Assembly (NCBI GenBank): GCA_016213335.1
Contig: JACRAQ010000115.1
Coordinates: 1,338-65,337, forward strand
Direction: 5' to 3'
DNA: 64,000 nucleotides
DNA from: Nitrosomonadales bacterium
GTDB taxonomy: Bacteria > Pseudomonadota > Gammaproteobacteria > Burkholderiales > Gallionellaceae
Shown here: positions 1 through 64,000 of the stretch, piece by piece
How positions within the stretch are numbered: position 1 is the stretch's first letter
Layout: every line of letters starts with the position of its first letter
Notes under the pieces: generated by a model
What the model saw: the letters and a program-made list of their open reading frames with translations, nothing else
Told to the model about the DNA's origin: nothing
Database searches by the model: none
Made by a program: the position numbers and the translations under genes

Positions 1-114
1 ACCCTTTGCCGCGACCAGGCTCTGCCCATCATCGTCTTCAGCATTTTCAAGCATGGTGCGCTGAAACGCGTGGTAATGCGGGAAGACGAAGGAACGCTGG
101 TGCGCTGCAATTGA
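1..114 (+). CDS. pyrH: UMP kinase, C-terminal fragment (gene begins upstream of window)
   Basis: Frame 1 reads [37 protein letters not shown] then TGA at 112-114. This resembles the conserved PyrH C-terminus, and the position directly upstream of frr fits the conserved pyrH-frr order. Confidence 0.75.
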
Positions 115-129
115 TGGAGGAAAAAAGCG

Positions 130-687
130 ATGATTTCTGATGTCAAAAAAAATACCGAACAGAAAATGAGCAAGACGCTGGAAGCGCTCAAGGCGGATTT
201 TGCCAAGGTGCGCACCGGCCGTGCCCATACCGGGATACTGGATCACGTGATGGTGGATTATTACGGCAACCCCACGCCGCTCAGCCAGGTTGCCGGCGTG
301 ACCCTGATTGGTGCCCGCACCATAGGCGTGCAGCCGTGGGAAAAAAACATGGTTGCGCCCGTGGAAAAGGCGATCCGCGAAGCCGACCTGGGATTGAACC
401 CTGCGACCAACGGCGGCGTGATCCGTGTGCCGATGCCGATGCTGACCGAGGAACGCCGCCGCGACCTGACCAAAGTGGTGCGCGGCGAGGCGGAAAACGC
501 TAAAGTGGCAGTGCGCAACGTGCGCCGCGATGCCAATGAGCATCTCAAGAAACTGCTCAAGGACAAAAAAATCAGCGAGGACGATGAGCGCCGCGCGCAG
601 GAAGATGTGCAGAAGCTGACCGACCGCTTTGTCGCCGAAATAGACAAGGCGCTGCACGCCAAAGAAGCCGATTTGATGGCAGTATAG
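130..687 (+). CDS. frr: ribosome recycling factor
   Basis: 185-aa ORF with RRF-like motifs (KVRTGRA, GLNP..NG..IRVPMP.LTEERR.DL.K). Lies between pyrH and uppS. Confidence 0.95.
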
Positions 688-761
688 AGCGGGTAGCCTG
701 TAGCGGGTAGCTTGTAGCCAAGCCGGTTTTGCTACCAGCTACCAGCTACCAGCTACCAGCT
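688..761. repeat. Long imperfect hairpin whose right arm is a perfect (CTACCAG)x4 heptamer array
   Basis: Left arm 688-719 (agcgggtagcctgtagcgggtagcttgtagcc) pairs with right arm 731-761 (gctaccagctaccagctaccagctaccagct) at about 26 of 31 positions. The loop is 720-730 and the heptamer array is 732-759. Sits between the frr stop and the uppS start. Confidence 0.8.
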
Positions 762-772
762 CAAGGATCCCA

Positions 773-1563
<791 letters not shown>

Positions 1564-1564
<1 letters not shown>

Positions 1565-2385
1565 TGTTAAAGCAGCGCGTCATCACCGCGACCGTCCTGC
1601 TGGTGCTGTTCCTGTCCGCCCTGTTTTTGCTGCCCGCCATGGGGTGGGCAGCGCTGGCCGCCCTCATGGTGCTGCAGGGAGTGTCGGAATGGTCGCGCCT
1701 TGCCAAGTTGCCAAGGGCTGCAGCCAATGCTTACTGGTGGCTCACCCTCGCCATCATGGGTGGCATCATATGGCTTGATGCAAGCCATCCCCCTGCGCAA
1801 GCGGTGCTGCATTTCGTGATTTATGCGATATCCACGCTGTTGTGGGTGATCGTGGTGCCCGCCTGGCTGATAGCCGGCTGGAAGGTGCGGCAGCCGCTGC
1901 TGATGGCGCTGACCGGATGGGCGGTGCTGATCCCGGCTGGTTTGGCGATGATGGATCTGCGCGCGGCCAACCCGTGGTGGCTGCTCGCCGTGATGGGACT
2001 GGTCTGGGTCGCGGATATCGCCGCCTATTTTTCCGGGCGCAAGTTCGGCAAAAACAAGCTCGCCCCCAGCATCAGCCCGGGTAAAACCTGGGAAGGCGTG
2101 GCTGGCGCGCTGCTAGCCGTGACAGCGTACGCGCTACTGGTCGCCTGGGCCGGCGGTTTGTTCACCGCCTTCCATTTGTTGCCCGGCCTGTTGCTGGCGT
2201 CGTGGTGGTGGGTTGGGCTGGCGGTGCTCGGGGACTTGTTCGAATCCGCCGTCAAGCGCCAGGCCGGCGTCAAGGATAGCGGTGAGCTGCTGCCCGGCCA
2301 CGGCGGCCTGCTGGACCGCATAGACGCGCTGACTTCAACGCTGCCGCTGGCCGCCCTGGCGATGATGCTGCAAAAATTGCCATGA
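1564..2385 (+). CDS. cdsA: phosphatidate cytidylyltransferase (CDP-diglyceride synthase)
   Basis: ATG at 1564 overlaps the uppS TGA. Multi-pass membrane protein with C-terminal signature [24 protein letters not shown]. The 1381 start in the ORF track lies inside uppS and is rejected. Confidence 0.9.
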
Positions 2386-3611
2386 GCCGTATTATGAATC
2401 TCACCATCCTCGGTTCCACCGGCAGCATCGGTGCCAGCACACTGGACGTGGTGGCGCGCCACCCCGGCAGATACCGCGTGCTGGCGCTCGCCGCACAACG
2501 CCGGGACGACATCCTGTTCGAGCAATGTGCCCGCTTCCAGCCACGTTATGCGGCTTTGCTCGACGACGATGCGGCCGGACGGCTGGCGCAAAAAACAGCC
2601 GCCGCCGGCCTCGACGTGCAGGTGCTGAGCGGGATCGCCGCACTCGAACGAGTCTCGTCGCTACCCGAGGTGGATGCGGTGATGGCAGCCATAGTCGGTG
2701 CGGCCGGCCTGCGCCCGACGCTGGCGGCAGCCTGCGCCGGAAAGAAAATCCTGCTGGCGAACAAGGAAACGCTGGTGATGGCCGGACGCATTTTCATGGA
2801 TGCGGCCAGGCAGCACGGCGCCACGCTGCTGCCGATAGACAGCGAGCACAACGCGGTTTTCCAGGCGCTTCCCCGCGATTATGCGGGTGACCTTGCCGCC
2901 AGCGGCGTGCGCCGTATCCTGCTCACCGCATCCGGCGGCTCGTTCCGCGACGCCCCGTTGTCGGCGCTGCAGCACGTTACGCCGGAACAGGCGTGCGCGC
3001 ACCCTAACTGGGTAATGGGGCGGAAAATATCGGTGGATTCTTCCACCATGATGAACAAGGGCCTGGAAGTAATCGAGGCGCACTGGCTGTTCAACGCCCC
3101 AGCCGATGCCATCGAAGTAGTGATACACCCGCAGAGCGTAATCCACTCCCTGGTGCAGTATGTTGACGGTTCGGTGCTGGCGCAACTGGGCAACCCCGAC
3201 ATGCGCACCCCGATCGCACACGCACTGGCTTATCCCGAGCGCATCGAAGCCGGAGTCGAGCCGCTCGACCTGATCAGGGTGGCCACGCTCAACTTTGAAG
3301 CACCCGATTTCGCGCGTTTTCCCTGTCTGGCGCTGGCTTACCGGGCTCTGCGGGCGGGTGGCACGGCACCCGCCGCGCTGAATGCGGCAAACGAAATCGC
3401 CGTGGCCGCCTTCCTGGAGCGGCAAATCCCCTTTCTGGCCATCCCGCAGGTGATCGAACGTGTGCTGGAAGCATTGCCGGTTACACGGGTTGCTACCCTG
3501 GATGATGTGCTGAGCGCCGATACGGCAGCCCGTGCTGCGGCGCATGAGCTGGTGCAGCGCATGGCGGCCCCCTGCCCTCAACCCTTGTCCACTCCGGCCC
3601 GCCAGCCATGA
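2382..3611 (+). CDS. dxr: 1-deoxy-D-xylulose 5-phosphate reductoisomerase
   Basis: 409 aa with GSTGSIG nucleotide-binding motif, LANKE, DSEHNA, NKGLE.IEA and HPQS.IHS. Start overlaps the cdsA stop; an alternative ATG lies at 2394. Confidence 0.95.
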
Positions 3612-4972
3612 CCACCTTATGGGCTTTCGCCCTCGCCATCGCGCTGCTCGTGGTGTTTCACGAGCTGGGGCATTTCTGGGTAGCGCGCCGCTGCGGGGTG
3701 AAAGTACTGCGTTTCTCGGTCGGTTTCGGCAAGCCGCTGGTCAAATGGCATTTCGGCAAAGCGCGGAGCAGAGAAACTGAGTGGGTGATTTCCGCCATCC
3801 CGCTGGGCGGCTACGTCAGGATGCTGGATGAACGCGAAGGCGAAGTTGCCGAGAACGAGCTGCACCGCTCCTTCAGCCGCCAGCCCGTGTTGTGGCGCAT
3901 GGTCATCGTGGTGGCGGGACCGGTGGCCAACCTGCTGCTGGCCGTCATCCTGTATTGGGCGCTATTCATGTACGGGGTTCCGGGAGTCAAACCCATGCTG
4001 GGCGAAATTGCCCAGGAAACGCCCGCTGCCGCCGCACAGTTCCGGGCGCGCGAAACGCTCATCAGCATCAATGGCGCGCCTGTTCCAAGCTGGGAAGAAG
4101 TGCGCTGGGCGGTGCTGAACCTGGCTCTGCAAGGTGAAGTGGCGCACATTGATGGCCTCGCGGAAGAAGGCGAAACGCTCCGCCACACACTTGACCTGAG
4201 CATGCTTGCACCCGGTGATCTGGATAGCGATTTCATGAAGAAGCTGGGCTTGCAGTTGTTCCAGCCCACAGTCAAACCGGTTATCGGCAAACTGGCTGAA
4301 GATGGGGTCGCACAACGCTCCGGCCTGGCTGTGGGCGATCGCATCACCAGCGCGGGCGGGCGCGATATTACACGCTGGACCGAACTGGTGGAAATCGTAC
4401 GCGCCCACCCGGGCAAGGCGATGCGGCTGGAGATTGAGCGGGGCGGGCATTTGCTGGCGCTCGATCTGACACCCGAGGCCGTTACCGAGTCCGGGAAACA
4501 GATTGGCAAGATCGGCGCCGGGCCCTATGTTGACAAGCAAGCGTTCGATGCGCAATTGACCGAGGTAAGCTACGGCCCCTACGACGCTTTCAGGCATGCG
4601 CTGCGCAAGTCGTGGGAAACCGCCGCAGTGAGCCTGAAGATGATGGCCAAGATGGTGCTCGGTGAAGTTTCACTGAAAAACCTGAGCGGCCCGATCACGA
4701 TCGCCGATTATGCCGGGCAATCCGCCAAGCTGGGAATCGCCGCCTATCTGGACTTCCTGGCACTGATCAGCATCAGCCTCGGCGTGCTCAACCTGCTGCC
4801 CATCCCTTTATTGGATGGGGGGCATTTGTTGTATTATATGGTCGAACTGATAAAGGGGAGTCCCGTATCCGAAAGGACGTGGGAAATCGGGCAGAACGTG
4901 GGTATCGCGCTGCTTGCCACCTTGATGGCCTTCGCGCTGTACAACGATATCAGCCGCCTGATTGTGGGTTGA
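3608..4972 (+). CDS. rseP: RIP (site-2) zinc metalloprotease RseP
   Basis: 454 aa with N-terminal HELGH zinc motif in a TM helix, a central PDZ-like region and C-terminal [12 protein letters not shown]. Confidence 0.92.
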
Positions 4973-4978
4973 CCATAC

Positions 4979-7258
4979 ATGAAATTAAAAATACTCGCGG
5001 GCCTGATCCCGCTGCTGTACGCCTCCTCTGCCGCCGCAATCGAGCCGTTTATCGTCAAGGATATCCGGGTGGAAGGCATACAGCGCACCGAGGCGGGCAC
5101 GGTGTTCAGCTACCTGCCGGTCAAGGTTGGCGACACGCTGGACGATGAGCACGCTACCCAAGCCATACGCGCATTATTTGCCACCGGTTTTTTCAAGGAC
5201 GTGCGCCTGGAGGTGGAACATGGGGTGCTGATCGTGCTGGTGCGAGAACGCCCGGCCATCGCCAGCATAGATGTCGAAGGGGTAAAGGATTTCCCGAAGG
5301 ATCAGCTGCGCGACAATTTCAAGATGGTCGGCCTCGCGGAAGGCCGTATTTTTGACCGTTCCGTGCTGGACAAGGCCGAGCAGGAACTCAAGCGCCAGTA
5401 TGTGGCGCGCGGCAAATACGGGGTAACGGTCAAGACCTCCGTTACCGAGCTGGAGCGCAACCGCGTTGCAGTCCGGCTTGACGTGGAAGAAGGCAAGGTT
5501 GCCAAAATCAGGCAGATCAATATCATCGGCCATCATGCCTACAGCGAAGCTGACTTGCGCGACATGATGAAGCTCGAAACACCGGGGTGGCTGGGCTGGT
5601 TCGGCTCAAGCGACCAGTATTCCAAGCAAAAGCTGTCCGCCGACCTGGAAACCATACGCTCGTTCTATCTGGATGCGGGCTACCTCGAGTTTTCCATAGA
5701 CTCCACCCAGGTTTCCATCACGCCCGACAAGAAGGACGTGTACATCACCATCAACCTTACCGAAGGCCCGAAATACACCGTCTCCAGCATCAGGATGGCC
5801 GGCCCGGAAAGTATCCTGCCGCACGAAGAGATGCGCGGAATGGTTTCGATCAAACCAGGCGACACCTTCTCGCGCAAGGAGCTGACCGCCTCGACGACGA
5901 AAATCGGCGACCGCCTCGGCGATGACGGTTACGCCTTTGCCAATGTCAGCGCCGTGCCGGAACTGGACAAGGAGAAACACCAGGTGGCATTTACCTTCAT
6001 GTTTGACCCGGGACTGCGCGCCTACGTGCGGCGCATCAATATCGCGGGCAACGCCAAAACGCGCGACGCGGTGATCCGGCGCGAATTCCGCCAGGCGGAA
6101 GGAGGGTGGTTTTCCGCTTCCAAGGTCAAGAAATCCAAGCAAAAAGTGGATCGCCTGGATTTCTTCAGCGAGGTGAATGTCGAGACACCTGCCGTTTCCG
6201 GCACAAATGACCAGTTGGACGTCAACCTGTCAGTGAAGGAAAAGGCTACCGGGGATTTCTCCATCGGCGCCGGTATCTCCAGCGGAGAAGGGATGGTACT
6301 CAGCGCCTCGATCACCGAGCGCAACCTGTTCGGGTCCGGCAATTATCTTTCCACGCAGGTCAACACCAGCAAAGTCAACCAAGTCTATTCCATATCCTAC
6401 ACCAACCCTTATTACACCGATGACGGGATGAGCCGGGGCTTCGACGTATACCAGCGCAATGTGGACTCGACCAGCACGGCAGTCAGCCAGTATAAGTCAT
6501 CCACGATGGGCGCCGGACTGCGCTTCGGCGTACCGATCAGCGACGACGAGACCATCCACTACGGGCTGGCCTCCGAACAGACCAAACTGTCGCTCACCCC
6601 GACCAGTTCGCAGCGCTTCGTGGATTATGTCGGCATATTCGGTTCCTCCACGACCAATCTGGTGGGCACGGTGGGCTGGAGCCGCGACAGCCGGGACAGC
6701 GTGATCTACACCACGGAAGGCATGGTGCAGCACGCTTTCGTCGAGCTGGCCCTGCCGGTATCGAACCAGCGTTATTACAAGCTGACCTACCAGCAGCAGT
6801 GGTTCCGCCCCTTGAGCCGCGAGGTGACGCTGCTGCTGAACGGCGAGGGCGGGATCGGGAACGGCTACGGCGGCAAGCCACTGCCGTTCTTCAAGAATTT
6901 CTACGCCGGCGGGCCGGGGTCGGTACGCGGCTTCGAACCCAACTCGCTGGGGCCGCGCGACAGCTATAATAACGCGCTGGGTGGCACCAAGCGCATCGTC
7001 GGAAACGCGGAGCTGCTGTTCCCCATGCCGGGGATGTCCAAGGAAAAATCGGTGCGGCTGAGCGTTTTCGCCGATGCCGGCGCGGTATATGGGCAGGGAG
7101 ATCTGGCGGGAACATCGGGCCTGCGCTATTCTGCCGGTCTCGCGTTCACGTGGATATCCCCCATTGGCCCGCTCAAGATCAGCTACGGAAAACCGATCAG
7201 CCAGAAACCGGCTGACAAAGTGCAGAAATTCCAGTTTACGCTGGGCTCGATATTCTGA
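4979..7258 (+). CDS. bamA: outer membrane protein assembly factor BamA
   Basis: 759 aa with a signal peptide (…ASSAAA), POTRA-like repeats (I.V.G...T....V) and an Omp85 barrel ending QFTLGSIF. Lies in the rseP-bamA-skp order. Confidence 0.95.
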   Translation: MKLKILAGLIPLLYASSAAAIEPFIVKDIRVEGIQRTEAGTVFSYLPVKVGDTLDDEHATQAIRALFATGFFKDVRLEVEHGVLIVLVRERPAIASIDVEGVKDFPKDQLRDNFKMVGLAEGRIFDRSVLDKAEQELKRQYVARGKYGVTVKTSVTELERNRVAVRLDVEEGKVAKIRQINIIGHHAYSEADLRDMMKLETPGWLGWFGSSDQYSKQKLSADLETIRSFYLDAGYLEFSIDSTQVSITPDKKDVYITINLTEGPKYTVSSIRMAGPESILPHEEMRGMVSIKPGDTFSRKELTASTTKIGDRLGDDGYAFANVSAVPELDKEKHQVAFTFMFDPGLRAYVRRINIAGNAKTRDAVIRREFRQAEGGWFSASKVKKSKQKVDRLDFFSEVNVETPAVSGTNDQLDVNLSVKEKATGDFSIGAGISSGEGMVLSASITERNLFGSGNYLSTQVNTSKVNQVYSISYTNPYYTDDGMSRGFDVYQRNVDSTSTAVSQYKSSTMGAGLRFGVPISDDETIHYGLASEQTKLSLTPTSSQRFVDYVGIFGSSTTNLVGTVGWSRDSRDSVIYTTEGMVQHAFVELALPVSNQRYYKLTYQQQWFRPLSREVTLLLNGEGGIGNGYGGKPLPFFKNFYAGGPGSVRGFEPNSLGPRDSYNNALGGTKRIVGNAELLFPMPGMSKEKSVRLSVFADAGAVYGQGDLAGTSGLRYSAGLAFTWISPIGPLKISYGKPISQKPADKVQKFQFTLGSIF

Positions 7259-7284
7259 CGGACAGGGATTGTTAAACTTGCAGG

Positions 7285-7334
7285 CCCGCATCCCCTTCTC
7301 TCCCCCGGATGGAGAGAAGGCAAAGGGATCGCGG
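7285..7334. repeat. GC-rich imperfect hairpin (REP-like), possible bamA terminator
   Basis: cccgcatccccttctctcc (7285-7303) / loop cccggat / ggagagaaggcaaagggatcgcgg (7311-7334). The CCCTCTCC/GGAGAGGG flavour matches the element inside hisH. Confidence 0.6.
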
Positions 7335-7366
7335 CGCGAGCTTTAAATTAATTGAGGAGAACGAAA

Positions 7367-7882
7367 TTGAAAACCCGAACCTTGAAAATGTGGATCGCGT
7401 GCCTTATCCCGGCTTTGCTGCTGACGGCTGGCCAGGCAAGCGCCACGGAATTCCGCGTCGGCGTAGTGGATACCGAACGCATCCTGCGCGAATCCGTACC
7501 CGCGATGAAGGCCGAAAAAAAGATAGAAAAGGAGTTCGCCGTACGCGACCAGGAAATCAAGAAGATTTCCCAGCAAGCCAGGGACATCCAGGCCTTCCTG
7601 GACAAGGAGGGCATGACCTTGCCGGATGCGGAGCGGCGCAACAAAGAGCGCGAACTGGATAACCTGAACGCCAACTTGCAGCGCATGCAACGCGAGTTCC
7701 GCGAGGATCTGAACCTGCGCAAGAACGAAGAGCTGGTGGTGGTGCTGGGGCTGGCCAACAAGGCGATACAGCAGATTGCCGAAAGCGAAAAATTCGATCT
7801 GGTGCTGCAGGAGGCGGTGTACCGCAACCCCAAAATCGACATCACCGAAAAGGTGCTGAAATTTCTGGCGAACGAAAAGTAA
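7367..7882 (+). CDS. skp: periplasmic chaperone Skp (OmpH family)
   Basis: Signal peptide ending AGQASA followed by a K/E/Q-rich coiled coil. Lies between bamA and lpxD. The start is uncertain: TTG 7367 follows GAGGAGA, ATG 7388 is possible, and the ORF track opens at 7352. Confidence 0.85.
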   Translation: MKTRTLKMWIACLIPALLLTAGQASATEFRVGVVDTERILRESVPAMKAEKKIEKEFAVRDQEIKKISQQARDIQAFLDKEGMTLPDAERRNKERELDNLNANLQRMQREFREDLNLRKNEELVVVLGLANKAIQQIAESEKFDLVLQEAVYRNPKIDITEKVLKFLANEK

Positions 7883-7906
7883 TTTCGTTGCGCTGCAGAT
7901 AATCCG

Positions 7907-8950
7907 ATGGAGCGGACAAGCTATCGCCTGGCGGATATCGTCGCGCGTTTTGGCGGGCGCGTGCAGGGCGATGCCGAAACCACGGTTATCCAGGTCGGCG
8001 CACTGGACAGCGCGCAAGCCGGACATCTCGCTTTTCTTGCCAGCGGCAAATACCGCGCACAGCTCACCGCCACGCGTGCCGCAGCAATCATTCTGGGCGA
8101 AGCGGATGCTGGCGCGACCGTGCTTCCCCGCATCGTGTGCGACAACCCCTACGCCTATTTCGCCAAGGTGTCCGCATTCCTGAACCCGGCAGCGCAGCTC
8201 TCTCCCGGCATTCACCCCAGCGCCGCAATCGGCGAGGGCACGCACATCCATCCGACGGCCCATATCGGCCCCCATGTCGTGATCGGAGCGGGCACCCGGA
8301 TCGGGGCGCGTTGCGCAATCATGGCGGGGTGCAGCATCGGTGCAGATGTCACCATCGGCGAAGAGGCGCGCCTGTACCCGCGCGTGGTGGTGTATCACGA
8401 TTGCGCGCTGGGGAACCGGCTGATCGCGCATTCGGGTGCGGTAATCGGAGCAGATGGCTTCGGCATGGCGATGGACGAGGGGCGCTGGCTGAAAATCCCC
8501 CAGATCGGCCGGGTGGTGATCGGCGACGATGTGGAGATAGGCGCGAACACAACCATAGACCGTGGCGCGCTGGACGACACCGTGATCGAGGACGGCGTCA
8601 AGCTGGACAACCAGATCCAGGTGGCACACAACGTGCGCATCGGCGCGCACACCGCCATTGCCGGCTGCGTCGGCATAGCCGGCAGCACCACCATCGGGCG
8701 CTATTGCCGGATTGGCGGCAGTGCGGGCATCCTGGGACATCTGAGCATCGCCGACCACGTCGAAATCTCATCCTTTACGCTGGTCGGAAAATCCATACGG
8801 GAAGCGGGAAGCTATACCGGAATTTTTCCGTTCAGCGCAAACGAAGAATGGCGCAAAAATGCCGCCCACCTGCGCCATCTGGACGAACTGGCAGACAAGG
8901 TCAAAATGCTGCAACAAGAAGTTGAAATTCTGAAAGGGAAAAACCGATGA
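7907..8950 (+). CDS. lpxD: UDP-3-O-acylglucosamine N-acyltransferase
   Basis: 347 aa with N-terminal LADIV..FGG and a long left-handed beta-helix hexapeptide repeat region. Lies in the skp-lpxD-fabZ order. Confidence 0.95.
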
Positions 8951-9393
8951 GTAGCCGGATGGACATCCACGAGATTCTGGAATATTTACCGCACCGCTAC
9001 CCGTTTCTGCTGATAGACCGGGTGCTGTCTTGCGAGCCGGGCAAGGACATCGTCGCACTGAAAAATGTCACCATCAACGAGCCTTTCTTCGGCGGACACT
9101 TCCCGCATCACCCCGTGATGCCGGGTGTGCTGGTCATCGAAGCCATGGCGCAAGCTGCCGCGATCCTGTCGTTCAAAACGATGGGAACCAAGCCGGATGA
9201 CAGATCGGTGTATTACTTCGTGGGGATTGACGAAGCGCGCTTCAAGAAACCGGTCAGCGCGGGCGACCAGCTCATTTTCAAGGTGGCGCTGTTGCGCAAA
9301 TCGCGCGGTTTGTGGAAATTTGCCGCCACCGCAGAAGTGGATGGCCAGGTGGCAGCCGAGGCCGAAGTAATGTGCACGATACGGAACCTGTAA
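8947..9393 (+). CDS. fabZ: 3-hydroxyacyl-ACP dehydratase FabZ
   Basis: 148 aa with [13 protein letters not shown] and [14 protein letters not shown] hot-dog motifs. Confidence 0.95.
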
Positions 9394-10163
9394 TGCGCCA
9401 CCCGACAGCCATTATTCATCCCGGCGCCAAATTGGCGGATGATGTCGAGGTCGGGGCGTACTCCATCATCGGCGAACATGTCGAGATCGGCAGCGGCACG
9501 TGCATCGGCCCGCATGTGGTAATCGGCGGGCACACCCGCATCGGCAAAAACAACCGCATCTTCCAGTTCTGCTCACTGGGCGAAATCCCGCAAGACATGA
9601 AATATGCGGGCGAAGCGACGCGGCTGGAAATCGGCGACCACAACACCGTCCGCGAATTCTGCACCTTCAATCTGGGTACGGCGCAGGATACCGGCGTGAC
9701 ACGCCTGGGTAACCACAACTGGATCATGGCCTACGTGCACCTGGCGCACGACTGCCAGGTCGGAAACCACACTATCTTCGCCAACAACGCGCAACTCGCC
9801 GGGCATGTGCAGGTGGATGACCACGCCATTCTGGGCGGCTTCACGGTGGTGCACCAGTTCTGCCAGATCGGCGCGCACGTGATCACCGGCATGGGCACCA
9901 TCCTGTTGCAGGATATTCCGCCTTACGTCACCGCTTCCGGCAACCCGGCTTCACCTTACGGCATCAACTCGGAAGGGCTGAAGCGGCGCGGCTTCTCGGC
10001 CGGTGCGGTAACGGCGATCAAACGCGCCTACAAGATGCTGTACAAGTCCGGCCTGACGCTCGACGCTGCCAGGGAAGCTATAGCCGAACAGGCGAAAGCT
10101 CACCCCGAGCTTTGCGCGCTGGCCGATTTTCTGGGAACCTCCAAGCGCGGGATAGTTCGCTGA
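9393..10163 (+). CDS. lpxA: acyl-ACP--UDP-N-acetylglucosamine O-acyltransferase
   Basis: ATG at 9393 overlaps the fabZ TAA (TAATG). Hexapeptide repeats are followed by a helical C-terminal domain. The ORF-track start at 9312 lies inside fabZ. Confidence 0.93.
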
Positions 10164-10182
10164 TTCCAAAAGCTGCAATGCT

Positions 10183-10304
10183 AGCCACAGAGAACACAGA
10201 GAAATGCAAGGATCATGCGTTTTCGTGGCCTCACACGAAAGGTGAGCAAATCTCTCCCGGCAGCCGATTGCCATTACTCTGTGAACTCTGTGCTCTCTGT
10301 GGCT
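10183..10304. repeat. 122-bp MITE-like hairpin element B (arms built from CACAGAG-type sub-repeats)
   Basis: Left arm AGCCACAGAGAACACAGAG (10183-10201) and right arm CTCTGTGCTCTCTGTGGCT (10286-10304) match at 18 of 19 positions as inverted repeats. An extra CTCTGTGAA copy lies at 10277-10285 and a T7 run follows at 10311-10317. The core contains TTTTCGTGG/CACGAAAGG and TGAGCAA, which are shared with element C. Confidence 0.75.
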
Positions 10305-10333
10305 GACTGCTTTTTTTAGGGTAAATTCTCCTC

Positions 10334-11563
10334 GTGCCGCAGCCTATCAAAACTATCGCCATGGTGGCAGGCGAAGCATCGGGCGACCTGCTCGGCAGCC
10401 ACCTGATGGAAGCGCTCAAACAGGAAATCCCCGGTATACGCTTCATTGGAATCGGCGGCCCAAAGATGCAGGCGGCGGGCATGCAGGTGCTATTCCCCAT
10501 GGAAAAGCTCGCGGTGCGCGGCTATGTCGAAGTACTGCGCCATTACCGCGAGATCACCGGCATTCGCAGCAAGCTGCGCGCACAGCTCACCTCCAGTCCG
10601 CCCGATCTGTTCATCGGCGTGGATGCGCCGGATTTCAACCTGGACCTGGAACTGGCGCTCAAACAGCTCGGCATTCCCACCGTGCATTACGTCAGCCCTT
10701 CCATCTGGGCATGGCGTGGCGAGCGCATTCACAAGATCAAGCAGGCTGTGTCGCACATGCTTGCGCTGTTCCCATTCGAGGCGCCGTTGTACGAGCGGGC
10801 TGGAGTACCGGTGACCTATGTCGGCCACCCGCTGGCGGACATGCTGCCGGATGCGCCCAACCGCGTTGCGATGCGTGAGCAGATGCGCCTGCCCAGACAG
10901 CACAAGGTATTCGCGCTGCTGCCAGGCAGCCGCCAGAGCGAAGTGCGTCAACTGGCGAAAATATTCATCGAAACCGCAAAACTGATAGCGCATAAAATCC
11001 CCGACGCGCAATTTCTGGTACCACTGGTCAGCCGGGAAACGCGCGCTATTTTTGAAACGGCGCTGTGGCAACTGGAAGCGCAAAACCTGCCCATCACCCT
11101 GCTGTTCGGCCATGCCCACGACGCCATGATCGCGGCGGACGGCGTGCTGGTGGCCTCCGGCACCGCCACACTGGAAGCCGCTCTGCTCAAGCGCCCCATG
11201 GTCATCACCTACAAAATGCCGGCCTTGACCTACTGGCTGAGCAAACGCAAGAAATACCAACCCTATGTCGGCTTGCCCAACATTCTTGCCGGAAAATTCG
11301 TGGTGCCCGAACTGCTGCAGGAAGATGCCACGCCCGAAAACCTGGCGCAGGCGCTGCTCAACCTGGTTGCAGACAAGCGTGCAGTGACCGAACTGGAAGG
11401 AATATTTTCTGACATGCATGCTATCCTCAGGCAAAACACTGCGCACAAGGCGGCGCAGGCGATCTTGCCATACCTGGAAGGCAGTAAAACTGAAAAGGCA
11501 ATTTGTCCACGAAATGCACGAAAACCACGAACAAACTCAAAAAAATATCGCGACGAATTCTGA
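10334..11563 (+). CDS. lpxB: lipid-A-disaccharide synthase
   Basis: 409 aa with a GTG start, the N-terminal [14 protein letters not shown] motif and a GT19-like body. Lies in the lpxA-lpxB-rnhB order. The last ~19 codons (from 11505) are read out of repeat element C. Confidence 0.9.
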
Positions 11564-11633
11564 CTTGCCGGGTAATTGCTGCCCTTGCTCAGTCCCCACG
11601 ATTCATTTCGTGCCTTTCGTGTTTTTCGTGGAC
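11505..11633. repeat. 129-bp MITE-like hairpin element C (arms built from CACGAAA-type sub-repeats)
   Basis: Left arm GTCCACGAAATGCACGAAAACCACGAA (11505-11531) pairs with right arm TTCGTGCCTTTCGTGTTTTTCGTGGAC (11607-11633) at 23 of 27 positions. The element spans the lpxB stop and ends 17 nt before the rnhB ATG. Confidence 0.75.
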
Positions 11634-11649
11634 TAAAGGCTTTCCCATA

Positions 11650-12261
11650 ATGAAACTGACTTTGATTATCTGCGGCGTGGACGAAGCCGGGCGCGGCCCG
11701 CTGGCCGGGCCGGTGTATGCCGCAGCGGTGATACTCGACGCCGGCAAGCCGATTGCCGGACTGGCGGACTCCAAGAAACTCAGCGAAAAACGGCGCAGCC
11801 AACTGGCACAGGAAATCAAGCAACATGCCGCTGCATGGGCGATTGCCGAAGCCTCGGTAGATGAAATAGACACGATCAACATCCTGCGCGCCAGCCTGTT
11901 GGCCATGAGCCGCGCCGTAGCAATGCTGCCCCTGCGCCCGCAGGAAGTGTGGGTGGATGGCCTGTACTGCCCGGAAACCGGCCTGCCCAGCCGCGCCATC
12001 GTGCGGGGCGACAGCAGCGTGGCGGCCATCTCCGCCGCCTCCATCCTGGCTAAAACTGCGCGCGACGCTGCCATGCTGCTGCTGCACCAACAGTATCCGC
12101 AATACGGCTTTGATGCCCACAAGGGCTATCCGACCGCAGCGCATATCGCTGCACTGCAAACGCACGGCGTATCCAGTGTTCACCGGAAAAGCTTCCGCCC
12201 GGTAAGCGAGCTGTGCCGTGCCACTAAAACTGCTCACGGCAACCCTCTCCCACCCGCATAA
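11650..12261 (+). CDS. rnhB: ribonuclease HII
   Basis: 203 aa from ATG 11650 with the catalytic motif [14 protein letters not shown]. The ORF-track start at 11503 lies in lpxB and the repeat. Confidence 0.92.
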
Positions 12262-12544
12262 TCTCCCCAGGTTTCCCTGGAATCTGCTGGTAACCGCACA
12301 TCGGTGATTACCAGCAGGATATACCCGCACCCGGTATATGCCGGGAAAGTTTGTGTGCGGCCATGCTCCCTTGAGTTTTTCATCGAGATCAAGCAGCCGC
12401 ACCTTCAGCGCGAGCCCGTGCGATTTCACTGCCATTCCCCCTCCCCCTCCACGCGAAGCCCAGAATTTATTTTCGGTTCACTTAAGCTTCGGTTAAGAAT
12501 CGGCTGGCAGACTGCCCTCGAACGCAAAACAACACGCTACCATC

Positions 12545-14692
12545 ATGAGAAATGCAAACATAGCGGAAAGAGCCAGTCACAGCCGCCCACACCCCGGTAG
12601 CGGAGCCTCCGCACCGCTCCCAACCATCCAGACCGCGCGGGAGCACCACCGGGCCGGACACCTGCCGCAGGCAAAAACGCTCTACCAGCAAATTCTCCAA
12701 ATCGAACCAAACCACCCCGATGCGCTGCACTATCTGGGCGCCCTCGCCATCCACGAAGGAAATCACGAGGCTGCTGTCGAACTCATCGGCAGGGCGGCGC
12801 GCATCCGGCCTTCCCGCACCGTACACTACAACCTTGGCAACGCACTCAAGGCGCTGGGCGAACTGGGCCGGGCGGCGGAAAGCTACCGTAAGGCGATAGC
12901 ACTGAAGCCGGATTATGCCGAAGCTCACGTCAATCTGGGCAACATATTGCAGGCGCAGGGCAAGCTGGAAGAGGCAGCTGGCCACTACCGCCGCGCGCTC
13001 CAGTTCAATCCCGGCCTGGCCGACGCTCACGTCAACCTGGGCAATGCGCTCAACGACCAAGGCAAGCCTGGCGAAGCGGTGGCCAGCTATCTCCGGGCGC
13101 TCCGGTTAAGAGCCAGTCCGGAAGGAGAGATCGGGTTTGCCCAGTCCGTAAAGCATCTCAGATTCAACCAGGAAATTGCGGGAGCACGTTCTTGTCTTAT
13201 CCGCGCAATAGCCGAGCCGTGGGGACGTCCGGGTGACTTTGTGACGCCAAGCGTTACGCTGGTCGCGCTTGATCCGAACATCAAGGAATGCCTGGATCGC
13301 GCCGCCCGCGCTTGGCCGGCCAGACTATCCGGGGAAGAGCTATTCGGGCCTTGCGGGCTCGCTTCGCTTGCTGGTGACAGCCTGCTGCACTGCCTGCTGG
13401 AGAATGCACCGGTAAGCGATATGGGGATGGAGCGGCTGCTGACCCTGACCCGGTTTGCCTTGCTCGAAACCGCCGAAACAACCGTTTCCGGCGCTCCGGA
13501 AGCTAAGATCCTGTCCTTCTACTGCGCCCTCGCGCGGCAGTGCTTTATCACCGAATATGTACTTGCCTGCACCGACGAGGAACTCGAGCGGGCAACGCGG
13601 TTGCGGCAGCGGCTGGTTGCCGCGCTGGAATCCCGATCTCCGTTCCCGATACTGTGGCTCGTGGCTGTGGCTGCCTATTTCCCGCTGGCTTCCCTGCCTT
13701 CTGCCAATGCGCTGCCGGATTGCCCCTGGCCCGAGCCAGTAACTGGCTTGCTGACGCAGCAGGTGAGCGAACCCGCAGAAGAACTCCGGCTGCGCGCCGC
13801 CATACCCAAACTGACCGCTGTCGAAGATGAGGTTTCCCTGCTGGTTCAGCAACAGTACGAGGAAAATCCCTACCCGAGGTGGGTAAAAATGCCGTCTGGC
13901 AACAAGGCGCCCTGCACTGACCCCTTCACACAGATCCAATCTCTCGGCAAAGGCGAAGGCCTCGATATCCTGGTTGCCGGATGCGGGACAGGCCAGCATT
14001 CGATCCAGGTAGCGCAGCAATTCCCCGGCACCAAGGTGCTGGCCATTGACCTTAGCTCGACCAGCCTCGGTTACGCCAAAAGGAAGACGCAAGAGCTCGG
14101 GCTGAAAAATGTCGAGTACGCGCAGGCCGACATCATGAAACTGGGCGGGATCGGACGAACGTTCGACGTTATCGAATCGGCAGGCGTCCTGCATCACCTG
14201 GCGGATCCGCTGGCAGGATGGAAGATAGTGCTCTCCCTGCTGCGGCCCGGCGGCTTCATGCGCTTGGGGTTATACAGCGAACTGGCGCGCCAGCATATCG
14301 TAGCAGCGAGGCATTTTATCGCCGAGCGCGGCTATGCGCCCAGCGCGGAAGGCATCCGCCAATGCCGTCAGGAGCTGATGACCATTGAACACGATGCGCC
14401 GCTCAGGCGGCTGACCTCGTCCCGCGATTTTTACGGGGCCAGCGCTTGCCGCGATTTGATATTCAATGTTCAAGAGCACCGTTATACGCTGCCCCAGCTC
14501 AAAGAAAATTTCCGGGAACTGGGCCTGGATTTCATCGGGTTTGCTATCGACCCCAGCATCCTGAGGCAATATGAGAAACGCTTTCCCGGCGATCTGCCAA
14601 AAACCGATCTGGACAACTGGAGCGCCTTCGAAAGCGAAAACCCCAGCACATTTTTTGGCATGTACCAGTTCTGGGTGCAAAAGCACAGGTAA
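12545..14692 (+). CDS. TPR-repeat protein with C-terminal class I SAM-dependent methyltransferase domain
   Basis: 715 aa. The N-terminus has about 5 TPR units (A...Y...L...P.....A...LG). The C-terminus has SAM motif I, LDILVAGCGTGQHS, and post-I region VLAIDLS. Confidence 0.7.
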   Translation: MRNANIAERASHSRPHPGSGASAPLPTIQTAREHHRAGHLPQAKTLYQQILQIEPNHPDALHYLGALAIHEGNHEAAVELIGRAARIRPSRTVHYNLGNALKALGELGRAAESYRKAIALKPDYAEAHVNLGNILQAQGKLEEAAGHYRRALQFNPGLADAHVNLGNALNDQGKPGEAVASYLRALRLRASPEGEIGFAQSVKHLRFNQEIAGARSCLIRAIAEPWGRPGDFVTPSVTLVALDPNIKECLDRAARAWPARLSGEELFGPCGLASLAGDSLLHCLLENAPVSDMGMERLLTLTRFALLETAETTVSGAPEAKILSFYCALARQCFITEYVLACTDEELERATRLRQRLVAALESRSPFPILWLVAVAAYFPLASLPSANALPDCPWPEPVTGLLTQQVSEPAEELRLRAAIPKLTAVEDEVSLLVQQQYEENPYPRWVKMPSGNKAPCTDPFTQIQSLGKGEGLDILVAGCGTGQHSIQVAQQFPGTKVLAIDLSSTSLGYAKRKTQELGLKNVEYAQADIMKLGGIGRTFDVIESAGVLHHLADPLAGWKIVLSLLRPGGFMRLGLYSELARQHIVAARHFIAERGYAPSAEGIRQCRQELMTIEHDAPLRRLTSSRDFYGASACRDLIFNVQEHRYTLPQLKENFRELGLDFIGFAIDPSILRQYEKRFPGDLPKTDLDNWSAFESENPSTFFGMYQFWVQKHR

Positions 14693-14716
14693 ACACAAGC
14701 ATACCTTGCGGCGGCA

Positions 14717-15358
14717 TTATTGCCGGTCTTCGTCCGTCTCTTTTTTTGCAAACTTGATGCCGAGCTGTTTCAGCTTGCGGTACAGGTGCGTCCGTTCCAA
14801 GCCCGCTTTTTGCGCCACACGCGCCATGTTGCCGTTCTCCCTGCGCATGTGGTAATTGAAATACAGGCTGTCAAAAATGTCGCGCGCCTCGCGCAAGGGG
14901 AGGTCGAGCGGTAGCGGAGATTGCGCCGCCATTTCTGCGGCGGCATCACCCTGCCCCGCATCCGGCTGCCGTCGCGGCTGCGGCGCGCCCTGCCGGATCG
15001 CCTTGGCAACCGTGTCGAGCAATTTCTGCAACGCGACGGGTTTTTCCAGAAAATCCACGGCGCCAATGCGCGTTGCCTCAACTGCTGTCTCTATGGTGCC
15101 GTGGCCGGACATCATGACCACCGGCATGGTCAGCAAACCCTGCGCGACCCACTCCCTGAGCAGACTGACGCCATCGGTGTCCGGCATCCAGATGTCCAGC
15201 AATACCAGGTCCGGCGCCTGGCGGCTGCGGAATTCACGCGCCCGCGCGGCATTTTCCGCCAGATGCACCTTGTAGCCTTCATCGAACAGGATTTCCGAGA
15301 GCAACTCGCGTATGCCCACTTCGTCATCCACGATCAGAATTTCCTTGGCAGCCATCAT
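14717..15358 (-). CDS. response regulator, REC + Fis-type HTH (NtrX-like but without an AAA+ domain)
   Basis: 213 aa. The REC domain shows ILIVDDE, DLVLLDIWMPDTDG and SGHG. The C-terminus, NMARVAQKAGLERTHLYRKLKQLGI, is an HTH_8-type helix-turn-helix. Overlaps the stop of the upstream NtrY-like kinase by 4 nt. Confidence 0.8.
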   Translation of the reverse strand: MMAAKEILIVDDEVGIRELLSEILFDEGYKVHLAENAARAREFRSRQAPDLVLLDIWMPDTDGVSLLREWVAQGLLTMPVVMMSGHGTIETAVEATRIGAVDFLEKPVALQKLLDTVAKAIRQGAPQPRRQPDAGQGDAAAEMAAQSPLPLDLPLREARDIFDSLYFNYHMRRENGNMARVAQKAGLERTHLYRKLKQLGIKFAKKETDEDRQ

Positions 15359-17484
15359 GCGACCTCTTCAAATAAGGGCAGGGTGACACTCACCCGCGTA
15401 CCGCCCGTTATTACATTCTCGATGGCGATGCTCCCGCCATGCTCTTCCACAATTTTCTTCACGATGGCCAAGCCCAGCCCGGTGCCTTTGCTCTTGGTCG
15501 TCATGTAGGGCTCAAAAGCGCGCGGCAGCAAGTGTTCGGGAAATCCGCTGCCATTGTCCTGCACGTGCAGCACCAGTGCGCCACCCTCGTTAGCCGTGCC
15601 CAGCACGATTTCCGGATGATGTATGCCTTGCAGTGCATCCTGGGCGTTTTGCAGCAGGTTGTGGATAACCTGGCGCAGGCGCGTCGCATCGCCCTTTACC
15701 CTGGATTGGCGGGCATTCAGGCGCATCGTGATGGGATTGATGTTTGCTTCATATAACCCCATCACTTCACGCAGCAACTGGTGCATGTCCAGCGTCACCA
15801 GATTGAGCGCAGGTGCACGCGCGTAATCGGCGAAATCCATCACCATATTTTTCATCGCCGCCACCTGGCTGACAATGGTTTGCGTGGCGCGCTGCAACAG
15901 CAGTGCATCGCTTTCCTCCAGCTTGGCGCCCAGCTTGTGCTGCAAGCGCTCCGCCGAAAGCTGGATGGGGGTGAGCGGGTTCTTGATTTCGTGGGCCAGG
16001 CGGCGCGCCACTTCGCCCCAGGCGGCTTGGCGCTCCGCCTGTAACAAATAGGTGATATCGTCGAACACCACCACATAGCCGCTCTCTGCCGCCGCTGACA
16101 GCCGGGTGCCGCGTATCAGCAACATCTGGTTGCCATTCTTGCTGAGCCGCTCGATCTGGCGCTGCCACTCTCCGCTCGGTACCGTCTCGAACGCTCCGGC
16201 AACCGCCTCGAAAAAGGGGCGCAATAAGGGATGTTCAGAAACGATTTCCTGCAATGGTTTGCCCGGCATATTCAGCAGTGGCGCCCCCAGGATTTGTGCA
16301 GCACTGCTGTTGACGGAGCGCAGCCTGAACTTCTCGTCCACCACCAGCACTCCCGAGGACAGGTGGGCCAGCACGCTTTCCAGATACGCCTTGGCGTTTT
16401 CCACCTGAAGCTGCTGCTTTTCGCTCATCTTTCTCGCATCGGACAGTTGCAGTGTCATCTGGTTGAACATACCGGTCAATGCGCCAAATTCGTCGCTGCT
16501 CTGCACCGGATACTTGCCGGTAAAATCCCCCTGCGCCACCGCGCGCGTACCTTCGGCCAGCGCGGCAAGCGGTGCGCTCAGCCGCTCGCTCAGGAAAAAC
16601 GCCGCCGATACCGCACTCAGCAGCACGATCAGCAGCGACAGCGTGAGGGTGATGCCGTACAGCCGCTTCAAACCGAGCCGGGACAGTGACAACTGCCGGT
16701 AGTCGCGGTAAACCGCCTGTACGGTTTCCGCATCGCTGGAAAGCTGCTTCGGTATCGGCTGCACGAATTGCAGGATGCGTGTTTCCTGCGACAGCCTTTC
16801 CAGGTTGACCGGCACCGGCACCAGCACACGCAACGCCAGGCTATTGTCAGGCAGGGTATCAACCATGCTGTACAGCCCCTGCCTGCGCGCCTCGCGCAGC
16901 ATGGTGGCGTCCGGCATGTCGGGAGACAGCTTGCTGCTGCCGCTGGCAAAGGCCAGCAGGTTGCCGCCGGCACCGAACAGCGCCACTTCCTGCACTGTCC
17001 CCTCGTCTATCATCTTGCCCAGCGTGAACGCGTGCTGCTCGGGCGGCTGCTCGGCCAGCAACAAGGAAACAAACTGCCCTTTTTTGCCCAATTCCTTGAG
17101 CCCGTTTTCCAGCGAGCTGCGCCCCAGGTTCAAGCCGCCTTCCAGCGCTTTTTCCACCCTGACATCGAACCACGACTCGATGCTTTTGCCGAGAAACTGC
17201 ACGGATACGGCATAAACCAGCAAGCCCGGCAGAACCGCGATCAAGGTAAAAAACAGCGCGAGGCGCAACGCGAGTTTCGAGCCGAACACCCGCGCCCTGA
17301 TCTTGCCGCGCAACTGCCACAACTGGTACCCCACCAGCATCGCGAGGCATAACGCCAGCGTGCCGGCCAGCGCCAGCAATCCATAATAGTTGCGCGAAAA
17401 CAGGTCGGTGTTGTCGCTGGCGCGTGATAGCAGGTAAAGCAGCAAGCTGCCGATCAGCGCGCTGAAGAAGATCAAATACTTCAC
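15355..17484 (-). CDS. ntrY: NtrY-like sensor histidine kinase (TM-HAMP-PAS-HisKA-HATPase)
   Basis: 709 aa with N-terminal TM helices, H-box HEIKNPLTPIQLSAERL, N-box HNLLQNA and G-boxes DNGSGF / GTGLGLAIV. Confidence 0.82.
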   Translation of the reverse strand: MKYLIFFSALIGSLLLYLLSRASDNTDLFSRNYYGLLALAGTLALCLAMLVGYQLWQLRGKIRARVFGSKLALRLALFFTLIAVLPGLLVYAVSVQFLGKSIESWFDVRVEKALEGGLNLGRSSLENGLKELGKKGQFVSLLLAEQPPEQHAFTLGKMIDEGTVQEVALFGAGGNLLAFASGSSKLSPDMPDATMLREARRQGLYSMVDTLPDNSLALRVLVPVPVNLERLSQETRILQFVQPIPKQLSSDAETVQAVYRDYRQLSLSRLGLKRLYGITLTLSLLIVLLSAVSAAFFLSERLSAPLAALAEGTRAVAQGDFTGKYPVQSSDEFGALTGMFNQMTLQLSDARKMSEKQQLQVENAKAYLESVLAHLSSGVLVVDEKFRLRSVNSSAAQILGAPLLNMPGKPLQEIVSEHPLLRPFFEAVAGAFETVPSGEWQRQIERLSKNGNQMLLIRGTRLSAAAESGYVVVFDDITYLLQAERQAAWGEVARRLAHEIKNPLTPIQLSAERLQHKLGAKLEESDALLLQRATQTIVSQVAAMKNMVMDFADYARAPALNLVTLDMHQLLREVMGLYEANINPITMRLNARQSRVKGDATRLRQVIHNLLQNAQDALQGIHHPEIVLGTANEGGALVLHVQDNGSGFPEHLLPRAFEPYMTTKSKGTGLGLAIVKKIVEEHGGSIAIENVITGGTRVSVTLPLFEEVA

Positions 17485-17491
17485 GGTCCGC

Positions 17492-18124
17492 TCACCTCGA
17501 TTGCGCAGACGCGTCAGGACGCACGATCCAGCGGTACCAATCGGAATCGAGATTCCAGTCGTTGTTGGTCAGGGCGTTGACTTGCAGCGGTTTGGGCAAT
17601 TGCGTCACGTCAAGGCGCATGCGCACTGACGCAATGTAGCTTCCGTCTTTTTTGAACAGTTTTTCCACAAAAAAATTGCCCCCGCCCTTGATTTGCTCCG
17701 CCGGGATGGGTGCGGCAGACTGCCGCCGGATGGTGTTGATCGCTGCATCCAGGCTGGCGAAATTCTGGAACAGCGTGCCGCGCGTGATGCGGTACTGGCC
17801 CGTCAAACTGTTATAGGACAGCCTGATAGTCAGTTCGCTTTGCGCAACGGTCTCGTCCAGCCAGTACCAGCGTGGCTGTGTCAGGGTAAACTCGCTGACG
17901 AAATACAGCGGCACCCCCTGCGTGAGCGCCTGCTCCACGACAGAATTGAAGCTGATATCAAAGTCGGCGGAAAGCTGGTAGCCACCGTCGGAAAAATACG
18001 CGTCGGCTTTGCGCACCGAGATTCCTTCGGCATGTGCGAAGGAGGAAAGACAGAGAATAGCAAGCATAACCAGCCACTTGCTCACCGCCGTTTGGCGCTT
18101 TGGTGAAATGGCGGGTAACTTCAT
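17492..18124 (-). CDS. DUF4390-like exported protein
   Basis: 210 aa from ATG 18124 with signal peptide …LSSFAHA. The rsmB-(this gene)-ntrY arrangement is as I recall it for betaproteobacterial DUF4390 proteins. The longer ORF-track version (to 18604) overlaps rsmB. Confidence 0.6.
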   Translation of the reverse strand: MKLPAISPKRQTAVSKWLVMLAILCLSSFAHAEGISVRKADAYFSDGGYQLSADFDISFNSVVEQALTQGVPLYFVSEFTLTQPRWYWLDETVAQSELTIRLSYNSLTGQYRITRGTLFQNFASLDAAINTIRRQSAAPIPAEQIKGGGNFFVEKLFKKDGSYIASVRMRLDVTQLPKPLQVNALTNNDWNLDSDWYRWIVRPDASAQSR

Positions 18125-18191
18125 CGGAAGGCAGAGAAAAGCAAAGCATCGGCTCTCTTCTGTTTTCCGCCTTCTGCCTGCTGTCCCCTGA

Positions 18192-19493
18192 TCACGCATG
18201 TTTGTGCAATAAGGCATAAAAGAAACCGTCGTGTTGGTCGCAGGGCAGAAGCTGGCCCTCCCCAAAATCAGGCGCAATGCTTGTCTTTGGCTTTTGTTCG
18301 CTATTTTCTGTTTTTTGCAGCCGCGCATCGTCGTGCTGCTGCAAGAATTCACCGATGACTTGCCGGTTCTCCCGCGCAAAAATTGAACATGTCGCGTAAA
18401 GCAATTTACCATCTCTTTCCAGCAACCGCCACAGCGCACCGAGTATATGCGCCTGCTGCTGCGCGAAGGCCTCGATATCCGGCGCACGCCGCAACCACTT
18501 GATATCGGGGTGGCGGCGCACCACCCCGGATGCGGAACAGGGCACGTCGGCCAGGATGCGCTGGAAAGGTTTGCCATCCCACCAATCGCCGGGCTGCCCC
18601 GCATCTCCGCTCTGCAAGCGGGCGCTCAACCCCAGGCGATGCAAATTTTCGCTTACCCGCTCAAGGCGCCGCGCATCCTTGTCCAGTGCCGTCAGATCAA
18701 TTTGCGCCAGCTCCAGCAGGTGCGCGCTTTTTCCGCCCGGCGCGGCGCAGGCGTCCAGCACACACATGCCGTCACGCACATCGAGCAAAGGTGCTGCGCA
18801 TTGCGCGCCCGCATCCTGCACCGACACCAGCCCATCAAAAAACCCCGGCAGCTTGCCGACCGGAGCGGGGTGTGCCAGCAATATCGCGTCGGGGGGGATC
18901 AGGCTGGCCAGAATATTCTGCTGCGCGAGCAGCAACAGATAATCGTTCGGGGTGCAGCGGCGGCGGTTCACGCGCAGCGTCATCGGCGGATGCTGGTTGC
19001 CGGCCAGCAATATCGCTTCGGCGCGCGGGCCGTATTGCGCATTGACCGCATCAATCCACCATTGCGGATAGGAGTAGCGCCCCTCCTCCGTGCCGTTTGC
19101 GGTAGCCAGCAGCGCGTCGCGGTCGCGCAGAAAATTGCGCAGCACCGCATTGACCAATCCGCCTGCTGCTACATTGTGTCTGCGCGCGGCGCGCACGGCG
19201 TGATCCACTATCGCGTGCGCTGCTGCCTTGCTGTACTGGAGCTGGTACAGCGCCACCAGCAGCAGGCAGCGCAGCAGCTCGTCCCGTAGCGGCTTGTGCA
19301 ACAACTGTTCAAGCACGCGCGCCAGCTGGCCGTAGAAACGCAGCGTGCCGTAGCTCAAATCCTGCAGCGCGCCGCGCTGTTGCGGCGTCAATCCGGGCGC
19401 GCTTTGCAGAAAATTGTCCAGCACCTGGTTTAAGCTGCGCCCGCCCAGCACTTGACATACCGCCTGGCTGGCGCCCCATTGAGCAGTATCCAT
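18192..19493 (-). CDS. rsmB: 16S rRNA (cytosine967-C5)-methyltransferase
   Basis: 433 aa with a NusB-like N-terminus, a SAM site DACAAPGGK and catalytic DVPCSASGVVRRHPDIKW. Lies in the fmt-rsmB order. Confidence 0.9.
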   Translation of the reverse strand: MDTAQWGASQAVCQVLGGRSLNQVLDNFLQSAPGLTPQQRGALQDLSYGTLRFYGQLARVLEQLLHKPLRDELLRCLLLVALYQLQYSKAAAHAIVDHAVRAARRHNVAAGGLVNAVLRNFLRDRDALLATANGTEEGRYSYPQWWIDAVNAQYGPRAEAILLAGNQHPPMTLRVNRRRCTPNDYLLLLAQQNILASLIPPDAILLAHPAPVGKLPGFFDGLVSVQDAGAQCAAPLLDVRDGMCVLDACAAPGGKSAHLLELAQIDLTALDKDARRLERVSENLHRLGLSARLQSGDAGQPGDWWDGKPFQRILADVPCSASGVVRRHPDIKWLRRAPDIEAFAQQQAHILGALWRLLERDGKLLYATCSIFARENRQVIGEFLQQHDDARLQKTENSEQKPKTSIAPDFGEGQLLPCDQHDGFFYALLHKHA

Positions 19494-20419
19494 CAGTTCA
19501 GCTGATCACCCGGGCGCACGGCAAATCCCTGCACGAACCGATCAGCGGGCAAGGCTCTGGCGTTAGGCCGCTGCAACACCTCCAGGCGCACCGCCCCTTT
19601 GCCGCACGCGACAAGGATGCCCTCTTTATCCAAGCTCAGCACCGCTCCGGGCTTGCCACCCGGTTCGTCGAACGCGCTGGCCTGCAATATCTTGACAGGC
19701 GCCGCATCAAACAGGGTGTAAGCCATGGGGAAAGGGTTGTAAGCGCGCACCGCGCACGCGATCCTCCGCGCATCGTCCGCCCAGTTGATCCGGGCTTCCT
19801 CCTTGGTCAGCTTGGGAGCATAGGTTGCCAGCGCGCCATCTTGCGGCTCGGGCGCCAATTGCCCTTGCTCCAGCAAGCGCAGGGCGGCAATGACCGCCTC
19901 CGCTCCCAGCGGCGCAAGCTTGTCGTGCAGAGTCTGCGCAGTATCGCGTGGCGTGATCGGGCAGGATTTTTTCAACAGCATATCCCCGGTATCCAGCCCT
20001 TCATCCATCTGCATGATGGTAATGCCGGTTTCTGTGTCGCCGGCCAGAATAGCACGCTGAATTGGGGCCGCGCCGCGCCAGCGCGGCAAAAGTGAAGCGT
20101 GGATATTCAGGCAGCCGAATCGTGGCAGTTGCAGCACCGCCTGCGGCAGGATCAGGCCGTAAGCCGCGACCACCATCACGTCCGCCGCGCAAGCCGCAAG
20201 CTCGCGCTGTATGTCCGCCTGTTTCAGGGACGCTGGCTGCAGCACGGGCAAGCCACACGCCTGCGCCAGCAGTTTGACCGGACCATGCGCCAGCTTCATG
20301 CCCCGCCCGGCGGGGCGATCCGGCTGGGTCAGCACGGCGGCCACGTCAAAATGGTGCGCCAGCAAGGCTTCCAGAGCAGCGGCCGCAAACGGCGGGGTTC
20401 CGGCAAAAATAATCTTCAA
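19493..20419 (-). CDS. fmt: methionyl-tRNA formyltransferase
   Basis: 308 aa with IIFAGTPPFA and NIHASLLPRWRGAAPIQRAI. Confidence 0.95.
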   Translation of the reverse strand: MKIIFAGTPPFAAAALEALLAHHFDVAAVLTQPDRPAGRGMKLAHGPVKLLAQACGLPVLQPASLKQADIQRELAACAADVMVVAAYGLILPQAVLQLPRFGCLNIHASLLPRWRGAAPIQRAILAGDTETGITIMQMDEGLDTGDMLLKKSCPITPRDTAQTLHDKLAPLGAEAVIAALRLLEQGQLAPEPQDGALATYAPKLTKEEARINWADDARRIACAVRAYNPFPMAYTLFDAAPVKILQASAFDEPGGKPGAVLSLDKEGILVACGKGAVRLEVLQRPNARALPADRFVQGFAVRPGDQLN

Positions 20420-20430
20420 GGTGGCGCCCG

Positions 20431-20934
20431 TTACAATGTCTCGCGGCGGCGTTTGCTGATTTTGGCGCGCAGGCGCGATTGCTTGAGCTGCGAAAGGTAT
20501 TCCACGAATACCTTGCCTTTGAGGTGATCCACCTCATGCTGCACGCACGTGGCCAGAAAACCTTCCGCCTCCAGCGTAAAAGGCTCGCCCTGCCGGTCAA
20601 GCGCACGAACGGTGACGCGCTCGGCCCGCCGCACTTTTTCATATATCCCGGGAACTGACAAACAGCCTTCTTCGTGGATGCTTTCACCGCCGCTGGAAAC
20701 AATTTCCGGATTGACCAGAACCAGCAATTGGTCGCGGCTCTCGGACACGTCCACCACGATGACCTGCTGGTGCACATCCACCTGGGTTGCAGCCAGCCCC
20801 ACTCCGGGAGCGGCATACATGGTTTCCGCCATGTCTTCAACGAGCTTGCGGATAGCGTCGTCCACCGCGCGCACGGGTTTCGCTACGGTATGCAGCCGCT
20901 CATCCGGGTATTGCAGGATTTTGAGAATCGCCAT
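20431..20934 (-). CDS. def: peptide deformylase
   Basis: 167 aa from ATG 20934 with the three Def motifs [17 protein letters not shown] and QHEVDHLKG. Confidence 0.95.
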
Positions 20935-21036
20935 AAAGCTTGCTAATTTAAAGGACTGGATGCAGAATTTGGCCTGCCGCGCGCCCGCAGCAACAGGCCG
21001 AAGCGCGCAGCCCTCCATAATTCCGCCGGGGTTTTC

Positions 21037-22089
21037 ATGCAAAAATTTATTATATCGCTGATTTGCTGTTTGTTGCCCGCCTTCGCCTATGCCGCCTCTC
21101 CCGAAATCCGCGACAACGCGCCAGATCGCCACATCGTGGTTAAAGGCGATACGCTGTGGGACATCTCCGCAAAATTCTTCAATGATCCGTGGAGATGGCC
21201 GCAAATATGGGGGTTAAACAAGGACACCATCAGGGATCCGCACTGGATTTATCCGGGCGATGTAGTTCTGCTGGATCGTGCGACCGGCACTTTGCGTATC
21301 GGCGGAGGAAGCGATGCCGGCGCACCGGGCTCATCTCTCTCGCCGGGCTCTTCCGGTGAAGCCGTCAAACTGTCTCCCAGAATGCACTCGCAGGAAAGCA
21401 AACATGCCGCCATCCCCAGCATCCCGATCGGCGATATCGAACCGTTCCTGAGCCGTCCCCTGGTAATCGAAAAAGATGCCTTGTCCGGCGCGCCGACCTT
21501 GGTCGGCACTTTTGAGCGGCGCGTCATCCTGGGCAACAACGACATCGCTTATGTGCAGGGACTGAGTGAAGCCGGAGGAACGCAATGGCAGATTTATCGC
21601 GCGGGCAAGACATTTCTGGACCCGGACACCAAAGAGGTGCTGGGGCATGAGGCGATTTATCTCGGCGAGGCAAACGTCGAGAAATATGCCGATGTCAGCA
21701 CCATCAGAATCACCAAGTCTAACCAGGAAATCACCAAAGGCGACCGCCTCATCCAGATTTCCGGCGAAGTACCCAGCAATTATGTGCCGCATGCCCCTGC
21801 AAACCAGATCGCTGCGCGCGTCATCTCGATTTATGGCGGTGTTTCGCAAGGAGGCCAGAACACCGTCATCACGCTCAACAAAGGCCAGCGGGACGGTTTG
21901 GAGAACGGCCACGTATTGGCGCTGTACCGCAAGGGCGAGGTGCTGAAGGAAAAAGGCAAAACAATTCCTCTCCCCGATATGCGTTACGGCCTGACTTTCG
22001 TGTTCCGCACCTTCGACAAAGTATCCTATGCGCTGGTGATGCAAACCCGCTTGCCGGTGACGCTGCTGGATAGCGCGCAAACTCCCTGA
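21037..22089 (+). CDS. LysM domain-containing exported protein
   Basis: 350 aa with a signal peptide. LysM motif [28 protein letters not shown]...[12 protein letters not shown]. Divergent from def and upstream of dprA. Confidence 0.8.
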
Positions 22090-22102
22090 ACATAAAAGCC
22101 TT

Positions 22103-22224
22103 TAAAAACCCGGAGTTCGCCCAAATGCAAGGCGCGGAAAAAATTTTGCTGCGCCGCATATAAAAATATGCAAGCAAGAAATTTTTTCCGAAACACAGCA
22201 GTTGGGATGAAATCCGGGTTTTTA
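22103..22224. repeat. 122-nt concentric palindrome ending at the dprA start codon
   Basis: Three inverted-repeat pairs are nested here. Outer pair: TAAAAACCCGGAGTT (22103-22117) / AAATCCGGGTTTTTA (22210-22224), 14 of 15 positions. Middle pair: CGGAAAAAATTT (22135-22146) / AAATTTTTTCCG (22179-22190), perfect. Inner palindrome: GCATATAAAAATATGC (22156-22171). All three share a centre near 22163. Confidence 0.8.
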
Positions 22225-23291
22225 TGGACGCAGAGCTAGCGTCATGGCTTGCCCTGAGCCTTACACCCGGTTTGGGGAACGAGGGCTTGCGCCGCCTGCT
22301 GCAGGCCTTTGGCAGCCCTGCCCAAATCTATGCCACACCGGCGCATAACCTGAAACAAGTGGTTCAGCCCGCAGTGGCAGAAGCGATTGCGCGCGGCTGG
22401 GACGAAGCGGACGTGGCGCCGGTTGCCAGCTGGCTGGAAGACCCGCTGAACTCCATCATTACGCTGGCCGACCCAGACTACCCGCAAGCCCTGCTCAACA
22501 TTCCTGATCCGCCCCCGCTGCTGTACCTGAAAGGCCGCCGCGAATTGCTAAACCGGCCATCCCTTGCCATCGTTGGCAGCCGCAATGCCACCGCGCAGGG
22601 GGCGAGCAACGCGGAGGCGTTTGCGCGGGCGGCAAGCGCTGCGGGGCTGTGCATAGTCAGCGGCATGGCACACGGCATAGACGCCGCTGCCCACTGCGGC
22701 GGGCTGAACGAACAAGGTTCCAGCATCGGCGTGGTCGGCACCGGGCTGGACAAGATTTATCCCGCCGCCAACCGCGATCTGGCACACCAGCTCGCGCAGC
22801 ATGGTGCGCTGATCTCGGAATTCCCCTTGGGCACGCCGCCGCTGGCGGCAAATTTTCCGCGCCGCAACCGCATTATCAGCGGCCTGAGCCTGGGCTGCCT
22901 GGTGGTCGAGGCCTCGCTGCAGAGCGGCTCACTGATTACCGCCCGTATGGCGCTGGAGCAGGGGCGCGAAGTATTCGCCATCCCCGGCTCCATCCACTCC
23001 CCCCACTCCAAAGGCTGCCATCATTTGATCAAGCAGGGGGCAAAACTGGTGGAAACCGCACAGGACATCCTGGAGGAATTGGGTCATTTCGCCGCCAGTT
23101 CGCTCCGGCAAAATGCTGCCCGGGATGACCATCCGCTGCTCGAACACCTGGGTTTCGACCCGGTGGGGCTGGACTGCTTGAGCCAGCGTAGCGGCTTGAC
23201 GATTGAGTCGCTATCCGCCATCCTGTTGCAACTTGAGCTGGAAGGCTGCATTGCCACCTTGCCGGGCGGCCTTTACCAGCGCATAAGCTAA
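22224..23291 (+). CDS. dprA: DNA-processing protein A (DNA protecting protein for transformation)
   Basis: 355 aa with the DprA Rossmann-like core (LAIVGSR.AT..G, IVSGMAHGIDAAAH, GVVGTGLD.IYP..N). Confidence 0.9.
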   Translation: MDAELASWLALSLTPGLGNEGLRRLLQAFGSPAQIYATPAHNLKQVVQPAVAEAIARGWDEADVAPVASWLEDPLNSIITLADPDYPQALLNIPDPPPLLYLKGRRELLNRPSLAIVGSRNATAQGASNAEAFARAASAAGLCIVSGMAHGIDAAAHCGGLNEQGSSIGVVGTGLDKIYPAANRDLAHQLAQHGALISEFPLGTPPLAANFPRRNRIISGLSLGCLVVEASLQSGSLITARMALEQGREVFAIPGSIHSPHSKGCHHLIKQGAKLVETAQDILEELGHFAASSLRQNAARDDHPLLEHLGFDPVGLDCLSQRSGLTIESLSAILLQLELEGCIATLPGGLYQRIS

Positions 23292-23339
23292 CGAATCGCT
23301 GCGCTAGTTTTGGAATCAACCACGTTTTATCGGAGCAAC

Positions 23340-23795
23340 ATGTTTGATATTTTGATGTTTTTGTTTGAAAGCTATTTTAATGCTGGCAGCTATCCGAACT
23401 CCGACAAACTATCCCTCAAGCTGAGCGCCGCCGGATTTGAAAACGAGGAAATTCATCGCGCGCTGGATTGGCTTTCCGGCCTGAAACGGTTAACCCAGGG
23501 CGACTACCCTGATACAATCAACCACAGCGGAACACGGCTCTATTCCGAGCTCGAAGCCGCGCGCATCAGCCTGGAAGCGCGCCGGTTCCTGGTATTCTGG
23601 GAACAAAACAAGCTGATCACGCCGGTAGAGCGCGAGATGATTCTGGACCGCGCTGTCGCGCTTTCCCGCAACAACCTGCCACTGGATAAAGTCAAGCTCA
23701 TCGCGCTGATGGTATTGTGGAACCAGAACGAAGAACTGGACCCCCTGATCGTCGAGGAGTTATTCACCCCGGCTGAGGCCAGCCGTCTACATTAA
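23340..23795 (+). CDS. smg: Smg protein (DUF494)
   Basis: 151 aa starting MFDILMFLFESYF. Lies in the conserved dprA-smg-topA order. Confidence 0.85.
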   Translation: MFDILMFLFESYFNAGSYPNSDKLSLKLSAAGFENEEIHRALDWLSGLKRLTQGDYPDTINHSGTRLYSELEAARISLEARRFLVFWEQNKLITPVEREMILDRAVALSRNNLPLDKVKLIALMVLWNQNEELDPLIVEELFTPAEASRLH

Positions 23796-23816
23796 CCCCG
23801 AGCGGAAAAAATTTTC

Positions 23817-26372
23817 ATGGCACTTAATCTGCTGATCGTCGAGTCCCCGGCCAAGGCCGTCACCCTGAAAAAATACCTGGGCAAGGATTTTGAGGTGCTG
23901 GCATCCTACGGCCACGTGCGCGACCTTGTTCCCAAGTCGGGAGCGGTGGACACCGAAAACGGCTATGCCATGCAATACGAAACCATCGCGCGCAACAGCA
24001 AACACGTGGACGCTATCGCCAGGGCCGCCGCCAGCGCGGATCACATCTATCTGGCGCCCGACCCGGACCGCGAAGGAGAAGCCATCGCCTGGCACATCGC
24101 AGAACTGCTCAAGAGCAAGCGCGGCCTGAAGAAAAAAACCATGCAGCGCGTGGTCTTTTACGAGATCACCCAGTCGGCGGTGCGCGAGGCGGTCACGCAT
24201 CCGCGCGAAATTTCCATCCCCCTGGTCAACGCGCAGCAGGCGCGGCGGGCGCTGGACTATCTGGTGGGCTTCAACCTTTCGCCGCTGCTGTGGCGGAAAA
24301 TCCGGCCCGGCCTTTCTGCGGGCCGGGTGCAGAGCCCCGCCCTGCGCCTGATCGTCGAACGCGAACTCGAAATTGAAGCGTTCCGCTCGCAGGAATACTG
24401 GACCGTACATCTGGACAGCCAGAAAAACGGCGTACCTTTCAGCGCCAGACTGTTTCAGTACCAGGGAAAGAAGCTGGAACAACTGAGCATAGGCAACGAA
24501 GCGGAATATAAAAAAATTACCGGCAATCTCAATGCCGCCAAACTCCCGCCCAAGGTGGTGCGCGTGGAAAAAAAGGCCAAACAGCGCCACGCCGCTGCGC
24601 CTTTTACCACCTCGACCTTGCAGCAGGAAGCGGTGCGCAAGCTCGGCATGTCGGCCGATCGCACCATGCGCACCGCCCAGCAACTTTATGAGGGCAGGGA
24701 CATCGGCGGCCAGACCGTGGGCCTGATTACCTACATGCGCACCGACTCGGTCGCGCTGGCAAAAGAAGCGGTGCAGGAAATCCGTGACTACATCGCGGAA
24801 CAATTCTCCTCGGAATACCTGCCCAAATCCGCCCCCGTTTACAAGAGCAAAACCAAGAACGCGCAGGAGTCGCACGAAGCGATACGCCCCACCTCCATCG
24901 CGCGCACCCCGGAGAGCGTGCGCGAACATCTCACCGCAGATCAGGCGCGGCTTTACGAAATGATCTGGAAACGCACCCTGGCATGCCAGATGGCCCCGGC
25001 GCGCTTCGATACGGTCAGCCTGGATATCCGTCTCGGCGGCGACGACACGCTGTTTCGCGCCAGCGGCCAAACGCTGGTGTTTCCCGGCTTTATCGCCGTA
25101 TACCAGGAAAGCACCGATGACAGCGAAGAGGACGAAGGCGGCAAGCTGCCGCCGCTGGCCGAGGGAGAAATCATCCCGCTCGACAAGCTTTACGGGGAAC
25201 AGCACTTTACCCAGCCACCGCCGCGCTACTCCGAAGCCAGCCTGGTAAAAACCCTGGAAGAGCACGGCATCGGACGGCCTTCCACCTACGCCAGCATCAT
25301 CTCCACGCTGCAAGCGCGCGAGTATGCGGTGTTGGACAAGAAACGCTTCCACCCGACTGACGTGGGCCGCGTCGTGAACCGTTTTCTCACCGACCATTTC
25401 ACGCGCTATGTGGATTACGGCTTTACCGCGCAAATGGAAGACGAACTGGATGAAATTTCCGAAGGCAAGCGTGACTGGATTCCGGTGCTGGATGAGTTCT
25501 GGCGGCCCTTCGATGCGCTGGTAAAAGAAAAAAAGAACATCGAGCGCAAGGACGTCACCCAGGAGCTGCTCGACGAAGCCTGCCCCAAGTGCGGCAAGCC
25601 ATTGGCCAGCCGCCTCGGCAAGCGCGGCCGCTTCGTCGGTTGCACCGGCTATCCCGAGTGCGATTACACGCGCAACCTCACCGGTGAGGCCGACGCCGGC
25701 GAAGCGCGCAGGGAACTGGGCAGAGACCCGGTCAGCGGCCTGCCGGTGCTGCTATTGCGCGGGCCTTACGGCTATTATGTGCAGCTCGGCGAAGCGGAAG
25801 CGGGCAGCAAAAACAAGCCGAAGCGCATCTCCTGGCCAAAAGAGCTGCCACCGGAAAACGCGGATCTCGCCGCCGCCACCCAGTTGCTGCAACTGCCCAG
25901 AGAATTGGGGATGCACCCCGATACCGGCAAGAAAGTCATCGTCAACATCGGACGCTTTGGCCCTTACATCGGCCATGACGGAAAATTCAAGTCCATCCCC
26001 AAGGGTGACAGCGTTTTCACCATACAACTGGGGCGTGCGGTGGAACTGCTGGCTCAGGCGAAAACTTCCAACACCGTGCTGCGCGAGCTGGGCGTACATC
26101 CCGACGACAAAAAACCGGTGGAAGTCTGCAACGGCCGCTACGGCCCCTATGTACGCCACGGCAAGGTTAACGCCACCCTGCCCAAAGATGTCACGCCGGA
26201 AGAAGTCACACTGGAGGAAGGCCTGGAGTTGCTTGCCGCGCGCGCGGCAAGAGGACCGGCATCCAAAAAAATTGCTGCCAAGAAAGATACTGCCAAGAAA
26301 AAAACCGCCAGGAATCCCCCGGCAAAAAAAACAACTGCCAAAAAACCTGCGGCCAAAAAGCCCCGTTCCTGA
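23817..26372 (+). CDS. topA: DNA topoisomerase I
   Basis: 851 aa with TOPRIM N-terminus (LLIVESPAKA, DPDREGEAIAWH), C-terminal zinc ribbons (CPKCGKPL…CTGYPEC) and a Lys/Ala-rich tail. Confidence 0.95.
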   Translation: MALNLLIVESPAKAVTLKKYLGKDFEVLASYGHVRDLVPKSGAVDTENGYAMQYETIARNSKHVDAIARAAASADHIYLAPDPDREGEAIAWHIAELLKSKRGLKKKTMQRVVFYEITQSAVREAVTHPREISIPLVNAQQARRALDYLVGFNLSPLLWRKIRPGLSAGRVQSPALRLIVERELEIEAFRSQEYWTVHLDSQKNGVPFSARLFQYQGKKLEQLSIGNEAEYKKITGNLNAAKLPPKVVRVEKKAKQRHAAAPFTTSTLQQEAVRKLGMSADRTMRTAQQLYEGRDIGGQTVGLITYMRTDSVALAKEAVQEIRDYIAEQFSSEYLPKSAPVYKSKTKNAQESHEAIRPTSIARTPESVREHLTADQARLYEMIWKRTLACQMAPARFDTVSLDIRLGGDDTLFRASGQTLVFPGFIAVYQESTDDSEEDEGGKLPPLAEGEIIPLDKLYGEQHFTQPPPRYSEASLVKTLEEHGIGRPSTYASIISTLQAREYAVLDKKRFHPTDVGRVVNRFLTDHFTRYVDYGFTAQMEDELDEISEGKRDWIPVLDEFWRPFDALVKEKKNIERKDVTQELLDEACPKCGKPLASRLGKRGRFVGCTGYPECDYTRNLTGEADAGEARRELGRDPVSGLPVLLLRGPYGYYVQLGEAEAGSKNKPKRISWPKELPPENADLAAATQLLQLPRELGMHPDTGKKVIVNIGRFGPYIGHDGKFKSIPKGDSVFTIQLGRAVELLAQAKTSNTVLRELGVHPDDKKPVEVCNGRYGPYVRHGKVNATLPKDVTPEEVTLEEGLELLAARAARGPASKKIAAKKDTAKKKTARNPPAKKTTAKKPAAKKPRS

Positions 26373-26523
26373 CGCACTCGTGCCAGTTTGGCCGGGCTCC
26401 TGCATTCGTTGCTGCCTTCATCCGGCCAATGAGTGATTTGGGTTAAAATAGCAAAAAACAGCCCAGGCTCGGCCAACACCCCAGCCAACTTTACATTTAT
26501 CTCCAGCAACTTATAACTTACTC

Positions 26524-27180
26524 ATGATGCCCATTAAAAAATACTTCACCATCTCGCTGCTGCTGTTAGCCATGCTCTCCGGCTGCGACAAGCTGGTACC
26601 GGTATATGTCTTCGACCTGACACGCCTCGCTGCCGACGGCACCGAGTACAAAGGCAACAACAACTACCAGGAACAACCGTGGCCGTGCGTGCGCGACAAC
26701 AAGTCCGGCCTGATATGGGAAGTAAAAACATCTGCTCCCGGCCTCCATGCGGCTACCAATACCTACACCTGGTACAGCAGCGATAAAGCAACCAATGGCG
26801 GCTGGGAGGGGAAACTGGATGGCGGCGCTTGCACCGGCAGCAGGTGTGATACCGAAGCATTCGTCGCTGCGGTCAATGCGGAGCGCTTGTGCGGCTATAA
26901 CGATTGGCGCCTGCCCAACAGGGTAGACTTGAGCTCTATCGTAGACGTGACCGTGCGCATGCCCGGCCCCACGCTGGCCGTAGCATATTTCCCGAACACG
27001 CAAAGCGGCGTCGCCGGCTACTTCAGCGCCACACCTTTCCGCATGCACGAATCCGGCGCCTGGGCGTGGCGTTTCGACCAGGCCTTTGACTTCGTGGCGA
27101 TGAAAGACAAGCCTGCCTACGTCAAGCTGGTGCGCGGCACCGCCAAAACCACCGGGAACGAAAAGACATCGACGGATTGA
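26524..27180 (+). CDS. DUF1566 (Lcl C-terminal-like) lipoprotein
   Basis: 218 aa with lipobox LLAMLSGC. The DWRLPN..DL..I motif is typical of DUF1566. Confidence 0.6.
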   Translation: MMPIKKYFTISLLLLAMLSGCDKLVPVYVFDLTRLAADGTEYKGNNNYQEQPWPCVRDNKSGLIWEVKTSAPGLHAATNTYTWYSSDKATNGGWEGKLDGGACTGSRCDTEAFVAAVNAERLCGYNDWRLPNRVDLSSIVDVTVRMPGPTLAVAYFPNTQSGVAGYFSATPFRMHESGAWAWRFDQAFDFVAMKDKPAYVKLVRGTAKTTGNEKTSTD

Positions 27181-27311
27181 GCGCTTCCCGTAGCGCGGCT
27201 GCGGAACGCGCCTGACGCCCGGTGCCACACGGGATTCGGGTTAGCGCTGCCGCTCTCCATGCCGTAATGCCGCTTGAAAATGGCCGGCCAGATTCGGGAT
27301 GAGCTCATGCC

Positions 27312-28454
<1,143 letters not shown>

Positions 28455-28507
28455 TATTTGCCCGCCATGCCATAAACTATTGCACCCAACCCTCGAGGAG
28501 CTCAACC

Positions 28508-29410
28508 ATGGTGATCCGATCGGTTTGCGTTTTAGGCGGCACGGGATTCGTGGGGCGGCACCTTGCCTGCCTGCTGTGCGCGCAGGGAATAAAGGTGCGT
28601 GTGCCGACCCGTAGCGCCGACAAGGCCAAGCAGGTGCTGACCCCGTTGCCGGTGGAAATGCTGTCCGCCGACGTGCATGACGCCGCGCAGCTTGCCAGAC
28701 TCTTCACAGAGGTGGACGCGGTCATCAACCTGGTGGGCATCCTGCACGAGCAGGGCGGCCAGACATTCCGGCAGACGCATGTCGAACTGGCGGAAAAAGT
28801 AATCGAGGCGGCAAGGGTTACGGGTGTCAATCGGCTGCTGCACATGAGCGCGCTCAATGCCTCGCCGGATGGACCGAGTAACTACCTGCGCAGCAAGGCT
28901 GAGGCGGAAATGCTGGTACAGGCCAGCGGCCTGCCAGCCACGATTTTCCGGCCTTCGGTGATCTTCGGCGCAGAAGACAATTTCCTGAACATGTTCGCCA
29001 GGCTGGCGAAATGGGCGCCGGTGCTGCCACTGGCGTGCGCCGATGCGAAATTCCAGCCGGTGTGGGTGGAAGATGTAGCGCAGGCTTTCGTGCATGGACT
29101 GAACGATGCCTCCAGTATCGGCCAGCGTTATGACCTGTGCGGCCCGCAAGTGTACCGACTGCGCGAGCTGGTGGCGTTCGCCGCCGCATGCCGCGGCCAT
29201 CACCCGCTGATCGTGCCGCTGCCCAACGCCATTGCCTATGCCCAGGCCGGCGTGATGGAGCGGCTGCCGGTCAAGCTGATGACGCGCGACAACTTCAATT
29301 CCATGCAGCAGGACAACGTGTGCGGTTGCGCCTTCCCGTTCGGTATCGAACCCGCCCGCATGGAAGACATTGCGCCGAAATACCTGTCTCATCCGGAAAG
29401 CGGAGGCTGA
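28508..29410 (+). CDS. NAD(P)H-binding SDR / complex I NDUFA9-like protein
   Basis: 300 aa from ATG 28508 with the Rossmann motif VLGGTGFVGRHL. Confidence 0.7.
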   Translation: MVIRSVCVLGGTGFVGRHLACLLCAQGIKVRVPTRSADKAKQVLTPLPVEMLSADVHDAAQLARLFTEVDAVINLVGILHEQGGQTFRQTHVELAEKVIEAARVTGVNRLLHMSALNASPDGPSNYLRSKAEAEMLVQASGLPATIFRPSVIFGAEDNFLNMFARLAKWAPVLPLACADAKFQPVWVEDVAQAFVHGLNDASSIGQRYDLCGPQVYRLRELVAFAAACRGHHPLIVPLPNAIAYAQAGVMERLPVKLMTRDNFNSMQQDNVCGCAFPFGIEPARMEDIAPKYLSHPESGG

Positions 29411-29411
29411 A

Positions 29412-29948
29412 ATGGCCAAGAAATCCTTTCCCTTATCCAGGGTCTATGGCCTGCTCGAGCCAGGCCCGGTGGTCATGCTGACTACCTCCCGCAAAGGAAC
29501 GCCAAACATCATGACCCTGTCCTGGCACACTATGATGGAATTTGAGCCGCCGCTCATCGGTTGCGTGATCAGCGGCCGCAACCACAGCTTCGACACGCTG
29601 CTGGCGACGAAGGAATGCGCGCTCAATATCCCTGCGGCGGAACTGGCTGAAAAAGTGGCGGCAATTGGCAACTGCTCGGGACGGAAAGTGGACAAGTTCG
29701 CGGCCTTCCATCTGACGCCGGTTGCCGCAACCCGCATCGAGGCGCCGCTCATCGCCGAGTGCTACGCGAATCTGGAATGCAGGGTCGCCGATACCCGGCT
29801 GGTGAACAAGTACAACTTCTTCATCCTCGAAGTGCTCAAGGCGTGGATAGACCCCGCCGTGAAAAATCCGCGCACGCTGCACCATCGCGGGAAAGGCGTA
29901 TTCGCGGTGGACAGCAAGCTTATCAAGCTGCCCTCCAGAATGAAATAG
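29412..29948 (+). CDS. flavin reductase-like FMN-binding protein
   Basis: 178 aa from ATG 29412. Resembles the flavin reductase family (PVVMLTT…NIMTLSWHT…, GN.SG…DKF). Confidence 0.65.
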   Translation: MAKKSFPLSRVYGLLEPGPVVMLTTSRKGTPNIMTLSWHTMMEFEPPLIGCVISGRNHSFDTLLATKECALNIPAAELAEKVAAIGNCSGRKVDKFAAFHLTPVAATRIEAPLIAECYANLECRVADTRLVNKYNFFILEVLKAWIDPAVKNPRTLHHRGKGVFAVDSKLIKLPSRMK

Positions 29949-29981
29949 CCGCTGCAGCTGACGTGCTGCAACAGCGGCATT

Positions 29982-30107
29982 ATTCCATTTCTAATTCGAA
30001 AGTGAGACAAGGCGGCGACAAGCGAGCGACGAAGATAGTACAAAGTAGTACAGCGAGGAGCGAGCGCGGAAGCCAACACCGTATCACTGATGAATTAGAA
30101 TTGGAAT
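29982..30107. repeat. 126-bp MITE-like hairpin element D
   Basis: Left arm ATTCCATTTCTAATTCGAAAGTGAGA (29982-30007) pairs with right arm TATCACTGATGAATTAGAATTGGAAT (30082-30107) at 21 of 26 positions as inverted repeats. The right end abuts the stop of the HDOD gene. A separate stem (ccgctgcagc…gctgcaacagcgg, 29949-29977) precedes the element. Confidence 0.65.
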
Positions 30108-31141
30108 TATCCGGCAAGAAACTCCTGCTCCCTGTACCCCTTCAATTCCTGGTAACAACAAACGGCATTCCCTGAAAGCCCTTCCCAGATTTCCGGCCTG
30201 TCTTCCGCGAGATGGCCGCTATTTACCAGCATGCGCACCTTGCTCAAATAATCGCCCAGCAACAATACCCTCCCGGCAGCCGACAAGCTTTGCGTTTCAA
30301 AGGCTGCATCCTGTTCTTCAACTGCCTGTATCACCGCCTCCGGAAAGCGCCATTCCCTGCCGATATTGCATGTCAGTACCCGCGCGTGGCGCAGCAAGGA
30401 ATCGAAGAAGCTGGCGGAGCACAAGGTTTCGCTGCCCGCCGCAACCTTGTCGGCGACACTCAGGGAAGCGACCAGGCCGATATTCTGGATCAGGCCGGCA
30501 AGGAAAGCTTCGAACGGATCTTCATCGTAATCCGGAGCCAGCACGCGGCTGGCGATGGCGCACTGCTCGGATTGGCTCCATATCCTCGGTGCGGCCAGCC
30601 TGGTATAGCGGCCGGAGTCCAGATTGATGATCGGGCGGAACACCATGCCGGAAATCAGTTGCCTCAGGCCTTCCTGCCCGATAATCAACACTGCGTGCTC
30701 GATGCTGGTGATGGTTTGGCCCGGATTATGGAGGGAGCTGTTGGCCATGCGCAGCACTGCCTGGACCAGCACCACATCGTGCGAAATTTTCCGCGCCAGG
30801 TCGGCTCCGGAAAAATTCCCCGAACGCAGGCTGTGCAGCAATTGCGGCAACACGCCCGGCATCCGCTTCACCATGTCTGCGGTCGGCTGCCTGGATTTTA
30901 CGAGCTGGCCCAGCGCTTCCAGGATTTTCTTTTCGAGCGGGTGCACCCTGAGGCTAAAGCCATCGCGGGCTTCAAATGCCCAATTATAAAAGCTGGCATT
31001 AACGACGCCGCGCTGCTCCCATGATACTTCACCCCCCTCTTCCGGCGGCAGCCCGGCTGCCGCCTCGTCGCCCGCCAACGCGCCCTTGGCCGGCGGTTCA
31101 CTGCGGGCGGGCTGAAAAAAGCGCTGTAACCAGCCATACAT
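30107..31141 (-). CDS. HDOD domain-containing signalling protein
   Basis: 344 aa with an HDOD-like helical core (LPQLLHSL…VLRMANSSLHNPGQTITSIEHAVLIIGQEGLRQL). Confidence 0.7.
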   Translation of the reverse strand: MYGWLQRFFQPARSEPPAKGALAGDEAAAGLPPEEGGEVSWEQRGVVNASFYNWAFEARDGFSLRVHPLEKKILEALGQLVKSRQPTADMVKRMPGVLPQLLHSLRSGNFSGADLARKISHDVVLVQAVLRMANSSLHNPGQTITSIEHAVLIIGQEGLRQLISGMVFRPIINLDSGRYTRLAAPRIWSQSEQCAIASRVLAPDYDEDPFEAFLAGLIQNIGLVASLSVADKVAAGSETLCSASFFDSLLRHARVLTCNIGREWRFPEAVIQAVEEQDAAFETQSLSAAGRVLLLGDYLSKVRMLVNSGHLAEDRPEIWEGLSGNAVCCYQELKGYREQEFLAG

Positions 31142-31285
31142 GATGCGGCCTCACCATAATGCCTACATTAAGCATCGGGGCAGCCGCAGCTTCTCGCGGC
31201 ATTTGCGCCCCACCTTAAAGCTGCGGTGCAGTATTGCAGATTACCTGGCTTGTTAACCCGGGCCTGGAAATATATTCGCCCCTCG

Positions 31286-32401
31286 TTATTGCCGCGCTTG
31301 TCCCGATGCGGCTCCGGAAGCGATGCGGATTTTGTAATTCAGCACGGTCAGCAGCAGCAGCAGCAGCGCAGCGCAGCCATTGTGCGCCACCGCCAGCAAC
31401 AGCGGCAAGCTCAGGAAAACGGTAGCCGCACCGAGCGCGAATTGCGCAGCAACCATGATCAGCAGCCAGCGGGCAGTCTTGCGCAAACCGTCGAACTTCA
31501 GCGCCCCGAACGCCACCCACGCGACGAGCGCGACCACCGCCAGGGCGAAAAGGCGGTGTGCCCAATGGATTGCGGTCAAGGCGGGGAAAGGCAGAAATTC
31601 CCCCGTGGAAGTCTTGCCCAGATCGCGCCACAGCGTGAAGCCGTTGACGAAATCCATGTGCGGGAAAAACGCGCCCTGGCACAGCGGGAAATCGGTGCAC
31701 GCCAGCGCCGCATAGTTGCTGCTGACCCAGCCGCCGAGCGCGATTTGCGCCACCAGCAGCACTGCCGCCAATATAGCGGGCAAGCGCAGCGCGGCCGCCG
31801 CTTGCGGCACTGGCGGATGATCGCTCTGGCGCGCGCCGAGCCAGGCCAGCAGCGCCAGCAGAAACATGCCCAGCAGAAGGTGTATGGTCACGATGACCGG
31901 CTGCAGTTTCATCGTGACGGTCCACGCGCCAAAAGCGCCTTGCAGGCAGACAAACCCGAACAGCAGCGTCGAAAACGCCGGTGAAAATCTTGCGTCCCTG
32001 CCGCCCGTTTTCCAGCGCCTGCGCCAGGCGATCACCATCAGCGCGATGATCAGCACGCCGATGCACATGGCGAGGTAGCGGTGCAGCATTTCGATCCAGG
32101 CTTTCACCACCGTTACCGGGCCGGTCGGCAGCGCGGCTTCGGCGGCGCTGATATCCGCGTGCGCCTGCACCGGGTTGGATTGCCCGTAGCAGCCCGGCCA
32201 ATCCGGGCAGCCGAGGCCGGAATCGGTCAGCCGCGTGAATGCGCCGAACATGATCAGATCGAAAGTGAGAAACAGCGTGACCCAAACCAGTTTGCGGTAT
32301 TTGTCTGGATCGCTGGACACCCAGACGACGGTAAGCGGCAACAGCGCCACCAGCAGTCCGATGGCGGCAAGCTGGGTCAGCATGATAAGCACCTCCGGCA
32401 A
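31286..32401 (-). CDS. ctaA: heme A synthase (COX15/CtaA family)
   Basis: 371 aa, multi-pass membrane protein with FTRLTDSGLGCPDWPGCYG and conserved His residues in the TM helices. Confidence 0.82.
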   Translation of the reverse strand: MPEVLIMLTQLAAIGLLVALLPLTVVWVSSDPDKYRKLVWVTLFLTFDLIMFGAFTRLTDSGLGCPDWPGCYGQSNPVQAHADISAAEAALPTGPVTVVKAWIEMLHRYLAMCIGVLIIALMVIAWRRRWKTGGRDARFSPAFSTLLFGFVCLQGAFGAWTVTMKLQPVIVTIHLLLGMFLLALLAWLGARQSDHPPVPQAAAALRLPAILAAVLLVAQIALGGWVSSNYAALACTDFPLCQGAFFPHMDFVNGFTLWRDLGKTSTGEFLPFPALTAIHWAHRLFALAVVALVAWVAFGALKFDGLRKTARWLLIMVAAQFALGAATVFLSLPLLLAVAHNGCAALLLLLLTVLNYKIRIASGAASGQARQ

Positions 32402-32588
32402 TCCGGCTGCTCGAGTGAGGGATACGGCGTGAACTTCAGGTAACAGGCAGCAGCGTTTTCAACAACCATTCGTTATTCTCTCAAATAAACCGTTCGGCTC
32501 CAGCTCGCGCAACATCGTGTTTCGCCTGCCTTTGCGCCCCGTGCAGGGCGCGCCATGTTACCATTTTCCGCCAGACCTGAGCTCCGGA

Positions 32589-33665
32589 ATGAAAGAAATC
32601 CCCATCCACTCTCCGCGCGCCCTGCTGCGCCGCTACCTTGCTGCCGGCTATGCGCTGTTCATCGCCTATGCGAGCCTGTCGCCATTCTCCGGCTGGCAGG
32701 AGCAGGGGCTGGCATTTTCTGCCGTGCTGGCAGCGCCGCTGATGCAGACCTACACCCCGTTCGACGCGACGGCCAACCTGCTGGCTTATCTGCCGTTCGG
32801 CCTGCTGCTCGGCCTGTCGCTGCGCGCCCACTTTGGCGCGGCCTTGAGCGTACTGCTCGCCACCCTGGGTGGAGCGGCGCTTTCCGCCACGATGGAATAC
32901 GCGCAGATGTACTTGCCGCCGCGCACCAGCTCCAACCTGGATTTGCTCACCAACGGCATCGGCTCGCTGGCCGGCGGCTTGCTGGCGGCAAGCATCGCCC
33001 CCCCCGCCAGGTTCGCAATGCACCACGGGCTATGGCGCACCCCCCTGCTCCACAGCCACGAAGGGGCAGATTTCGGGCTGGCGCTGGTGGCGCTGTGGAT
33101 ATTCGCGCAGATCAACCCTTCCCTGCCGATGCTGGGCAACGTATTCATCAGCGAAGTGGCGCGCGCGCCGTTTGCCGCCGAGCAACCCGAGCCATTCAAC
33201 TGGCTGGAAAGCGCGGCGGTATCGCTCAACCTGCTGATGCTGGGACTGCTGCTGCTGACCTTGCTGCGCGAGCGCCGCCATGCGGCAGGGGCGATGCTGG
33301 CCGTGCTGTGCGCGGTGGCGCTGGCCAAATTTGTCGCCGCCGCCGCGCTGCTGAAATCCTGGGCGCTGCTGCTGTGGCTGAACAGCGAAGCGATGCTGGG
33401 CATTTTCTCCGGCGTGCTGCTGCTGACTGCCGCGAGCTGGCTGCCGCTCGCGCGGCAGCTCTGGTTCATGGGCGGGGTGGCACTGGCCTACCTGGTGCTG
33501 GCTCATCTGGTGCTGGAAAGCGGCGCGCCTTCTGCCGCCATGCGCCTCTACCACTGGCACTACGGCCACCTGCTCAACTATAACGGCCTGTCGCAAACCG
33601 CCGCGCTGGCGTTCCCGCTCCTGCTGCTGGGCTATCTGTGGCGCATCGCCGCGCGGCGTGCGTAG
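32589..33665 (+). CDS. VanZ-like membrane protein
   Basis: 358 aa from ATG 32589. The N-terminal VanZ-like region shows NLLAYLPFGLLLG and MEYAQMYLPPRTSSNLDLLTNGIGSLAGG. Further TM helices follow. Confidence 0.55.
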   Translation: MKEIPIHSPRALLRRYLAAGYALFIAYASLSPFSGWQEQGLAFSAVLAAPLMQTYTPFDATANLLAYLPFGLLLGLSLRAHFGAALSVLLATLGGAALSATMEYAQMYLPPRTSSNLDLLTNGIGSLAGGLLAASIAPPARFAMHHGLWRTPLLHSHEGADFGLALVALWIFAQINPSLPMLGNVFISEVARAPFAAEQPEPFNWLESAAVSLNLLMLGLLLLTLLRERRHAAGAMLAVLCAVALAKFVAAAALLKSWALLLWLNSEAMLGIFSGVLLLTAASWLPLARQLWFMGGVALAYLVLAHLVLESGAPSAAMRLYHWHYGHLLNYNGLSQTAALAFPLLLLGYLWRIAARRA

Positions 33666-33724
33666 TAAGATATGCTCCAAGCACCAGCCCCCTTAACCGA
33701 CCCATCCACCGAAAAGGAAAAATC

Positions 33725-34042
33725 ATGAGCAGCCCATTCTTTCACAAGCATGTTTTCTTTTGCACCAACCAGCGTGATGACGGCGAGGACTGCTGCGGCA
33801 AGCACGGCGCGCAAAAACTGCGCAATTACGTCAAGGACAAGGTCAAGGAACTGGGGATCTACAGCAACAAGAACCGCATCCGCATCAACTCGGCTGGCTG
33901 CATGGACCGCTGCGACGACGCCCCGGTACTGGTCGTGTACCCGGAAGGCGTGTGGTACACCTACAAGAACGAAAGCGATCTCGACGAGATCATCGAAGAA
34001 CACCTGAAGAACGGGCGCGTGGTGGAGCGGCTGAAAATCTGA
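33725..34042 (+). CDS. thioredoxin-like [2Fe-2S] ferredoxin domain protein
   Basis: 105 aa from ATG 33725 with the Cys pattern FFCTNQR..GEDCC…SAGCMDRC, as in (2Fe-2S) ferredoxin-domain proteins. Confidence 0.75.
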   Translation: MSSPFFHKHVFFCTNQRDDGEDCCGKHGAQKLRNYVKDKVKELGIYSNKNRIRINSAGCMDRCDDAPVLVVYPEGVWYTYKNESDLDEIIEEHLKNGRVVERLKI

Positions 34043-34665
34043 TGGGATTGCACAAGTTTGATATTTCCGCCCCGGCAGGCACACTGGAAGGGGCAGTACA
34101 TATCCCTGATGCAGAGCCGCTCGCGATTGCCATCATCGCCCACCCGCTGCCCACCATGGGCGGCACGATGGAAAACAAAGTCGTCACCACGCTGGCGAAA
34201 ACCTTTGCCGAACTTGGCTTCATTGCATTGCGCTTCAACTTTCGCGGCGTGGGGGATAGCAGCGGAGCCTTCGATAATGGGGAGGGCGAGATGGAGGATG
34301 CGCTGGCCGTGGCACGGCATGCCCAAATGGAATATGGTCACCTGCCGCTGGTTCTGGCTGGTTTTTCCTTCGGCGCTTACGTACAGGCATGTGCTGCACA
34401 GCTACTACGCCCGCGCCACCTGGTGCTGATCGCGCCTGCGACCGGCCGCTTCGAGATGCCGCATGTGCCGCACGCTACTCTCGTGATTCATGGCGAACAG
34501 GATGAGGTGGTGCCACTGGCCGATGTCATGCAATGGGCGCGTCCGCAGCATCTGCCGGTCGTCGTGCTGCCGGAGGCCGGGCATTTTTTCCATGGACGCC
34601 TGAACCAGATCAGGGAAATTGTGAGCCACTATTTCTCCGGCCATGATCTTTCCGGCCATCACTAA
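34042..34665 (+). CDS. alpha/beta hydrolase
   Basis: 207 aa. ATG overlaps the upstream TGA. Nucleophile elbow GFSFGA, plus Asp/His candidates later (GEQDEVV, GHFFHG). Confidence 0.6.
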
Positions 34666-35579
34666 TGAATACCGTCATCTCGGCGCAAAACCTGCGCAAG
34701 TCCTATGCCGGGCAGGCAGTGGTAAACGGCGTCAATATTGCCATCAACAAGGGCGAGTGCTTCGGACTGCTTGGCCCGAACGGAGCAGGCAAGACGACTA
34801 CGCTACGCCTGCTGCTCGGCCTGACCGCCCCGGATAGCGGCGAGGTTGGATTGCTTGGCCGGACCGTGCCGCATCACGCACGCGAGGCGCGCCTGCGCGT
34901 GGGCGTGGTGCCGCAGATGGACAACCTGGATCCCGATTTCAGCGTGGCGGAAAACCTGCTGGTGTACGGACGCTATTTCGGCATGAAGGACCCCGAGATC
35001 AAGGCGCGCATTCCTGCCTTGCTGGAATTCGCCAACCTCACCCACAAGAAAGATGCAAAAATCCCCACCCTGTCCGGCGGCATGAAGCGCCGCCTCACGC
35101 TGGCGCGCGCGCTGGTGAACGACCCGGAAATCATTTTTCTCGACGAACCGACTACCGGGCTCGACCCGCAGGCGCGGCACCTCATCTGGCAGCGCCTGCG
35201 CGAAGTGACGCAACAGGGCAAGACCCTGCTGCTGACCACGCATTACATGGACGAGGCTGAGCGGCTGTGCCACCGTCTCGCCATCATGGATCTGGGAATG
35301 CTGATCGCACAGGACTCGCCGCGCGCCCTGATCGCACAGCATATCGAGCCGCAGGTGGTGGAAGTGTTCGGCGAGGGTGCAGGCAAATGGGCGCTGGAGC
35401 ATGCGGCACACTACGCGCAGCGCTTCGAGGTGAGCGGCGAGACCGCATTCTGTTATGTAGCCGATGCGGGGCCGTTGCTGGAGCATCTGGGCGAACGCAA
35501 GGAGCTGCGCTACCTGCACCGCCCGGCGAACCTGGAAGACGTATTCCTGAAGCTGACCGGCAGGGAGATGCGGGAATAA
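34665..35579 (+). CDS. ABC transporter ATP-binding protein (NodI/ABC-2 exporter type)
   Basis: 304 aa with Walker [10 protein letters not shown], signature LSGGMKRRL and Walker [13 protein letters not shown]. Confidence 0.9.
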
Positions 35580-35591
35580 TGGGGGGGCAAG

Positions 35592-36377
35592 ATGAATAAT
35601 TATTTTTATACCCTGCCCCGCCTGAGCTTCCGGTTCATCCCGATCTGGCAGCGCCATTTCCTGGTATGGAAAAAGGTGGCGGCCACGTCCATCCTCGGCC
35701 ATCTGGCCGATCCGATCATCTACCTGCTGGGGCTGGGCTACGGCCTCGGCAGCCTGCTGCCGGAGATGGAGGGCACTTCCTACCTGCTGTTCCTCGCTGG
35801 CGGGACGGTGTGCTACAGCACCATGAACAGCGCCAGCTTCGAGGCGCTGTATTCCGGCTTCGCGCGCATGCACGAGCAGCGCACCTGGGATGCCATTCTC
35901 AACACGCCGGTCACGCTGGATGATGTCGTGCTGGCGGAAATCCTGTGGGCGGCGAGCAAGAGCCTGATGGCGGGAATGGCGGTATTGGTGGTGATCTGGC
36001 TGCTGGGGCTGGCGCACACCTGGCTGTCGCTGTGGGCGATACCGCTGGCGCTGCTGGTGGGGCTGTGCTTCGCCTCCATTGGCCTGATCATGACGGCACT
36101 GGCACCGAGTTACGATTTCTTCATGTATTACTTCACGCTGGTCATCACCCCGATGATGCTCCTGTGCGGCGTGTTTTTCCCGGTGGCACAATTGCCATCC
36201 GCACTGCAAGCCATGTCTGCAATTCTGCCGCTGTCGCACGCCGTGGACATTGCCCGGCCCTTGCTGAACGGCACACTGCCGTCGCATGCCTTGCTGCACA
36301 TTGCGGTGCTGATGGCATATACCCTATCCGGATTCTATGTGTCGCTGGTGTTGTTCCGGCGACGCTTGTCCACATAA
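35592..36377 (+). CDS. ABC-2 type transporter permease (NodJ-like)
   Basis: 261 aa with about 6 TM helices. Follows the ATPase directly. Confidence 0.85.
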   Translation: MNNYFYTLPRLSFRFIPIWQRHFLVWKKVAATSILGHLADPIIYLLGLGYGLGSLLPEMEGTSYLLFLAGGTVCYSTMNSASFEALYSGFARMHEQRTWDAILNTPVTLDDVVLAEILWAASKSLMAGMAVLVVIWLLGLAHTWLSLWAIPLALLVGLCFASIGLIMTALAPSYDFFMYYFTLVITPMMLLCGVFFPVAQLPSALQAMSAILPLSHAVDIARPLLNGTLPSHALLHIAVLMAYTLSGFYVSLVLFRRRLST

Positions 36378-36402
36378 AGCAACCGCTTTACGGAGCACAC
36401 CT

Positions 36403-37059
36403 ATGGAGAAAAGCTTCTGGCTTGAACGGTGGGAGCGCCAGGAAATCGGCTTTCACCAGGACGAGATCAACCCGTTTCTGGCCCAGCACTGGCAGGAATT
36501 GCAGCTGGCCCGCAATGCGAAAGTATTCGTCCCGCTTTGCGGCAAGAGCATGGATATGCTGTGGCTGCGCAAACAGGGGCACACCGTGCTCGGCGTGGAA
36601 TTGAGCTCCATTGCGGTGCAGGCATTCTTCAGGGAGAACGGCTACATGCCCATTCAAACTGAAAAGGGAAATTTCGAATGCTTTGAGGCAGACAACATCC
36701 GCATCCTGTGCGGTGACTTTTTTGACCTGGGAAAAGACGACTTAAAGGATGTGGGCGCAGTGTACGACCGGGCATCCCTGGTTGCCCTGCCTCCTGAAAT
36801 GCGCGAGCGCTACGTGCGGCACCTGCTGAGCATCCTGCCACCGGCAACCCGGATCCTGCTCCTCTCTTTCGACTACCACCAACCGGAAATGCCAGGCCCG
36901 CCTTTTGCGGTTTCCATTGAAGAAGTGGAGTCGCTCTACCAGGGGCGCGCATCAATACGTCTGCTGGCTCAACATGACACGCTGGATAAAAATTCACGCT
37001 TCCGGGAACGCGGATTGAGCCAATTGCAGGAAAACATTTTCCTGTTAACGCTGAAGTAA
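36403..37059 (+). CDS. tpm: thiopurine S-methyltransferase
   Basis: 218 aa from ATG 36403 with FWLERWERQEIGFHQDEINPFL..HW and VFVPLCGKSMDMLWL..QGH.VLGVELS. Confidence 0.85.
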   Translation: MEKSFWLERWERQEIGFHQDEINPFLAQHWQELQLARNAKVFVPLCGKSMDMLWLRKQGHTVLGVELSSIAVQAFFRENGYMPIQTEKGNFECFEADNIRILCGDFFDLGKDDLKDVGAVYDRASLVALPPEMRERYVRHLLSILPPATRILLLSFDYHQPEMPGPPFAVSIEEVESLYQGRASIRLLAQHDTLDKNSRFRERGLSQLQENIFLLTLK

Positions 37060-37148
37060 AAATACTCCAACAGGAAGCCGCAATACTGTATTACCGGCTA
37101 AAATAGCTGCATTCAGTGCCTGGCAGAAGCGCAAAATAGGAAATCGCC

Positions 37149-37559
37149 ATGTTATGGGTCAAGTCGTTTCACATCATCTTCGTCACCAGCTGGTTCGCGG
37201 GGCTGTTCTACCTGCCGCGCATTTTCGTCAACCTGGCGATGGTCACCCATGAGTCCGAGCGTGAACGCCTGCTGCTGATGTCGCACAAGCTATACCGTTT
37301 CGTGACTCCTATCGGAGCGCTGGCCTTGCTGTTTGGCATCTGGCTGTGGCTGGGTTACGGCATCACCGGCGGATGGATGCACGTCAAGCTGCTGCTGGTA
37401 GTCATTCTCGTCGTTTACCATTTCTATTGCGGCCGCCTGCTGGCCCAGTTCAGGCAAGGACAAAACTCGCATAACCATGTGTGGTACCGCTGGTTCAACG
37501 AAATCCCGGTGTTGCTCCTGCTGGCCGTGGTGATCCTGGTGACAGTCAAGCCCTTCTGA
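37149..37559 (+). CDS. hemJ: protoporphyrinogen oxidase HemJ (UPF0093/CopD-like)
   Basis: 136 aa with 4 TM helices and the characteristic N-terminus MLWVKSFHIIFVTSWFAGLFYLPRIFV. Confidence 0.8.
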   Translation: MLWVKSFHIIFVTSWFAGLFYLPRIFVNLAMVTHESERERLLLMSHKLYRFVTPIGALALLFGIWLWLGYGITGGWMHVKLLLVVILVVYHFYCGRLLAQFRQGQNSHNHVWYRWFNEIPVLLLLAVVILVTVKPF

Positions 37560-37634
37560 CCGGAATCATCAAGAACAGAACATAGCCCGGGCGAATTTTT
37601 CAGCCCCTGCCAAAAACTTTCAAAGACCCCCGAC

Positions 37635-38771
37635 ATGCCGGAATTCTTTGCTCCCTGCCCGCGCGGCCTGGAAGCGCTATTGAGCAATGAGCTGAGCAGG
37701 CTGGGCGCGCAGGAAGTGCGCGCTACCGACGGCGGCGTGGCGTTTTCCGGCGACTGGCCGTTGTGCTATCGCGCCAACCTGGGCAGCCGTATCGCCAGCC
37801 GCGTGCTGTGGCGCCTGGCGGTGAACGATTACCGTAACGAACAGGATATCTACGACGCCGCGCATGCGTTGCCGTGGGATAAATGGTTCGATGTAGCGTG
37901 CACCATCCGCGTCAATGTAGCAGCAATCCAGTGCCCGCTGAAAAGCCTGGATTTTGCCACGCTGAAGATTAAGGATGCGGTATGCGACAAATTCCGCAAG
38001 CTTGCCGGCGAGCGCCCCAGCGTGGATACCCATACGCCGGACATGCGCATCCATGCCTTCCTGGAGCAAAGCCGCATGACGCTGTACCTCGACACCTCCG
38101 GCGAGCCCCTGTTCAAGCGCGGCGTGCGCCTGCACACCAACATCGCGCCGATACGCGAAAATCTGGCAGCCGGAATTCTTGGAATCACTGGCTGGCAGCC
38201 GGGAACACCGCTGCTCGACCCGATGTGCGGCAGCGGCACCTTCCTGATTGAAGCAGCGCTGATGTCGCTCAATATTGCACCGGGCATCGGCCGCAGCTTT
38301 GCCTTCGAAAAGCTGAGGAATTTTGATGCCGCCACATGGCTGGCCATGCGCGCCGGGGCGCAAGCCGCGCAGCTTCCGGTGACGGAGCTGCCGATTTTCG
38401 GCAGCGACCTGTACGGCGATGCGCTCAAGGCGGCACACCGCAATCTGGAAGAGGCTGGCATCCGCCAGGCGGTTGAACTGAAACAGGCCAACGCGCTGGA
38501 AATTTCTGCGCCCGCCGACCATGGCGTGCTGGTGGCAAACCTGCCTTACGGTGAGCGCATGGGGGAACTGCAAGAGCTTGAAGAGCTGTATCCCAAACTG
38601 GGGGATATGCTGAAGAAAAAATTCGGCGGGTGGAATGCCTACCTGTTCACTTCCGATCTGCGCCTGCCCAAACTCATCCGCCTGTCGGCCTCGCGCCGCA
38701 CTCCCCTGTTCAATGGCGCAATCGAGTGCAGGCTATTCGAGTACAGGATGGTGGCCGGAAGCAACCGTTGA
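37635..38771 (+). CDS. THUMP-domain class I SAM-dependent RNA methyltransferase (RlmL-like)
   Basis: 378 aa with an N-terminal THUMP-like region, SAM motif DPMCGSGTFLIEAA and catalytic-type NLPYGER. Confidence 0.8.
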   Translation: MPEFFAPCPRGLEALLSNELSRLGAQEVRATDGGVAFSGDWPLCYRANLGSRIASRVLWRLAVNDYRNEQDIYDAAHALPWDKWFDVACTIRVNVAAIQCPLKSLDFATLKIKDAVCDKFRKLAGERPSVDTHTPDMRIHAFLEQSRMTLYLDTSGEPLFKRGVRLHTNIAPIRENLAAGILGITGWQPGTPLLDPMCGSGTFLIEAALMSLNIAPGIGRSFAFEKLRNFDAATWLAMRAGAQAAQLPVTELPIFGSDLYGDALKAAHRNLEEAGIRQAVELKQANALEISAPADHGVLVANLPYGERMGELQELEELYPKLGDMLKKKFGGWNAYLFTSDLRLPKLIRLSASRRTPLFNGAIECRLFEYRMVAGSNR

Positions 38772-38786
38772 ACGGCAAATCCCGCA

Positions 38787-39302
38787 TCAATGGACAAGCG
38801 GCTTCCAGCCGGGATCGTCAAAATAGGCTGCGTATTTCTCCAATGCGCCGATCACTTTTACGGCGCCATCCATGCGCTTCATTTTTTTCCGCTTGCCTTC
38901 CATCGCCGCGACGCCATCGAGTATATCGGCGATGATCAAATGCAGCTGCGCGTCGGCCTTCGGGTCGAGCTTGCAGTTGCTCACCATGTATTCCACCTCG
39001 CCGTTGACCTTCCTGGCCAGCCCGCCGTATTCGGCATCGGAAAACTTGCCGCCGTGTATGCCTTCCAGCGAGGCAGCAACGGCATCGCGGATGTTTGCCA
39101 TCGCTTTGCGCAACGGCTCATCTATCGCCCATTTCCTGCCATGGTCGAGCGTCAGTTTGGCAGCGCCGCCATGGCGTGAATGCCCGTGTTCTGCGGCGAG
39201 CAAGGCGTTGGCCGACCCGAAACAAATCAACAGGGCTGCGGCGCGAAGGCAATACGAAACCTGATATCTGGCATTCATGGTCACTCCATATTTGGCATTC
39301 AT
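38787..39302 (-). CDS. exported hypothetical protein, translationally coupled to the upstream GGDEF gene
   Basis: About 171 aa with signal peptide …CFGSANALLA. No family recognised. The start is ambiguous because the RBS+ATG is duplicated (ATG 39302 or 39278; the ORF track uses GTG 39308). Confidence 0.5.
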   Translation of the reverse strand: MNAKYGVTMNARYQVSYCLRAAALLICFGSANALLAAEHGHSRHGGAAKLTLDHGRKWAIDEPLRKAMANIRDAVAASLEGIHGGKFSDAEYGGLARKVNGEVEYMVSNCKLDPKADAQLHLIIADILDGVAAMEGKRKKMKRMDGAVKVIGALEKYAAYFDDPGWKPLVH

Positions 39303-39311
39303 GGTCACTCC
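39264..39311. repeat. 24-bp tandem duplication (2 copies, 23 of 24 identical) containing RBS + start codon
   Basis: Copy atatctggcattcatggtcactcc (39264-39287) is followed by atatttggcattcatggtcactcc (39288-39311). On the minus strand each copy reads GGAGTGACCATGAATGCCA(A/G)ATAT. The upstream copy also holds the TGA stop of the GGDEF gene. Confidence 0.9.
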
Positions 39312-40954
39312 GCCGGGAGCACGCGGTTTTTGCCGCTCTTCTTGGCCTGGTACATGGCCTTGTCGGCGCGACCGATCACGACTTCCGCTTCTTCATTCTC
39401 GGCGCGCAACGCCACGCCCGCGCTGAAGGTAATCAGCAGGCGCTTATTGTCGTTCAGGAAAAATTTCTTGGTAAGCTCGCGCTGCAGGCGGGTAATGGTT
39501 TCCACGGCTTCCGCCAGCCCGGTATCGGGCAGGACGATGATGAACTCCTCGCCGCCATAGCGCGCCACCGCATCGGTCGGACGCAGGGTTTCCTTGATGA
39601 CTCTGGTGAGATGCACCAGCGCCCGGTCGCCGGCCTGATGACCCAGGGTATCATTGAGCTGCTTGAAATTATCTATGTCGAGCATCACCAGGCTGACCGG
39701 AGCCTGCTGGCGGTCGGCACGCTTGATTTCGCGCTCCAGCGTTTCGTCCAGCCCGCGCCGGTTGAGCGCGCCGGTAAGCTGGTCCGCGTGCACCAGTTCG
39801 CTGGTTTGCTCCAGCTCCTGCTCCAGTTGCCGCACGCGATCTTCGGCTTGCTGCGCCTGCTTGCGGGTAACAAGCAGCTCTTCGTGGGAGCGTTGCGCGC
39901 TGTCCTGGATGACGCGCGTATCGTGCATCACTTCATCGAGTATTTTGCTCAATGCCGCAAGATTGTCTGCGCCTCTTATCCTCTGGCTGTACTCGAAAAT
40001 TTTGGTGTGGTATGCGCCGGTGCTTTCGGTCAAGCCACCCAGGTTGTCAATGAAAGTCGTCATCAGGCTCTTGAGGGTAACCTTGGCATCGTTCAGGCTT
40101 TGCTTCAGGAAACCCTGCTCGATGATGGCATTGCGCAGATTGCGCTCCGCATCGGCGATGGTGCGCTTGTCCATGGGCTGCGAGATGATTTCCTGCAAGG
40201 TGAGGATCTGGCCATGCACCCACTTCTCGTCCGTGGCCAGCTCGCCGATATTTTCCACCAGCAATCGCAACAGGCGCACCACGCCTTCCTGTATCTTCTC
40301 CTTGTCCTCACTGCGCAATTCCAGCTTGATCCAGAACTGGCGCAGTTGCTTGGACAGCCTGGCAACCTGCCCGTGGTCTCCTGCAGCACGCGCCTGTTGG
40401 GCCAAAGCCCGGATCTCATCCGCCAGTTCGGGCTGCGCGCCAAGCGAGCTTTCCAGAGCTTGCGCCAGCAGCTCGCGTAACTGGGCCGTAAGTTCAATAC
40501 TCTTGATTACGCCTTGCGGCGAGCCCGATGGCGCCGGAGCAGCCGCAGACGGCTCCAGCACCGCCGGAACCAGCTCGCTGGAGCCGGGCGCGACCGGCGC
40601 ACTGGACCAGGAATGCACCAAAGCCTGCAACTTCTCGAACAGCGCGTCCGGGTTGGCGGCAAACTTGTTCAGCACGGTCTCCAGGCCGTCCCTCTTGCGG
40701 GTAAGGGTGATGCCTTTGTGCGGGGTCTCCAGTTGCTTGAGCAGATCGCGGATCAGCCTGGACCATACCGGAGCCGGCTTTTCCTGCCCGCCCGGCTGCG
40801 CCTGCGGCGCCGCAACTCCCGGCGCCCCGCTACCCGCACCGCCGATTTCCTGGTAAACGCGCGCATAGTTGTCTGGCGTCGGGATGATTTTGCGCGCGGC
40901 CAGGGTTTTCAGGGTTTCTCGCGCAATGTCGGAGGGGTTGGTGAGTGTGGCCAT
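39305..40954 (-). CDS. diguanylate cyclase (GGDEF domain) with long helical N-terminal region
   Basis: 549 aa with the C-terminal GGDEF domain DIDNFKQLND, the I-site RPTD five residues before the active site, and GGEEF itself. Confidence 0.9.
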   Translation of the reverse strand: MATLTNPSDIARETLKTLAARKIIPTPDNYARVYQEIGGAGSGAPGVAAPQAQPGGQEKPAPVWSRLIRDLLKQLETPHKGITLTRKRDGLETVLNKFAANPDALFEKLQALVHSWSSAPVAPGSSELVPAVLEPSAAAPAPSGSPQGVIKSIELTAQLRELLAQALESSLGAQPELADEIRALAQQARAAGDHGQVARLSKQLRQFWIKLELRSEDKEKIQEGVVRLLRLLVENIGELATDEKWVHGQILTLQEIISQPMDKRTIADAERNLRNAIIEQGFLKQSLNDAKVTLKSLMTTFIDNLGGLTESTGAYHTKIFEYSQRIRGADNLAALSKILDEVMHDTRVIQDSAQRSHEELLVTRKQAQQAEDRVRQLEQELEQTSELVHADQLTGALNRRGLDETLEREIKRADRQQAPVSLVMLDIDNFKQLNDTLGHQAGDRALVHLTRVIKETLRPTDAVARYGGEEFIIVLPDTGLAEAVETITRLQRELTKKFFLNDNKRLLITFSAGVALRAENEEAEVVIGRADKAMYQAKKSGKNRVLPAE

Positions 40955-41066
40955 GGGTAAACTTGCTGGTTGCTTGGCTTAAAGTGATTTATTGGCAGTA
41001 TTCCGGCTGGAGAAAACGGGAAATAGCGGCGGTTCCCCCTTCCATTTGCGGATTATACCTATAACG

Positions 41067-41699
41067 CTAATCAATCAGATGGTTATTGATGGCATAGCGC
41101 ACCGCCTCGGCATTGTTTTTCAATTTCATCTTTTCCAGCAAGCGCGCGCGGTACACGCTGACGGTCTTGGCGCTGAGCGACATGGCTTCCGCGATTTCGC
41201 TCAGGGTTTTGCCGGACGCCATCAGGCACAGAGTCTGGTATTCCCGGTTGGAGAGCGTCTGGTGCAACAGTTCCTGGTAACCTTGCGACAGGCCGTCGGC
41301 AAGCTGCTCCGCCAGTTCGCTGCTGATGTATTTCTTGCCGCTGGCAACCTGGCGGATAGCGGTGACCAGCTGAGTCGGGGCGCTTTGCTTGCTCAAGTAA
41401 CCGGCCGCCCCTGCCTTCATCGAACGCAGCGCATATTGCTCTTCGGGGTGCATGCTCAGCATCAGCACCGGCAGTTGGGGATGGTTGAGCCTGAGTTGCC
41501 GCAACACGTCTATTCCATTCCTGTCCGGCATGGTGATGTCCAGCAGCACCACATCGTACTGGCTTACCTGTGCCATGCGGATGGCTTGCGCGCCACACTC
41601 GGCTTCGCCGGTCACGCGCATGTCTTCGGTGTCGTCGAGAATCTGTTTCATTCCCTTGCGGATCAGGGCGTGGTCATCCACCACCAGAATTGTTATCAT
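41067..41699 (-). CDS. NarL/FixJ (LuxR-type HTH) response regulator
   Basis: 210 aa. REC domain shows VVDDH and VLLDITMPDRNG. The C-terminus LSNREYQTLCLMASGKTLSEIAEAMSLSAKTVSVYRARLLEKM is a LuxR-type HTH. Confidence 0.9.
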   Translation of the reverse strand: MITILVVDDHALIRKGMKQILDDTEDMRVTGEAECGAQAIRMAQVSQYDVVLLDITMPDRNGIDVLRQLRLNHPQLPVLMLSMHPEEQYALRSMKAGAAGYLSKQSAPTQLVTAIRQVASGKKYISSELAEQLADGLSQGYQELLHQTLSNREYQTLCLMASGKTLSEIAEAMSLSAKTVSVYRARLLEKMKLKNNAEAVRYAINNHLID

Positions 41700-43258
41700 C
41701 GCTCCGCCCCGCTGCAGGCATCCTCAAGGGTGGCGCACACCGGAGCTTGTACGCCGCCATCCGGCTCGCTCCGCCGCTGATGCGGGATGCACACCGCAAT
41801 GGTGGTGCCTTTCCCGGGGGCGCTGAAAATCCGCACGTCACCGCCAAAATGGGCGACCCGCTCCCGGATACCGCGCAGGCCGAAAGAATGGGGTTTGCTG
41901 CGGTCGGCCTCGGTACAGCCGCACCCGTTGTCGCTGACGGTCAGGTTGATGCATTCGGCGCGGTTGGTGACTTCCACCGCAACCTTGCTGGCCCGCGAAT
42001 GCTTGGTGATGTTGGTGAGCGATTCCTGAAAAATACGGAACAGCGCGATGGCGACATCGGGTGCGGGCGCCGCGCCTTCATCGCTATGCTTGAGGGTGCA
42101 TGCAATGCCGGTTCTCTGCTCGAACTCGTTCGCTTCCATCTCGACGGCCGCGACAATCCCGAACGCATCCAGCACGCTCGGCCGGAGCGTACGCGAAATG
42201 TTGGTGGCAGCTACGGTGCATTTGTCTACCAGGTTTTCGATATTCCTGGCTTTGGCTGCCAGCTTCGGGTTGACGGATTTCAGGCGCCCGCCCAGCCAGG
42301 CGATATCCAGCTTGATGGCGGTGAGGGTGCTGCCCAGGTCGTCATGCACTTCCCGCGCGATGGCGAGGCGCTCCTGTTCACGCACATCGTGGATATGCGA
42401 AGAAAGTTCGCGCAGCTGTTCCTGCGAACGGTTTACCTCAATTTCGGCCAGCTTGCTCTGGGTGATGTTGAACATGATGCCTTCCCACAGGATGCCAGGC
42501 TGAACCGTGCGCGGACTGCAACGCAGATTGATCCATTTGGTTTCGTTATCCGGCAAAATGCGGATGCGCCCCTCCCAGTTCCAGAACGAAAGCTGCCGGG
42601 CCGAAGTATCCATGGTCTGCGCGTAGGAGGCGCGATCATCCGGGTGCAGCATGTCGAGAAACAGCGCAGGGCACTTTTCCAGATCCTGCGGGCTGAGGCC
42701 GAGCACCGCGTGGCTGCCTTCGCTGACGTAGGGAAAGCTCATGCCGCCATCGGGCCCGAGCAGCACCTGGTAGGCCATGCCCGGCAGGTCGGCGATGAAG
42801 GCGTGCAGCCGGGTCTGGTTCTCCAGCAGCGCAAGCTGGGCGGTGCGGTGTTCGCGGCGGATACGCGCCGCGCGCAAATTGTGTTCGATGGACGGCGCCA
42901 GCCGGTTCAGGCTGCCCTTGAAGATATAATCATCCGCGCCAGCCTGCATGGTGTGGATGATGGTTTCCTCGCGCAGATCGTGCGACAGAAATACAAAAGG
43001 TATGTCTATCTCGAGGGATTGCACCAGATTGAGCGCCTCCAGGCCGCAAAACCCGTCCGGGTCGTAGCTGCACAGCACCGCATCCCATCCTTCCTCGCCC
43101 CGGTCGTTTCCGGCCAGAGCTGCCCGCATGTCGGAAGCGTTATCCACCCGCAGTTGCACGACCGCATAACCGCTCTCTTTTAGCTTGGCGAGCGTGTGCG
43201 CCGCATCGTCTGGCGATGTTTCAACCAGCAAGACGCGAAGTTTTTTGATGCCCATCAT
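41696..43258 (-). CDS. sensor histidine kinase: N-terminal receiver-like domain + PAS + HisKA_3 + HATPase
   Basis: 520 aa with H-box REVHDDLGSTLTAIKL (HisKA_3), N-box QESLTNITKHS and G-box DNGCG…GLRGIRERV. The N-terminal 130 aa are REC-like. Overlaps the response regulator gene by 4 nt. Confidence 0.85.
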   Translation of the reverse strand: MMGIKKLRVLLVETSPDDAAHTLAKLKESGYAVVQLRVDNASDMRAALAGNDRGEEGWDAVLCSYDPDGFCGLEALNLVQSLEIDIPFVFLSHDLREETIIHTMQAGADDYIFKGSLNRLAPSIEHNLRAARIRREHRTAQLALLENQTRLHAFIADLPGMAYQVLLGPDGGMSFPYVSEGSHAVLGLSPQDLEKCPALFLDMLHPDDRASYAQTMDTSARQLSFWNWEGRIRILPDNETKWINLRCSPRTVQPGILWEGIMFNITQSKLAEIEVNRSQEQLRELSSHIHDVREQERLAIAREVHDDLGSTLTAIKLDIAWLGGRLKSVNPKLAAKARNIENLVDKCTVAATNISRTLRPSVLDAFGIVAAVEMEANEFEQRTGIACTLKHSDEGAAPAPDVAIALFRIFQESLTNITKHSRASKVAVEVTNRAECINLTVSDNGCGCTEADRSKPHSFGLRGIRERVAHFGGDVRIFSAPGKGTTIAVCIPHQRRSEPDGGVQAPVCATLEDACSGAER

Positions 43259-43327
43259 GTCCGGTCATTTTCTTTCAAATCAAATTCAGGCCGCAAAGCT
43301 CATGGAAGATTCCTGACTTCTCTTCGG

Positions 43328-43507
43328 CTAACCGCTCTTTCCGAAATTATAGCCGAGTTGCCGCAGGGCAATATTTTTCGCGCCAGCCGGAATTGGCTGG
43401 TTTGGGTCAAACATGCCAGGATTTTCATCGCCAGTACCGCTTTGGCTCGGCTTGGCAAGGGCGGCAAGAGCGATCAACGCGCTAAGGAGTTTTCTTATTT
43501 TTATCAT
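43328..43507 (-). CDS. possible small secreted peptide (59 aa)
   Basis: ATG 43507 gives MIKIRKLLSALIALAALA|KPSQSG…, which is signal-peptide-like. Lies 69 bp upstream of the kinase on the same strand. The RBS is weak and no family is recognised. Confidence 0.3.
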   Translation of the reverse strand: MIKIRKLLSALIALAALAKPSQSGTGDENPGMFDPNQPIPAGAKNIALRQLGYNFGKSG

Positions 43508-43738
43508 GCCTGCCGCATTAGCCGGCCGGGATTGCCACATTGCATTCATACGACAACTGACTGATAACAGAAAGACTTTTTCGCTACCCCCCACCAAGTA
43601 TATTACCAGACTCTAATATGGCCTATATATATCTATATCCTCAAGCAACTTGTTGGTTAAATAATCAATGTGAGAGACTCGGGCAGGTTCAGAAAATCCA
43701 TAACTTATTCAATCTTACTCAATCAAGCCAACTGACCG

Positions 43739-44963
43739 ATGCAGGAAATCTTTCTGGCTCGCCAGCCCATCCTCGATAAACGCAGCAAGCTGTTCGCGTT
43801 CGAATTGCTGTTCCGGTCAGCCAATAACACGGTATCGGGGGTAGTGGACAACACCCACGCCACCGCGCAGGTGTTGACCAGCGCGTTTGGAGATCTCGGC
43901 GTTACCAGGGTTCTCGGCCCGCACAAGGGGTTTATCAATGTGGACGCTGGATTTCTGCATAGCGATCTGATCGAATTGTTGCCCAGGCAGCAGGTGGTGA
44001 TCGAACTGCTGGAAACCATCACGATCAACGATGCGGTCATCGCGCGCTGCTACGAACTGAAAGCAAAGGGGTTCAGCCTTGCGCTGGATGATGTGGACGA
44101 ACTGGACGAGGCGGTCGCCTCCTTTGCTCAAGGTGGTTGATGTAGTCAAGCTGGACGTGATCCAGATCGCCCCGGAACGGTTGCCCGCGCTGGTGAAAGA
44201 GTTCCGGAAACACCCCGTCAAGCTGCTGGCCGAAAAGGTGGAAGACCACGCGCAGGCACGCCGCTGCACCGAAATGGGCTTCGATATGTTCCAGGGCTAT
44301 TATTTCGCGCGCCCCGAGGTGCTTTCCGGCAAGCGCGCGGACGTTTCCAAAATGGCGTTGCTGCAAATTCTGGTGCTGATGGCGGGCGGCGCAGACAACG
44401 AGAAAATCGAGGACGCGTTCAAGGAACATGCGACCCTCTCCTACAATCTGCTGCGCATCGTAAACTCGGCCGGCATGGGCTTGATGACCAAGGTCAGCTC
44501 CATCAAGCACGGCCTGATCGTGCTCGGGCGGCGGTCGTTGCAGCGCTGGGTACAATTGCTGCTCTACGCCTCCGGCAAGGAAGGTGAAGCGCCCAGCCCG
44601 CTGATGCGACTGGCCGCCACTCGCGCAAAACTGATGGAGCTGATCGTGCAACTCGAGCGCCCGAATGATCGCGACTATGCCGACCGCGCTTTCATGACGG
44701 GCATACTGTCGTTGCTCGGCGCCTTGCTGTGCGAGCCGCTACCGGAAATCCTGGCGCGCCTGAGCCTCGATGAGCAAGTTGAAGCCGCTCTGCTGGAGCG
44801 CGCGGGAAGATTGGGTAGCCTGCTGGACATTTGTGAAACAACAGAATCCGGCAACCTGCCCGCCATACAGGAAAAACTGCAAGCTCACCCCGGCCTGACC
44901 CTGAATGCGCTGAACGCGGCACAACTGGAAGCGTTGGGCTGGGCGAATAGCATCGCCGTATAA
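43739..44963 (+). pseudogene. EAL-like + HDOD c-di-GMP signalling protein (COG3434/YuxH-like), interrupted by a +1 frame change near 44095-44125
   Basis: ORF 43739-44140 (…FELLFRS…GFSLALDDVDELDEAV…) stops at 44138-44140. The next frame continues without a plausible start, with PLLKVVDVVKLDV…EKVE…GFDMFQGYYF and then an HDOD domain up to 44963. Together they make one ~408-aa protein. Confidence 0.7.
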
Positions 44964-45003
44964 TTCTGGGGTAGAATGCGCCCCTCTCCCGCACCGACAA
45001 CCC

Positions 45004-46116
45004 ATGCCTTCCGCCAGCATTGCCGCGCCCCCCGATCGCCTGCTCCGCCAGGAAGTGCTTGCCCTGCACGCCTATCACGTGCCACCCGCCACCGGCATGA
45101 TCAAGCTGGACGCGATGGAAAACCCCTACCCCTTGCCCCCCTCCCTGCGCGAAGAAATCGCCCGCCTGGTGGCAAATGCCGCGATTAACCGCTACCCCGA
45201 CCCCGGCGCCCACAGCCTGAAGGAAAAAATTCGCGCCGTGACCGGCTTGGCGCAGGATGCTGCGGTGCTGCTCGGTAATGGCTCGGACGAGCTGATCCAG
45301 TTGCTCGCGCTGGCGGTGGCCCGCCCCGGCGCGACACTGTTGAGCGTTGACCCCTCCTTTGTCATGTACCGGATGATCGCCGCTTTCACCGGCATGCGCT
45401 ATGCCGGCGTGCCGCTGGCGGAAAATTTTGCGCTGGATTTGCCGGCCGTGCTGGGCGCCATCCAGCGCCACCAGCCTGCGCTGGTGTTTCTCGCCTACCC
45501 CAACAACCCGAGCGGCAACCTGTTCGACGAGGAAGCCATCAAACAAATCCTCGCGGCTGCTCCCGGCCTGGTGGTAGTGGATGAAGCCTATTACGCTTTT
45601 GCCCGCGCCAGCTTTATTCCCCTGTTGTCGCAGTACCAGAATTTGCTGGTGATGCGCACTTTCTCCAAGCTTGGCATGGCCGGGCTGCGCCTTGGTTTCC
45701 TGGCCGGCAGCAGGATATGGCTGGAACAGCTGGAAAAACTGCGCTTGCCGTATAATGTCGGCGTACTCACGCAACAGGTGGCAGAAAAATTATTGCAGCA
45801 CCACGATGTGCTGTTACAGCAGGCAGAACAGATCAAGCGGGATCGCGCGTGGCTGTACGAGCGGCTGGTGGGGACAGCGGATGTGCGGCCCTACCCCAGC
45901 GAGGCCAATTTCATCCTGTTTCGCGCGATGCATGCCGATGACGTGTTTGCGGGGCTAAAGCAGCGCGGTGTGCTGATCAAGAATTTGAATGGCACACATT
46001 CGCTGCTGGCCGATTGCCTGCGTGTCACAGTGGGAACACCGGAAGAAAACGAGCGGTTCGTGGCCGCGTTGCAGGAAAGTTTGCACACCGCTCGAGCGAG
46101 TTTCGGCGAAAGCTAA
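45004..46116 (+). CDS. hisC: histidinol-phosphate aminotransferase
   Basis: 370 aa with [22 protein letters not shown] and the PLP-lysine region [15 protein letters not shown]. The 3' end is remodelled by a 33-bp direct repeat (see findings). Confidence 0.92.
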
Positions 46117-46170
46117 CCTTCAGGTTATGCTGGAGCCAAAACGAGCGGTTCGTGGCCGCGTTGCAGGAAA
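46046..46170. repeat. Perfect 33-bp direct repeat pair (46046-46078 and 46138-46170) flanking a 59-bp insert at the hisC 3' end
   Basis: aaaacgagcggttcgtggccgcgttgcaggaaa occurs twice, 92 bp apart. The first copy is in the hisC frame ([11 protein letters not shown]). The second copy would read the same peptide in another frame. Confidence 0.9.
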
Positions 46171-46232
46171 ACCAGCCTGCAGCCAGAACACAGGTTGGAA
46201 AGTAATACTCGGCAATCTGCATAGGATGCATC

Positions 46233-46820
46233 ATGCGTAACGCGCAAGTCAGCCGCAATACCCTGGAAACAAAAATCAGCGTTACGCTGAATCTGGACGG
46301 CAGCGGCAAAGCTGCGCTTGCCACCGGCCTGCCCTTTCTCGAGCACATGCTGGATCAGATCGCGCGCCATGGCATGATAGATCTGGACATTCAGGCCAAG
46401 GGCGACTTGCACATAGACGCGCATCACACCGTCGAGGATATCGGCATCACCCTGGGCCAGGCTTTCAACCGTGCGGTGGGCGACAAGAAAGGCTTGCGCC
46501 GCTACGGACATGCCTATATCCCCTTGGATGAAGCGCTGTCGCGGGTGGTGCTGGATGTTTCCGGGCGGCCCGGATTGGTATTCGACGTGGATTTCGTGCG
46601 CCCCAGCGTGGGCGATTTCGATCTGGAGCTGGTGCGCGAGTTCTTTCAGGGCTTCGTCAACCACGCCCTGGTGACGTTGCACATCGCCAATCTGGCGGGC
46701 AGCAACGCCCACCATCAGGCAGAAACCGTATTCAAGGCATTCGGCCGCGCGCTACGCATGGCACTGGAAGCTGACCCGCGCATGGCCGGAATCACGCCAT
46801 CCACCAAGGGCGCTCTGTAA
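46233..46820 (+). CDS. hisB: imidazoleglycerol-phosphate dehydratase
   Basis: 195 aa with R.T.ET.I.V.L.LDG, DAHHT.ED.GI and GSNAHH..E..FKA. Confidence 0.95.
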
Positions 46821-46873
46821 TTTCAACCCATCTCTTCGACGCCTCAAAAAACCCGGGAATCAGGACAGGCAAG

Positions 46874-47662
46874 GTGGACATCGCGGTTGTAGATTACGGC
46901 ATGGGGAACCTGCGTTCGGTGCAGCAGGCGTTGCGCGCAGTTGCGCCCGGGGCTTCCATCGCGGTGACCGGCGACCCGCTTGTTGTGGCACAGGCGGCGC
47001 GCGTGGTTTTTCCCGGTCAGGGCGCAATGCCGGACTGCATGCGCGAGCTGGAGGCGCGCGGCCTGCGCGCGGCAGTGCTGCAAGCGGCGCGCGGCAAACC
47101 TTTTCTCGGTATTTGCATCGGCCTGCAAATGTTGTTTGAACGCAGCGCGGAAGGTAATATTCCCGGCCTCGGCATTTTGCCCGGCAAGGTGGTGCGCTTT
47201 GCCGGTGATTTGCGTGACGTGCAGGGCAACAAGCTCAAGGTGCCGCACATGGGCTGGAACCAGGTGCGAAGGATCGAACAGCCCGCATCTCCACAAGGGG
47301 ATGCGACGATCACCCCCTCTCCCTCCGGGGGAGGGTTGGGGCGGGGGAACGCGCTCCCTCTCCCCAACCCTCTCCCGAGGAGCGAGGGAGCAGTGGCCGC
47401 TTCCACCGTTGGCGGAAGCCCAAAAGTTGACGAACACCCCCTGTGGGCCGGCATTGAGCAGGATGCGCGCTTTTATTTCGTGCACAGCTATTATGTGCAG
47501 CCGCAGGATGCCGCGCTGGTGCAAGCCACCAGCGATTATCCGCAGCCTTTCGCGTGCGCCGTGGCGCGCGATAATTTGTTTGCCGTACAGTTCCACCCGG
47601 AAAAAAGCCAGAGTGCCGGGTTGACACTGTTGCGGAATTTCGTGAACTGGAACCCTGTTTAA
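46874..47662 (+). CDS. hisH: imidazole glycerol phosphate synthase, glutamine amidotransferase subunit, carrying a ~50-codon in-frame repeat insertion
   Basis: 262 aa with a GTG start, DYGMGNLRS, catalytic GICIGLQML and FHPEKS. The segment between PHMGWNQV and HPLWAGIE is about 56 aa, versus the handful I recall for typical HisH. Confidence 0.9.
47313..47390. repeat. GC-rich multi-hairpin palindromic repeat (REP/MITE-like) embedded in frame in hisH
   Basis: Three hairpins are visible. First: CCCTCC-ggg-GGAGGG (47321-47335). Second: ggggagggttggggcggggga (47328-47348) pairs with tccctctccccaaccctctcc (47355-47375) at 18 of 21 positions. Third: CTCCC…GGGAG (47372-47390). Confidence 0.8.
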
Positions 47663-47679
47663 CTTTTTCAATTGAAGCC

Positions 47680-48429
47680 ATGCTGATTATTCCCGCAATT
47701 GATTTGAAAGATGGGCATTGTGTGCGCTTGCGCCAAGGCGTGATGGAAGGCGCCACGGTGTTTTCCGAAGACCCCGCCGCTACGGCCACGCGCTGGCTGG
47801 AACAGGGTGCGCGCCGCCTGCATCTGGTTGATCTCAACGGCGCTTTTGCCGGCAAACCGAAAAACGAGGCAGCAGTGCGCAGCATCGTGACGGCGGTAGG
47901 ACAGGAAGTTCCGATACAGCTCGGTGGAGGCATCCGCGATCTGGAAACCATAGAGCGCTACCTCGACATCGGGGTCAGCTACATCATCATCGGCACGGCG
48001 GCGGTCAAGGTTCCGGGTTTCCTGCATGAAGCTTGCGACGCTTTTCCCGGGCACATCATGGTGGGCCTCGACGCGAAAGGCGGCAAGGTGGCGGTGGATG
48101 GCTGGTCCAAGCTGACCGGGCACGACGTGTGCGATCTCGCCAAACGCTTTGAAGGTTATGGTGTCGAAGCGATTATCTATACCGACATCGGGCGCGACGG
48201 CATGATGGCCGGCGTGAACATCCCCGCCACCGTAGAGCTGGCCAGGCCGCTCAGCGTGCCTGTCATTGCCAGCGGCGGCATCACCGATCTCGACGACGTG
48301 CGCGCGCTATGCGCGGTACAGAGCGAAGGCATCAGCGGGGCGATTACCGGGAGGGCAATATACGAGGGTTCGCTGGATTTTGCCGCTGCACAGGCGTTGG
48401 CCGACCAGCTCTCCGAACCGCCGCTCTGA
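47680..48429 (+). CDS. hisA: 1-(5-phosphoribosyl)-5-[(5-phosphoribosylamino)methylideneamino]imidazole-4-carboxamide isomerase
   Basis: 249 aa with [27 protein letters not shown] and the TIM-barrel C-terminus SGGI…GAI.GRA.Y. Confidence 0.95.
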
Positions 48430-49187
48430 TGCTGGCCAAACGCATCATCCCTTGCCTGGATGTCACCGCAGGCCGCGTGGTCAAGGGCGTCAGCTTCGTC
48501 CAGCTGCGCGATGCGGGCGACCCGGTGGAAATCGCGCGCCGTTACGACGAGCAGGGCGCAGACGAGTTGACCTTCCTCGACATCACCGCCAGCTCAGACG
48601 ACCGCGGCATCCTGTTCCGCATCATCGAGCAGGTAGCCGAACAAGTGTTCATTCCGCTGACCGTGGGCGGAGGGGTGCGCAAGGTGGAAGACGTGCGCAA
48701 TTTGCTCAACGCGGGCGCCGACAAGGTGAGCATCAACACTTCGGCGGTGCTCAACCCGCAACTGGTGGCTGACGCAGCAGGGCGCTACGGCTCGCAATGC
48801 ATCGTGGTGGCAATAGACGCCAAACAGGCAGCACCTGGCAAGTGGGAGGTGTTCACCCACGGCGGGCGCAAGGCAACCGGACTGGATGCGGTGGCATGGG
48901 CAAAACACATGCAGGCGCTGGGCGCGGGTGAAATCCTGCTCACCAGCATGGACAGGGACGGGCAAAAAACCGGCTTTGATCTGGCCCTGACGCGCGCGGT
49001 GACCGACGCGCTGGAAATCCCGGTGATCGCCAGCGGTGGCGCAGGCACCCTGCAACATCTGGCGGATGGCGTGAAACTCGGAGGCGCCGATGCGGTGCTG
49101 GCGGCAAGCATTTTCCATTATGGCGAATATACCGTGCAGCAGGCCAAGCAGTTCATGGCACAGCAAGGCATAGAAGTCAGATTATGA
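48429..49187 (+). CDS. hisF: imidazole glycerol phosphate synthase cyclase subunit
   Basis: 252 aa from ATG 48429 (overlaps the hisA TGA) with [23 protein letters not shown] and ASGGAG. Confidence 0.95.
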
Positions 49188-49573
49188 GCGAAACCTGGCT
49201 GAACAAAATCAACTGGTCCGAAGATGGGCTGGTACCCGCCATCGCGCAGGACGCGGCCAGCGGGCGCGTGCTGATGGTAGCCTGGATGGATCGCGAGGCG
49301 CTGAAGCGCACCGCCCAATCCGGGGAGGCGGTATACTGGTCGCGCTCGCGCAAGAAACTGTGGAAGAAAGGCGAAGAATCCGGCCATGTCCAGCGGGTCA
49401 GGGAAATCCGCCTCGATTGCGATAGCGACGTGGTGCTGTTGCAGGTTGAGCAAACCGGCGGCATCGCCTGTCACACCGGACGCGCGAGCTGCTTTTTCAG
49501 CCGTCTGGAACACGGGCAATGGCTGGAAACCGATGCGGTAATCAAGAACCCGGACGAAATATACAAGAAATGA
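49184..49573 (+). CDS. hisI: phosphoribosyl-AMP cyclohydrolase
   Basis: 129 aa with LVPAIAQD…G.VLM.AWM, WSRSR..LW.KGE.SG and DCD.D..L..V.Q.G.ACHTG..SCF. Confidence 0.93.
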
Positions 49574-49893
49574 GCAACGACATCCTGCAACGGCTGACCG
49601 AAACCATACAGGCACGCAAACAGGCCGCGCCGGATAGCTCTTATGTCGCCAAACTCTTTGGCAAGGGCGAAAATGCCATCCTGAAAAAAATCGGTGAGGA
49701 AGCCACCGAAGTGGTGCTGGCGGCAAAAGGCGGCGACCGGACGCACCTGGTGTACGAAACCGCCGATCTGTGGTTCCATTGCATGGTGTTGCTGGCGCAC
49801 CACGGCCTGAGCACGGAGGATGTGCTGAAAGAGCTGGCACGGCGTGAAGGCGTGTCGGGGCTGGAAGAGAAAGCCGGCAGGCAGGCGGAGTGA
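49570..49893 (+). CDS. hisE: phosphoribosyl-ATP pyrophosphatase
   Basis: 107 aa from ATG 49570 with SYVAKLF.KG.…KK.GEEA.E………E.ADL.FH..VLL. Confidence 0.9.
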
Positions 49894-49895
49894 GC

Positions 49896-50246
49896 ATGGG
49901 CGACAACTGCATATTCTGCAAAATCGTGCGCGGAGAAATCCCGTGCCGCAAGGTGCATGAGGACGATGAGCTGCTCGCTTTTCACGACATCAACCCGGTC
50001 GCCCCGGTGCATTTCATGCTGGTAACCAAGCAGCATCTGGTTTCGCTGGCGGAAGCCGATGACAGCCACGCCGCCCTGCTGGGCAGAATGCTGGTGCTTG
50101 CGCCCAGGCTGGCGAAGCAGCAGGGGCTGCACAACGGCTTCCGCACCGTCATCAATACCGGCAAGGGGGGCGGACAGGAAGTATTCCACCTGCACGTCCA
50201 CATCATCGGCGGCGGGCTGATTCCGCCAATGGTGCGGCGAGATTAA
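49896..50246 (+). CDS. HIT family (histidine triad) nucleotide-binding protein
   Basis: 116 aa with CIFCKIV.GEIP and the histidine triad HLHVHIIGG. RBS GGCGGAG lies 5 nt upstream. Confidence 0.9.
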   Translation: MGDNCIFCKIVRGEIPCRKVHEDDELLAFHDINPVAPVHFMLVTKQHLVSLAEADDSHAALLGRMLVLAPRLAKQQGLHNGFRTVINTGKGGGQEVFHLHVHIIGGGLIPPMVRRD

Positions 50247-50273
50247 CGCGGCTCAATTCCAAGGAGGCATAAA

Positions 50274-50495
50274 ATGGGTTCTCTGAGTATTTGGCACTGG
50301 CTGATCGTGCTGCTGGTCGTACTCCTGATATTCGGCACCAAGAAATTACGCAACATCGGCAGCGATCTGGGCGGTGCGGTGAAAGGCTTCAAGGAAGGCA
50401 TGAAAAGCGAGGAAGAGCCGCCCAAACAGCAGGTGCAGCAAGGCGGCCAGGTCATCGAGGGCGAAGTCAAGGACAAAACCCATACCAAGGTATGA
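50274..50495 (+). CDS. tatA: twin-arginine translocase subunit TatA
   Basis: 73 aa with [36 protein letters not shown]. Confidence 0.92.
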
Positions 50496-50570
50496 CCCTG
50501 AATTCACTTCGCCACTGACCTTTGCCCGCCCCCGGTCACGCTACTCCCATGAAGTTGGGTTGATCCAGCC

Positions 50571-50915
50571 ATGTTCGGCATTGATTTTTCCGAGCTGATC
50601 GTCATCCTCGCGGTCGCCCTGATCGTTGTCGGGCCGGAGCGCTTGCCGAAAGTGGCACGCACATTCGGCCATCTGTGGGGGCGCTTGCAGCGCTATATCC
50701 ACACCGTCAAGACAGACATCGCGCGCGAAATGGCGGCAGAAGAATTCAGGCAGCTGCAGCAAAAAATCAACCAGGAAGTCATGAGCGCCGAACGGGAAGC
50801 GCACCGGGCAGTGCAAGGCATAAGCGCGCAGGCACCTGACGCCGCGCAAGCGGATGCCGGCGCTGGCACCCGGCAAGCTCAAACCGGCCTGGACCCGGAA
50901 CAGAAAAAATCTTGA
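50571..50915 (+). CDS. tatB: twin-arginine translocase subunit TatB
   Basis: 114 aa with MFGIDFSELIVILAVALIVVGPERLPKVAR..G. Confidence 0.88.
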   Translation: MFGIDFSELIVILAVALIVVGPERLPKVARTFGHLWGRLQRYIHTVKTDIAREMAAEEFRQLQQKINQEVMSAEREAHRAVQGISAQAPDAAQADAGAGTRQAQTGLDPEQKKS

Positions 50916-51637
50916 ACGCCAGCGACAGTTTCATCTCTCACCTGATCGAGCTGCGCTCCCGCCTGTTGCGCGCTTTCCTGGCGCTGCTGCTGGTGTTTCT
51001 CTGCCTGTTCCCGTGGGCAGCCGACTTGTACGCGCTGCTCGCGCAACCGCTGCTCACCAAATTGCCCGCAGGCGGACAGATGATTGCCACGGACGTAACC
51101 ACACCGTTTTTCGTGCCGCTCAAGGTGGCGATGATGGTCGCGCTCCTGATCGCTTTGCCTTATGTTTTATACCAGGCGTGGCGCTTTGTCTCCCCCGGCC
51201 TGTACGAGCACGAAAAACGCCTGGTGTTGCCGCTCATCGCGGCCAGCACCGCGCTGTTCTACTGCGGCATGGCCTTCGCCTATTTCGCCGTGTTTCCCGT
51301 GGTGTTCGGATTCATCACCGCCTCTGCGCCGCAGGGGGTGGCGGTGATGACCGACATAGACAAATACCTGAGCTTTGTGCTGACCATGTTTGTCGCCTTC
51401 GGCGTCACTTTCCAGGTGCCGGTAGCAGTGGTCGTGCTGGTCAGGATGAGAATAGTGACCACCGCCAAACTCAGGGAAATACGTCCCTACGTGATTGTCG
51501 GCGCGTTCGTGATCGGCGCCATCTTTACGCCGCCGGATGTAGTGTCGCAGTTCATGCTCGCCGTGCCGTTGTGGCTGCTGTACGAGGCGGGCATCGTGGT
51601 GGCAGGTTGGGTGGCAAAACCAGCCAAGCCAACCTGA
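50912..51637 (+). CDS. tatC: twin-arginine translocase subunit TatC
   Basis: 241 aa with a TTG start overlapping the tatB stop, HL.ELR.RL, about 6 TM helices and FTPPDV.SQ. Confidence 0.93.
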   Translation: MNASDSFISHLIELRSRLLRAFLALLLVFLCLFPWAADLYALLAQPLLTKLPAGGQMIATDVTTPFFVPLKVAMMVALLIALPYVLYQAWRFVSPGLYEHEKRLVLPLIAASTALFYCGMAFAYFAVFPVVFGFITASAPQGVAVMTDIDKYLSFVLTMFVAFGVTFQVPVAVVVLVRMRIVTTAKLREIRPYVIVGAFVIGAIFTPPDVVSQFMLAVPLWLLYEAGIVVAGWVAKPAKPT

Positions 51638-51644
51638 ACAGTTT

Positions 51645-52955
51645 TCAGTTTTCCTCGTCGCGGTCGTTCAGCAGGTGCGAGATGCGCGTGTTCGCCACCG
51701 CCAGGCGCTTCACCAGCATGCGCAGGAAAGCCTCGCTGAACTGGAAGCGGCACCCCGTTGACGATTGCGCCAGAACATTAGGCTTGATTTCGATCAGGAT
51801 CGCATCGTCTCTGGCCATCACGTCGGTCGTGCGCAGGAAATCCCGTTCGGAAAGATGCGCCATTTCTCCGAAGCAATCGCCCTTGTGCAGCACGCTCAGC
51901 AGCCGCCCGCGCTTGAGCACCTTGACCGCACCGCTGGCCAGGATGAAGAATTCCTGCCCTGCCTCACCCTCGCTGATGATGCGCTCGTCCTTTTGCACCT
52001 TGCGCCATTCGCTGATATGCAGCACTTCCCACAGCTCGACGTCGCTGAACTTCCTGAAGAACTCCAGCTCGCGCAAGGTATTGAATTTTTCTGTTACGAA
52101 AATTTCCGTTTGCGGCGCTACGTTGCGGCTGAAAAATGTCACCAGATCGCGGGCGAACTCATCCCAGCTCTGGTAGCGCTGCTGGAGGTTCTTGCACATC
52201 GCGCGCATCACGATGGCGTCCAGCGCCGGCGAGATTTCCGGGCGAAAGGTGCTGGCCGGCTGCGGCTCCATGTTCATGATCTGGTAAATCATGCTGTAGT
52301 TGTTGCGCGCGTCGAACGGCAACTTGCCGGTCAACAGCTTGTACATGGAAACGCCGAGCGAATAAATATCGGTCTGGTGGGTCAGCGTCTGTTCCCTGAT
52401 CTGCTCTGGCGACATGTAAGCGGGCGATCCCACGCCGCTCACCTGCGTGGTTTGCTGGCTCTCGATGACCGCCGCACCAAAATCTGAAATCTTGATATCG
52501 CTCTCGCCGTGCAACAGGATATTGGCCGGCTTGATGTCGCGGTGGATAATCCCCTGGTATTGCGCATACTCCAGCGCCTTGCAGCATTTGTAGATGATTT
52601 CCGCAACCGTGCTCAGCGGCAACAGGTGGTCCACTTCGGCGTAACGCTCGAGCGTTTCCCCCTCCACATATTCCATCACCATGTAGTTCACGTCACCATC
52701 CATCACGGCATCGAAAACTTTCACGATGTGCGGGTGCGACAGTTTGCCGGCCAGTGACGCTTCAGTCAGAAACAACTTCCGGTAGGCCTTGGTGCGGGTG
52801 CTGTCGCGCAAGGCATCGAGGTTGAACAGCTTGATGGCGACCCGCTGGTTGGCGAACGGGTCAAGTGCAAGATACACCGTGCTGGTCGCGCCGCTACCCA
52901 GTTCCCGGATGATTTCGTATTTGCCTATTTTGTCCATAAAACCGGATAGAGCCAT
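51645..52955 (-). CDS. Hanks-type Ser/Thr protein kinase fused to a C-terminal cyclic nucleotide-binding (CNB) domain
   Basis: 436 aa. Kinase motifs are the Gly loop LGSGATSTVY, VAIK, HRDIKPANILL, DFG and GSPAYMSPE. The C-terminal CNB shows EGEAGQEFFILASG.VKV and FGEMAHLS…RTTDV. Confidence 0.85.
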   Translation of the reverse strand: MALSGFMDKIGKYEIIRELGSGATSTVYLALDPFANQRVAIKLFNLDALRDSTRTKAYRKLFLTEASLAGKLSHPHIVKVFDAVMDGDVNYMVMEYVEGETLERYAEVDHLLPLSTVAEIIYKCCKALEYAQYQGIIHRDIKPANILLHGESDIKISDFGAAVIESQQTTQVSGVGSPAYMSPEQIREQTLTHQTDIYSLGVSMYKLLTGKLPFDARNNYSMIYQIMNMEPQPASTFRPEISPALDAIVMRAMCKNLQQRYQSWDEFARDLVTFFSRNVAPQTEIFVTEKFNTLRELEFFRKFSDVELWEVLHISEWRKVQKDERIISEGEAGQEFFILASGAVKVLKRGRLLSVLHKGDCFGEMAHLSERDFLRTTDVMARDDAILIEIKPNVLAQSSTGCRFQFSEAFLRMLVKRLAVANTRISHLLNDRDEEN

Positions 52956-53042
52956 TGCTGACAGGGCACGCCAGCATTATACCGCGCCGGTAAGGCGCGG
53001 AGCGCTTGGGAACCGGCAGATATTGCAGTTATCATATCGGCC

Positions 53043-54458
53043 ATGAAAAATCTGACGCTTGCTTTGTTGCTGGCGCTGGCGCTGCCGTGCCGCGCGGAAG
53101 GGCTGCCCGATCTGGGAGATGTTTCTCAAGCCGCAGTCTCACCGCAACAGGAGCGCCAGATCGGCGAACAAAGCATGTTCGAGATCCGCGCTGACAAAAG
53201 CTATCTTGACGATGCCGAAATCGGCGACTACCTCAACCAGCTCGGCTACCAGCTGGTCGCAAACAGCAGTGAGCCAGGCCAGGAGTTTGAATTCTTCGCC
53301 ATCAACGACAATGCCATCAACGCCTTCGCTCTGCCCGGCGGCTTCATCGGGGTAAACACCGGCCTGATCCTCGCCACGCAAAGCGAATCCGAGCTCGCCT
53401 CGGTATTGGGCCACGAAATCGCCCACGTCACGCAGCATCATCTGGCGCGCATGGTGGCCGGGCAAAAAATAGATACGCTCGCCGCGATGGCCACCATAGC
53501 GGCAGCCATCCTGGCCGCACGCAGCAACCCGGATGCCGCACAGGCCGCGATAGCTGGCGTGCAGGCGGGCGCCATCCAGCGACAGTTGAACTTCACCCGC
53601 ACGCACGAACAGGAAGCTGATCGCCTCGGCCTCGACACACTGCAAAAATCCGGCTTTGACCCGCACGCCATGCCCGTCTTCCTGGAACGTCTGCAAAAAG
53701 CCACTCGCTTGCTGGAAGGCAATGCGCCCACCTATCTGCGCACCCACCCGATAACCGGCGAACGCGTCGCCGATATTGCCGGTCGCCTGCAGCGCACCCC
53801 CTACCGCCTGGTAGCCGACAGCCTCAGCTTTCATCTGGTGCGCGCCAAACTCCAGGCCGCCCAGAAGATACCTCAGGAAGCGCTCGCCTATTTCACCGGG
53901 GCGCTGGGGTCGCGGAAACACGGCAACCAGACCGCGCAACGCTACGGGCTGGTGCTGGCCCTGCTGCGCAATAAACAGCCCGCGCGCGCCGCGCAGGAAT
54001 TCGCCGCGCTGCAAAAACAGGCAACAAAAAATCCGATGATTGCGACGCTGGCGGGGCAGCTCAAGCGAAGGGACAAAAACGACAAGAGCGCCATCGGGTT
54101 CTACCGCACTGCCACCCAGAATTTTCCGCAGCACCGCGCGCTGGCTTACGACTACGCGGAAATGCTGTTGCAAGCCCGCAAACACGAAGACGCGCTCAAG
54201 CTGCTCAATGAACAAATCATCAGCCACCCCAGCGACCCGCGCCTGTATGAGCTACAGGCGCGCGCCTACGCGGCGACAGGCAAGCGGCAGGAAGAGCACC
54301 GCGCGCTCGCCTACAACTACGCCCTGCGCGGCAAGCTATACGGCGCGATCGAACAGCTGGAACTGGCAAAACAGGCGGGCTCGAACTATTACCAGCTCTC
54401 CATAATCGAGAGCGAACTGCGCGAACTGCGCGAAATAGCTGACGCGCGCAATAAATAG
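53043..54458 (+). CDS. M48 family zinc metalloprotease with C-terminal TPR domain (BepA/YfgC-like)
   Basis: 471 aa with a signal peptide, the zinc motif HEIAHVTQHH with downstream E (EQEAD), and C-terminal TPR-like repeats. Confidence 0.85.
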   Translation: MKNLTLALLLALALPCRAEGLPDLGDVSQAAVSPQQERQIGEQSMFEIRADKSYLDDAEIGDYLNQLGYQLVANSSEPGQEFEFFAINDNAINAFALPGGFIGVNTGLILATQSESELASVLGHEIAHVTQHHLARMVAGQKIDTLAAMATIAAAILAARSNPDAAQAAIAGVQAGAIQRQLNFTRTHEQEADRLGLDTLQKSGFDPHAMPVFLERLQKATRLLEGNAPTYLRTHPITGERVADIAGRLQRTPYRLVADSLSFHLVRAKLQAAQKIPQEALAYFTGALGSRKHGNQTAQRYGLVLALLRNKQPARAAQEFAALQKQATKNPMIATLAGQLKRRDKNDKSAIGFYRTATQNFPQHRALAYDYAEMLLQARKHEDALKLLNEQIISHPSDPRLYELQARAYAATGKRQEEHRALAYNYALRGKLYGAIEQLELAKQAGSNYYQLSIIESELRELREIADARNK

Positions 54459-54465
54459 GAAATTG

Positions 54466-56075
54466 CTATTTTTTCCCAAGCGCATCCAGCTTATCGCACG
54501 CGATACGGCGTCCCGCCTTGCAGACTGCCGTGAGGTCGGCGCGCGCAGAATCTCCATCTCCCATCATCATGTATGCCACGCCCCTAGAATAACGCGCCTG
54601 GTCATATCCGCTATCCAGTTCCAACGCGCTGCCAAAACTTGAAACGGCATCTGCATACTTACTTTCCTGAATATAAGCTGCGCCCAGTCCTTGGTAGAGA
54701 TATTTCTGCCCCGAACGAGGCGACAGTGAAAGTGCCAAGCGATAATCCTGTATTGCCTGCTGGGAGCGTTTAACATTCAGGAAAGATATTGCCCGATTTT
54801 CATAAATACGCCATACCCCTGGCAGGTCATGCTTTTGCTCAACCAATTTGGCCGCATCATGCCACAGCAACACAGGATCAGAAAAAGTGGTCAGGCGGTT
54901 TATGCTGCCCATGGCAAAGGCAAGGATCATAAGCAACATGACAGGCATTGCAATGCCAGCCTTGACTCTGCTTAGCCACAGCGGCAAAACGATAAAGATT
55001 CCCGTCATCCATAGATAACTGCGGTACAGCACAAACGATTCCTGAATCCTGACTGTAGAAAATTCGGTAAGAACAGAAGCCACGGAAACAACATGGCAAA
55101 GCCCGCCACACCCATCGCCCCGCGCCGGAGCAGCAGCCAGACCGCTGCCATGCCATAGCCGGCAAATGCCAATGCCGCCAACCCGGAGATCGAAAAAAAA
55201 CCGGTAGCGAAAGGCTCGCGCATATCCACCGACATCCAGGCCGGATTTGGCAATAACCATAACCCGGCATATTTGAAAAACAAGGCGCACTGCGTCAGGA
55301 TACTGAGCGGATAGGCGTGCTTGATTTCAGCTTGTTCCAGCATTCCCCGCGCATTGAACTCATACACACTTCCGAGAATGCCCAATTTCTGGAACACTAC
55401 GAACAATGCGATGAACAGGCAAGCCAGATATATCCATCGCAGCCGCCTGAACAGGTTTGCCGATAAATCGGACAACAATACCGTCAGAGCCAGCAAAACA
55501 GCTGGCAGCATGATAGCGTGTTCTTTTGACAGCACAGCCAACCCATAGAATAAAACGCTCGCCCACAACCAGCCATCACGATTACTGGCCAGCCCGCGCA
55601 TATAGGCCAGCAGCGCAAGCAAGCTGAACAGAGTAGCCATGACTATGGTGCGCTGGATCAGATAGCCCGCGCCATATACCGCCACTGGGTGCAACACAAA
55701 CAGGCTCGCCGAACAGAAGGCAAGCAATTGGGTCTCTTTTTCGCTACGCCCCAAAGCAGGTATCTGTTGATACAACCGCCGTAACAGAAAAAACAACGTA
55801 ACCCCAACAACGGCATGCAACAAAAGCGCCTCCAGCCGCAGCCAAGGCAGATTTTCGTCCGCCGCCTCCACCGTCCATGCCATGGTTGCATAAGGTAACC
55901 AGCGTATCTGCAACGGGGAAAATGCGCCTAACTTATTGACGTCATCCGATCCGGGAATAAACAGATTCGTGTCGTCAAACACCAACGGATTGGTTAAGAA
56001 CGGGCCGTACAACAGCACAGCCATAATGATGATCATTACGGCGTAGCCCAAGGCGCGCAACGGCATTTGTCCCAT
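54466..56075 (-). pseudogene. TMTC/PMT_2-like multi-pass membrane protein with C-terminal TPR repeats, split by a 1-nt frame change near 55059-55062
   Basis: Frame A (to stop 55005) has LVFDDTNLF near its N-terminus and about 9 TM helices. Frame B (54466-55290) continues with …STVRIQESFVLYRSYLWMTGIFIV…, further TM helices and then TPR repeats. Adding one T to the minus-strand T4 run joins them as …PWLLFLPNFSTVRIQES…. The start (56075 or 56066) is uncertain. Confidence 0.55.
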
Positions 56076-56094
56076 CAGATTTGCGTTTGCAATG

Positions 56095-56128
56095 AAAAAA
56101 CCCGGCAAGAAATCTTGCCGGGTTTTTG
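56095..56128 (-). terminator. Rho-independent (bidirectional) terminator after the pilin gene
   Basis: aaaaaa-CCCGGCAAGA-aat-TCTTGCCGGG-ttttt. A perfect 10-bp stem is flanked by an A6 tract and a T5 tract. Begins 17 nt downstream of the pilin stop. Confidence 0.85.
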
Positions 56129-56144
56129 TTACAACGCGCTTAGC

Positions 56145-56582
56145 TTAGTTCTTCACGTAGGCGTTAGCCACGCACGCGCCACTGTATTGCCAATCAAGGC
56201 GATTAGCCGACGTATTGGGGGTTGGAGTCATAGTACAAGTGTCGCCCGCTGCAATACCCTTAACTGCATTGGGTGTCGCAGTGATAATGCCGCCAGCAGC
56301 CACAGCGACGGCATTCAATGCACCAGTCGTGTTGCCAGTAATCGCAGGAGGAACACCGCTGGTGCCGGCTGTGCAACCAGCAGCGAGACCAGCATCACCC
56401 GCCTCGCCCCAACAATCTTCCACACCCAGCTTGAACGGGGTCATCGCTGAGGTCACTTCGGTGTAGGCCGCCTTCCGGATATAATTCTGGTAAGCGGGTA
56501 TTGCCACTGCCGCTAGAATACCGATGATCGCGACCACGATCATCAGTTCGATGAGGGTAAAGCCTTTTTGGGTTTGTTTCAT
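56145..56582 (-). CDS. pilA: type IVa major pilin
   Basis: 145 aa with the class III leader MKQTQKG|[28 protein letters not shown]-terminal Cys pairs, and RBS AAGGAGA upstream. Confidence 0.93.
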
Positions 56583-56637
56583 GTTGAATCTCCTTAATCA
56601 GGTTGGTTACGACACACGGGGTGTGCAGTTGCTATAC

Positions 56638-56653
56638 TGCAGTATCCGTGCCA
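56638..56653 (-). promoter_or_regulatory. sigma-54 (-24/-12) promoter for the pilin gene
   Basis: The minus strand reads TGGCACGGATACTGCA, versus the consensus TGGCACG-N4-TTGCW. The GG and GC dinucleotides have the correct spacing. Lies about 55 nt upstream of the pilin ATG. Confidence 0.65.
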
Positions 56654-56737
56654 CGGCACTCAGCCAGGCTAACATATTGTATAAACAATAGTTATTGCAA
56701 CTCCACCACCCAGCCGCCGCATTTACCTGCCTAATCC

Positions 56738-56753
56738 TGTCAGCCATGTGACA
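56738..56753. promoter_or_regulatory. candidate enhancer (bEBP/PilR-type) binding palindrome upstream of the sigma-54 promoter
   Basis: TGTCA-GCCATG-TGACA is a perfect inverted repeat about 94 bp upstream of the -24 element. An AT-rich stretch (attgtataaacaatagttattg) lies between the two. Confidence 0.4.
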
Positions 56754-56767
56754 ATTTTCGTCAGCCC

Positions 56768-58360
56768 TTACGGCACATAGCCGGGAATCCGGCTTTCATC
56801 CACCGTATCAATCTGCTCGGGATCCAGGAATTGGCGCGCATAGGCCAGATACACTTTCTCGCGCACGAAGATGTCGAACAGGTCCGGGTCTATATGCCCA
56901 CTGAGTTTGAAATTGCCGAGTATAACGAGCGATTCGGTGAGGGTTTTGCCTTTTTTGTACGGCCTGTCCTTGGCGGTGAGCGCTTCGAAAATGTCGGCGA
57001 TACCCATCATGCGCGCCTGTAGCGACATTTGCTCGCGTTTCAGCCCGCGCGGGTAGCCCTTGCCGTCCATGCGTTCGTGGTGGCCACCGGCGAATTCCGG
57101 CACATTCTTGAGGTGCTTGGGCCAAGGCAGCGATTCCAGCATCTTGATGGTGACGTCAATGTGGTGGTTGATGATCTGGCGCTCGGCCACGGTAAGCGTG
57201 CCAAACGGGATGGTAAGGTTTTCCACTTCGTCGCCGCTGAGGAAATTGCTCTGCTCACCCGCCTCGTTGCACCACCGGTAAGAGGCGATGCTGCGCACCC
57301 GCGCCTGGTCCGCCGCGCTCATCTTTTCCGAACCGATGTTGCAGTGCCGCAAGAATTCGCGGTCATCGTTCAATTGGCGAATGCGTGCTCCAAACTCATC
57401 AGCGCTCATTTCTCCCTTGAGCTTTACGATCTCGGCATCGCGCTTGAGCACCTCGAAGCGGGTATCCAGCAGATGGATGCGGTCCAGCAAAGTGTGCAGT
57501 TTGGTGGATTTGTCCACCACATGCACCGGGGTAGTAACCTTGCCGCAATCATGCAGCAGCGCCGCAATTTTCAGCTCATGCTTCTCCCTGCCGCTCATCG
57601 CCAAACCATGCAGCGGCGATGCCGGTCCGGCACGGCAGGCCGCCTCGGCCAGCATCATGGTCAGGATCGGCACACGCTCGCAATGGCCGCCGGTATAGGG
57701 CGACTTGTCGTCAATTGCAGTGTTGATGAGGCTGATGAAGGATTCGAACAGATCTTCCAGCTGCTGGATCAGGCGGCGGTTGGTGAGCGCAATGGCGGCC
57801 TGCGAGGCGAGCGATTCCAGCAGGTGCTCATCCTCGCTGGAAAACGCGACAATCTCCCCGGTCTTCCTGTCCAGGGCATTGATAAGCTGCAACACGCCGA
57901 TGATCTCATTCTCGTGATTCTTCATCGGCACTGCCAGAAATGAGGTGGAGCGGTATCCGGTTTTCTTGTCGAAATTCTTGGTGCCGGAAAAATCGAAACC
58001 TTCGGCGGTGTAGGCGTCGGCGATGTTCACCGTCTTGTCGTGCAGCGCCACGTAGGCCACCACCATGGAGTTGTTGGGTTTGCCGTCCTTGTCGGTCAGG
58101 TGGATGGGGTAATAAGGTATATATGCGCCGGATGTGCCGCCCATCTTGATACCGAGCGAATCGGTGCGCATGATCTCGAACCGGAGCACCAGCTCATTTG
58201 GTTCCACCAGATACAGCGTTCCCGCATCGGCGTTGGTGATGCGTTTTGCGGCAACCAGTATGGTTTCCAGCAGGCGGTTGATGTCGCGTTCGCTTGACAG
58301 CGCGATGCCGATGGCGTTCAACTCGTCCAGCCGCTGCAGCAGGTCGTCGTGGTGTGTCAT
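56768..58360 (-). CDS. GAF domain + HD-GYP domain protein (putative c-di-GMP phosphodiesterase)
   Basis: 530 aa. The N-terminal GAF shows NADAGTLYLV…VNIADAY…DKKTGYRSTSFLAVPM…GVLQLIN. The HD-GYP shows GGHCERV, LHDCGKV and HHERMDGKGYPRGL. Confidence 0.88.
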   Translation of the reverse strand: MTHHDDLLQRLDELNAIGIALSSERDINRLLETILVAAKRITNADAGTLYLVEPNELVLRFEIMRTDSLGIKMGGTSGAYIPYYPIHLTDKDGKPNNSMVVAYVALHDKTVNIADAYTAEGFDFSGTKNFDKKTGYRSTSFLAVPMKNHENEIIGVLQLINALDRKTGEIVAFSSEDEHLLESLASQAAIALTNRRLIQQLEDLFESFISLINTAIDDKSPYTGGHCERVPILTMMLAEAACRAGPASPLHGLAMSGREKHELKIAALLHDCGKVTTPVHVVDKSTKLHTLLDRIHLLDTRFEVLKRDAEIVKLKGEMSADEFGARIRQLNDDREFLRHCNIGSEKMSAADQARVRSIASYRWCNEAGEQSNFLSGDEVENLTIPFGTLTVAERQIINHHIDVTIKMLESLPWPKHLKNVPEFAGGHHERMDGKGYPRGLKREQMSLQARMMGIADIFEALTAKDRPYKKGKTLTESLVILGNFKLSGHIDPDLFDIFVREKVYLAYARQFLDPEQIDTVDESRIPGYVP

Positions 58361-58385
58361 CGCTTGCCCCGCATCGAATAAAGTG

Positions 58386-60791
58386 CTACTTGATACAAAC
58401 CGCGCGCACCTGGTGAATGTCGGTAATGCCCGCCAGCACTTTCTCGATGCCGTCCTGTTTCAGCGTGCGCATCCCCTCTTCCAGCGCGATCGCCAGCAAT
58501 TCTGCGACGCGCGCGTGCTCCTGGATGGCTTTTTTGATGGGGTCGGTGCCGATCAGCAGCTCGTGCAACCCGACCCGGCCGCGGTAGCCGGTGCCGGAGC
58601 ACTTGTCACAGCCGACTTTTTCATACAGGGTGATATGCCCCTTGTCATCCGCGAATAGCTTGATCCAGTCGGCATACAGCGTCTTGAATGCGGCATTCGG
58701 ATCTTTCTTCCAGGTTTCGGTATTTTTCAGTTCTTCCGCATATTCGGACAGCAAGGACTTGATCTCTTCCTGGGTCGCGATACGCGGTTTCTTGCAATCC
58801 TTGCACAGGCGCTTGGCCAAACGCTGCGCCAGGATGCCCAGCAGCGCATCGGCGAAATTGAACGGATCCATGCCCATATCCAGCAGGCGGATGATGGATT
58901 CAGGCGCGCTGTTGGTGTGCAGGGTAGCGAACACCAGGTGGCCGGTGAGCGAGGCTTCGATGCCGGTTGCAACGGTTTCCTTGTCGCGCATTTCGCCGAC
59001 CATAATCACGTCCGGATCGGCACGCAGGAAGGCGCGCATGATGGTGGCAAAGTCCAGCCCGGCCTTTTTGTTGATCTGCACCTGGCGCAGGCCCTTCTGG
59101 GTGATTTCCACCGGGTCTTCCGCCGTCCATATCTTGGTATCCGGCGTGTTGATATGTTTCAGGATGGAGTGCAGTGTGGTGGTTTTACCGGAGCCGGTCG
59201 GGCCGCACACGAAGAACAGCCCGTAAGGCTTGCTGACCGTCTTCTTGACCAGCTCCAGGTTGCGTGCCGAAAAACCCATGTTGTCGAGCGGGATCGGCTC
59301 GCCCGAAGCCAGGATACGCATCACGACGTCTTCCACGCCACCTTGTGAAGGGATGGTCGCCACGCGCAGCTCGATATCCAGGGGGCCGTACTTCTTGAAC
59401 TTGATCTTGCCATCCTGCGGTTTGCGCTTCTCGGAAATATCGAGGTCGCACATGATCTTAAGGCGCGTGACCAGCGCGTTCCGGTAAGTTGCAGGGATCT
59501 CGATGTAACTCAACAACGAGCCATCCTTGCGCAGGCGTATCCCGGTCTTGCCTTTCCCCGGCAAAGGCTCGATGTGGATGTCGGATGCCCCCATCCGGTA
59601 GGCATCCACGATGATCTTGTTGACCAGCTTGACCAGCTCGTTGTCCGCTGCGGCGCTGACATCTTCCTGGCTGACAGCGCTGGATTCTTCATCCTCTCCC
59701 CCCAGCGAGGTAAGCAGGTCGTCCACGGAACCGCTATCTGCCTCGAAGCCTCCGGTGATTTCACCCGTTCCGCCGCCGCTGTAGAACAGGTCGAGCGTGG
59801 CCTTGAATTCGCGTTGCGGGCAGACTTTATAAATCAGGCGGTTCTTGGGAAAAATGTTGTTGACAACGCGCGAGGCCATGATCCGCTCCGGATCGGTGGT
59901 GAGGATCACCAGCCCTTCCTGGTTCTCCTCTATCGGCACCCAGTGGCTGCTCTCGACATATTCGCGCTTCAGGTTCCGGAGCAAGTCTGCGGGCTTGATG
60001 CGGTCGGTCTTGTGCGGCTCGTAGGGCACGCCGAAGTAGGTGGAAAGCGCCTTGCCCAGCGCGGGCAGTGCGACCTGAAACTCGTCTATCAGCACATCCT
60101 CGATGTCGGCGCCCTTGCGTCGTGCGGTACGCGTGGCCAGCTCGAATTCTGCGGCGGAGATGACCGCATCCGCTACCAGGTTATCGTATTTCGTTTTGAC
60201 AACGGAAGGCTGCTGGCGCTGGCGCAACGCCACCGCCAGCGTCTGCGCCAGCTCGTGCACGCCTTCCTCCACGACCTGCGGGAAAGGCTGGTCGGCCTTG
60301 TTGTTGATGACCTGGATGACGCCGATCAGCTCGCCGCCAGCCGCCTCGACGATGGGCGCCACCAGCATCTGCTTGGTGCGGTAGCCGGTGCGCCGGTCCA
60401 CGTCCTGCAAGAAACGCAACTGCGGGCTGTAGGATGCGAGCTCCTTCTCGTCGTACACGTCCTTGAGGTTGAGCGTTTTCTTGTTCAGCGCGGCAAAACC
60501 GGCGATGCTTTGTTCAGCGATGGGCAGCTTGAGATCCTTGAACGAGTTCAGGCCGGTCTTGACCTTGGAAACCAGCGAAACCTTGTCCTCTCCCACCACG
60601 TAAACAGTGAGGCGATCGGCATTGAACAGGCTGCAGATATCCTTGCTGACATCCAGCATGATCTCGTCAATGTTGCTGGTGGCATGGATCTTGTTGATGA
60701 CGTGGTTGAGGTTTTTGGTAAACTCCAGCCGTATTTCCATGTCGCCTGCGCTCGTCCTGCGCTCGATGCGGGGTACTGTCGCGTTATCCAT
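58386..60791 (-). CDS. GspE/PilB-family secretion ATPase with N-terminal GAF domain
   Basis: 801 aa. Domain order: GAF (…NADRLTVYVV…LNLKDVY…DRRTGYRTKQMLVAPI…GVIQVINN), a T2SSE_N-like domain and an acidic linker, then the ATPase core. The core has Walker A GPTGSGKTTT, Walker B DPDVIMVGEMRD, His box GHLVFATLHTN and Cys motifs CKDC…CDKC. Confidence 0.88.
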   Translation of the reverse strand: MDNATVPRIERRTSAGDMEIRLEFTKNLNHVINKIHATSNIDEIMLDVSKDICSLFNADRLTVYVVGEDKVSLVSKVKTGLNSFKDLKLPIAEQSIAGFAALNKKTLNLKDVYDEKELASYSPQLRFLQDVDRRTGYRTKQMLVAPIVEAAGGELIGVIQVINNKADQPFPQVVEEGVHELAQTLAVALRQRQQPSVVKTKYDNLVADAVISAAEFELATRTARRKGADIEDVLIDEFQVALPALGKALSTYFGVPYEPHKTDRIKPADLLRNLKREYVESSHWVPIEENQEGLVILTTDPERIMASRVVNNIFPKNRLIYKVCPQREFKATLDLFYSGGGTGEITGGFEADSGSVDDLLTSLGGEDEESSAVSQEDVSAAADNELVKLVNKIIVDAYRMGASDIHIEPLPGKGKTGIRLRKDGSLLSYIEIPATYRNALVTRLKIMCDLDISEKRKPQDGKIKFKKYGPLDIELRVATIPSQGGVEDVVMRILASGEPIPLDNMGFSARNLELVKKTVSKPYGLFFVCGPTGSGKTTTLHSILKHINTPDTKIWTAEDPVEITQKGLRQVQINKKAGLDFATIMRAFLRADPDVIMVGEMRDKETVATGIEASLTGHLVFATLHTNSAPESIIRLLDMGMDPFNFADALLGILAQRLAKRLCKDCKKPRIATQEEIKSLLSEYAEELKNTETWKKDPNAAFKTLYADWIKLFADDKGHITLYEKVGCDKCSGTGYRGRVGLHELLIGTDPIKKAIQEHARVAELLAIALEEGMRTLKQDGIEKVLAGITDIHQVRAVCIK

Positions 60792-60842
60792 CCACTGCTC
60801 CTTGTGATGCCTGTACCGGAATCAATTACCGGCCCCGGCGTA

Positions 60843-61940
60843 TTATTCCTGCTGATATCTGGGCGCCTTCCACAGGCCGCCTTCCAGCACGTAAACATCG
60901 TATCCCGCCTGCGCCAGAATGAATGCGGCAGCCGAACTGCGCCGCCCGCTCTGGCAATAGGTGATGTAGGTGCTGTTTCTATCGAGCGCCCCGATCGCGC
61001 TCCGGACATCGTTCAGCGGGATATTGATCGCGCCCGGTATTTTGTCGAAGCGGTATTCCGACGGGTGGCGCGCATCCACCCATATCGCGCCCTGTGCCAC
61101 TTTTTGCCTGGCATCCTCGTAGCTCAGGCGGTGCAGCAACGGCTCCTGCATCAGTTCGAAAAAATCCTGCCGCTTCAGGCGCAACAGCACGCCGCCGGAC
61201 TTCATGGTCACCGTAGCGTTGCGCTTGGCGCCTGAAACCAGCGCCTCTTCACCGAACACGTCGCCCGCCTTGAGGTCCGCCAGCAGCATGTTGATTCCGC
61301 CGACCTGGCGGGTAACCTGCGCCCGGCCGCTTTCTATCATGTAATAGTAATCGCCCTCGTCGCCCTCGCGGATAATGGCGTCGTTGGCCCATACCGCCAC
61401 CGCTTCGATGCGCTCGAGCAACTGCCCGATATTGGCCGGCGGCAAGTGGGCAAACGGGCCGCTCTTGATGTATTCTGCGCTGAATATGCCGGAACTCAGC
61501 CAGCGCGAGGGTCCGGTGGACAATTCCGGCGCGGCGCCGCTCTCCGTTAGGGGTTTCGCGCCGTCGTGCGGCGAAAACTGGTCCCACGTCGCAATCATGT
61601 CCAGCACATCGTCATCCACGCGCAGCAACTGGATGTCGCTCAGCGCCGTGGCGCCAACGATTTCGGGCTGGCGCTTGCCCAACGGGTGCTTGGCCCATTC
61701 TGAATTGGCACGCACCAGCACCCGGTTGCCATCCTGGTATTCCAGCTCCAGCTCGCCCTGGAGCAGGTACACGGACTGCCCATGCAGACCGCGCTTCCCG
61801 AATGGATTCTGCCCCTTGGGAACCGCTTCCAGATGACTATAGTCGAGCAGCTCACGCAAGCGGGCAGGACCGAACGACGAAATCGGCTTCAGCGCTGCCA
61901 GCATTCTGATGTCCAACATACCGCTCATCGTGTCTTCCAT
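60843..61940 (-). CDS. tandem cyclic nucleotide-binding-like domains + C-terminal rhodanese domain
   Basis: 365 aa. The first CNB-like fold is degenerate. The second is canonical (REGDEGDYYYMIESG…GDVFGEEALVSGAKRNATV). The rhodanese domain has the active-site loop YCQSGRRS. Confidence 0.8.
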   Translation of the reverse strand: MEDTMSGMLDIRMLAALKPISSFGPARLRELLDYSHLEAVPKGQNPFGKRGLHGQSVYLLQGELELEYQDGNRVLVRANSEWAKHPLGKRQPEIVGATALSDIQLLRVDDDVLDMIATWDQFSPHDGAKPLTESGAAPELSTGPSRWLSSGIFSAEYIKSGPFAHLPPANIGQLLERIEAVAVWANDAIIREGDEGDYYYMIESGRAQVTRQVGGINMLLADLKAGDVFGEEALVSGAKRNATVTMKSGGVLLRLKRQDFFELMQEPLLHRLSYEDARQKVAQGAIWVDARHPSEYRFDKIPGAINIPLNDVRSAIGALDRNSTYITYCQSGRRSSAAAFILAQAGYDVYVLEGGLWKAPRYQQE

Positions 61941-61976
61941 CCCGGAACGCTAAAACTCGAACACTTGGCCGTTTTG

Positions 61977-62720
61977 CTAGATCCGGGGGGGTAATCGGCG
62001 CACGCACTCCCCGATCTCCTGATTTGTCAGCTCGACCTCACCGGGTTTCAGGTGGGTAATGTAAATTTCCGGATCAAGCTTGAGCTTCAGCAGCTCCTCG
62101 GCCAGCATGCTGGGGCAAAAATGCTTGGAGCGCACCGCCAGATCCCTTTCCGCATTGGAAAAGGCGGTTTCGATGATAAGGTAGCGCAGGTTGGCGATGC
62201 GGTTGACCTCCTCCCACAGCGCATCGTTGGTCGTGGTATCGCCGCTGAATACCAGGCTGGCTGCCCCGCTGTCAACGCGAAACCCCACTGCGGGCACCAC
62301 GTGGTTGGCCGGCAACACGGTAATGCTTGCCCCCCGTTTTTTCAGTTCCACGGTCTGCCCCACCCGTATCGCGCTGTAGCGCATGAAGGGCCGTTGCGCG
62401 TCGGGAATGCGGGTGAAATCCGGCCAGATTCCCCAGTTAAAAATATGCTGCCTGAGAAGCGCCAATGTTTCCCCGGTGGCGTGGATGGTCAGCGGTTTGT
62501 CGCGCATAAAGCCAGCGCTGTCCACCAGCAGCGGGACACAAGCGATGTGATCGAGATGAGAATGCGTGACGAACACGTGGTCTATCATGCTCAGCTCGGT
62601 CAGGCTGAGCTCGCCCACGCCGGTGCCGGCATCAATCAGCACATCATTGTCCAGCAACATGGACGTGGTGCGCGAATTTCCACCAATGCCACCGCTGCAG
62701 CCGAGAATTCTGAGTTTCAT
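61977..62720 (-). CDS. class II 3',5'-cyclic-nucleotide phosphodiesterase (metallo-beta-lactamase fold)
   Basis: 247 aa with MKLRILGCSGG…, the signature THSHLDHI, and later FSGDT and the ITHLKP region. Confidence 0.78.
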   Translation of the reverse strand: MKLRILGCSGGIGGNSRTTSMLLDNDVLIDAGTGVGELSLTELSMIDHVFVTHSHLDHIACVPLLVDSAGFMRDKPLTIHATGETLALLRQHIFNWGIWPDFTRIPDAQRPFMRYSAIRVGQTVELKKRGASITVLPANHVVPAVGFRVDSGAASLVFSGDTTTNDALWEEVNRIANLRYLIIETAFSNAERDLAVRSKHFCPSMLAEELLKLKLDPEIYITHLKPGEVELTNQEIGECVRRLPPRI

Positions 62721-62755
62721 CGCCAGCTATCCGAACCGGTTATCGGGGCTTCCGG

Positions 62756-64000
62756 CTATTTAGTTTGAAAAACAAATACGCCATCCCAGTCCGCTCCCGG
62801 CGGGTTGCCCCGGAAATATGCGACACGTTCGGCATAGGCTTGGTACAGCACGCTTTCGGGCGCCATGCGCTGCAAATTATACAGCTGCAATTCCGCCTGC
62901 TCCCAATCCTGCTTGCGGTACAACTTCAGCACCTGATGAAAAAGCTTGAGTTCGTCCAGCGCGGCCTTGTCCACCTGGCCCGCCAAACCGAGCGGCTCAT
63001 AAATCGCTACGGGCTTGTCCTTGCCTTTCACCCGCACCAGGTCAAGCTCGCGGTAGATGAAATCCGGCACAGCGTTTTTGGTGTTCTCGCCCACGACGAC
63101 ACCCGCCCCATATTGCTTGGTAATGCCTTCCAGGCGCGAGGCCAGATTGACCGCATCTCCCATGACAGTATAGGCCACGCGCACTTCCGATCCCATGTTG
63201 CCCACGCTCACGCGACCGGTGTTGATGCCGACGCCGATATGGATTTCCGGCCAGCCGCGCTCCTTGAAATGCGGCAAAAGCTCCCGCAACTTCTGCTGCA
63301 TTTCAATGCCCGCCAGGATCGCGTGTTTCGCGTGCTCCGGATCCGGCAGCGGGGCGCCCCAGAATGCCATGATGCAGTCGCCCATGTATTTGTCTATGGT
63401 GCCGCGGTGCTTGTAGATCACGCGCGACAGGGGGGTGAGGAACTCGTTCATCAGCAAGGTGAGCTCCTTGGCGTCCAGCTTTTCTGAAATGCTGGTAAAG
63501 CCGCGCACGTCCGAGAACAGGATGGTCATCTCGCGGCTGTCGCCTTCCATCGAAACCTGCTCCGGATTCTTGCTCATCTCGTCAACCAGCTCGGACGGCA
63601 CGTATTGCCCGAACAGGCCGGTAATCTGCCGCTTGGTGCGCGCTTCGACAAAATAGCCGTAAGACATATCCAGCGCGAACAACCCCAGTATCATCAGCAC
63701 ACCGCCCGCCAGCGGCAATGCCAGCCCGGCAAAATGCCAGATTGCCAGGTTGCCCGCCAGCGCGGTCGCCAGTGCAAGCAAGGCGAGCAGCGTCGCCTTC
63801 ACCGGCGACAGCAATGGCAGGATCAGGCTCAGCACCACGCCGGTGATCAGCAACAACATGACTTCTGCACCCAGCAAGTAGGGAGGCTTGTGCTTGAGGT
63901 CCTGGTTGAGGATGCCATCTATCATGTTGGCGTGGATTTCCACCCCCGGATACACCGCCGCGACCGGGGTGGAGCGCATGTCCATCAACCCCGGTGCAGA
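62756..64000 (-). CDS. CHASE2-sensor class III adenylate/guanylate cyclase (N-terminus outside window)
   Basis: The frame is open to the window edge. It contains a CHASE2 tail (YPGVEIHANMIDGIL), 3 TM helices, then a cyclase domain with ILFSDVRGFTSISE, DKYMGDCIMAFWGAP and AYTVMGDAVNLASRLEG. Confidence 0.85.
   Translation of the reverse strand, partial: SAPGLMDMRSTPVAAVYPGVEIHANMIDGILNQDLKHKPPYLLGAEVMLLLITGVVLSLILPLLSPVKATLLALLALATALAGNLAIWHFAGLALPLAGGVLMILGLFALDMSYGYFVEARTKRQITGLFGQYVPSELVDEMSKNPEQVSMEGDSREMTILFSDVRGFTSISEKLDAKELTLLMNEFLTPLSRVIYKHRGTIDKYMGDCIMAFWGAPLPDPEHAKHAILAGIEMQQKLRELLPHFKERGWPEIHIGVGINTGRVSVGNMGSEVRVAYTVMGDAVNLASRLEGITKQYGAGVVVGENTKNAVPDFIYRELDLVRVKGKDKPVAIYEPLGLAGQVDKAALDELKLFHQVLKLYRKQDWEQAELQLYNLQRMAPESVLYQAYAERVAYFRGNPPGADWDGVFVFQTK

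Follow-up and report, generated by a model that had tools for sequence, protein, structure and literature searches.

Two inverted BoxC/PIT/TMECO repeat units lie in frame within hisH of a Gallionellaceae genome

To our knowledge, the BoxC repeats are among the oldest unexplained bacterial repeats, and their origin has been a puzzle since the 1990s. The TMECO, formerly the BoxC or PIT element, follows the pattern 5'-CCCTCNCCC-N3-6-GGGNGAGGG-N3-GGGNGAGGG, with one mismatched triplet allowed, and has 3610 occurrences in 262 proteobacterial genomes (Holder et al. 2015, PMC4666352). The same study established by CD and NMR that it forms an intrastrand purine-motif triplex in vitro, and it describes repeats that often form inverted pairs of two subtypes, that have no transposase and no known function, and that in E. 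coli MG1655 are "always located intergenically"; the earlier BoxC/PIT work of Hoyne/Maher and of Bachellier is taken here as it is cited there (PMC4666352). In-frame palindromic selfish DNA has a precedent in the RPEs of Rickettsia (Ogata et al. 2000, 2002, as summarized in PMC10969869), whose in-frame insertion that summary describes as reaching an unusually high level, and intragenic ERIC/MITE in-frame fusions are cited in the same review (Delihas 2007, in PMC10969869). What is new here is the presence of BoxC/PIT/TMECO copies inside genes, a setting for which we found no report in the literature searched.

The window analyzed, a stretch of 64,000 nucleotides from a Gallionellaceae genome, carries histidine genes in the order hisC-hisB-hisH-hisA-hisF-hisI (ORF list), with hisH between hisB and hisA at 46874-47662 on the + strand. 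The ORF list, Pfam and PDB matches identify its product of 262 aa as the glutamine amidotransferase subunit of imidazole glycerol phosphate synthase. In Pfam the protein matches class-I glutamine amidotransferase (GATase) in two stretches and no other family, and the match to solved structures breaks at residue 132 and restarts at 186, a gap over which the chain of 4gud moves on by 2 residues. We pulled hisH from 40 related genomes and built a 24-sequence HisH alignment (the window's protein and 23 relatives), in which 18 of the 24 sequences have an empty site of the form NQV-HH-xD/E-HPLW with about four residues at the turn, in line with the handful that the original prediction gave for a typical HisH. 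Together with the PDB chains, this alignment delimits the insert at 47273-47431 (+), 159 bp or 53 codons forming residues 134-186 in frame, which confirms the predicted coordinates; the extra segment was thus correctly seen, and its length of about 56 residues is corrected to 53. The segment is not universal among the orthologues, being missing from the same 18 of 24 genomes. The reading frame and the catalytic regions had been described as preserved, and Cys81 (GICIG) and His241/Glu243 (HPEKS) are indeed invariant columns of the alignment.

The insert differs from its host gene in composition, with a GC content of 67% compared with 62% in the rest of hisH, and with GGG or GGA as eight of its nine glycine codons, compared with GGC as 12 of 19 in the remainder. 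Its conceptual translation is 34% proline plus glycine. In an AlphaFold2 model made with the 24-sequence alignment, the HisH core has pLDDT values above 90, and residues 138-184 fall below 50 and have no secondary structure. The insert is therefore predicted to be a Pro/Gly/Ser-rich disordered loop in the solvent-exposed turn that follows the PHMGWNQV strand, a placement that is based on secondary structure and pLDDT and that agrees with the surface loop proposed originally.

Read against the relatives, the insert resolves into two elements in mirror arrangement. Element A consists of a hairpin, a 9-nt spacer and a repeat unit on the + strand, and element B of a repeat unit on the - strand, a spacer and a further hairpin. 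Hairpin 1 of element A (CGCATCTCC-ACAA-GGGGATGCG, 47284-47305 on the + strand, arms 47284-47292/47297-47305) was located by hairpin search and RNA folding, and in five insert-bearing relatives its stems differ yet pair, for example as CCTCGCCC-GCA-GGGCGAGG or CGCACCCCC-GCAA-GGGGGTGCG. The BoxC/TM unit of element A follows at 47315-47347 (+) and reads CCCTCTCCC-TCC-GGGGGAGGG-TTG-GGGCGGGGG; it was found by pattern scan with one mismatch in the third block, and BLAST gives matches of 35-37 nt elsewhere in the genome at 92-97% identity. The inverted BoxC/TM unit of element B, at 47356-47388 on the - strand, has the reverse complement ..GGGAGAGGG-TTG-GGGAGAGGG with two mismatches in the C-block and exact second and third blocks, and shares exact matches of 22-24 nt with units of the same subtype on contigs C95 and C113. 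Hairpin 3 closes element B at 47399-47419 (+, GCTTCCACC-GTT-GGCGGAAGC, arms 47399-47407/47411-47419, again from hairpin search and RNA folding) and is conserved in allele P0058 as GCGCCCACC-GTT-GGTGGAAGC.

The two units are 8 nt apart (47348-47355) and of different subtypes. Head to head, A and B make an imperfect palindrome of 106 bp at 47299-47404, which belongs to neither strand and whose 53-nt arms (47299-47351/47352-47404) are 72% complementary with no spacer between them; this palindrome folds into the long hairpin at the center of the RNA fold as well as of the DNA fold. The RNA fold of 47264-47440 has an energy of -95.9 kcal/mol (z = -5.1; none of 200 shuffles reached this stability) and the DNA fold of the insert a z of -3.6. 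The stack of hairpins that had been proposed for the insert DNA is thereby borne out, with three strong hairpins and a folding energy beyond that of shuffled controls. The internal order of A and B was read from a MAG in 144 contigs, with similar alleles in other assemblies as its support.

We found no transposase and no clear target-site duplication for the hisH insert. A direct repeat flanking it (CGAACAGCCC at 47275-47284 on the + strand and CGAACACCCC at 47431-47440) is identical at 9 of 10 positions and is a candidate for such a duplication; similar direct repeats can be seen by eye in the hisH inserts of two related genomes (G016 and G021). In the filled and empty pairs available for hisH and murD the junctions are too diverged to fix a duplication, which stays a candidate. 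A 14-nt direct repeat (GACGATCACCCCCT/GACGAACACCCCCT) with copies 124 bp apart was also considered and rejected, because removing 124 bp breaks the frame and the repeat cannot therefore mark a clean insertion. Given the lack of a transposase, of a clear duplication and of a RAYT gene (below), the word mobile as applied to these repeats refers to their distribution only.

The repeat unit of hisH belongs to the BoxC/PIT/TMECO "intrastrand triplex motif" family. The A unit fits the published pattern with its single mismatch in block 3, where a C at a T/A position makes one bad triad. In the 2.54-Mb genome 73 units fit a relaxed form of the pattern and 59 a stricter form with a 3-nt loop, compared with 0 for a reversed-pattern control; BLAST and the pattern scans thus agree on dozens of further copies of the DNA motif in the genome. 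Pattern matches, 59 here, range from 0 to 139 across 24 genomes of this family and are almost absent outside it, with the reversed control at 0 everywhere. Across the 73 units 87% of the stem positions are Watson-Crick, with in addition one constant T:G position, and the units have GGGGGAGGG/GGGTGGGGG as their local consensus. Their third block is a mirror of the purine block: counting G.G:C, A.A:T and T.A:T as compatible purine-motif triads, 603 of 657 triads are compatible, compared with 503 of 657 in the wrong (same-index) register, and of 87 A positions in the purine block, 66 have A or T as their mirror partner, compared with 18 of 87 in the wrong register. The calculations on the triplex side were of hairpin energies only. 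The exact motif of 24 specified bases occurs also in Desulfobacteraceae, Dehalococcoidia, Acidobacteriota, Planctomycetota and others, and its betaproteobacterial matches are in the Gallionellaceae (Gallionella, Sideroxydans and Sideroxyarcus). A search of the insert against Rfam gave only sub-threshold matches to miRNA-shaped hairpins.

The local repeats share with the described family the three blocks, namely a C-block, a purine block and a G-block that mirrors it, joined by 3-nt loops. In both, a genome has many almost identical copies, whose number differs greatly from one close relative to the next, and the copies often stand as inverted pairs of two subtypes, have no transposase nearby and are associated with local rearrangement. 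They differ in that the E. coli copies are reported as always intergenic, whereas over half of the units here are inside housekeeping reading frames, and in that the local consensus has its constant T:G position and the hisH copies add an accessory hairpin. An intergenic hairpin at 7285-7334 (CCTTCTCTCC-CCCGGAT-GGAGAGAAGG, nested in an outer stem), which had been likened to that of hisH and does resemble BoxC, falls outside the family, having no third G-block and being single-copy by BLAST.

The original prediction had named the insert a REP/MITE-like element, and of this designation the dispersed repeat holds, whereas the REP/RAYT type does not and the classical MITE type probably does not, the BoxC/PIT/TMECO triplex motif taking their place. 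REP and REPIN sequences are likewise short GC-rich imperfect palindromes, often in inverted doublets and with tens of dispersed copies, but the present unit has a third, mirrored block and is not extragenic. No match to the RAYT Y1 transposase (PF01797) was found in this 92.7%-complete genome, control genomes did give matches, and a REP/RAYT identity of the hisH element was rejected for the lack of a Y1 transposase. As to MITEs, A and B are mirror images of one another and a signature of terminal inverted repeats with a duplication is not established. The ERIC/MITE fusions cited in the review concern small non-autonomous repeats that are occasionally inside ORFs; as presented there they are exceptions within largely intergenic families, whereas here the intragenic copies are the majority.

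To place the hisH units in the context of the whole genome, we sought for each of the 73 units an ORF spanning it and ran these ORFs through Pfam. At least 39 of the 73 units lie in frame inside 27 Pfam-supported genes, in which the Pfam matches either flank the unit on its two sides or run through it, and hisH is thus one of at least 27 genes so affected in this genome. They include metG, leuS, cysS, murC, murD, an mpl-like ligase, bioA, purL, mutS, mfd, recQ, comEC and coaBC, and further hrpA (with seven units), an acrB-type gene, an M3 peptidase, an ABC ATPase, two aminotransferases, acyl-CoA and 3-hydroxyacyl-CoA dehydrogenases, and others. Single units are sense to the host gene in eight cases and antisense in 13, and the intragenic units are read in several frames to give several different peptides. 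Many of them lie at domain boundaries, such as those between the N and M domains of MurD, the M and C domains of MurC and the catalytic and DALR domains of CysS, or in the linker of CoaBC. The murD unit is shared with one congener (G002) and absent from another (G001), which indicates that presence and absence turn over within the genus. In that first congener a 118-bp insert interrupts the murD unit and another of 43 bp comes after it, all in frame (L179:1240-1560), another pile-up of insertions at one permissive site.

With this the BoxC repeats here behave like the RPEs, in a large-scale colonization of the frames of essential enzymes, and do so in a free-living lineage. As far as the RPEs are summarized in the review, both are palindromic selfish DNA found in frame in many unrelated housekeeping genes, where they add a peptide at positions compatible with the fold. 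By the same summary, RPEs are AT-rich and about 100-150 bp long, in contrast to a 67% GC insert with a three-block unit, and they encode a conserved peptide in one frame, in contrast to the several frames and both strands used here; their hosts are obligate intracellular, whereas the present one is a free-living betaproteobacterium of the iron-oxidizer type. On the composition and the three-block unit, homology between the two is very unlikely.

The hisH site itself has been filled repeatedly. Five other genomes, from four further genera and a congener, are filled at the same codon with 25 to 45 additional residues, and the site is empty in most genera. The insert bearers do not form a clade in a HisH tree from which the insert was left out; a filled genome, G021, is sister to an empty one of the same genus, G004, with support of 98/97, and these two have 40 and 0 units genome-wide. 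A search of a protein collection with HisH residues 120-200 gave 112 clusters, nearly all of 233-300 aa, and from an aligned sample of these we read the kinds of allele. More than 100 protein clusters carry inserts at the hisH site, in A-only, B-only, A+B and nested forms, and the site is a hot spot in the Gallionellaceae. The A-only alleles, of about 237-239 aa, are the commonest and include that of a cultured isolate, Sideroxydans sp. CL21, which lies on a 3.77-Mb contig and would yield the insert-spanning peptides ...NQVRRVNTLASPR / GEATVAPSPPGGGLGWGNTPEHPLWSGIEQDAR. Every allele seen is in frame and without a stop, with insert lengths of 75, 78, 84, 135, 147 and 159 bp.

In the DNA of a B-only allele from another assembly, element B is the same and its right part is nearly identical to that of the window, and the left junction is the ancestral CAT CAC (His-His), whereas all A-bearing alleles share an altered V-(R/Q)(R/Q)-I/V. 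This difference indicates that A and B entered separately. Element A probably entered once, and the site would then have been hit at least twice independently, by A and by B, and afterwards by nested repeats in relatives. The claim that one element landed in hisH is upheld as far as the insertion of a repeat is concerned, and not as a single simple landing in this genome, given two elements and A-only, B-only and A+B alleles that are widespread in the Gallionellaceae. The stems do not vary among the A alleles, synonymous sites included, and the changes are confined to the loops and to the N position of each block, where they alter the amino acid (Arg/Trp); with the stems fixed at synonymous sites and the variable position changing the residue, the constraint is on the DNA and not on the peptide.

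A second repeat family (GCCTAGTCGAATGGCTAGTAG...; GCCTAGTCGAATGGCTAGTAGTTCCATCAG) was noticed alongside the BoxC units, with at least 17 copies in the genome of the window (for example C46:28597-28626, C87:3578-3607 and C45:539-568). In several relatives it is nested in BoxC units, where it breaks the hairpin, and the hisH inserts of G016 and allele P0058 (L239) both contain it. Such nesting of a second family inside BoxC units at the hisH site suggests that this turn is a dump site for selfish DNA. There is also a longer composite element with outer inverted repeats of its own, TGAAACTCGCGCAGCGATTCGTTTG-[BoxC unit]-AAACGGGCATGGCAAGTTTCA..., for example at C82:24270-24400, C128:28850-28950, C137:6500-6620 and C102:13150-13260; its short hairpin and CGTTTGCC spacer resemble hairpin 1 and the spacer of hisH element A.

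The original prediction took the insert for a repeat that is tolerated as extra peptide, an interpretation that our data support as essentially right. We consider it probable that the hisH insert is two head-to-head copies of a selfish BoxC/PIT/TMECO repeat, read through and tolerated in a permissive loop without being of use. On this explanation the repeat copies, each with its accessory hairpin, would have come to sit in the solvent-exposed turn after the PHMGWNQV strand. Neither strand of the unit contains a stop in the frames that are used here, and the insert length is a multiple of three, so that the gene could be read through and the insert would become a disordered loop with the core and catalytic triad intact. 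Being useless to HisH, it would persist where insertions at this turn escape counter-selection, and the same family has colonized at least 27 genes of the genome likewise, mostly at domain boundaries and loops. A counter-point is that element A has been kept in many lineages, including the cultured isolate, which could mean that it has acquired some use. The segment might then be a functional, lineage-specific loop of HisH, with a role in regulation or in docking to HisF or another partner, that protein selection maintains, the repeats elsewhere being coincidental or derived from it; the A-type insert of about 28 residues does have a recognizable peptide in dozens of clusters from five genera. 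We nevertheless regard such a loop as unlikely, given that most genera do without the insert and sister genomes differ in it, that the alleles vary wildly in length and content, that the segment is predicted to be disordered and uses the rarer glycine codons of its host gene, and that conservation acts at the DNA level, with stems fixed at synonymous sites and changes at N positions altering the residue. Moreover, 27 unrelated genes read the same DNA in various frames and from either strand.

A role of the hairpins in the his mRNA, where they would pause the ribosome, block an RNase or stabilize the message and so tune the stoichiometry of HisH, HisA and HisF, would account for the very stable predicted RNA (-95.9 kcal/mol, z = -5.1) and for a hairpin 1 whose pairing is kept through different stems in six genomes, often with GNRA-like loops. 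That stem variation may, however, only mirror different source copies, most relatives with the same operon lack the insert, units elsewhere take either orientation to the host gene (the eight sense and 13 antisense single units), no Rfam family is matched, and PIT elements had neither promoter nor terminator activity in published tests (PMC4666352), all of which makes an RNA-level role improbable. Less probable again is that the insert is removed before or after translation, in the manner of an intron, a bypassed segment or an intein, to leave a mature HisH of normal length. Nothing direct speaks for removal, and against it stand the alleles of 75-159 bp, all in frame and free of stops, which would be needless if the segment were excised, together with the lack of an intein/Hint domain in Pfam, of an intron match in Rfam, and of conserved Cys/Ser/Thr and His-Asn residues at the junctions. 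That every allele is in frame instead argues for read-through. We give just as little weight to an assembly artifact, that is, a repeat-driven chimeric or duplicated join inside the hisH of a MAG. The 144 contigs, the several units less than 100 bp from contig ends and the hisH contig of the congener G001, which ends inside the insert, would fit such a join, but both flanks here are hisH and in frame, and A-only, B-only and A+B forms with near-identical junctions recur in independent NCBI, JGI, ENA and Logan assemblies as well as in the 3.77-Mb isolate contig.

If the hisH insert is indeed a pair of selfish repeats, the question of what moves them follows, and here a family of nucleases deserves mention as a candidate mobilizer of the BoxC units. 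In this genome hrpA (C86:4758-9419, L152/L224; 1554 aa), the gene with seven BoxC units, has a DUF559 domain, a Vsr-like nuclease, in frame at residues 657-761 between repeat doublets, and the same arrangement of hrpA with DUF559 is apparently present in three other genomes (G021, G019 and G001) in open frames of 1357-1542 aa. An HMM search of 41 genomes with PF04480 gave 44 matches, several of them within open frames 700-1570 aa long. Inverted BoxC units bracket a DUF559 gene at 16 of the 30 loci fetched from relatives (L209-L238), with a + unit just upstream, a - unit just downstream, the G-tails inward and usually the same subtype at both ends, and across 25 genomes of the family the counts of units and of DUF559 correlate (Spearman 0.50, p = 0.01). 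The A and B units of hisH likewise face each other with their G-tails inward, as around the nuclease of a cassette, and the doublet could accordingly be read as the outcome of cargo loss. It is possible, though in our estimate rather doubtful, that the BoxC repeats are the end-repeats and cargo-less offspring of small cassettes with a DUF559 nuclease as their sole gene, that the A+B pair in hisH is a cassette minus its cargo, and that the patchy occupation of one site across genera reflects homing-like copying or short-tract recombination into empty alleles and not random transposition. Against a simple link with DUF559 stand the 73 units of this genome and its one DUF559 copy, which tblastn places inside hrpA, a genome with 27 units and no DUF559 (G022), two with DUF559 genes and no canonical solo units (G004 and G016), and the differing subtypes of the hisH pair. 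A close relative of the hrpA DUF559 is found in only 1 of 117 cross-phylum repeat loci, and with this and the single copy a one-to-one link is not supported; DUF559 as a multi-copy, one-to-one partner of the repeats in this genome was rejected on the same grounds. At hisH itself there is no DUF559 cassette, with only 8 nt between units of different subtypes, and all 112 HisH relatives are too short to accommodate a nuclease.

The hisH site amounts to an unusually good natural experiment, in which a single codon-level site occurs empty, with A, with B, with both or with nested repeats across more than 100 sequence clusters. Since a cultured Sideroxydans is among the carriers, translation of the insert, its cost and the mechanism of insertion are directly testable, and the allele series combined with a culturable carrier offers a handle on what moves BoxC repeats. 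Near the site, at 46046-46170 in the 3' end of hisC, the window also has a 33-bp direct repeat whose copies are 59 bp apart; the spacer between them is single-copy by BLAST and unrelated to BoxC. For annotation and binning it matters that BoxC repeats add 15-90 residues to proteins and cause breaks in assemblies. Many contigs of this genome have a BoxC unit no more than a few hundred bases from their start or end (C104:9, C111:37, C38:75, C55:80, C85:99, C112:190, C137:309 and C51:433), and the repeats are probably behind much of the fragmentation seen in MAGs of this kind.

Follow-up and report, generated by a model that had tools for sequence, protein, structure and literature searches.

The window analysed here, a 64,000-nt stretch of a Nitrosomonadales genome (GCA_016213335.1, JACRAQ010000115.1:1338-65337), ends in five co-directional genes on the minus strand. 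From the cyclase gene to the HD-GYP gene, they encode the C-terminal 414 residues of a predicted CHASE2-class III adenylate cyclase (62756–64000; Pfam Guanylate_cyc and the end of CHASE2), an MBL-fold phosphodiesterase of the class II PDE/Apyc1/RNase Z group (61977–62720; Pfam Lactamase_B_2 and PDEase_II), a CNB-rhodanese protein (60843–61940; Pfam cNMP_binding and Rhodanese), an 801-aa GAF-N1D-N2D-T2SSE ATPase (58386–60791; Pfam GAF, MshEN and T2SSE, and NCBIfam) and a GAF-HD-GYP phosphodiesterase (56768–58360; Pfam GAF, HD and HD_5). ORF coordinates and Pfam matches agree with the layout given in a sequence-only reading of this DNA, with gaps of 35, 36, 51 and 25 bp, and none of the four gaps contains a hairpin followed by a T-tract, as that reading had also stated. 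The module is interrupted by the window end at 64000, inside the cyclase gene: the fragment is 74% identical to residues 330–743 of a 743-aa Sideroxydans ortholog, with an alignment that reaches position 64000, and about 330 N-terminal residues are encoded outside the window.

A gene for a type IVa prepilin (pilA-like, 145 aa; 56145–56582, minus strand; Pfam N_methyl; NCBIfam PRK10574, 103 bits) follows the HD-GYP gene after 185 bp. The −24/−12 element TGGCACGGATACTGCA (56638–56653, minus strand), read as TGGCAC-N5-CTGCA, has one mismatch to the sigma-54 consensus TGGCAC-N5-TTGCW with its GG-N10-GC core. Allowing up to two mismatches, the window holds 39 such matches versus 53 expected, and a single match is not above chance; an equivalent element is present 44–100 nt upstream of the pilin start in 23 of 28 related loci. 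It is the consensus match together with this conserved placement that identifies the element as a sigma-54 promoter, in accordance with the earlier claim that the pilin gene has a promoter of its own. Downstream of pilA, an intrinsic terminator was read directly from the sequence (56095–56127, minus strand), with a 9-bp GC-rich stem (CCCGGCAAG/CTTGCCGGG), the loop ATTT and a T6 tract; a segment of 68 nt around it has a folding energy of −31.9 kcal/mol. The transcription signals of pilA, its own sigma-54 promoter and terminator, are separate from the five-gene module. The following gene encodes a GT-C-like membrane protein with C-terminal TPR repeats (54466–56108, minus strand; weak Pfam PMT_2 and TPR families), with an uncertain start at 56075–56108. 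It is split by a frameshift near 55068–55071, where a tblastn alignment with a single 544-aa Sideroxydans protein passes from frame −3 to frame −2 (55071/55068). Related loci with an adjacent pilin gene often carry such a pilin-associated GT-C/TPR gene.

Gene order in related loci

We compared 80 species-level betaproteobacterial loci, with denominators that vary by gene. The conserved order is CHASE2-Ser/Thr kinase, PP2C, FHA, CHASE2-adenylate cyclase, MBL phosphodiesterase, (CNB-rhodanese), GAF-PilB/GspE-like ATPase, GAF-HD-GYP, (pilA), with median gaps within the cluster of 10–96 bp, and the complete genome of Sideroxydans lithotrophicus ES-1 has the same gene order. The ATPase and the HD-GYP protein are the most conserved members (median identity 69–70%), and the HD-GYP gene lies directly 3′ of the ATPase gene in 55/55 loci. 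The kinase, PP2C and FHA genes (49/56, 57/58 and 58/60 loci, respectively) are neighbours of the effector genes, lie upstream of the cyclase gene and have the same orientation. The cyclase gene is present in 53/61 loci and missing in 8/61; the PDE gene is present in 62/73 and missing in 11/73. Two of the loci adjoin sucCD.

Its recurrence in 80 species-level loci puts this gene order far outside what chance would produce, and the linkage, which the sequence-only reading regarded as standing or falling with its conservation beyond close relatives, does extend beyond them. The extent of the unit needs to be redrawn. It had been described as a self-contained module of five genes, but the orthologous loci add a CHASE2-Ser/Thr kinase, PP2C and FHA upstream of the cyclase, which places this branch beyond position 64000, outside the window. 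A larger operon, widely conserved in betaproteobacteria, extends past the window end, and the five genes seen here are its distal part. Judging from the closest relatives (locus L003, 91% identity), the Hanks kinase/PP2C/FHA triad is probably also encoded upstream of the cyclase in this genome. More distant GAF-GspE proteins, with N-terminal identity of 45% or less, were not found in such clusters.

Cyclase, phosphodiesterase and CNB-rhodanese protein

The cyclase fragment contains the motifs FSDVRGFT, DKYMGD, YTVMG and VNLASRL, and has the metal Asp pair, the Lys and Asp/Thr, and the transition-state Asn/Arg of class III adenylate cyclases. The substrate Lys is present in 56/57 orthologs and the Thr in 52/57, and the Glu variant is found in none of the 57. 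The closest solved structures include P. aeruginosa CyaB (3r5g) and photoactivated adenylate cyclases; in the alignment to 3r5g, both the Lys (GTIDKYMGD versus GTIDKFVGD) and the Thr (YTVMG versus YTIIG) coincide. These residues argue for an adenylate-type class III enzyme, and the proposal of a class III cyclase as the writer is borne out.

The cyclase is followed by a conserved MBL-fold phosphodiesterase, the type of enzyme that had been proposed as the eraser, and its metal motif HxHxDH (HSHLDH in the window) is found in 62/62 orthologs. It matches Lactamase_B_2 (62 bits) and PDEase_II (46.5 bits, cut-off 23.7), the latter over only positions 83–144 of the 340-position profile, and scores 38 bits against NCBIfam NF041851, for which the cut-off is 400. 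Homologs are named 3′,5′-cyclic-nucleotide phosphodiesterase by NCBI, and their precomputed Pfam list includes PF23023 (Anti-Pycsar_Apyc1). An AF2 model (pLDDT 81.6) matches RNase Z, YhfI, yeast PDE1 and Apyc1; Foldseek places RNase Z and YhfI above yeast PDE1 (rank 31) and Apyc1 (rank 35), a fold comparison that does not separate the protein from RNase Z-type nucleases. We presume that it is the cAMP eraser. The ORF stops at an in-frame TAG at a position occupied by Leu in orthologs, and this premature stop removes 8–9 conserved C-terminal residues; the ancestral stop is at 61950–61952.

The CNB-rhodanese protein is composed of a degenerate N-terminal domain, one canonical cNMP-binding domain (~residues 163–270) and a rhodanese domain with the active-site Cys in CQSGRRS, the Cys loop being kept in 30/30 orthologs. 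The cNMP-binding domain (Pfam, 71 bits; best PDB matches, PKA/PKG CNB domains) contains the phosphate-binding cassette FGEEALVSGAKRNAT, conserved in 30/30 orthologs, and the proposed role of a canonical CNB as reader is compatible with this. A second CNB had been proposed, but residues 1–180 have no Pfam match even at E ≤ 1, and the N-terminal domain lacks a phosphate-binding cassette; the pattern FGE.AL...R.A[TS] is matched by one domain only. A weak colinear hhalign match links the N-terminal domain to the protein's own CNB (E 0.0056, probability 6.5%). Nor does the protein belong to the core of the cluster, as had been assumed: only 28/75 loci carry the gene, and it is an accessory member.

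A cyclase, a CNB-domain effector and an Apyc1-like phosphodiesterase could also be read as a Pycsar-like anti-phage module, and besides the listing of PF23023 for the PDE orthologs, PycC models of PADLOC score up to 103 bits against the cyclase domain, and PycTIR models match the CNB domain weakly. However, all of these matches are generic, domain-level ones that cover part of each profile; PADLOC models found no TIR or transmembrane killing effector; the cyclase has purine/adenine-type Lys/Thr residues and a CHASE2 sensor; and the vertical conservation in fixed order in 80 species, twice next to sucCD, is unlike a defence island. Pycsar membership was rejected on the substrate residues, the stable synteny and the absent killing effector, and the chance that it applies is very small.

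The GAF-ATPase and the GAF-HD-GYP protein

The best solved relatives of the ATPase GAF domain are the cAMP-bound GAFs of CyaB2 (1ykd, E 5e-25), followed by those of PmGH, PDE10A and PDE2A. In CyaB2, cAMP is contacted by R291, T293, I308 and D356 (PMC4411481), with which R60, T62, V76 and D132 of the ATPase align. The motif ADRxT is present in 68/68 orthologs, and the adenine-contact Arg and Thr remain nearly invariant in relatives at about 30% identity. The domain thus has the sequence features of a cNMP-binding GAF of the PDE/CyaB type, and its ligand is predicted to be cAMP. ADRxT is also kept at loci missing the cyclase or the PDE, so that the ligand, if cAMP, could have a source other than the cyclase next door.

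The GAF domain of the HD-GYP protein has PmGH, PDE5 and CyaB2 GAFs as best relatives, and conserves N[IVL]xD[AV]Y and D..TGY[RK][ST]. The structural relatives of the two GAFs, which are cNMP-binding GAFs of PDE/CyaB type or PmGH, favour the assignment of both to the PDE/cyclase type. A shared ligand does not follow: in contrast to ADRxT in the ATPase, AD[G/A]GT is found in 58/58 HD-GYP orthologs, where Gly or Ala takes the place of the Arg contacting adenine N1, and this GAF may therefore bind a different nucleotide.

It is conceivable, if improbable, that the GAFs bind a small molecule other than a cNMP, or only dimerise, the cyclase and PDE then acting on different targets, for example CNB proteins. 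GAF domains bind a great diversity of ligands (PMC4411481), no ligand is known for the GAF of the structurally solved PmGH, the Arg is absent from the HD-GYP GAF, some loci lack the cyclase or the PDE, and the window encodes a separate kinase bearing a CNB domain at 51645–52955. Nevertheless, for either GAF every one of the best structural relatives is a cNMP-binding GAF or PmGH, the adenine-contact Arg and Thr are invariant in the 68 ATPase orthologs, and the linkage to the cyclase and PDE genes is tight and persistent. Cyclic-nucleotide binding by the GAFs remains the reading we favour.

The HD-GYP protein has PmGH (4mcw, E 5e-32) as best solved relative and V-cGAP3 as second-best PDB match. 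Its motifs GHCERV, HDCGK and HHERMDGKGYP are conserved in 53–57 of 58 orthologs, with HHExxDGxGYP in 56/58; the HD metal site, this signature and a Pfam HD_5 score of 137.7 bits identify it as an HD-GYP phosphodiesterase. It has the PmGH/Tlr0485 architecture with an additional insertion of ~100 aa between the HD and GYP halves, such that residues 291–419 correspond to only 27 PmGH residues. This may be the "HdiD" insertion named in PMC12943098. The substrate may be c-di-GMP or 3′3′-cGAMP.

The ATPase matches T2SSE (376 bits) and carries GPTGSGKTT, EDPVE, DPDVIMVGEMRD and LHTN, found in 67–68 of 68 orthologs; Walker A/B, the Asp box and the His box are intact, as in T2SSE assembly ATPases. The window protein also has a tetracysteine CxxC...CxxC, the Zn site typical of assembly ATPases, which recurs at the spacing tested in 51/68 orthologs. 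Among PDB matches to the ATPase part (PilF, PilB and GspE), PilF and PilB are slightly ahead of GspE; the equivalog cut-offs are reached neither for PilB (TIGR02538, 474.4 versus 675.65 bits) nor for GspE (TIGR02533, 436.1 versus 630.25 bits). The protein represents a distinct subfamily, slightly nearer PilB/PilF.

These scores leave some room for an ATPase that is not a type IV pilus motor. It could instead drive a different filament or secretion system, or work mainly as a signalling or scaffold ATPase under nucleotide control, with pilA as an incidental neighbour. Neither the cluster nor the window contains genes for a PilC/GspF platform, a secretin or a prepilin peptidase; only 25/50 loci have a pilin gene no more than 600 bp from the HD-GYP gene; a second sensor-fused ATPase (REC-MshEN-T2SSE) is encoded near some loci; and a signalling role is reported for M. 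xanthus PilB. On the other hand, the top matches are to pilus-assembly ATPases, the tetracysteine site and N1D-N2D-CTD layout are of the assembly-motor type, and in those 25 loci the pilin gene directly 3′ has the conserved sigma-54 promoter. We regard a non-pilus ATPase as unlikely, though a credible outside possibility, and retain a pilus-assembly-type motor.

The Pfam MshEN model matches ATPase residues 253–341 (40.9 bits). MshE, PilB2 and M. xanthus PilB bind c-di-GMP via MshEN (PMC5013675, PMC11656802), and the HD-GYP gene invariably adjoins the ATPase gene, which would fit a relay in series, as the sequence-only reading had proposed: a cNMP activates the GAF-HD-GYP protein, and the resulting drop in c-di-GMP is sensed by the MshEN-type domain of the ATPase, gating pilus or secretion function. 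We searched for the defining 24-residue c-di-GMP motif using the strict and relaxed patterns of Wang et al., which match a positive-control sequence. With either pattern, the motif is found in the N1D of 0/68 orthologs and in 0/15 more distant GAF-GspE proteins, so that the step from c-di-GMP to the ATPase loses its basis. Furthermore, the ATPase needs no indirect route, since it carries a cNMP-type GAF itself, in which the adenine contacts are conserved. A series relay is thus quite improbable, and, the N1D having no c-di-GMP motif, the two GAF effectors look like parallel outputs.

Proposed pathway and known relatives

We propose, with a probability of roughly 55%, that cAMP and a Thr-phosphorylation branch gate two enzymes in parallel, a c-di-GMP phosphodiesterase and an ATPase of the pilus-assembly type. 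Input would come through two membrane proteins whose extracytoplasmic CHASE2 sensors are homologous to each other. In one, the sensor is attached to a Hanks-type Ser/Thr kinase, partnered by a PP2C phosphatase and a double-FHA protein; in the other, to a class IIIb adenylate cyclase. The cAMP made by the cyclase would be removed by the adjacent MBL-fold phosphodiesterase, and would be bound by the N-terminal GAF of the PilB/GspE-type assembly ATPase, which would occupy the regulatory place held in MshE/PilB by the c-di-GMP-binding MshEN motif. The GAF of the HD-GYP phosphodiesterase probably binds cAMP as well, as in cAMP-activated Tlr0485, and in some lineages the CNB-rhodanese protein would be a third reader. 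As outputs, the ATPase would adjust assembly of a type IV pilus-like filament, and the HD-GYP protein would lower c-di-GMP, or possibly another cyclic dinucleotide. We infer the ligand, the direction of regulation, the kinase substrate and the type IV pilus as the machine served.

The operon as a whole is uncharacterised, and every component is of a known kind. A GAF-MshEN-T2SSE architecture is already catalogued: Supplementary Table 4 of PMC5013675 lists it for Glov_1971 of Geobacter lovleyi without citing any study. Likewise, a cAMP-activated GAF-HD-GYP c-di-GMP phosphodiesterase is already known, Tlr0485 of Thermosynechococcus vulcanus (PMC8846402). Like Tlr0485 and PmGH of Persephonella marina (PDB 4MCW), the protein here has a GAF followed by HD-GYP with the full HHExxDGxGYP; it differs from them in the ~100-aa insertion, in a GAF without the Arg that contacts adenine N1 in CyaB2, and in sharing an operon with an ATPase. 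In Bd1971 of Bdellovibrio, cAMP/cGMP turns on c-di-GMP hydrolysis through a cNMP-binding domain joined to an EAL phosphodiesterase (PMC8846402), a CNB-EAL pair in place of GAF and HD-GYP. With MshE, PilB and PilB2, the ATPase shares the N1D-N2D-CTD layout, the ATPase motifs, the tetracysteine site and, as predicted here, an N-terminal nucleotide second-messenger sensor for pilus assembly; unlike them, it has a cNMP-type GAF in front, with cAMP rather than c-di-GMP as predicted ligand.

In Pseudomonas aeruginosa, cAMP controls type IV pili (PMC11656802). The Pil-Chp/CyaB/Vfr system likewise uses a class IIIb cyclase, CyaB being among the closest solved relatives of the cyclase here. However, cAMP acts transcriptionally via Vfr in Pseudomonas, whereas the predicted receptor here is the motor ATPase, and the sensor is CHASE2 instead of a chemotaxis-like system. 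The ATPase GAF belongs to the same GAF subfamily as those of Anabaena CyaB2 (PDB 1YKD) and the GAF-B domains of PDE10A/PDE2A, but is single and not one of a tandem pair, and a secretion ATPase or HD-GYP takes the output position that a cyclase or eukaryote-type PDE has there.

The predicted phosphorylation branch resembles the PpkA/PppA/Fha1 threonine phosphorylation pathway, which acts post-translationally on H1 type VI secretion in P. aeruginosa, in that the gene for a nanomachine component stands together with those for an FHA protein, a PP2C and a Hanks kinase whose sensor is extracytoplasmic. It differs in that the machine is a PilB/GspE-type ATPase and not a T6SS, the kinase sensor is CHASE2, and the triad is joined to a cAMP branch.

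Gene layout and conservation of the cluster

The ORF list and Pfam place five genes on the minus strand: a cyclase with the C-terminal end of a CHASE2 domain and a Guanylate_cyc domain (62756 to past the window end), a Lactamase_B_2/PDEase_II phosphodiesterase (PDE; 61977-62720, 247 aa), a cNMP_binding and Rhodanese protein (CNB-rhodanese; 60843-61940, 365 aa), a GAF, MshEN and T2SSE ATPase (58386-60791, 801 aa) and a GAF and HD/HD_5 protein (HD-GYP; 56768-58360, 530 aa). A pilin ORF with an N_methyl prepilin motif (pilA; 56145-56582, minus strand, 145 aa) lies 185 bp further. The gaps between the five ORFs are 35, 36, 51 and 25 bp; a terminator scan found no terminator-like site inside these four gaps, and folding them revealed no hairpin with a T-tract, in agreement with the sequence-only reading, which had described five minus-strand ORFs with short gaps and no terminators between them. 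That observation stands with three corrections, which concern a second CNB domain, a truncated PDE ORF and a frameshifted gene after pilA. A Nitrosomonadales MAG encodes a protein 100% identical to the ATPase, and Gallionellaceae proteins (Sideroxydans, Sideroxyarcus, Gallionella) are 84-92% identical to it. Rfam reports no RNA family match within 54000-64000.

The window stops within the cyclase gene: aligned with residues 330-743 of the Sideroxydans counterpart, it matches up to base 64000. The same genes in the same order are present in Sideroxydans lithotrophicus ES-1 (complete genome CP001965, 532-548 kb), with three co-directional genes upstream of the cyclase gene that encode a CHASE2-Ser/Thr kinase (843 aa), a PP2C phosphatase and an FHA protein (246 aa). 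This kinase/PP2C/FHA part was out of view of the sequence-only reading because it falls past the window end; judging from the relatives, the window's own genome probably carries it as well.

An alignment of the GAF+N1D region (N1D, the MshEN-like N-terminal domain of the ATPase) from the window ATPase and two relatives at 37-45% identity (3 sequences) was scanned against GTDB with one genome per species, yielding 212 confirmed hits, and the best 80 loci were retained. These best 80 of 212 loci are all Betaproteobacteria-type MAGs, at 55-91% identity, and are labelled Gallionellaceae, Rhodocyclaceae/Rhodocyclales, Burkholderiales and Ca. Nitricoxidireducens. Synteny was counted by tblastn, with the proteins of the window and those encoded upstream in Sideroxydans as queries, only in loci on contigs reaching far enough. 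The HD-GYP gene lies immediately 3' of the ATPase gene in 55/55 loci judged. PP2C is present in 57 of the 58 loci judged, FHA in 58/60, the cyclase in 53/61, the PDE in 62/73 and the Ser/Thr kinase in 49/56, while CNB-rhodanese is present in 28/75 and a pilin gene lies no more than 600 bp from the HD-GYP gene in 25/50. Median gaps are 10-96 bp within the cluster versus 245 bp ahead of the pilin gene. From these counts and gap sizes, therefore, the real unit is an operon-like cluster of about eight genes, in which the ATPase-HD-GYP pair is the invariant core and CNB-rhodanese an accessory member; pilA often lies beside it and has separate transcription signals. The sequence-only reading had proposed to check whether the neighbourhood is conserved across genera, and it is, among the best 80 of the 212 loci; the five-gene module described there gives way to a unit that includes the kinase, PP2C and FHA genes.

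More distant GAF-GspE proteins (P0183, P0216, P0132, P0147 and P0165; at most 45% N-terminal identity) are orphans or are encoded beside PilZ or unrelated metabolic genes, so that the cluster belongs to a single clade of Betaproteobacteria. The GAF-ATPase architecture itself is wider than this clade, with 247 clusters (50% identity) at E<1e-30. The best 120 matches to a Burkholderiales ortholog, which are only MAG and environmental sequences, include no additional cultured host. In a Burkholderiales subgroup (L062, L075, L076, L078, L079, L081) the PDE gene is missing; at L075 about 370 bp between the cyclase and ATPase genes (9621-9992) hold no ORF in the operon direction, and the other five loci have cyclase-ATPase gaps of similar size (286-429 bp). 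At one related locus, L044, the cluster lies directly 3' of the succinyl-CoA ligase genes sucCD (5192-7605), and at the Sideroxydans locus, L001, a succinyl-CoA ligase gene (1-354) lies upstream, with TerC and Usp genes between it and the kinase gene. This vicinity points to a stable chromosomal position and not to a mobile island.

Predicted cAMP and phosphorylation branches

The cyclase has the full set of class III catalytic residues. Lys and Thr form its substrate-defining pair, the same as in P. aeruginosa CyaB, one of its closest solved relatives, and the guanylate-type Glu is found in no cyclase ortholog; the predicted product is likely cAMP. These adenylate-type residues speak against a Pycsar-like defence module, as do the lack of a killing effector and the stable synteny, and the PADLOC matches to the cluster are generic domain hits only. 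We rejected the defence reading on these grounds and consider it extremely improbable.

The PDE has the HxHxDH metal motif in 62/62 orthologs and a partial PDEase_II match exceeding the Pfam cut-off, and its homologs are named '3',5'-cyclic-nucleotide phosphodiesterase' by NCBI. Its AF2 model (pLDDT 81.6) resembles RNase Z, YhfI, yeast PDE1 and Apyc1 to about the same degree, and Foldseek with this model gives no separation of cNMP phosphodiesterases from RNase Z-type nucleases. The fold assignment is right, and a cyclic-nucleotide substrate is suggested mainly by the fixed position of the gene after the cyclase gene. In the window, the PDE ORF ends at an in-frame TAG (61977-61979, minus strand), where 29 homologs have Leu. 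The eight codons past it (QNGQVFEF, then a stop; region 61950-61979) correspond to the conserved C-terminus, from which 8-9 conserved residues are removed; the TAG reflects a genuine nonsense mutation or else an error of the assembly.

In the CNB-rhodanese protein, only residues ~163-270 form a canonical CNB domain, with the cassette FGEEALVSGAKRNAT and best PDB matches to PKA/PKG domains. Residues 1-180 have no Pfam match at E<=1 and no cassette, and their profile aligns with the protein's own CNB domain in a colinear but weak manner (hhalign E 0.0056, probability 6.5%), so that the two CNB domains originally proposed are not confirmed. A single-sequence AF2 model of this protein is unusable (pLDDT 35.9).

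The CHASE2 domains of the kinase and the cyclase share 28% identity over 471 residues and are, by this comparison, homologous, old paralogs. The FHA protein contains an FHA domain and a Thr/Ser-rich linker; Pfam reports the first FHA domain only, and by our reading of its sequence there appears to be a second, degenerate FHA-like domain. This linker and the N-terminus of the ATPase are candidate substrates of the kinase. The T6SS is a secretion machine under kinase/PP2C/FHA control and offers a precedent for this branch of the cluster.

The GAF-ATPase and the GAF-HD-GYP protein

All ATPase motifs and the tetracysteine site of the ATPase are intact. The protein is nearest to PilF and PilB, then GspE, and scores below the equivalog cut-offs of PilB and GspE, so we class it as a distinct subfamily among the assembly-type ATPases. 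The N1D fits the fold model of MshEN; the MshEN c-di-GMP-binding motif, as defined by Wang et al. (PMC5013675), is present in 0/68 orthologs and 0/15 members of the wider family. The c-di-GMP-gated MshE and PilB are precedents for a messenger-gated motor, and the sequence-only reading had proposed a series relay in which a cyclic mononucleotide acts on c-di-GMP and c-di-GMP on the ATPase. Because the motif is missing, gating of the ATPase through c-di-GMP binding is disfavoured, and we regard it as quite improbable. Part of the interpretation given in the sequence-only reading is supported, including the conserved linkage of the genes.

The GAF domain of the ATPase is closest to both cAMP-bound GAFs of Anabaena CyaB2 (E 5e-25), followed by those of the GAF-HD-GYP enzyme PmGH, PDE10A and PDE2A. 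In CyaB2 GAF-B, cAMP is contacted by R291 (to N1), T293 (to N6/N7), I308 (stacking) and D356 (PMC4411481), and in a HMMER alignment these residues correspond to ATPase residues R60, T62, V76 and D132, respectively. The motif ADRxT is present in the GAF of 68/68 orthologs and of most relatives at ~30% identity; its Arg position is Ile in the cGMP-binding PDE2A GAF-B. The GAF-ATPase family may have swapped a degenerate c-di-GMP site for a cAMP-type GAF.

The HD-GYP protein has a complete HHExxDGxGYP motif and HD site. Among solved structures its best relative is PmGH (E 5e-32), and the next is V-cGAP3, which is specific for cGAMP. Residues 291-419 stand in for 27 PmGH residues, forming a ~100-aa insertion between the HD and GYP halves that is absent from PmGH and V-cGAP3. 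This insertion possibly corresponds to 'HdiD', which was described in 2026 and named in REC-GAF-HD-GYP proteins of Leptospira (LIC_11189; PMC12943098). The stretch N[IL]xD[AV]Y...D..TGYR[ST], reported earlier as shared by the two GAFs, is indeed common to both, and the two domains are 32% identical over 104 residues. At the adenine-contacting Arg position, the HD-GYP GAF has Gly or Ala in 58/58 orthologs, and the two GAFs need not share one ligand. A reading in which the GAFs bind no cyclic mononucleotide is rather unlikely.

pilA, the pilus link and a candidate working of the cluster

A -24/-12 sigma-54 element of pilA, TGGCACGGATACTGCA (56638-56653, minus strand), has one mismatch to the consensus. 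Such a one-mismatch match by itself is not above chance in the window; the element is credible because an equivalent lies 44-100 nt upstream of the pilin start in 23/28 related loci, and this agrees with the -24/-12 promoter assigned to the pilin gene before. A textbook terminator of pilA, recognised by sequence and folding, lies at 56095-56127 (minus strand; 9-bp GC stem, loop ATTT, T6). A palindrome upstream of the promoter, TGTCACATGGCTGACA, was considered as an enhancer-binding-protein site and dropped, being conserved in 2/28 loci only. The 185-nt HD-GYP-pilA intergenic region (56583-56767, minus strand) folds mildly more stably than shuffled sequence (z -2.4), and Rfam has no family for this leader.

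The gene after pilA encodes a GT-C-like membrane protein with TPR repeats (54466-56108, minus strand), in two overlapping ORFs with a break near 55068-55071. The split results from a frameshift near 55070; the Sideroxydans counterpart is a single 544-aa protein. The protein may resemble the P. aeruginosa pilin glycosyltransferase TfpW. A few kb downstream of the cluster, past pilA and the TPR gene, three loci have a second ATPase gene. The one in L044 is sensor-fused (REC-MshEN-T2SSE; 16187-18607, plus strand, 806 aa, Pfam-checked), and those in L038 and L046 are seen only as a tblastn match to the ATPase domain; no platform gene lies beside the second ATPase in these three loci.

The cluster is linked to type IV pili by its motor, which resembles PilB/PilF, by the sigma-54 pilA that sits next to it in half of the species, and by the GT-C/TPR gene associated with the pilin. 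This link is weakened because no platform, secretin or peptidase gene lies nearby, either in the window or within +/-10 kb of each locus. The same absence would fit an ATPase that is the motor for something other than a pilus, or a signalling ATPase, and the motor type, pilA and the GT-C/TPR gene argue against it; we hold this possible, if doubtful. Our most far-reaching reading, to which we assign a probability of about 0.35, is that the GAF-fused ATPase of the PilB/GspE family serves directly as a receptor of cAMP, through which a type IV pilus (or related) motor would be gated post-translationally, integrated with the CHASE2 Hanks-kinase/PP2C/FHA switch and the co-encoded HD-GYP.

In the working that we propose, whose every ligand, activity and phenotype step we infer, two CHASE2 sensors would supply two branches, one of phosphorylation (kinase/PP2C/FHA) and one of cAMP (cyclase/PDE). 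In the assembly-type ATPase the GAF would be a direct reader of cAMP, and the CNB-rhodanese protein, where present, would be a third reader. The GAF-HD-GYP would probably read cAMP as well, by analogy with Tlr0485, a cAMP-activated GAF-HD-GYP whose c-di-GMP hydrolysis depends on cAMP bound to its GAF (PMC8846402) and which is a precedent for the cluster's HD-GYP. ATPase and HD-GYP would be parallel outputs, the former for filament assembly and the latter for a lowered cyclic-dinucleotide level.

Vfr is a precedent for cAMP control of pili. To our knowledge, cAMP acts on pili only via transcription (Vfr, SyCRP1). Control of PilB-type motors is now attributed to MshEN-bound c-di-GMP and to partner proteins (PilZ, FimX), and we know of no description of direct cAMP gating in the PilB/GspE motor family. 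A literature search found no description of a characterised GAF-PilB/GspE protein or of the gene cluster, in line with the earlier statement that no characterised example of the five-gene arrangement was known. The one mention that it turned up is an entry in the catalogue of Supplementary Table 4 (Wang et al. 2016, PMC5013675), which gives the GAF-MshEN-T2SSE architecture with no study attached, alongside REC- and cNMP-fused variants; a recent review of PilB regulation nowhere mentions GAF.

The cluster is uncharacterised, strongly conserved and readily testable, and because its individual parts are of known kinds it is an extension of existing knowledge and not a new principle. With the GAF-ATPase locked in a conserved operon with a cyclase, a phosphodiesterase, a Ser/Thr kinase switch and a c-di-GMP phosphodiesterase, it lends itself to a concrete, biochemically simple test of whether cAMP directly gates a pilus or secretion motor, and of three-way cAMP/phosphorylation/c-di-GMP crosstalk. 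If the direct-receptor reading is true, a single operon would connect a surface filament of iron-oxidising and other Betaproteobacteria with cAMP, Thr-phosphorylation and c-di-GMP. The cluster occurs in at least 80 species, mostly uncultured Betaproteobacteria from the environment (Gallionellaceae iron oxidisers, Rhodocyclaceae, Burkholderiales), for which surface attachment and motility are ecologically important.

About 1.5 kb past the GT-C/TPR gene, on the far side of a plus-strand M48 peptidase gene, the window encodes a 436-aa Hanks-type Ser/Thr kinase with a C-terminal cNMP-binding domain (51645-52955, minus strand), resembling a bacterial PKA/PKG in a single chain. It lies outside the conserved cluster of the other loci and is possibly another cAMP reader in the window genome. 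Further along are genes for an HDOD-domain protein with only the final ~40 residues of an EAL domain (44079-44963, plus strand) and for a REC-PAS-HisKA_3-HATPase hybrid kinase (41696-43258, minus strand), both further signalling genes nearby.

Follow-up and report, generated by a model that had tools for sequence, protein, structure and literature searches.

A GAF-fused PilB/GspE-type ATPase beside a conserved cAMP and phosphorylation gene block: a possible signal-gated auxiliary motor for type IVa pili

Which machine does a pilus- or secretion-type ATPase serve when no machine is encoded beside it, and what does the sensor domain at its N-terminus read? Both questions are raised by a gene for an 801-residue protein in a 64,000-nucleotide stretch of DNA from a Nitrosomonadales bacterium (GCA_016213335.1 JACRAQ010000115.1:1338-65337; hereafter the window), which an initial annotation described as an orphan GspE/PilB-type ATPase with an N-terminal GAF sensor. 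Where second messengers are known to control pilus and secretion motors directly, they act through c-di-GMP on MshEN domains or through adaptor proteins, and to our knowledge transcription factors are the only route by which cAMP controls type IV pili. No published account of a GAF-PilB/GspE fusion family or of its gene cluster was found in the open-access literature. We propose that the ATPase serves the type IVa pilus as an auxiliary extension motor under signal control and is the output of a conserved cAMP/phosphorylation block, a reading held tentatively, at a little under an even chance.

The open reading frame begins with ATG, has an AGGAG ribosome-binding site 8 nt 5' of the start and was recovered at exactly the annotated coordinates (Table 1). 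The Pfam scan returned GAF (residues 41-189, 38.8 bits, above the gathering score), MshEN (T2SSE_N; residues 253-341, 40.9 bits against a cut-off of 23.1) and T2SSE (PF00437; residues 382-795, 376 bits against a cut-off of 24.9), in agreement with the GAF and T2SSE_N-like layout first read from the sequence. The acidic Gly/Ser-rich linker noted at the same time corresponds to residues 338-384, which are predicted to be disordered and are poorly conserved (mean identity 36%). The mean pLDDT of the full-length AF2 model is 80.5, and in Foldseek the core matches PilF (5oiu/5it5) and PilB (5tsh) with TM(target) of 0.86-0.90. All the catalytic boxes that had been described as intact were located by regex in the protein: Walker A (GPTGSGKT at 530), Asp box (AEDPVE at 557), Walker B (VIMVGEMRD at 595), His box (TGHL at 616) and the tetracysteine zinc motif (CKDC at 663 and CDKC at 728). 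The catalytic boxes, the N2 + CTD fold and the tetracysteine place the protein in the GspE/PilB superfamily. The catalytic residues are near-invariant across 77 orthologues, and the four cysteines are kept in 77-78 of 78 sequences. To judge by these intact residues, a catalytically competent PilB-type hexamer is the best explanation. The zinc motif is more widely spaced than in PilB/PilF owing to an insertion of about 40-45 residues between CKDC and CDKC, which AF2 predicts to be helical (pLDDT > 90). The insertion is limited to the subgroup of the family represented in the window and was absent from the initial annotation.

Table 1. Coordinates of the ATPase, its parts and the neighbouring features, counted from the first nucleotide of the window
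Feature	Coordinates	Strand	Basis
GAF-MshEN-like-T2SSE ATPase, 801 aa	58386..60791	-	ORF, Pfam and NCBIfam domains, motifs, AF2 model
GAF domain (residues ~20-193), long N- and C-terminal helices	60213..60734	-	Pfam, PDB phmmer, AF2
MshEN-like (N1/T2SSE_N) domain (residues ~200-337)	59781..60194	-	Pfam MshEN, 40.9 bits
Acidic Gly/Ser-rich disordered linker (residues 338-384)	59640..59780	-	Sequence; pLDDT < 50
ATPase core (N2 + CTD, residues 385-801)	58389..59639	-	T2SSE, 376 bits; Foldseek
Helical insertion between CKDC and CDKC (residues 676-720)	58632..58766	-	Unaligned with PilF/PilB
CHASE2 class III (IIIb-type, Lys/Thr) adenylate cyclase, 3' part	62756..64000	-	Pfam Guanylate_cyc and CHASE2 fragment
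MBL-fold class-II/Apyc1-like cyclic-nucleotide phosphodiesterase	61977..62720	-	Pfam Lactamase_B_2 and PDEase_II
cNMP-binding + rhodanese protein	60843..61940	-	Pfam cNMP_binding, Rhodanese
GAF-HD-GYP protein, predicted c-di-GMP phosphodiesterase	56768..58360	-	Pfam GAF, HD and HD_5
Sigma-54-type promoter element TGGCAC-N5-CTGCA, putative, upstream of pilin	56638..56653	-	Read from sequence
Type IVa major pilin, GFTLIE prepilin motif	56145..56582	-	Pfam N_methyl, NCBIfam pilin models
PMT_2/GT-C-like + TPR gene, downstream of pilin	54466..56108	-	Pfam

The HMM, the PDB sequence search and the predicted fold agree that the N-terminal region is a GAF domain, as had been annotated. In phmmer against the PDB, the best match is CyaB2 (1ykd, E 6.5e-25), and the significant matches comprise the cNMP-binding GAF domains of CyaB2, PDE10A, PDE2A, PDE5 and PDE6 together with PmGH. 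The AF2 model of the GAF alone (pLDDT 81.8) matches many GAF structures with a Foldseek probability of 1.00, the best being PmGH, PDE10A GAF-B, CyaB2, PDE2A/5A/6 and Lcd1 with cAMP. The residues of PDE2A that we take to contact cGMP (S424, I458/A459, D485, T488 and T492, reportedly from the work of Martinez et al. in 2002) align with T62, I96/A97, D132, T135 and T139 of the ATPase, and these positions are near-invariant in the 77 orthologues. The two base-discriminating positions of PDE2A are occupied by T79 and L128, which differ from the PDE2A residues. By sequence, the domain is closest to the GAFs that bind cAMP or cGMP. Like the GAFs of CyaB1/CyaB2 and PDE2/5/6/10, it has TGYRT and IAG elements in the pocket and long helices for dimerisation, but the regulatory GAFs of those proteins form a tandem pair, whereas the ATPase has a single GAF, other residues at the base-discriminating positions and a new output domain. 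Control of the ATPase would go through this GAF, a suggestion of the initial annotation that is strengthened by the near-invariant pocket and by the cAMP enzymes encoded in the cluster. Tlr0485, a GAF-HD-GYP protein of Thermosynechococcus in which cAMP binding to the GAF turns the output on, is a precedent for cAMP control via a GAF (bioRxiv 10.1101/2021.11.05.467447). In the Tlr0485/PmGH family, a cNMP-type GAF likewise precedes the output domain, but the output is a phosphodiesterase and not a secretion/pilus ATPase; among known structures the GAF of the ATPase matches PmGH best, and a GAF-HD-GYP gene adjoins the ATPase gene.

The MshEN-like domain that follows lacks the signature of c-di-GMP binding. 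Neither the strict 24-residue motif, RLGxx(L/V/I)(L/V/I)xxG(L/V/I)(L/V/I)xxxxLxxxLxxQ (Wang et al. 2016, PMC5013675), nor a relaxed form of it matches the ATPase or any of 32 family members; M. xanthus PilB, the positive control, fits the relaxed form. KYD stands where RLG is expected, and the earlier failure to spot the motif by eye is borne out. The c-di-GMP type of ATPase (V. cholerae MshE, P. aeruginosa PA14_29490, T. thermophilus PilF and M. xanthus PilB) is likewise a GspE/PilB-family hexamer with an MshEN fold, the same core fold and an N-terminal extension that serves as receptor for a nucleotide second messenger. In contrast to these proteins, the GAF-ATPases lack the motif family-wide, carry a cNMP-type GAF in front, form a separate clade with signature substitutions and have no adjoining pilC/mshG.

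The family is widespread in Betaproteobacteria, with at least 597 genome matches in a scan that used the Giesbergeria orthologue as query, and includes members from the iron-oxidising Gallionellaceae, Rhodoferax, Polaromonas, Ramlibacter and Zoogloea. A profile search of a 5.8-billion-protein database with a diverse family alignment returned only Gallionellaceae near-duplicates. In a neighbour-joining tree (369 columns), the GAF-fused members group together as a clade apart from the references in 100 of 100 bootstraps, the outcome for which the initial annotation had proposed a phylogeny; the eight references were PilB, PilF and GspE, and it is from these that the separation holds. Identity in the core is 41-49% to the references and 58-94% to intact family members. 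Nine residues are signatures of the clade (K462, E474, H541, W555, T564, Q565, L568, R569 and M585). K462 is Arg in all eight references and turns the PQDGR motif into PQDGK, a change that could alter catalysis. The scores against the NCBIfam equivalogs fall below the cut-offs for both PilB (TIGR02538; 474.4 bits against 675.65) and GspE (TIGR02533; 436.1 bits against 630.25). Canonical PilB (TIGR02538) and the GAF-ATPase are alike in the catalytic boxes, the tetracysteine, the N1-N2-CTD layout and nearness to a major pilin, although their cores are no closer than the 41-49% found for PilB and PilF; the GAF-ATPase differs in the extra GAF, the CxxC insertion, PQDGK for PQDGR and the lack of a pilCD operon and occurs in Sideroxydans lithotrophicus ES-1 alongside a PilB/PilC-like pair. 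These sequence comparisons are best explained by a paralogue that is distinct from the housekeeping PilB and GspE and parted from them long ago. In more distant members (Nitrospirota and others) the gene stands alone, with neither pilin nor signalling genes next to it, in some cases beside PilZ genes; the same GAF + MshEN-like N-terminus is also found fused to a TIR-like domain or without any ATPase, and Walker A is degenerate in several lineages.

No T2SSF/PilC, PilMNOPQ, secretin or peptidase A24 domain was detected by Pfam in about 60 ORFs across the whole window, and tblastn of PilC, GspF, XcpS, PilD and GspD against the window gave no match, in accord with the annotated lack of platform protein, secretin and prepilin peptidase. 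Nor did tblastn find PilC, GspF, PilD or secretin genes near any of 88 family loci. The ATPase is an orphan in this respect only; it is not functionally isolated, being flanked by a conserved block of cAMP-signalling and phosphorylation genes and by a pilin. The initial annotation had overlooked the class III cyclase, the cNMP phosphodiesterase, the cNMP-binding protein and the GAF-HD-GYP protein, and had placed the pilin correctly two genes downstream. The conserved order is CHASE2 Ser/Thr kinase, PP2C, FHA, CHASE2 adenylate cyclase, MBL-fold cNMP phosphodiesterase, [cNMP-binding/rhodanese], GAF-ATPase, [GAF-HD-GYP] and pilin, and both block and downstream pilin recur across Betaproteobacterial orders. 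The kinase, PP2C and FHA genes lie beyond the window end (64000) and are placed from synteny with ES-1 only. The neighbour met most regularly is FHA (upstream in 56/61 eligible loci), followed by PP2C (51/58), the MBL phosphodiesterase (52/76) and the cyclase (39/67 eligible loci); 15 of 61 loci have no cyclase and phosphodiesterase yet keep FHA. Of 68 loci, 38 have a same-strand prepilin gene downstream of the ATPase, and in 24 of the 38 it starts within 300 nt; the linkage spans several orders, with a median spacing of 189 nt. Within the Gallionellaceae the block is syntenic, 85-92% identical and located beside housekeeping and flagellar genes.

In the window, the reading frame of the cyclase is open to 64000, and the gene runs past the end. 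Clustered cyclases carry Lys (39/43) and Thr (38/43) as the specificity pair typical of class IIIb adenylate cyclases, and the orthologues of the MBL phosphodiesterase match the Apyc1 family. The cNMP-binding/rhodanese gene, 51 nt upstream of the ATPase, occupies the same place in ES-1 (Slit_0535) and is present in 10 of 76 loci. The GAF-HD-GYP gene lies 25 nt downstream of the ATPase, its translation showing HD and HHE..DG.GYP motifs; in 11 of 60 eligible loci it is the next gene after the ATPase, and it has the same place in ES-1. A hairpin terminator was read 3' of the pilin stop codon. Consensus scans for promoters and terminators did no better than on shuffled sequence, and an Rfam scan of 54000-64000 gave nothing credible as a riboswitch near the pilin. 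The PMT_2/TPR gene is split by a frameshift near 55070; tblastn of ES-1 Slit_0539 changes frame at residue 345.

ES-1 is a syntenic close relative, and the orthologue of the ATPase is Slit_0536. This protein is abundantly expressed (51 peptides, 62% coverage), with an intensity similar to that of Slit_2608, and no protein of the ES-1 cluster is more abundant than the pilin orthologue, Slit_0538 (PMC12016527). Slit_2608 is a PilB-like 63.5-kDa T2SS-E protein that adjoins the F-domain protein Slit_2607; the GspE of ES-1 (Slit_0498) lies between GspF and GspD. ES-1 also has PilMNOPQ, PilT and PilU, and MSH clusters and a T2SS are found in both ES-1 and ES-2 (PMC3770913). A PilB elsewhere in the genome was seen in ES-1 only, and three PilB paralogues have been reported for Ramlibacter (PMC3164672).

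From these data we infer a cAMP-gated, probably FHA/phosphothreonine-modulated, auxiliary motor of the type IVa pilus machine. The N-terminus would have lost its c-di-GMP-binding logic and gained a cyclic-mononucleotide-type GAF. The CHASE2 adenylate cyclase and the MBL phosphodiesterase would set the local level of cAMP, which would be read, with activating effect, by the GAF of the ATPase and, in this lineage, also by the cNMP-binding/rhodanese protein and the GAF-HD-GYP c-di-GMP phosphodiesterase. The CHASE2 Ser/Thr kinase, PP2C and FHA would add a phosphothreonine-dependent layer. The active ATPase would dock on the type IVa platform (PilC/PilM and its other components, from genes elsewhere) and polymerise the major pilin encoded immediately downstream. 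The fuller version, in which the ATPase is a second motor licensed by the cAMP-GAF and by FHA/phosphothreonine, two CHASE2 envelope sensors switch on pilus assembly post-translationally, in parallel to and independent of the housekeeping PilB, and the adjoining cAMP-type GAF-HD-GYP simultaneously lowers c-di-GMP, is possible but rather doubtful. As 15 loci keep FHA without the two cAMP enzymes, FHA/phosphothreonine may be the primary input, and the ligand of the GAF would not necessarily be made locally. The pilin has its own putative sigma-54-type promoter and would then not be co-transcribed with the ATPase, so that the adjacency of the two genes could be historical.

GAF domains bind many kinds of ligand, and that of the ATPase could sense something other than a cyclic mononucleotide (a metabolite or a redox/haem ligand) or only dimerise, with the cAMP enzymes acting via cNMP-binding proteins only. 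PmGH has no known ligand, T79 and L128 depart from PDE2A, and the 15 loci lack a local source and sink of cAMP; however, every significant PDB match but PmGH is a cAMP/cGMP-binding GAF, the ribose-phosphate contact positions are conserved, and cyclase and phosphodiesterase are co-clustered in most loci. We consider this reading unlikely, though it carries real weight. Far less probable is a Pycsar-like anti-phage module comprising the cyclase, phosphodiesterase and cNMP-binding genes with the ATPase as effector. The cyclase matches the PADLOC PycC model (108 bits), the cNMP-binding domain weakly matches Pycsar effector models and the MBL enzyme is assigned by Pfam to the Apyc1 family, but such matches are expected from any class III cyclase, cNMP-binding domain and MBL phosphodiesterase. 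Moreover, there is neither a TIR nor a transmembrane effector, the Lys/Thr pair points to ATP as substrate, and the vertically conserved, syntenic surroundings are unlike a defence island; Pycsar-type defence was rejected on these grounds. That the ATPase is no more than the organism's housekeeping PilB, one of the outcomes by which the initial annotation would have fallen, might be argued from its being the sole T2SSE ATPase in the window and near a major pilin. Its score under the PilB equivalog cut-off, its separate clade, the lack of adjoining pilC/pilD in any locus, the PilB/PilC-like pair of ES-1 and the paralogues of Ramlibacter all speak against this, and it was rejected as highly improbable.

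The ATPase could also power no filament at all and act as a switch or scaffold under cNMP/phosphothreonine control, governing HD-GYP/c-di-GMP or pilin expression or remodelling another complex, with the neighbouring pilin a relic of an ancestral pilA-pilB arrangement. This would fit the dense signalling neighbourhood and the lack of platform, secretin and peptidase genes near all 88 loci, and the TIR-like fusions, ATPase-less forms and degenerate Walker A suggest that the family has evolved roles that need no ATP. The distant members that stand alone or beside PilZ genes point the same way, and they count, as does the Lys in place of the otherwise invariant PQDGR Arg, against a pilus motor. 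On the other side, the near-invariant catalytic residues and zinc motif of the 77 orthologues from the window subgroup argue for a working motor, the pilin is tightly linked across several orders, and the protein is about as abundant as the PilB-like Slit_2608. We would not expect the no-filament reading to prove correct, but it deserves serious consideration. Less likely again is a motor for a different machine encoded elsewhere, such as an MSHA-type pilus, a T2SS or a competence pilus. Candidate machines exist in ES-1 and ES-2, the PilB and GspE scores are similar (474 and 436 bits), and the family lies outside both reference groups in the tree of PilB, PilF and GspE, but the T2SS already has its GspE, and the gene conserved next to the ATPase encodes a major pilin of type IVa kind, whose ES-1 orthologue is extremely abundant.

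The type IVa motor, as proposed here, has partial parallels. In the H1-T6SS of P. aeruginosa, a sensor Ser/Thr kinase, a PP2C and an FHA protein (PpkA/PppA/Fha1) are encoded beside an ATPase-driven envelope machine, with presumed post-translational control; the GAF-ATPase block differs in the class of machine, in the CHASE2 sensor on the kinase and in the coupled cAMP module. A link between cAMP and type IV pili is common to the Vfr system of P. aeruginosa and the Sycrp1 system of Synechocystis, but these CRP-family proteins act on transcription, whereas the receptor domain of the GAF-ATPase is fused to the motor itself. A cNMP-type GAF fused to the motor in a conserved, expressed family, embedded with its own cyclase, phosphodiesterase and kinase/phosphatase/FHA module, would add a new input logic to a much-studied nanomachine and, if true, would be the first cyclic-mononucleotide-gated ATPase of the secretion superfamily. 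It would also supply a concrete case of several extension ATPases on one machine. The hosts are environmentally important Betaproteobacteria for which it matters to attach to surfaces and to keep position in redox gradients, and the conserved gene block upstream of the main pilin suggests a route by which they may switch on pilus assembly directly.

GAF-ATPase is encoded exactly where the initial annotation had placed it, and the proposed layout of GAF, T2SSE_N-like (MshEN) and ATPase domains is borne out by the HMM scan. All catalytic boxes are present and the acidic Gly/Ser-rich linker is found, both as claimed. The two CxxC pairs are separated, as compared to PilB and PilF, by an insertion of about 40 residues that had been overlooked and that is helical with high confidence in the structure prediction. 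Neither the strict nor the relaxed form of the MshEN c-di-GMP motif (Wang et al. 2016, PMC5013675) is found in GAF-ATPase, in keeping with the first reading; KYD is located at the position expected for RLG. In the AlphaFold model of the whole protein (mean pLDDT 80.5), the ATPase core superposes with PilF and PilB (TM(target) 0.86–0.90); the domain orientations are unreliable because pTM is only 0.50.

Positions of GAF-ATPase, its parts and surrounding features (window coordinates unless marked as residues or as a locus)
Feature	Position	Strand	Remarks
GAF-ATPase ORF	58386..60791	-	801 aa; ATG start; RBS AGGAG 8 nt upstream
GAF domain	residues 41-189		Pfam, above gathering score
MshEN (T2SSE_N) domain	residues 253-341		Pfam, above gathering score
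Acidic Gly/Ser-rich linker	residues 338-384		predicted disordered
T2SSE domain	residues 382-795		Pfam, above gathering score
Walker A	residue 530		GPTGSGKT
Asp box	residue 557		AEDPVE
Walker B	residue 595		VIMVGEMRD
His box	residue 616		TGHL
Tetracysteine motif	residues 663 and 728		CKDC and CDKC
Cyclase/phosphodiesterase block	61977-63988; locus L006, 3342-4121	-	
cNMP-binding/rhodanese protein	60843-61940	-	active-site loop CQSGRRS intact
GAF-HD-GYP protein	56768-58360	-	HD part residues 225-290, GYP part residues 377-494
Sigma-54-type -24/-12 element	56638-56653	-	TGGCAC-N5-CTGCA, upstream of pilin
GC-rich hairpin	56108-56140		directly after pilin stop codon
PMT_2/GT-C-like + TPR gene	54466-56108	-	frameshift near 55070
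Ser/Thr kinase with C-terminal cNMP-binding domain	51645-52955	-	3.2 kb beyond pilin
EAL ORF	43739-44140	+	overlaps next
EAL ORF with HDOD	44079-44963	+	
GGDEF gene	39305-40954	-	
HDOD gene	30107-31141	-	
FHA protein Slit_0532	ES-1 locus L001, 5059-5799		

GAF-ATPase is a paralogue in its own right, widespread and expressed, and selection has kept it intact. It is 85–92% identical to proteins of Gallionellaceae (Sideroxydans, Sideroxyarcus, Gallionella, Ferrigenium), which are labelled ‘GspE/PulE family protein’, ‘GAF domain-containing protein’ or ‘putative phytochrome sensor protein’. Searching 1.84 billion representative proteins with residues 1–380 gave 248 matching clusters at E below 1e-30; full-length members of the family are 30–50% identical in the N-terminal part and 49–70% in the ATPase. 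When genomes were scanned with the Giesbergeria orthologue, at least 597 stretches matched; the best 80 of these, which served as the locus sample, show full-length coverage throughout, GAF included. They come from Burkholderiales (Rhodoferax, Polaromonas, Ramlibacter, Curvibacter, Noviherbaspirillum), Rhodocyclales (Zoogloea) and the further genera Parachitinimonas and Pelomicrobium; one distant family member is from Nitrospirota. The ATPase core (369 columns) was used to calculate a neighbour-joining tree with 100 bootstraps, for which A. baumannii PilB, N. gonorrhoeae PilF, M. xanthus PilB, T. thermophilus PilF, a Ralstonia PilB-like protein, and GspE/XcpR of E. coli, P. aeruginosa and Ralstonia served as references. 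The family splits from every PilB, PilF and GspE reference in 100/100 bootstraps. The core of GAF-ATPase is 41–49% identical to the references versus 58–94% to intact family members, and nine positions are (near-)invariant in the family with a residue absent from every reference; one of these is K462, which replaces the Arg of PQDGR. Even the relaxed MshEN motif was found in none of 32 family members. The GAF and MshEN-like N-terminus also occurs in other forms (proteins P0169, P0121, P0128, P0234, P0242, P0262, P0203, and P0205): in P0169, it is fused to a C-terminus that is TIR-like by eye, with no ATPase, and in P0121, it is followed by about six MshEN-like repeats, again without ATPase. 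Low-GC members carry two to four tandem GAFs.

The reading of GAF-ATPase as the housekeeping PilB is rejected on the equivalog cut-offs, the tree and a PilB/PilC-like pair in the close relative Sideroxydans lithotrophicus ES-1. The NCBIfam PilB and GspE scores are 474 (cut-off 675) and 436 (cut-off 630). Both the PilB/PilC-like pair and a GspDEF cluster are located elsewhere in ES-1. Slit_2608 is a T2SS-E protein of 63.5 kDa with the F-domain protein Slit_2607 as its neighbour; from size and neighbour, the two would be the canonical PilB/PilC pair. Slit_0498 (GspE) sits between GspF and GspD in the ES-1 proteome supplement (PMC12016527). The strain also has PilMNOPQ, minor pilins, an MSH cluster, PilT and PilU (Emerson et al., PMC3770913); in Ramlibacter, ‘three PilB paralogs’ have been described (PMC3164672). 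Slit_0536, the ES-1 orthologue of GAF-ATPase, was detected in the proteome with 51 peptides (62% coverage), and its intensity resembles that of Slit_2608. Every protein of the Slit_0531–0539 cluster was detected as well, the pilin Slit_0538 being by far the most abundant (PMC12016527).

The GAF domain is of the cyclic nucleotide type, and the protein is without the c-di-GMP motif. The best PDB sequence match is the cAMP-binding tandem GAF of CyaB2 (1ykd, E 6.5e-25, both GAFs), followed by PmGH and PDE10A GAF-B and then by PDE2A, PDE5 and PDE6. A GAF-only AlphaFold model (pLDDT 81.8) has as top fold matches PmGH, PDE10A GAF-B, CyaB2, PDE6C, PDE2A, PDE5A, and Leptospira Lcd1 with cAMP. Martinez et al. 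reportedly found in 2002 that cGMP in PDE2A GAF-B contacts S424, D439, I458/A459, Y481, D485, T488, and T492; the spacing of these residues fits the aligned sequence exactly, with T62, T79, I96/A97, L128, D132, T135, and T139, respectively, in GAF-ATPase. The ribose-phosphate positions are conserved, and the two base-discriminating positions differ. Near-invariant in the GAF of 77 Betaproteobacterial orthologues are R60, T62, T79, S95, A97, G98, F127, D132, S/T135, G136, Y137, R138, T139, N163, and F170, and likewise the catalytic residues and the four cysteines of the ATPase. At the substrate-specifying positions, the clustered cyclases carry Lys (39/43) and Thr (38/43), which is the class IIIb adenylate cyclase pattern. 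A precedent is Tlr0485, a GAF-HD-GYP in which activity hinges on the GAF binding cAMP (bioRxiv 10.1101/2021.11.05.467447). The GAF-HD-GYP protein encoded next to GAF-ATPase has the same architecture and shares the TGYR(T/S) motif. About 90 residues separate its HD and GYP parts, an interruption resembling the insertion described in GAF-linked HD-GYPs (PMC12943098). The long N- and C-terminal helices of the GAF of GAF-ATPase resemble the dimer-forming helices of phosphodiesterase and CyaB2 GAFs, and a bridging of hexamer subunits by GAF dimers would be speculative.

GAF-ATPase lies in a conserved block of kinase/PP2C/FHA, cyclase/phosphodiesterase and pilin genes, with machine genes absent nearby. 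In the complete genome of ES-1, the order on one strand is CHASE2 Ser/Thr kinase, PP2C, FHA, CHASE2 cyclase, MBL/PDEase_II, cNMP-binding/rhodanese, GAF-ATPase, GAF-HD-GYP, pilin and TPR protein, after which come flhDC and motAB. The window follows this order from the cyclase gene onward; that gene is cut off by the window end, which would place the genes for kinase, PP2C, and FHA beyond position 64000. Neighbours were counted by tblastn with window and ES-1 proteins in the best 80 of the at least 597 matching stretches, counting only loci that reach far enough to show the gene (thus correcting for contig ends). The FHA protein is found upstream of GAF-ATPase in 56/61 loci, PP2C in 51/58, MBL phosphodiesterase in 52/76, CHASE2 cyclase in 39/67, CHASE2 kinase in 33/55, the cNMP-binding/rhodanese protein in 10/76 and, directly downstream, GAF-HD-GYP in 11/60, all on the same strand and in the ES-1 order. 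Kinase, PP2C, FHA and GAF-ATPase occur without cyclase or phosphodiesterase in 15/61. Of 68 loci, 38 have a prepilin-type gene on the same strand at a distance of up to 4 kb downstream (start at most 300 nt away in 24 of the 38; median distance 189 nt); the pilin comes after the HD-GYP gene wherever the latter is present and never upstream of GAF-ATPase. The claim that the window holds no machine genes stands: the Pfam scan of about 60 ORFs, spanning all 64,000 nt, found no PilC/GspF, PilMNOPQ, secretin, or prepilin peptidase, and tblastn with PilC, GspF, XcpS, PilD, and GspD agreed. PilC, GspF, PilD, and secretin matches were likewise found by tblastn in 0/88 family loci. The term ‘orphan’ therefore holds for the machine but not for the surroundings, as signalling genes and a pilin form a conserved block around GAF-ATPase in Betaproteobacteria. 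By eye, the FHA protein Slit_0532 has an N-terminal FHA, a Thr/Ser-rich linker resembling a kinase substrate site and a C-terminal half that looks like a second, degenerate FHA. No DNA-binding domain was detected in the cNMP-binding/rhodanese protein, though its ES-1 orthologue is labelled a Crp/Fnr regulator. The cNMP-binding kinase beyond the pilin is a potential further cAMP receptor. The other window genes are housekeeping (frr, cdsA, dxr, rseP, bamA, skp, lpxDAB, fabZ, topA, his genes, tatC) and signalling genes; among the latter, the two adjacent ORFs with EAL matches may be one frameshifted or degenerate EAL-HDOD gene.

The pilin looks like a separate transcription unit, given its sigma-54-type element and hairpin, an arrangement typical for pilA genes under PilSR/RpoN. 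Given a putative promoter and terminator of its own, its linkage to GAF-ATPase would be positional, not transcriptional. Just past it, the orthologue of Slit_0539 (544 aa) is split into two overlapping ORFs, either as a pseudogene or through an assembly error; the protein is possibly a pilin-modifying enzyme.

The cyclase matches the Pycsar PycC model of PADLOC with 108 bits, and the predicted MBL phosphodiesterase falls in the Pfam Anti-Pycsar Apyc1 family; a Pycsar-type defence reading of this pair was rejected. We propose that the ligand of the GAF would be cAMP and that cAMP, together with FHA/phosphothreonine, would gate the motor, which would then work with the type IVa pilus machinery in polymerising the major pilin encoded next to it. 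The main rival is that GAF-ATPase is a signalling-only ATPase. The local cyclase is missing in some lineages, and relatives at greater distance are solitary genes, one adjoining two PilZ genes and another directly following an MBL phosphodiesterase. The family includes members with a degenerate Walker A, which are probable pseudo-ATPases, and the N-terminal module is also fused to a non-ATPase C-terminus.

The domain architecture is present in databases under generic names only; we found no description of the fusion or its gene cluster in the open-access literature, and the fusion goes unmentioned in reviews on MshEN and HD-GYP. GAF-ATPase would be a second-messenger-gated PilB-type ATPase with another sensor and another messenger than the known ones, and it offers those who study type IV pili a hypothesis that can be put to a direct test.
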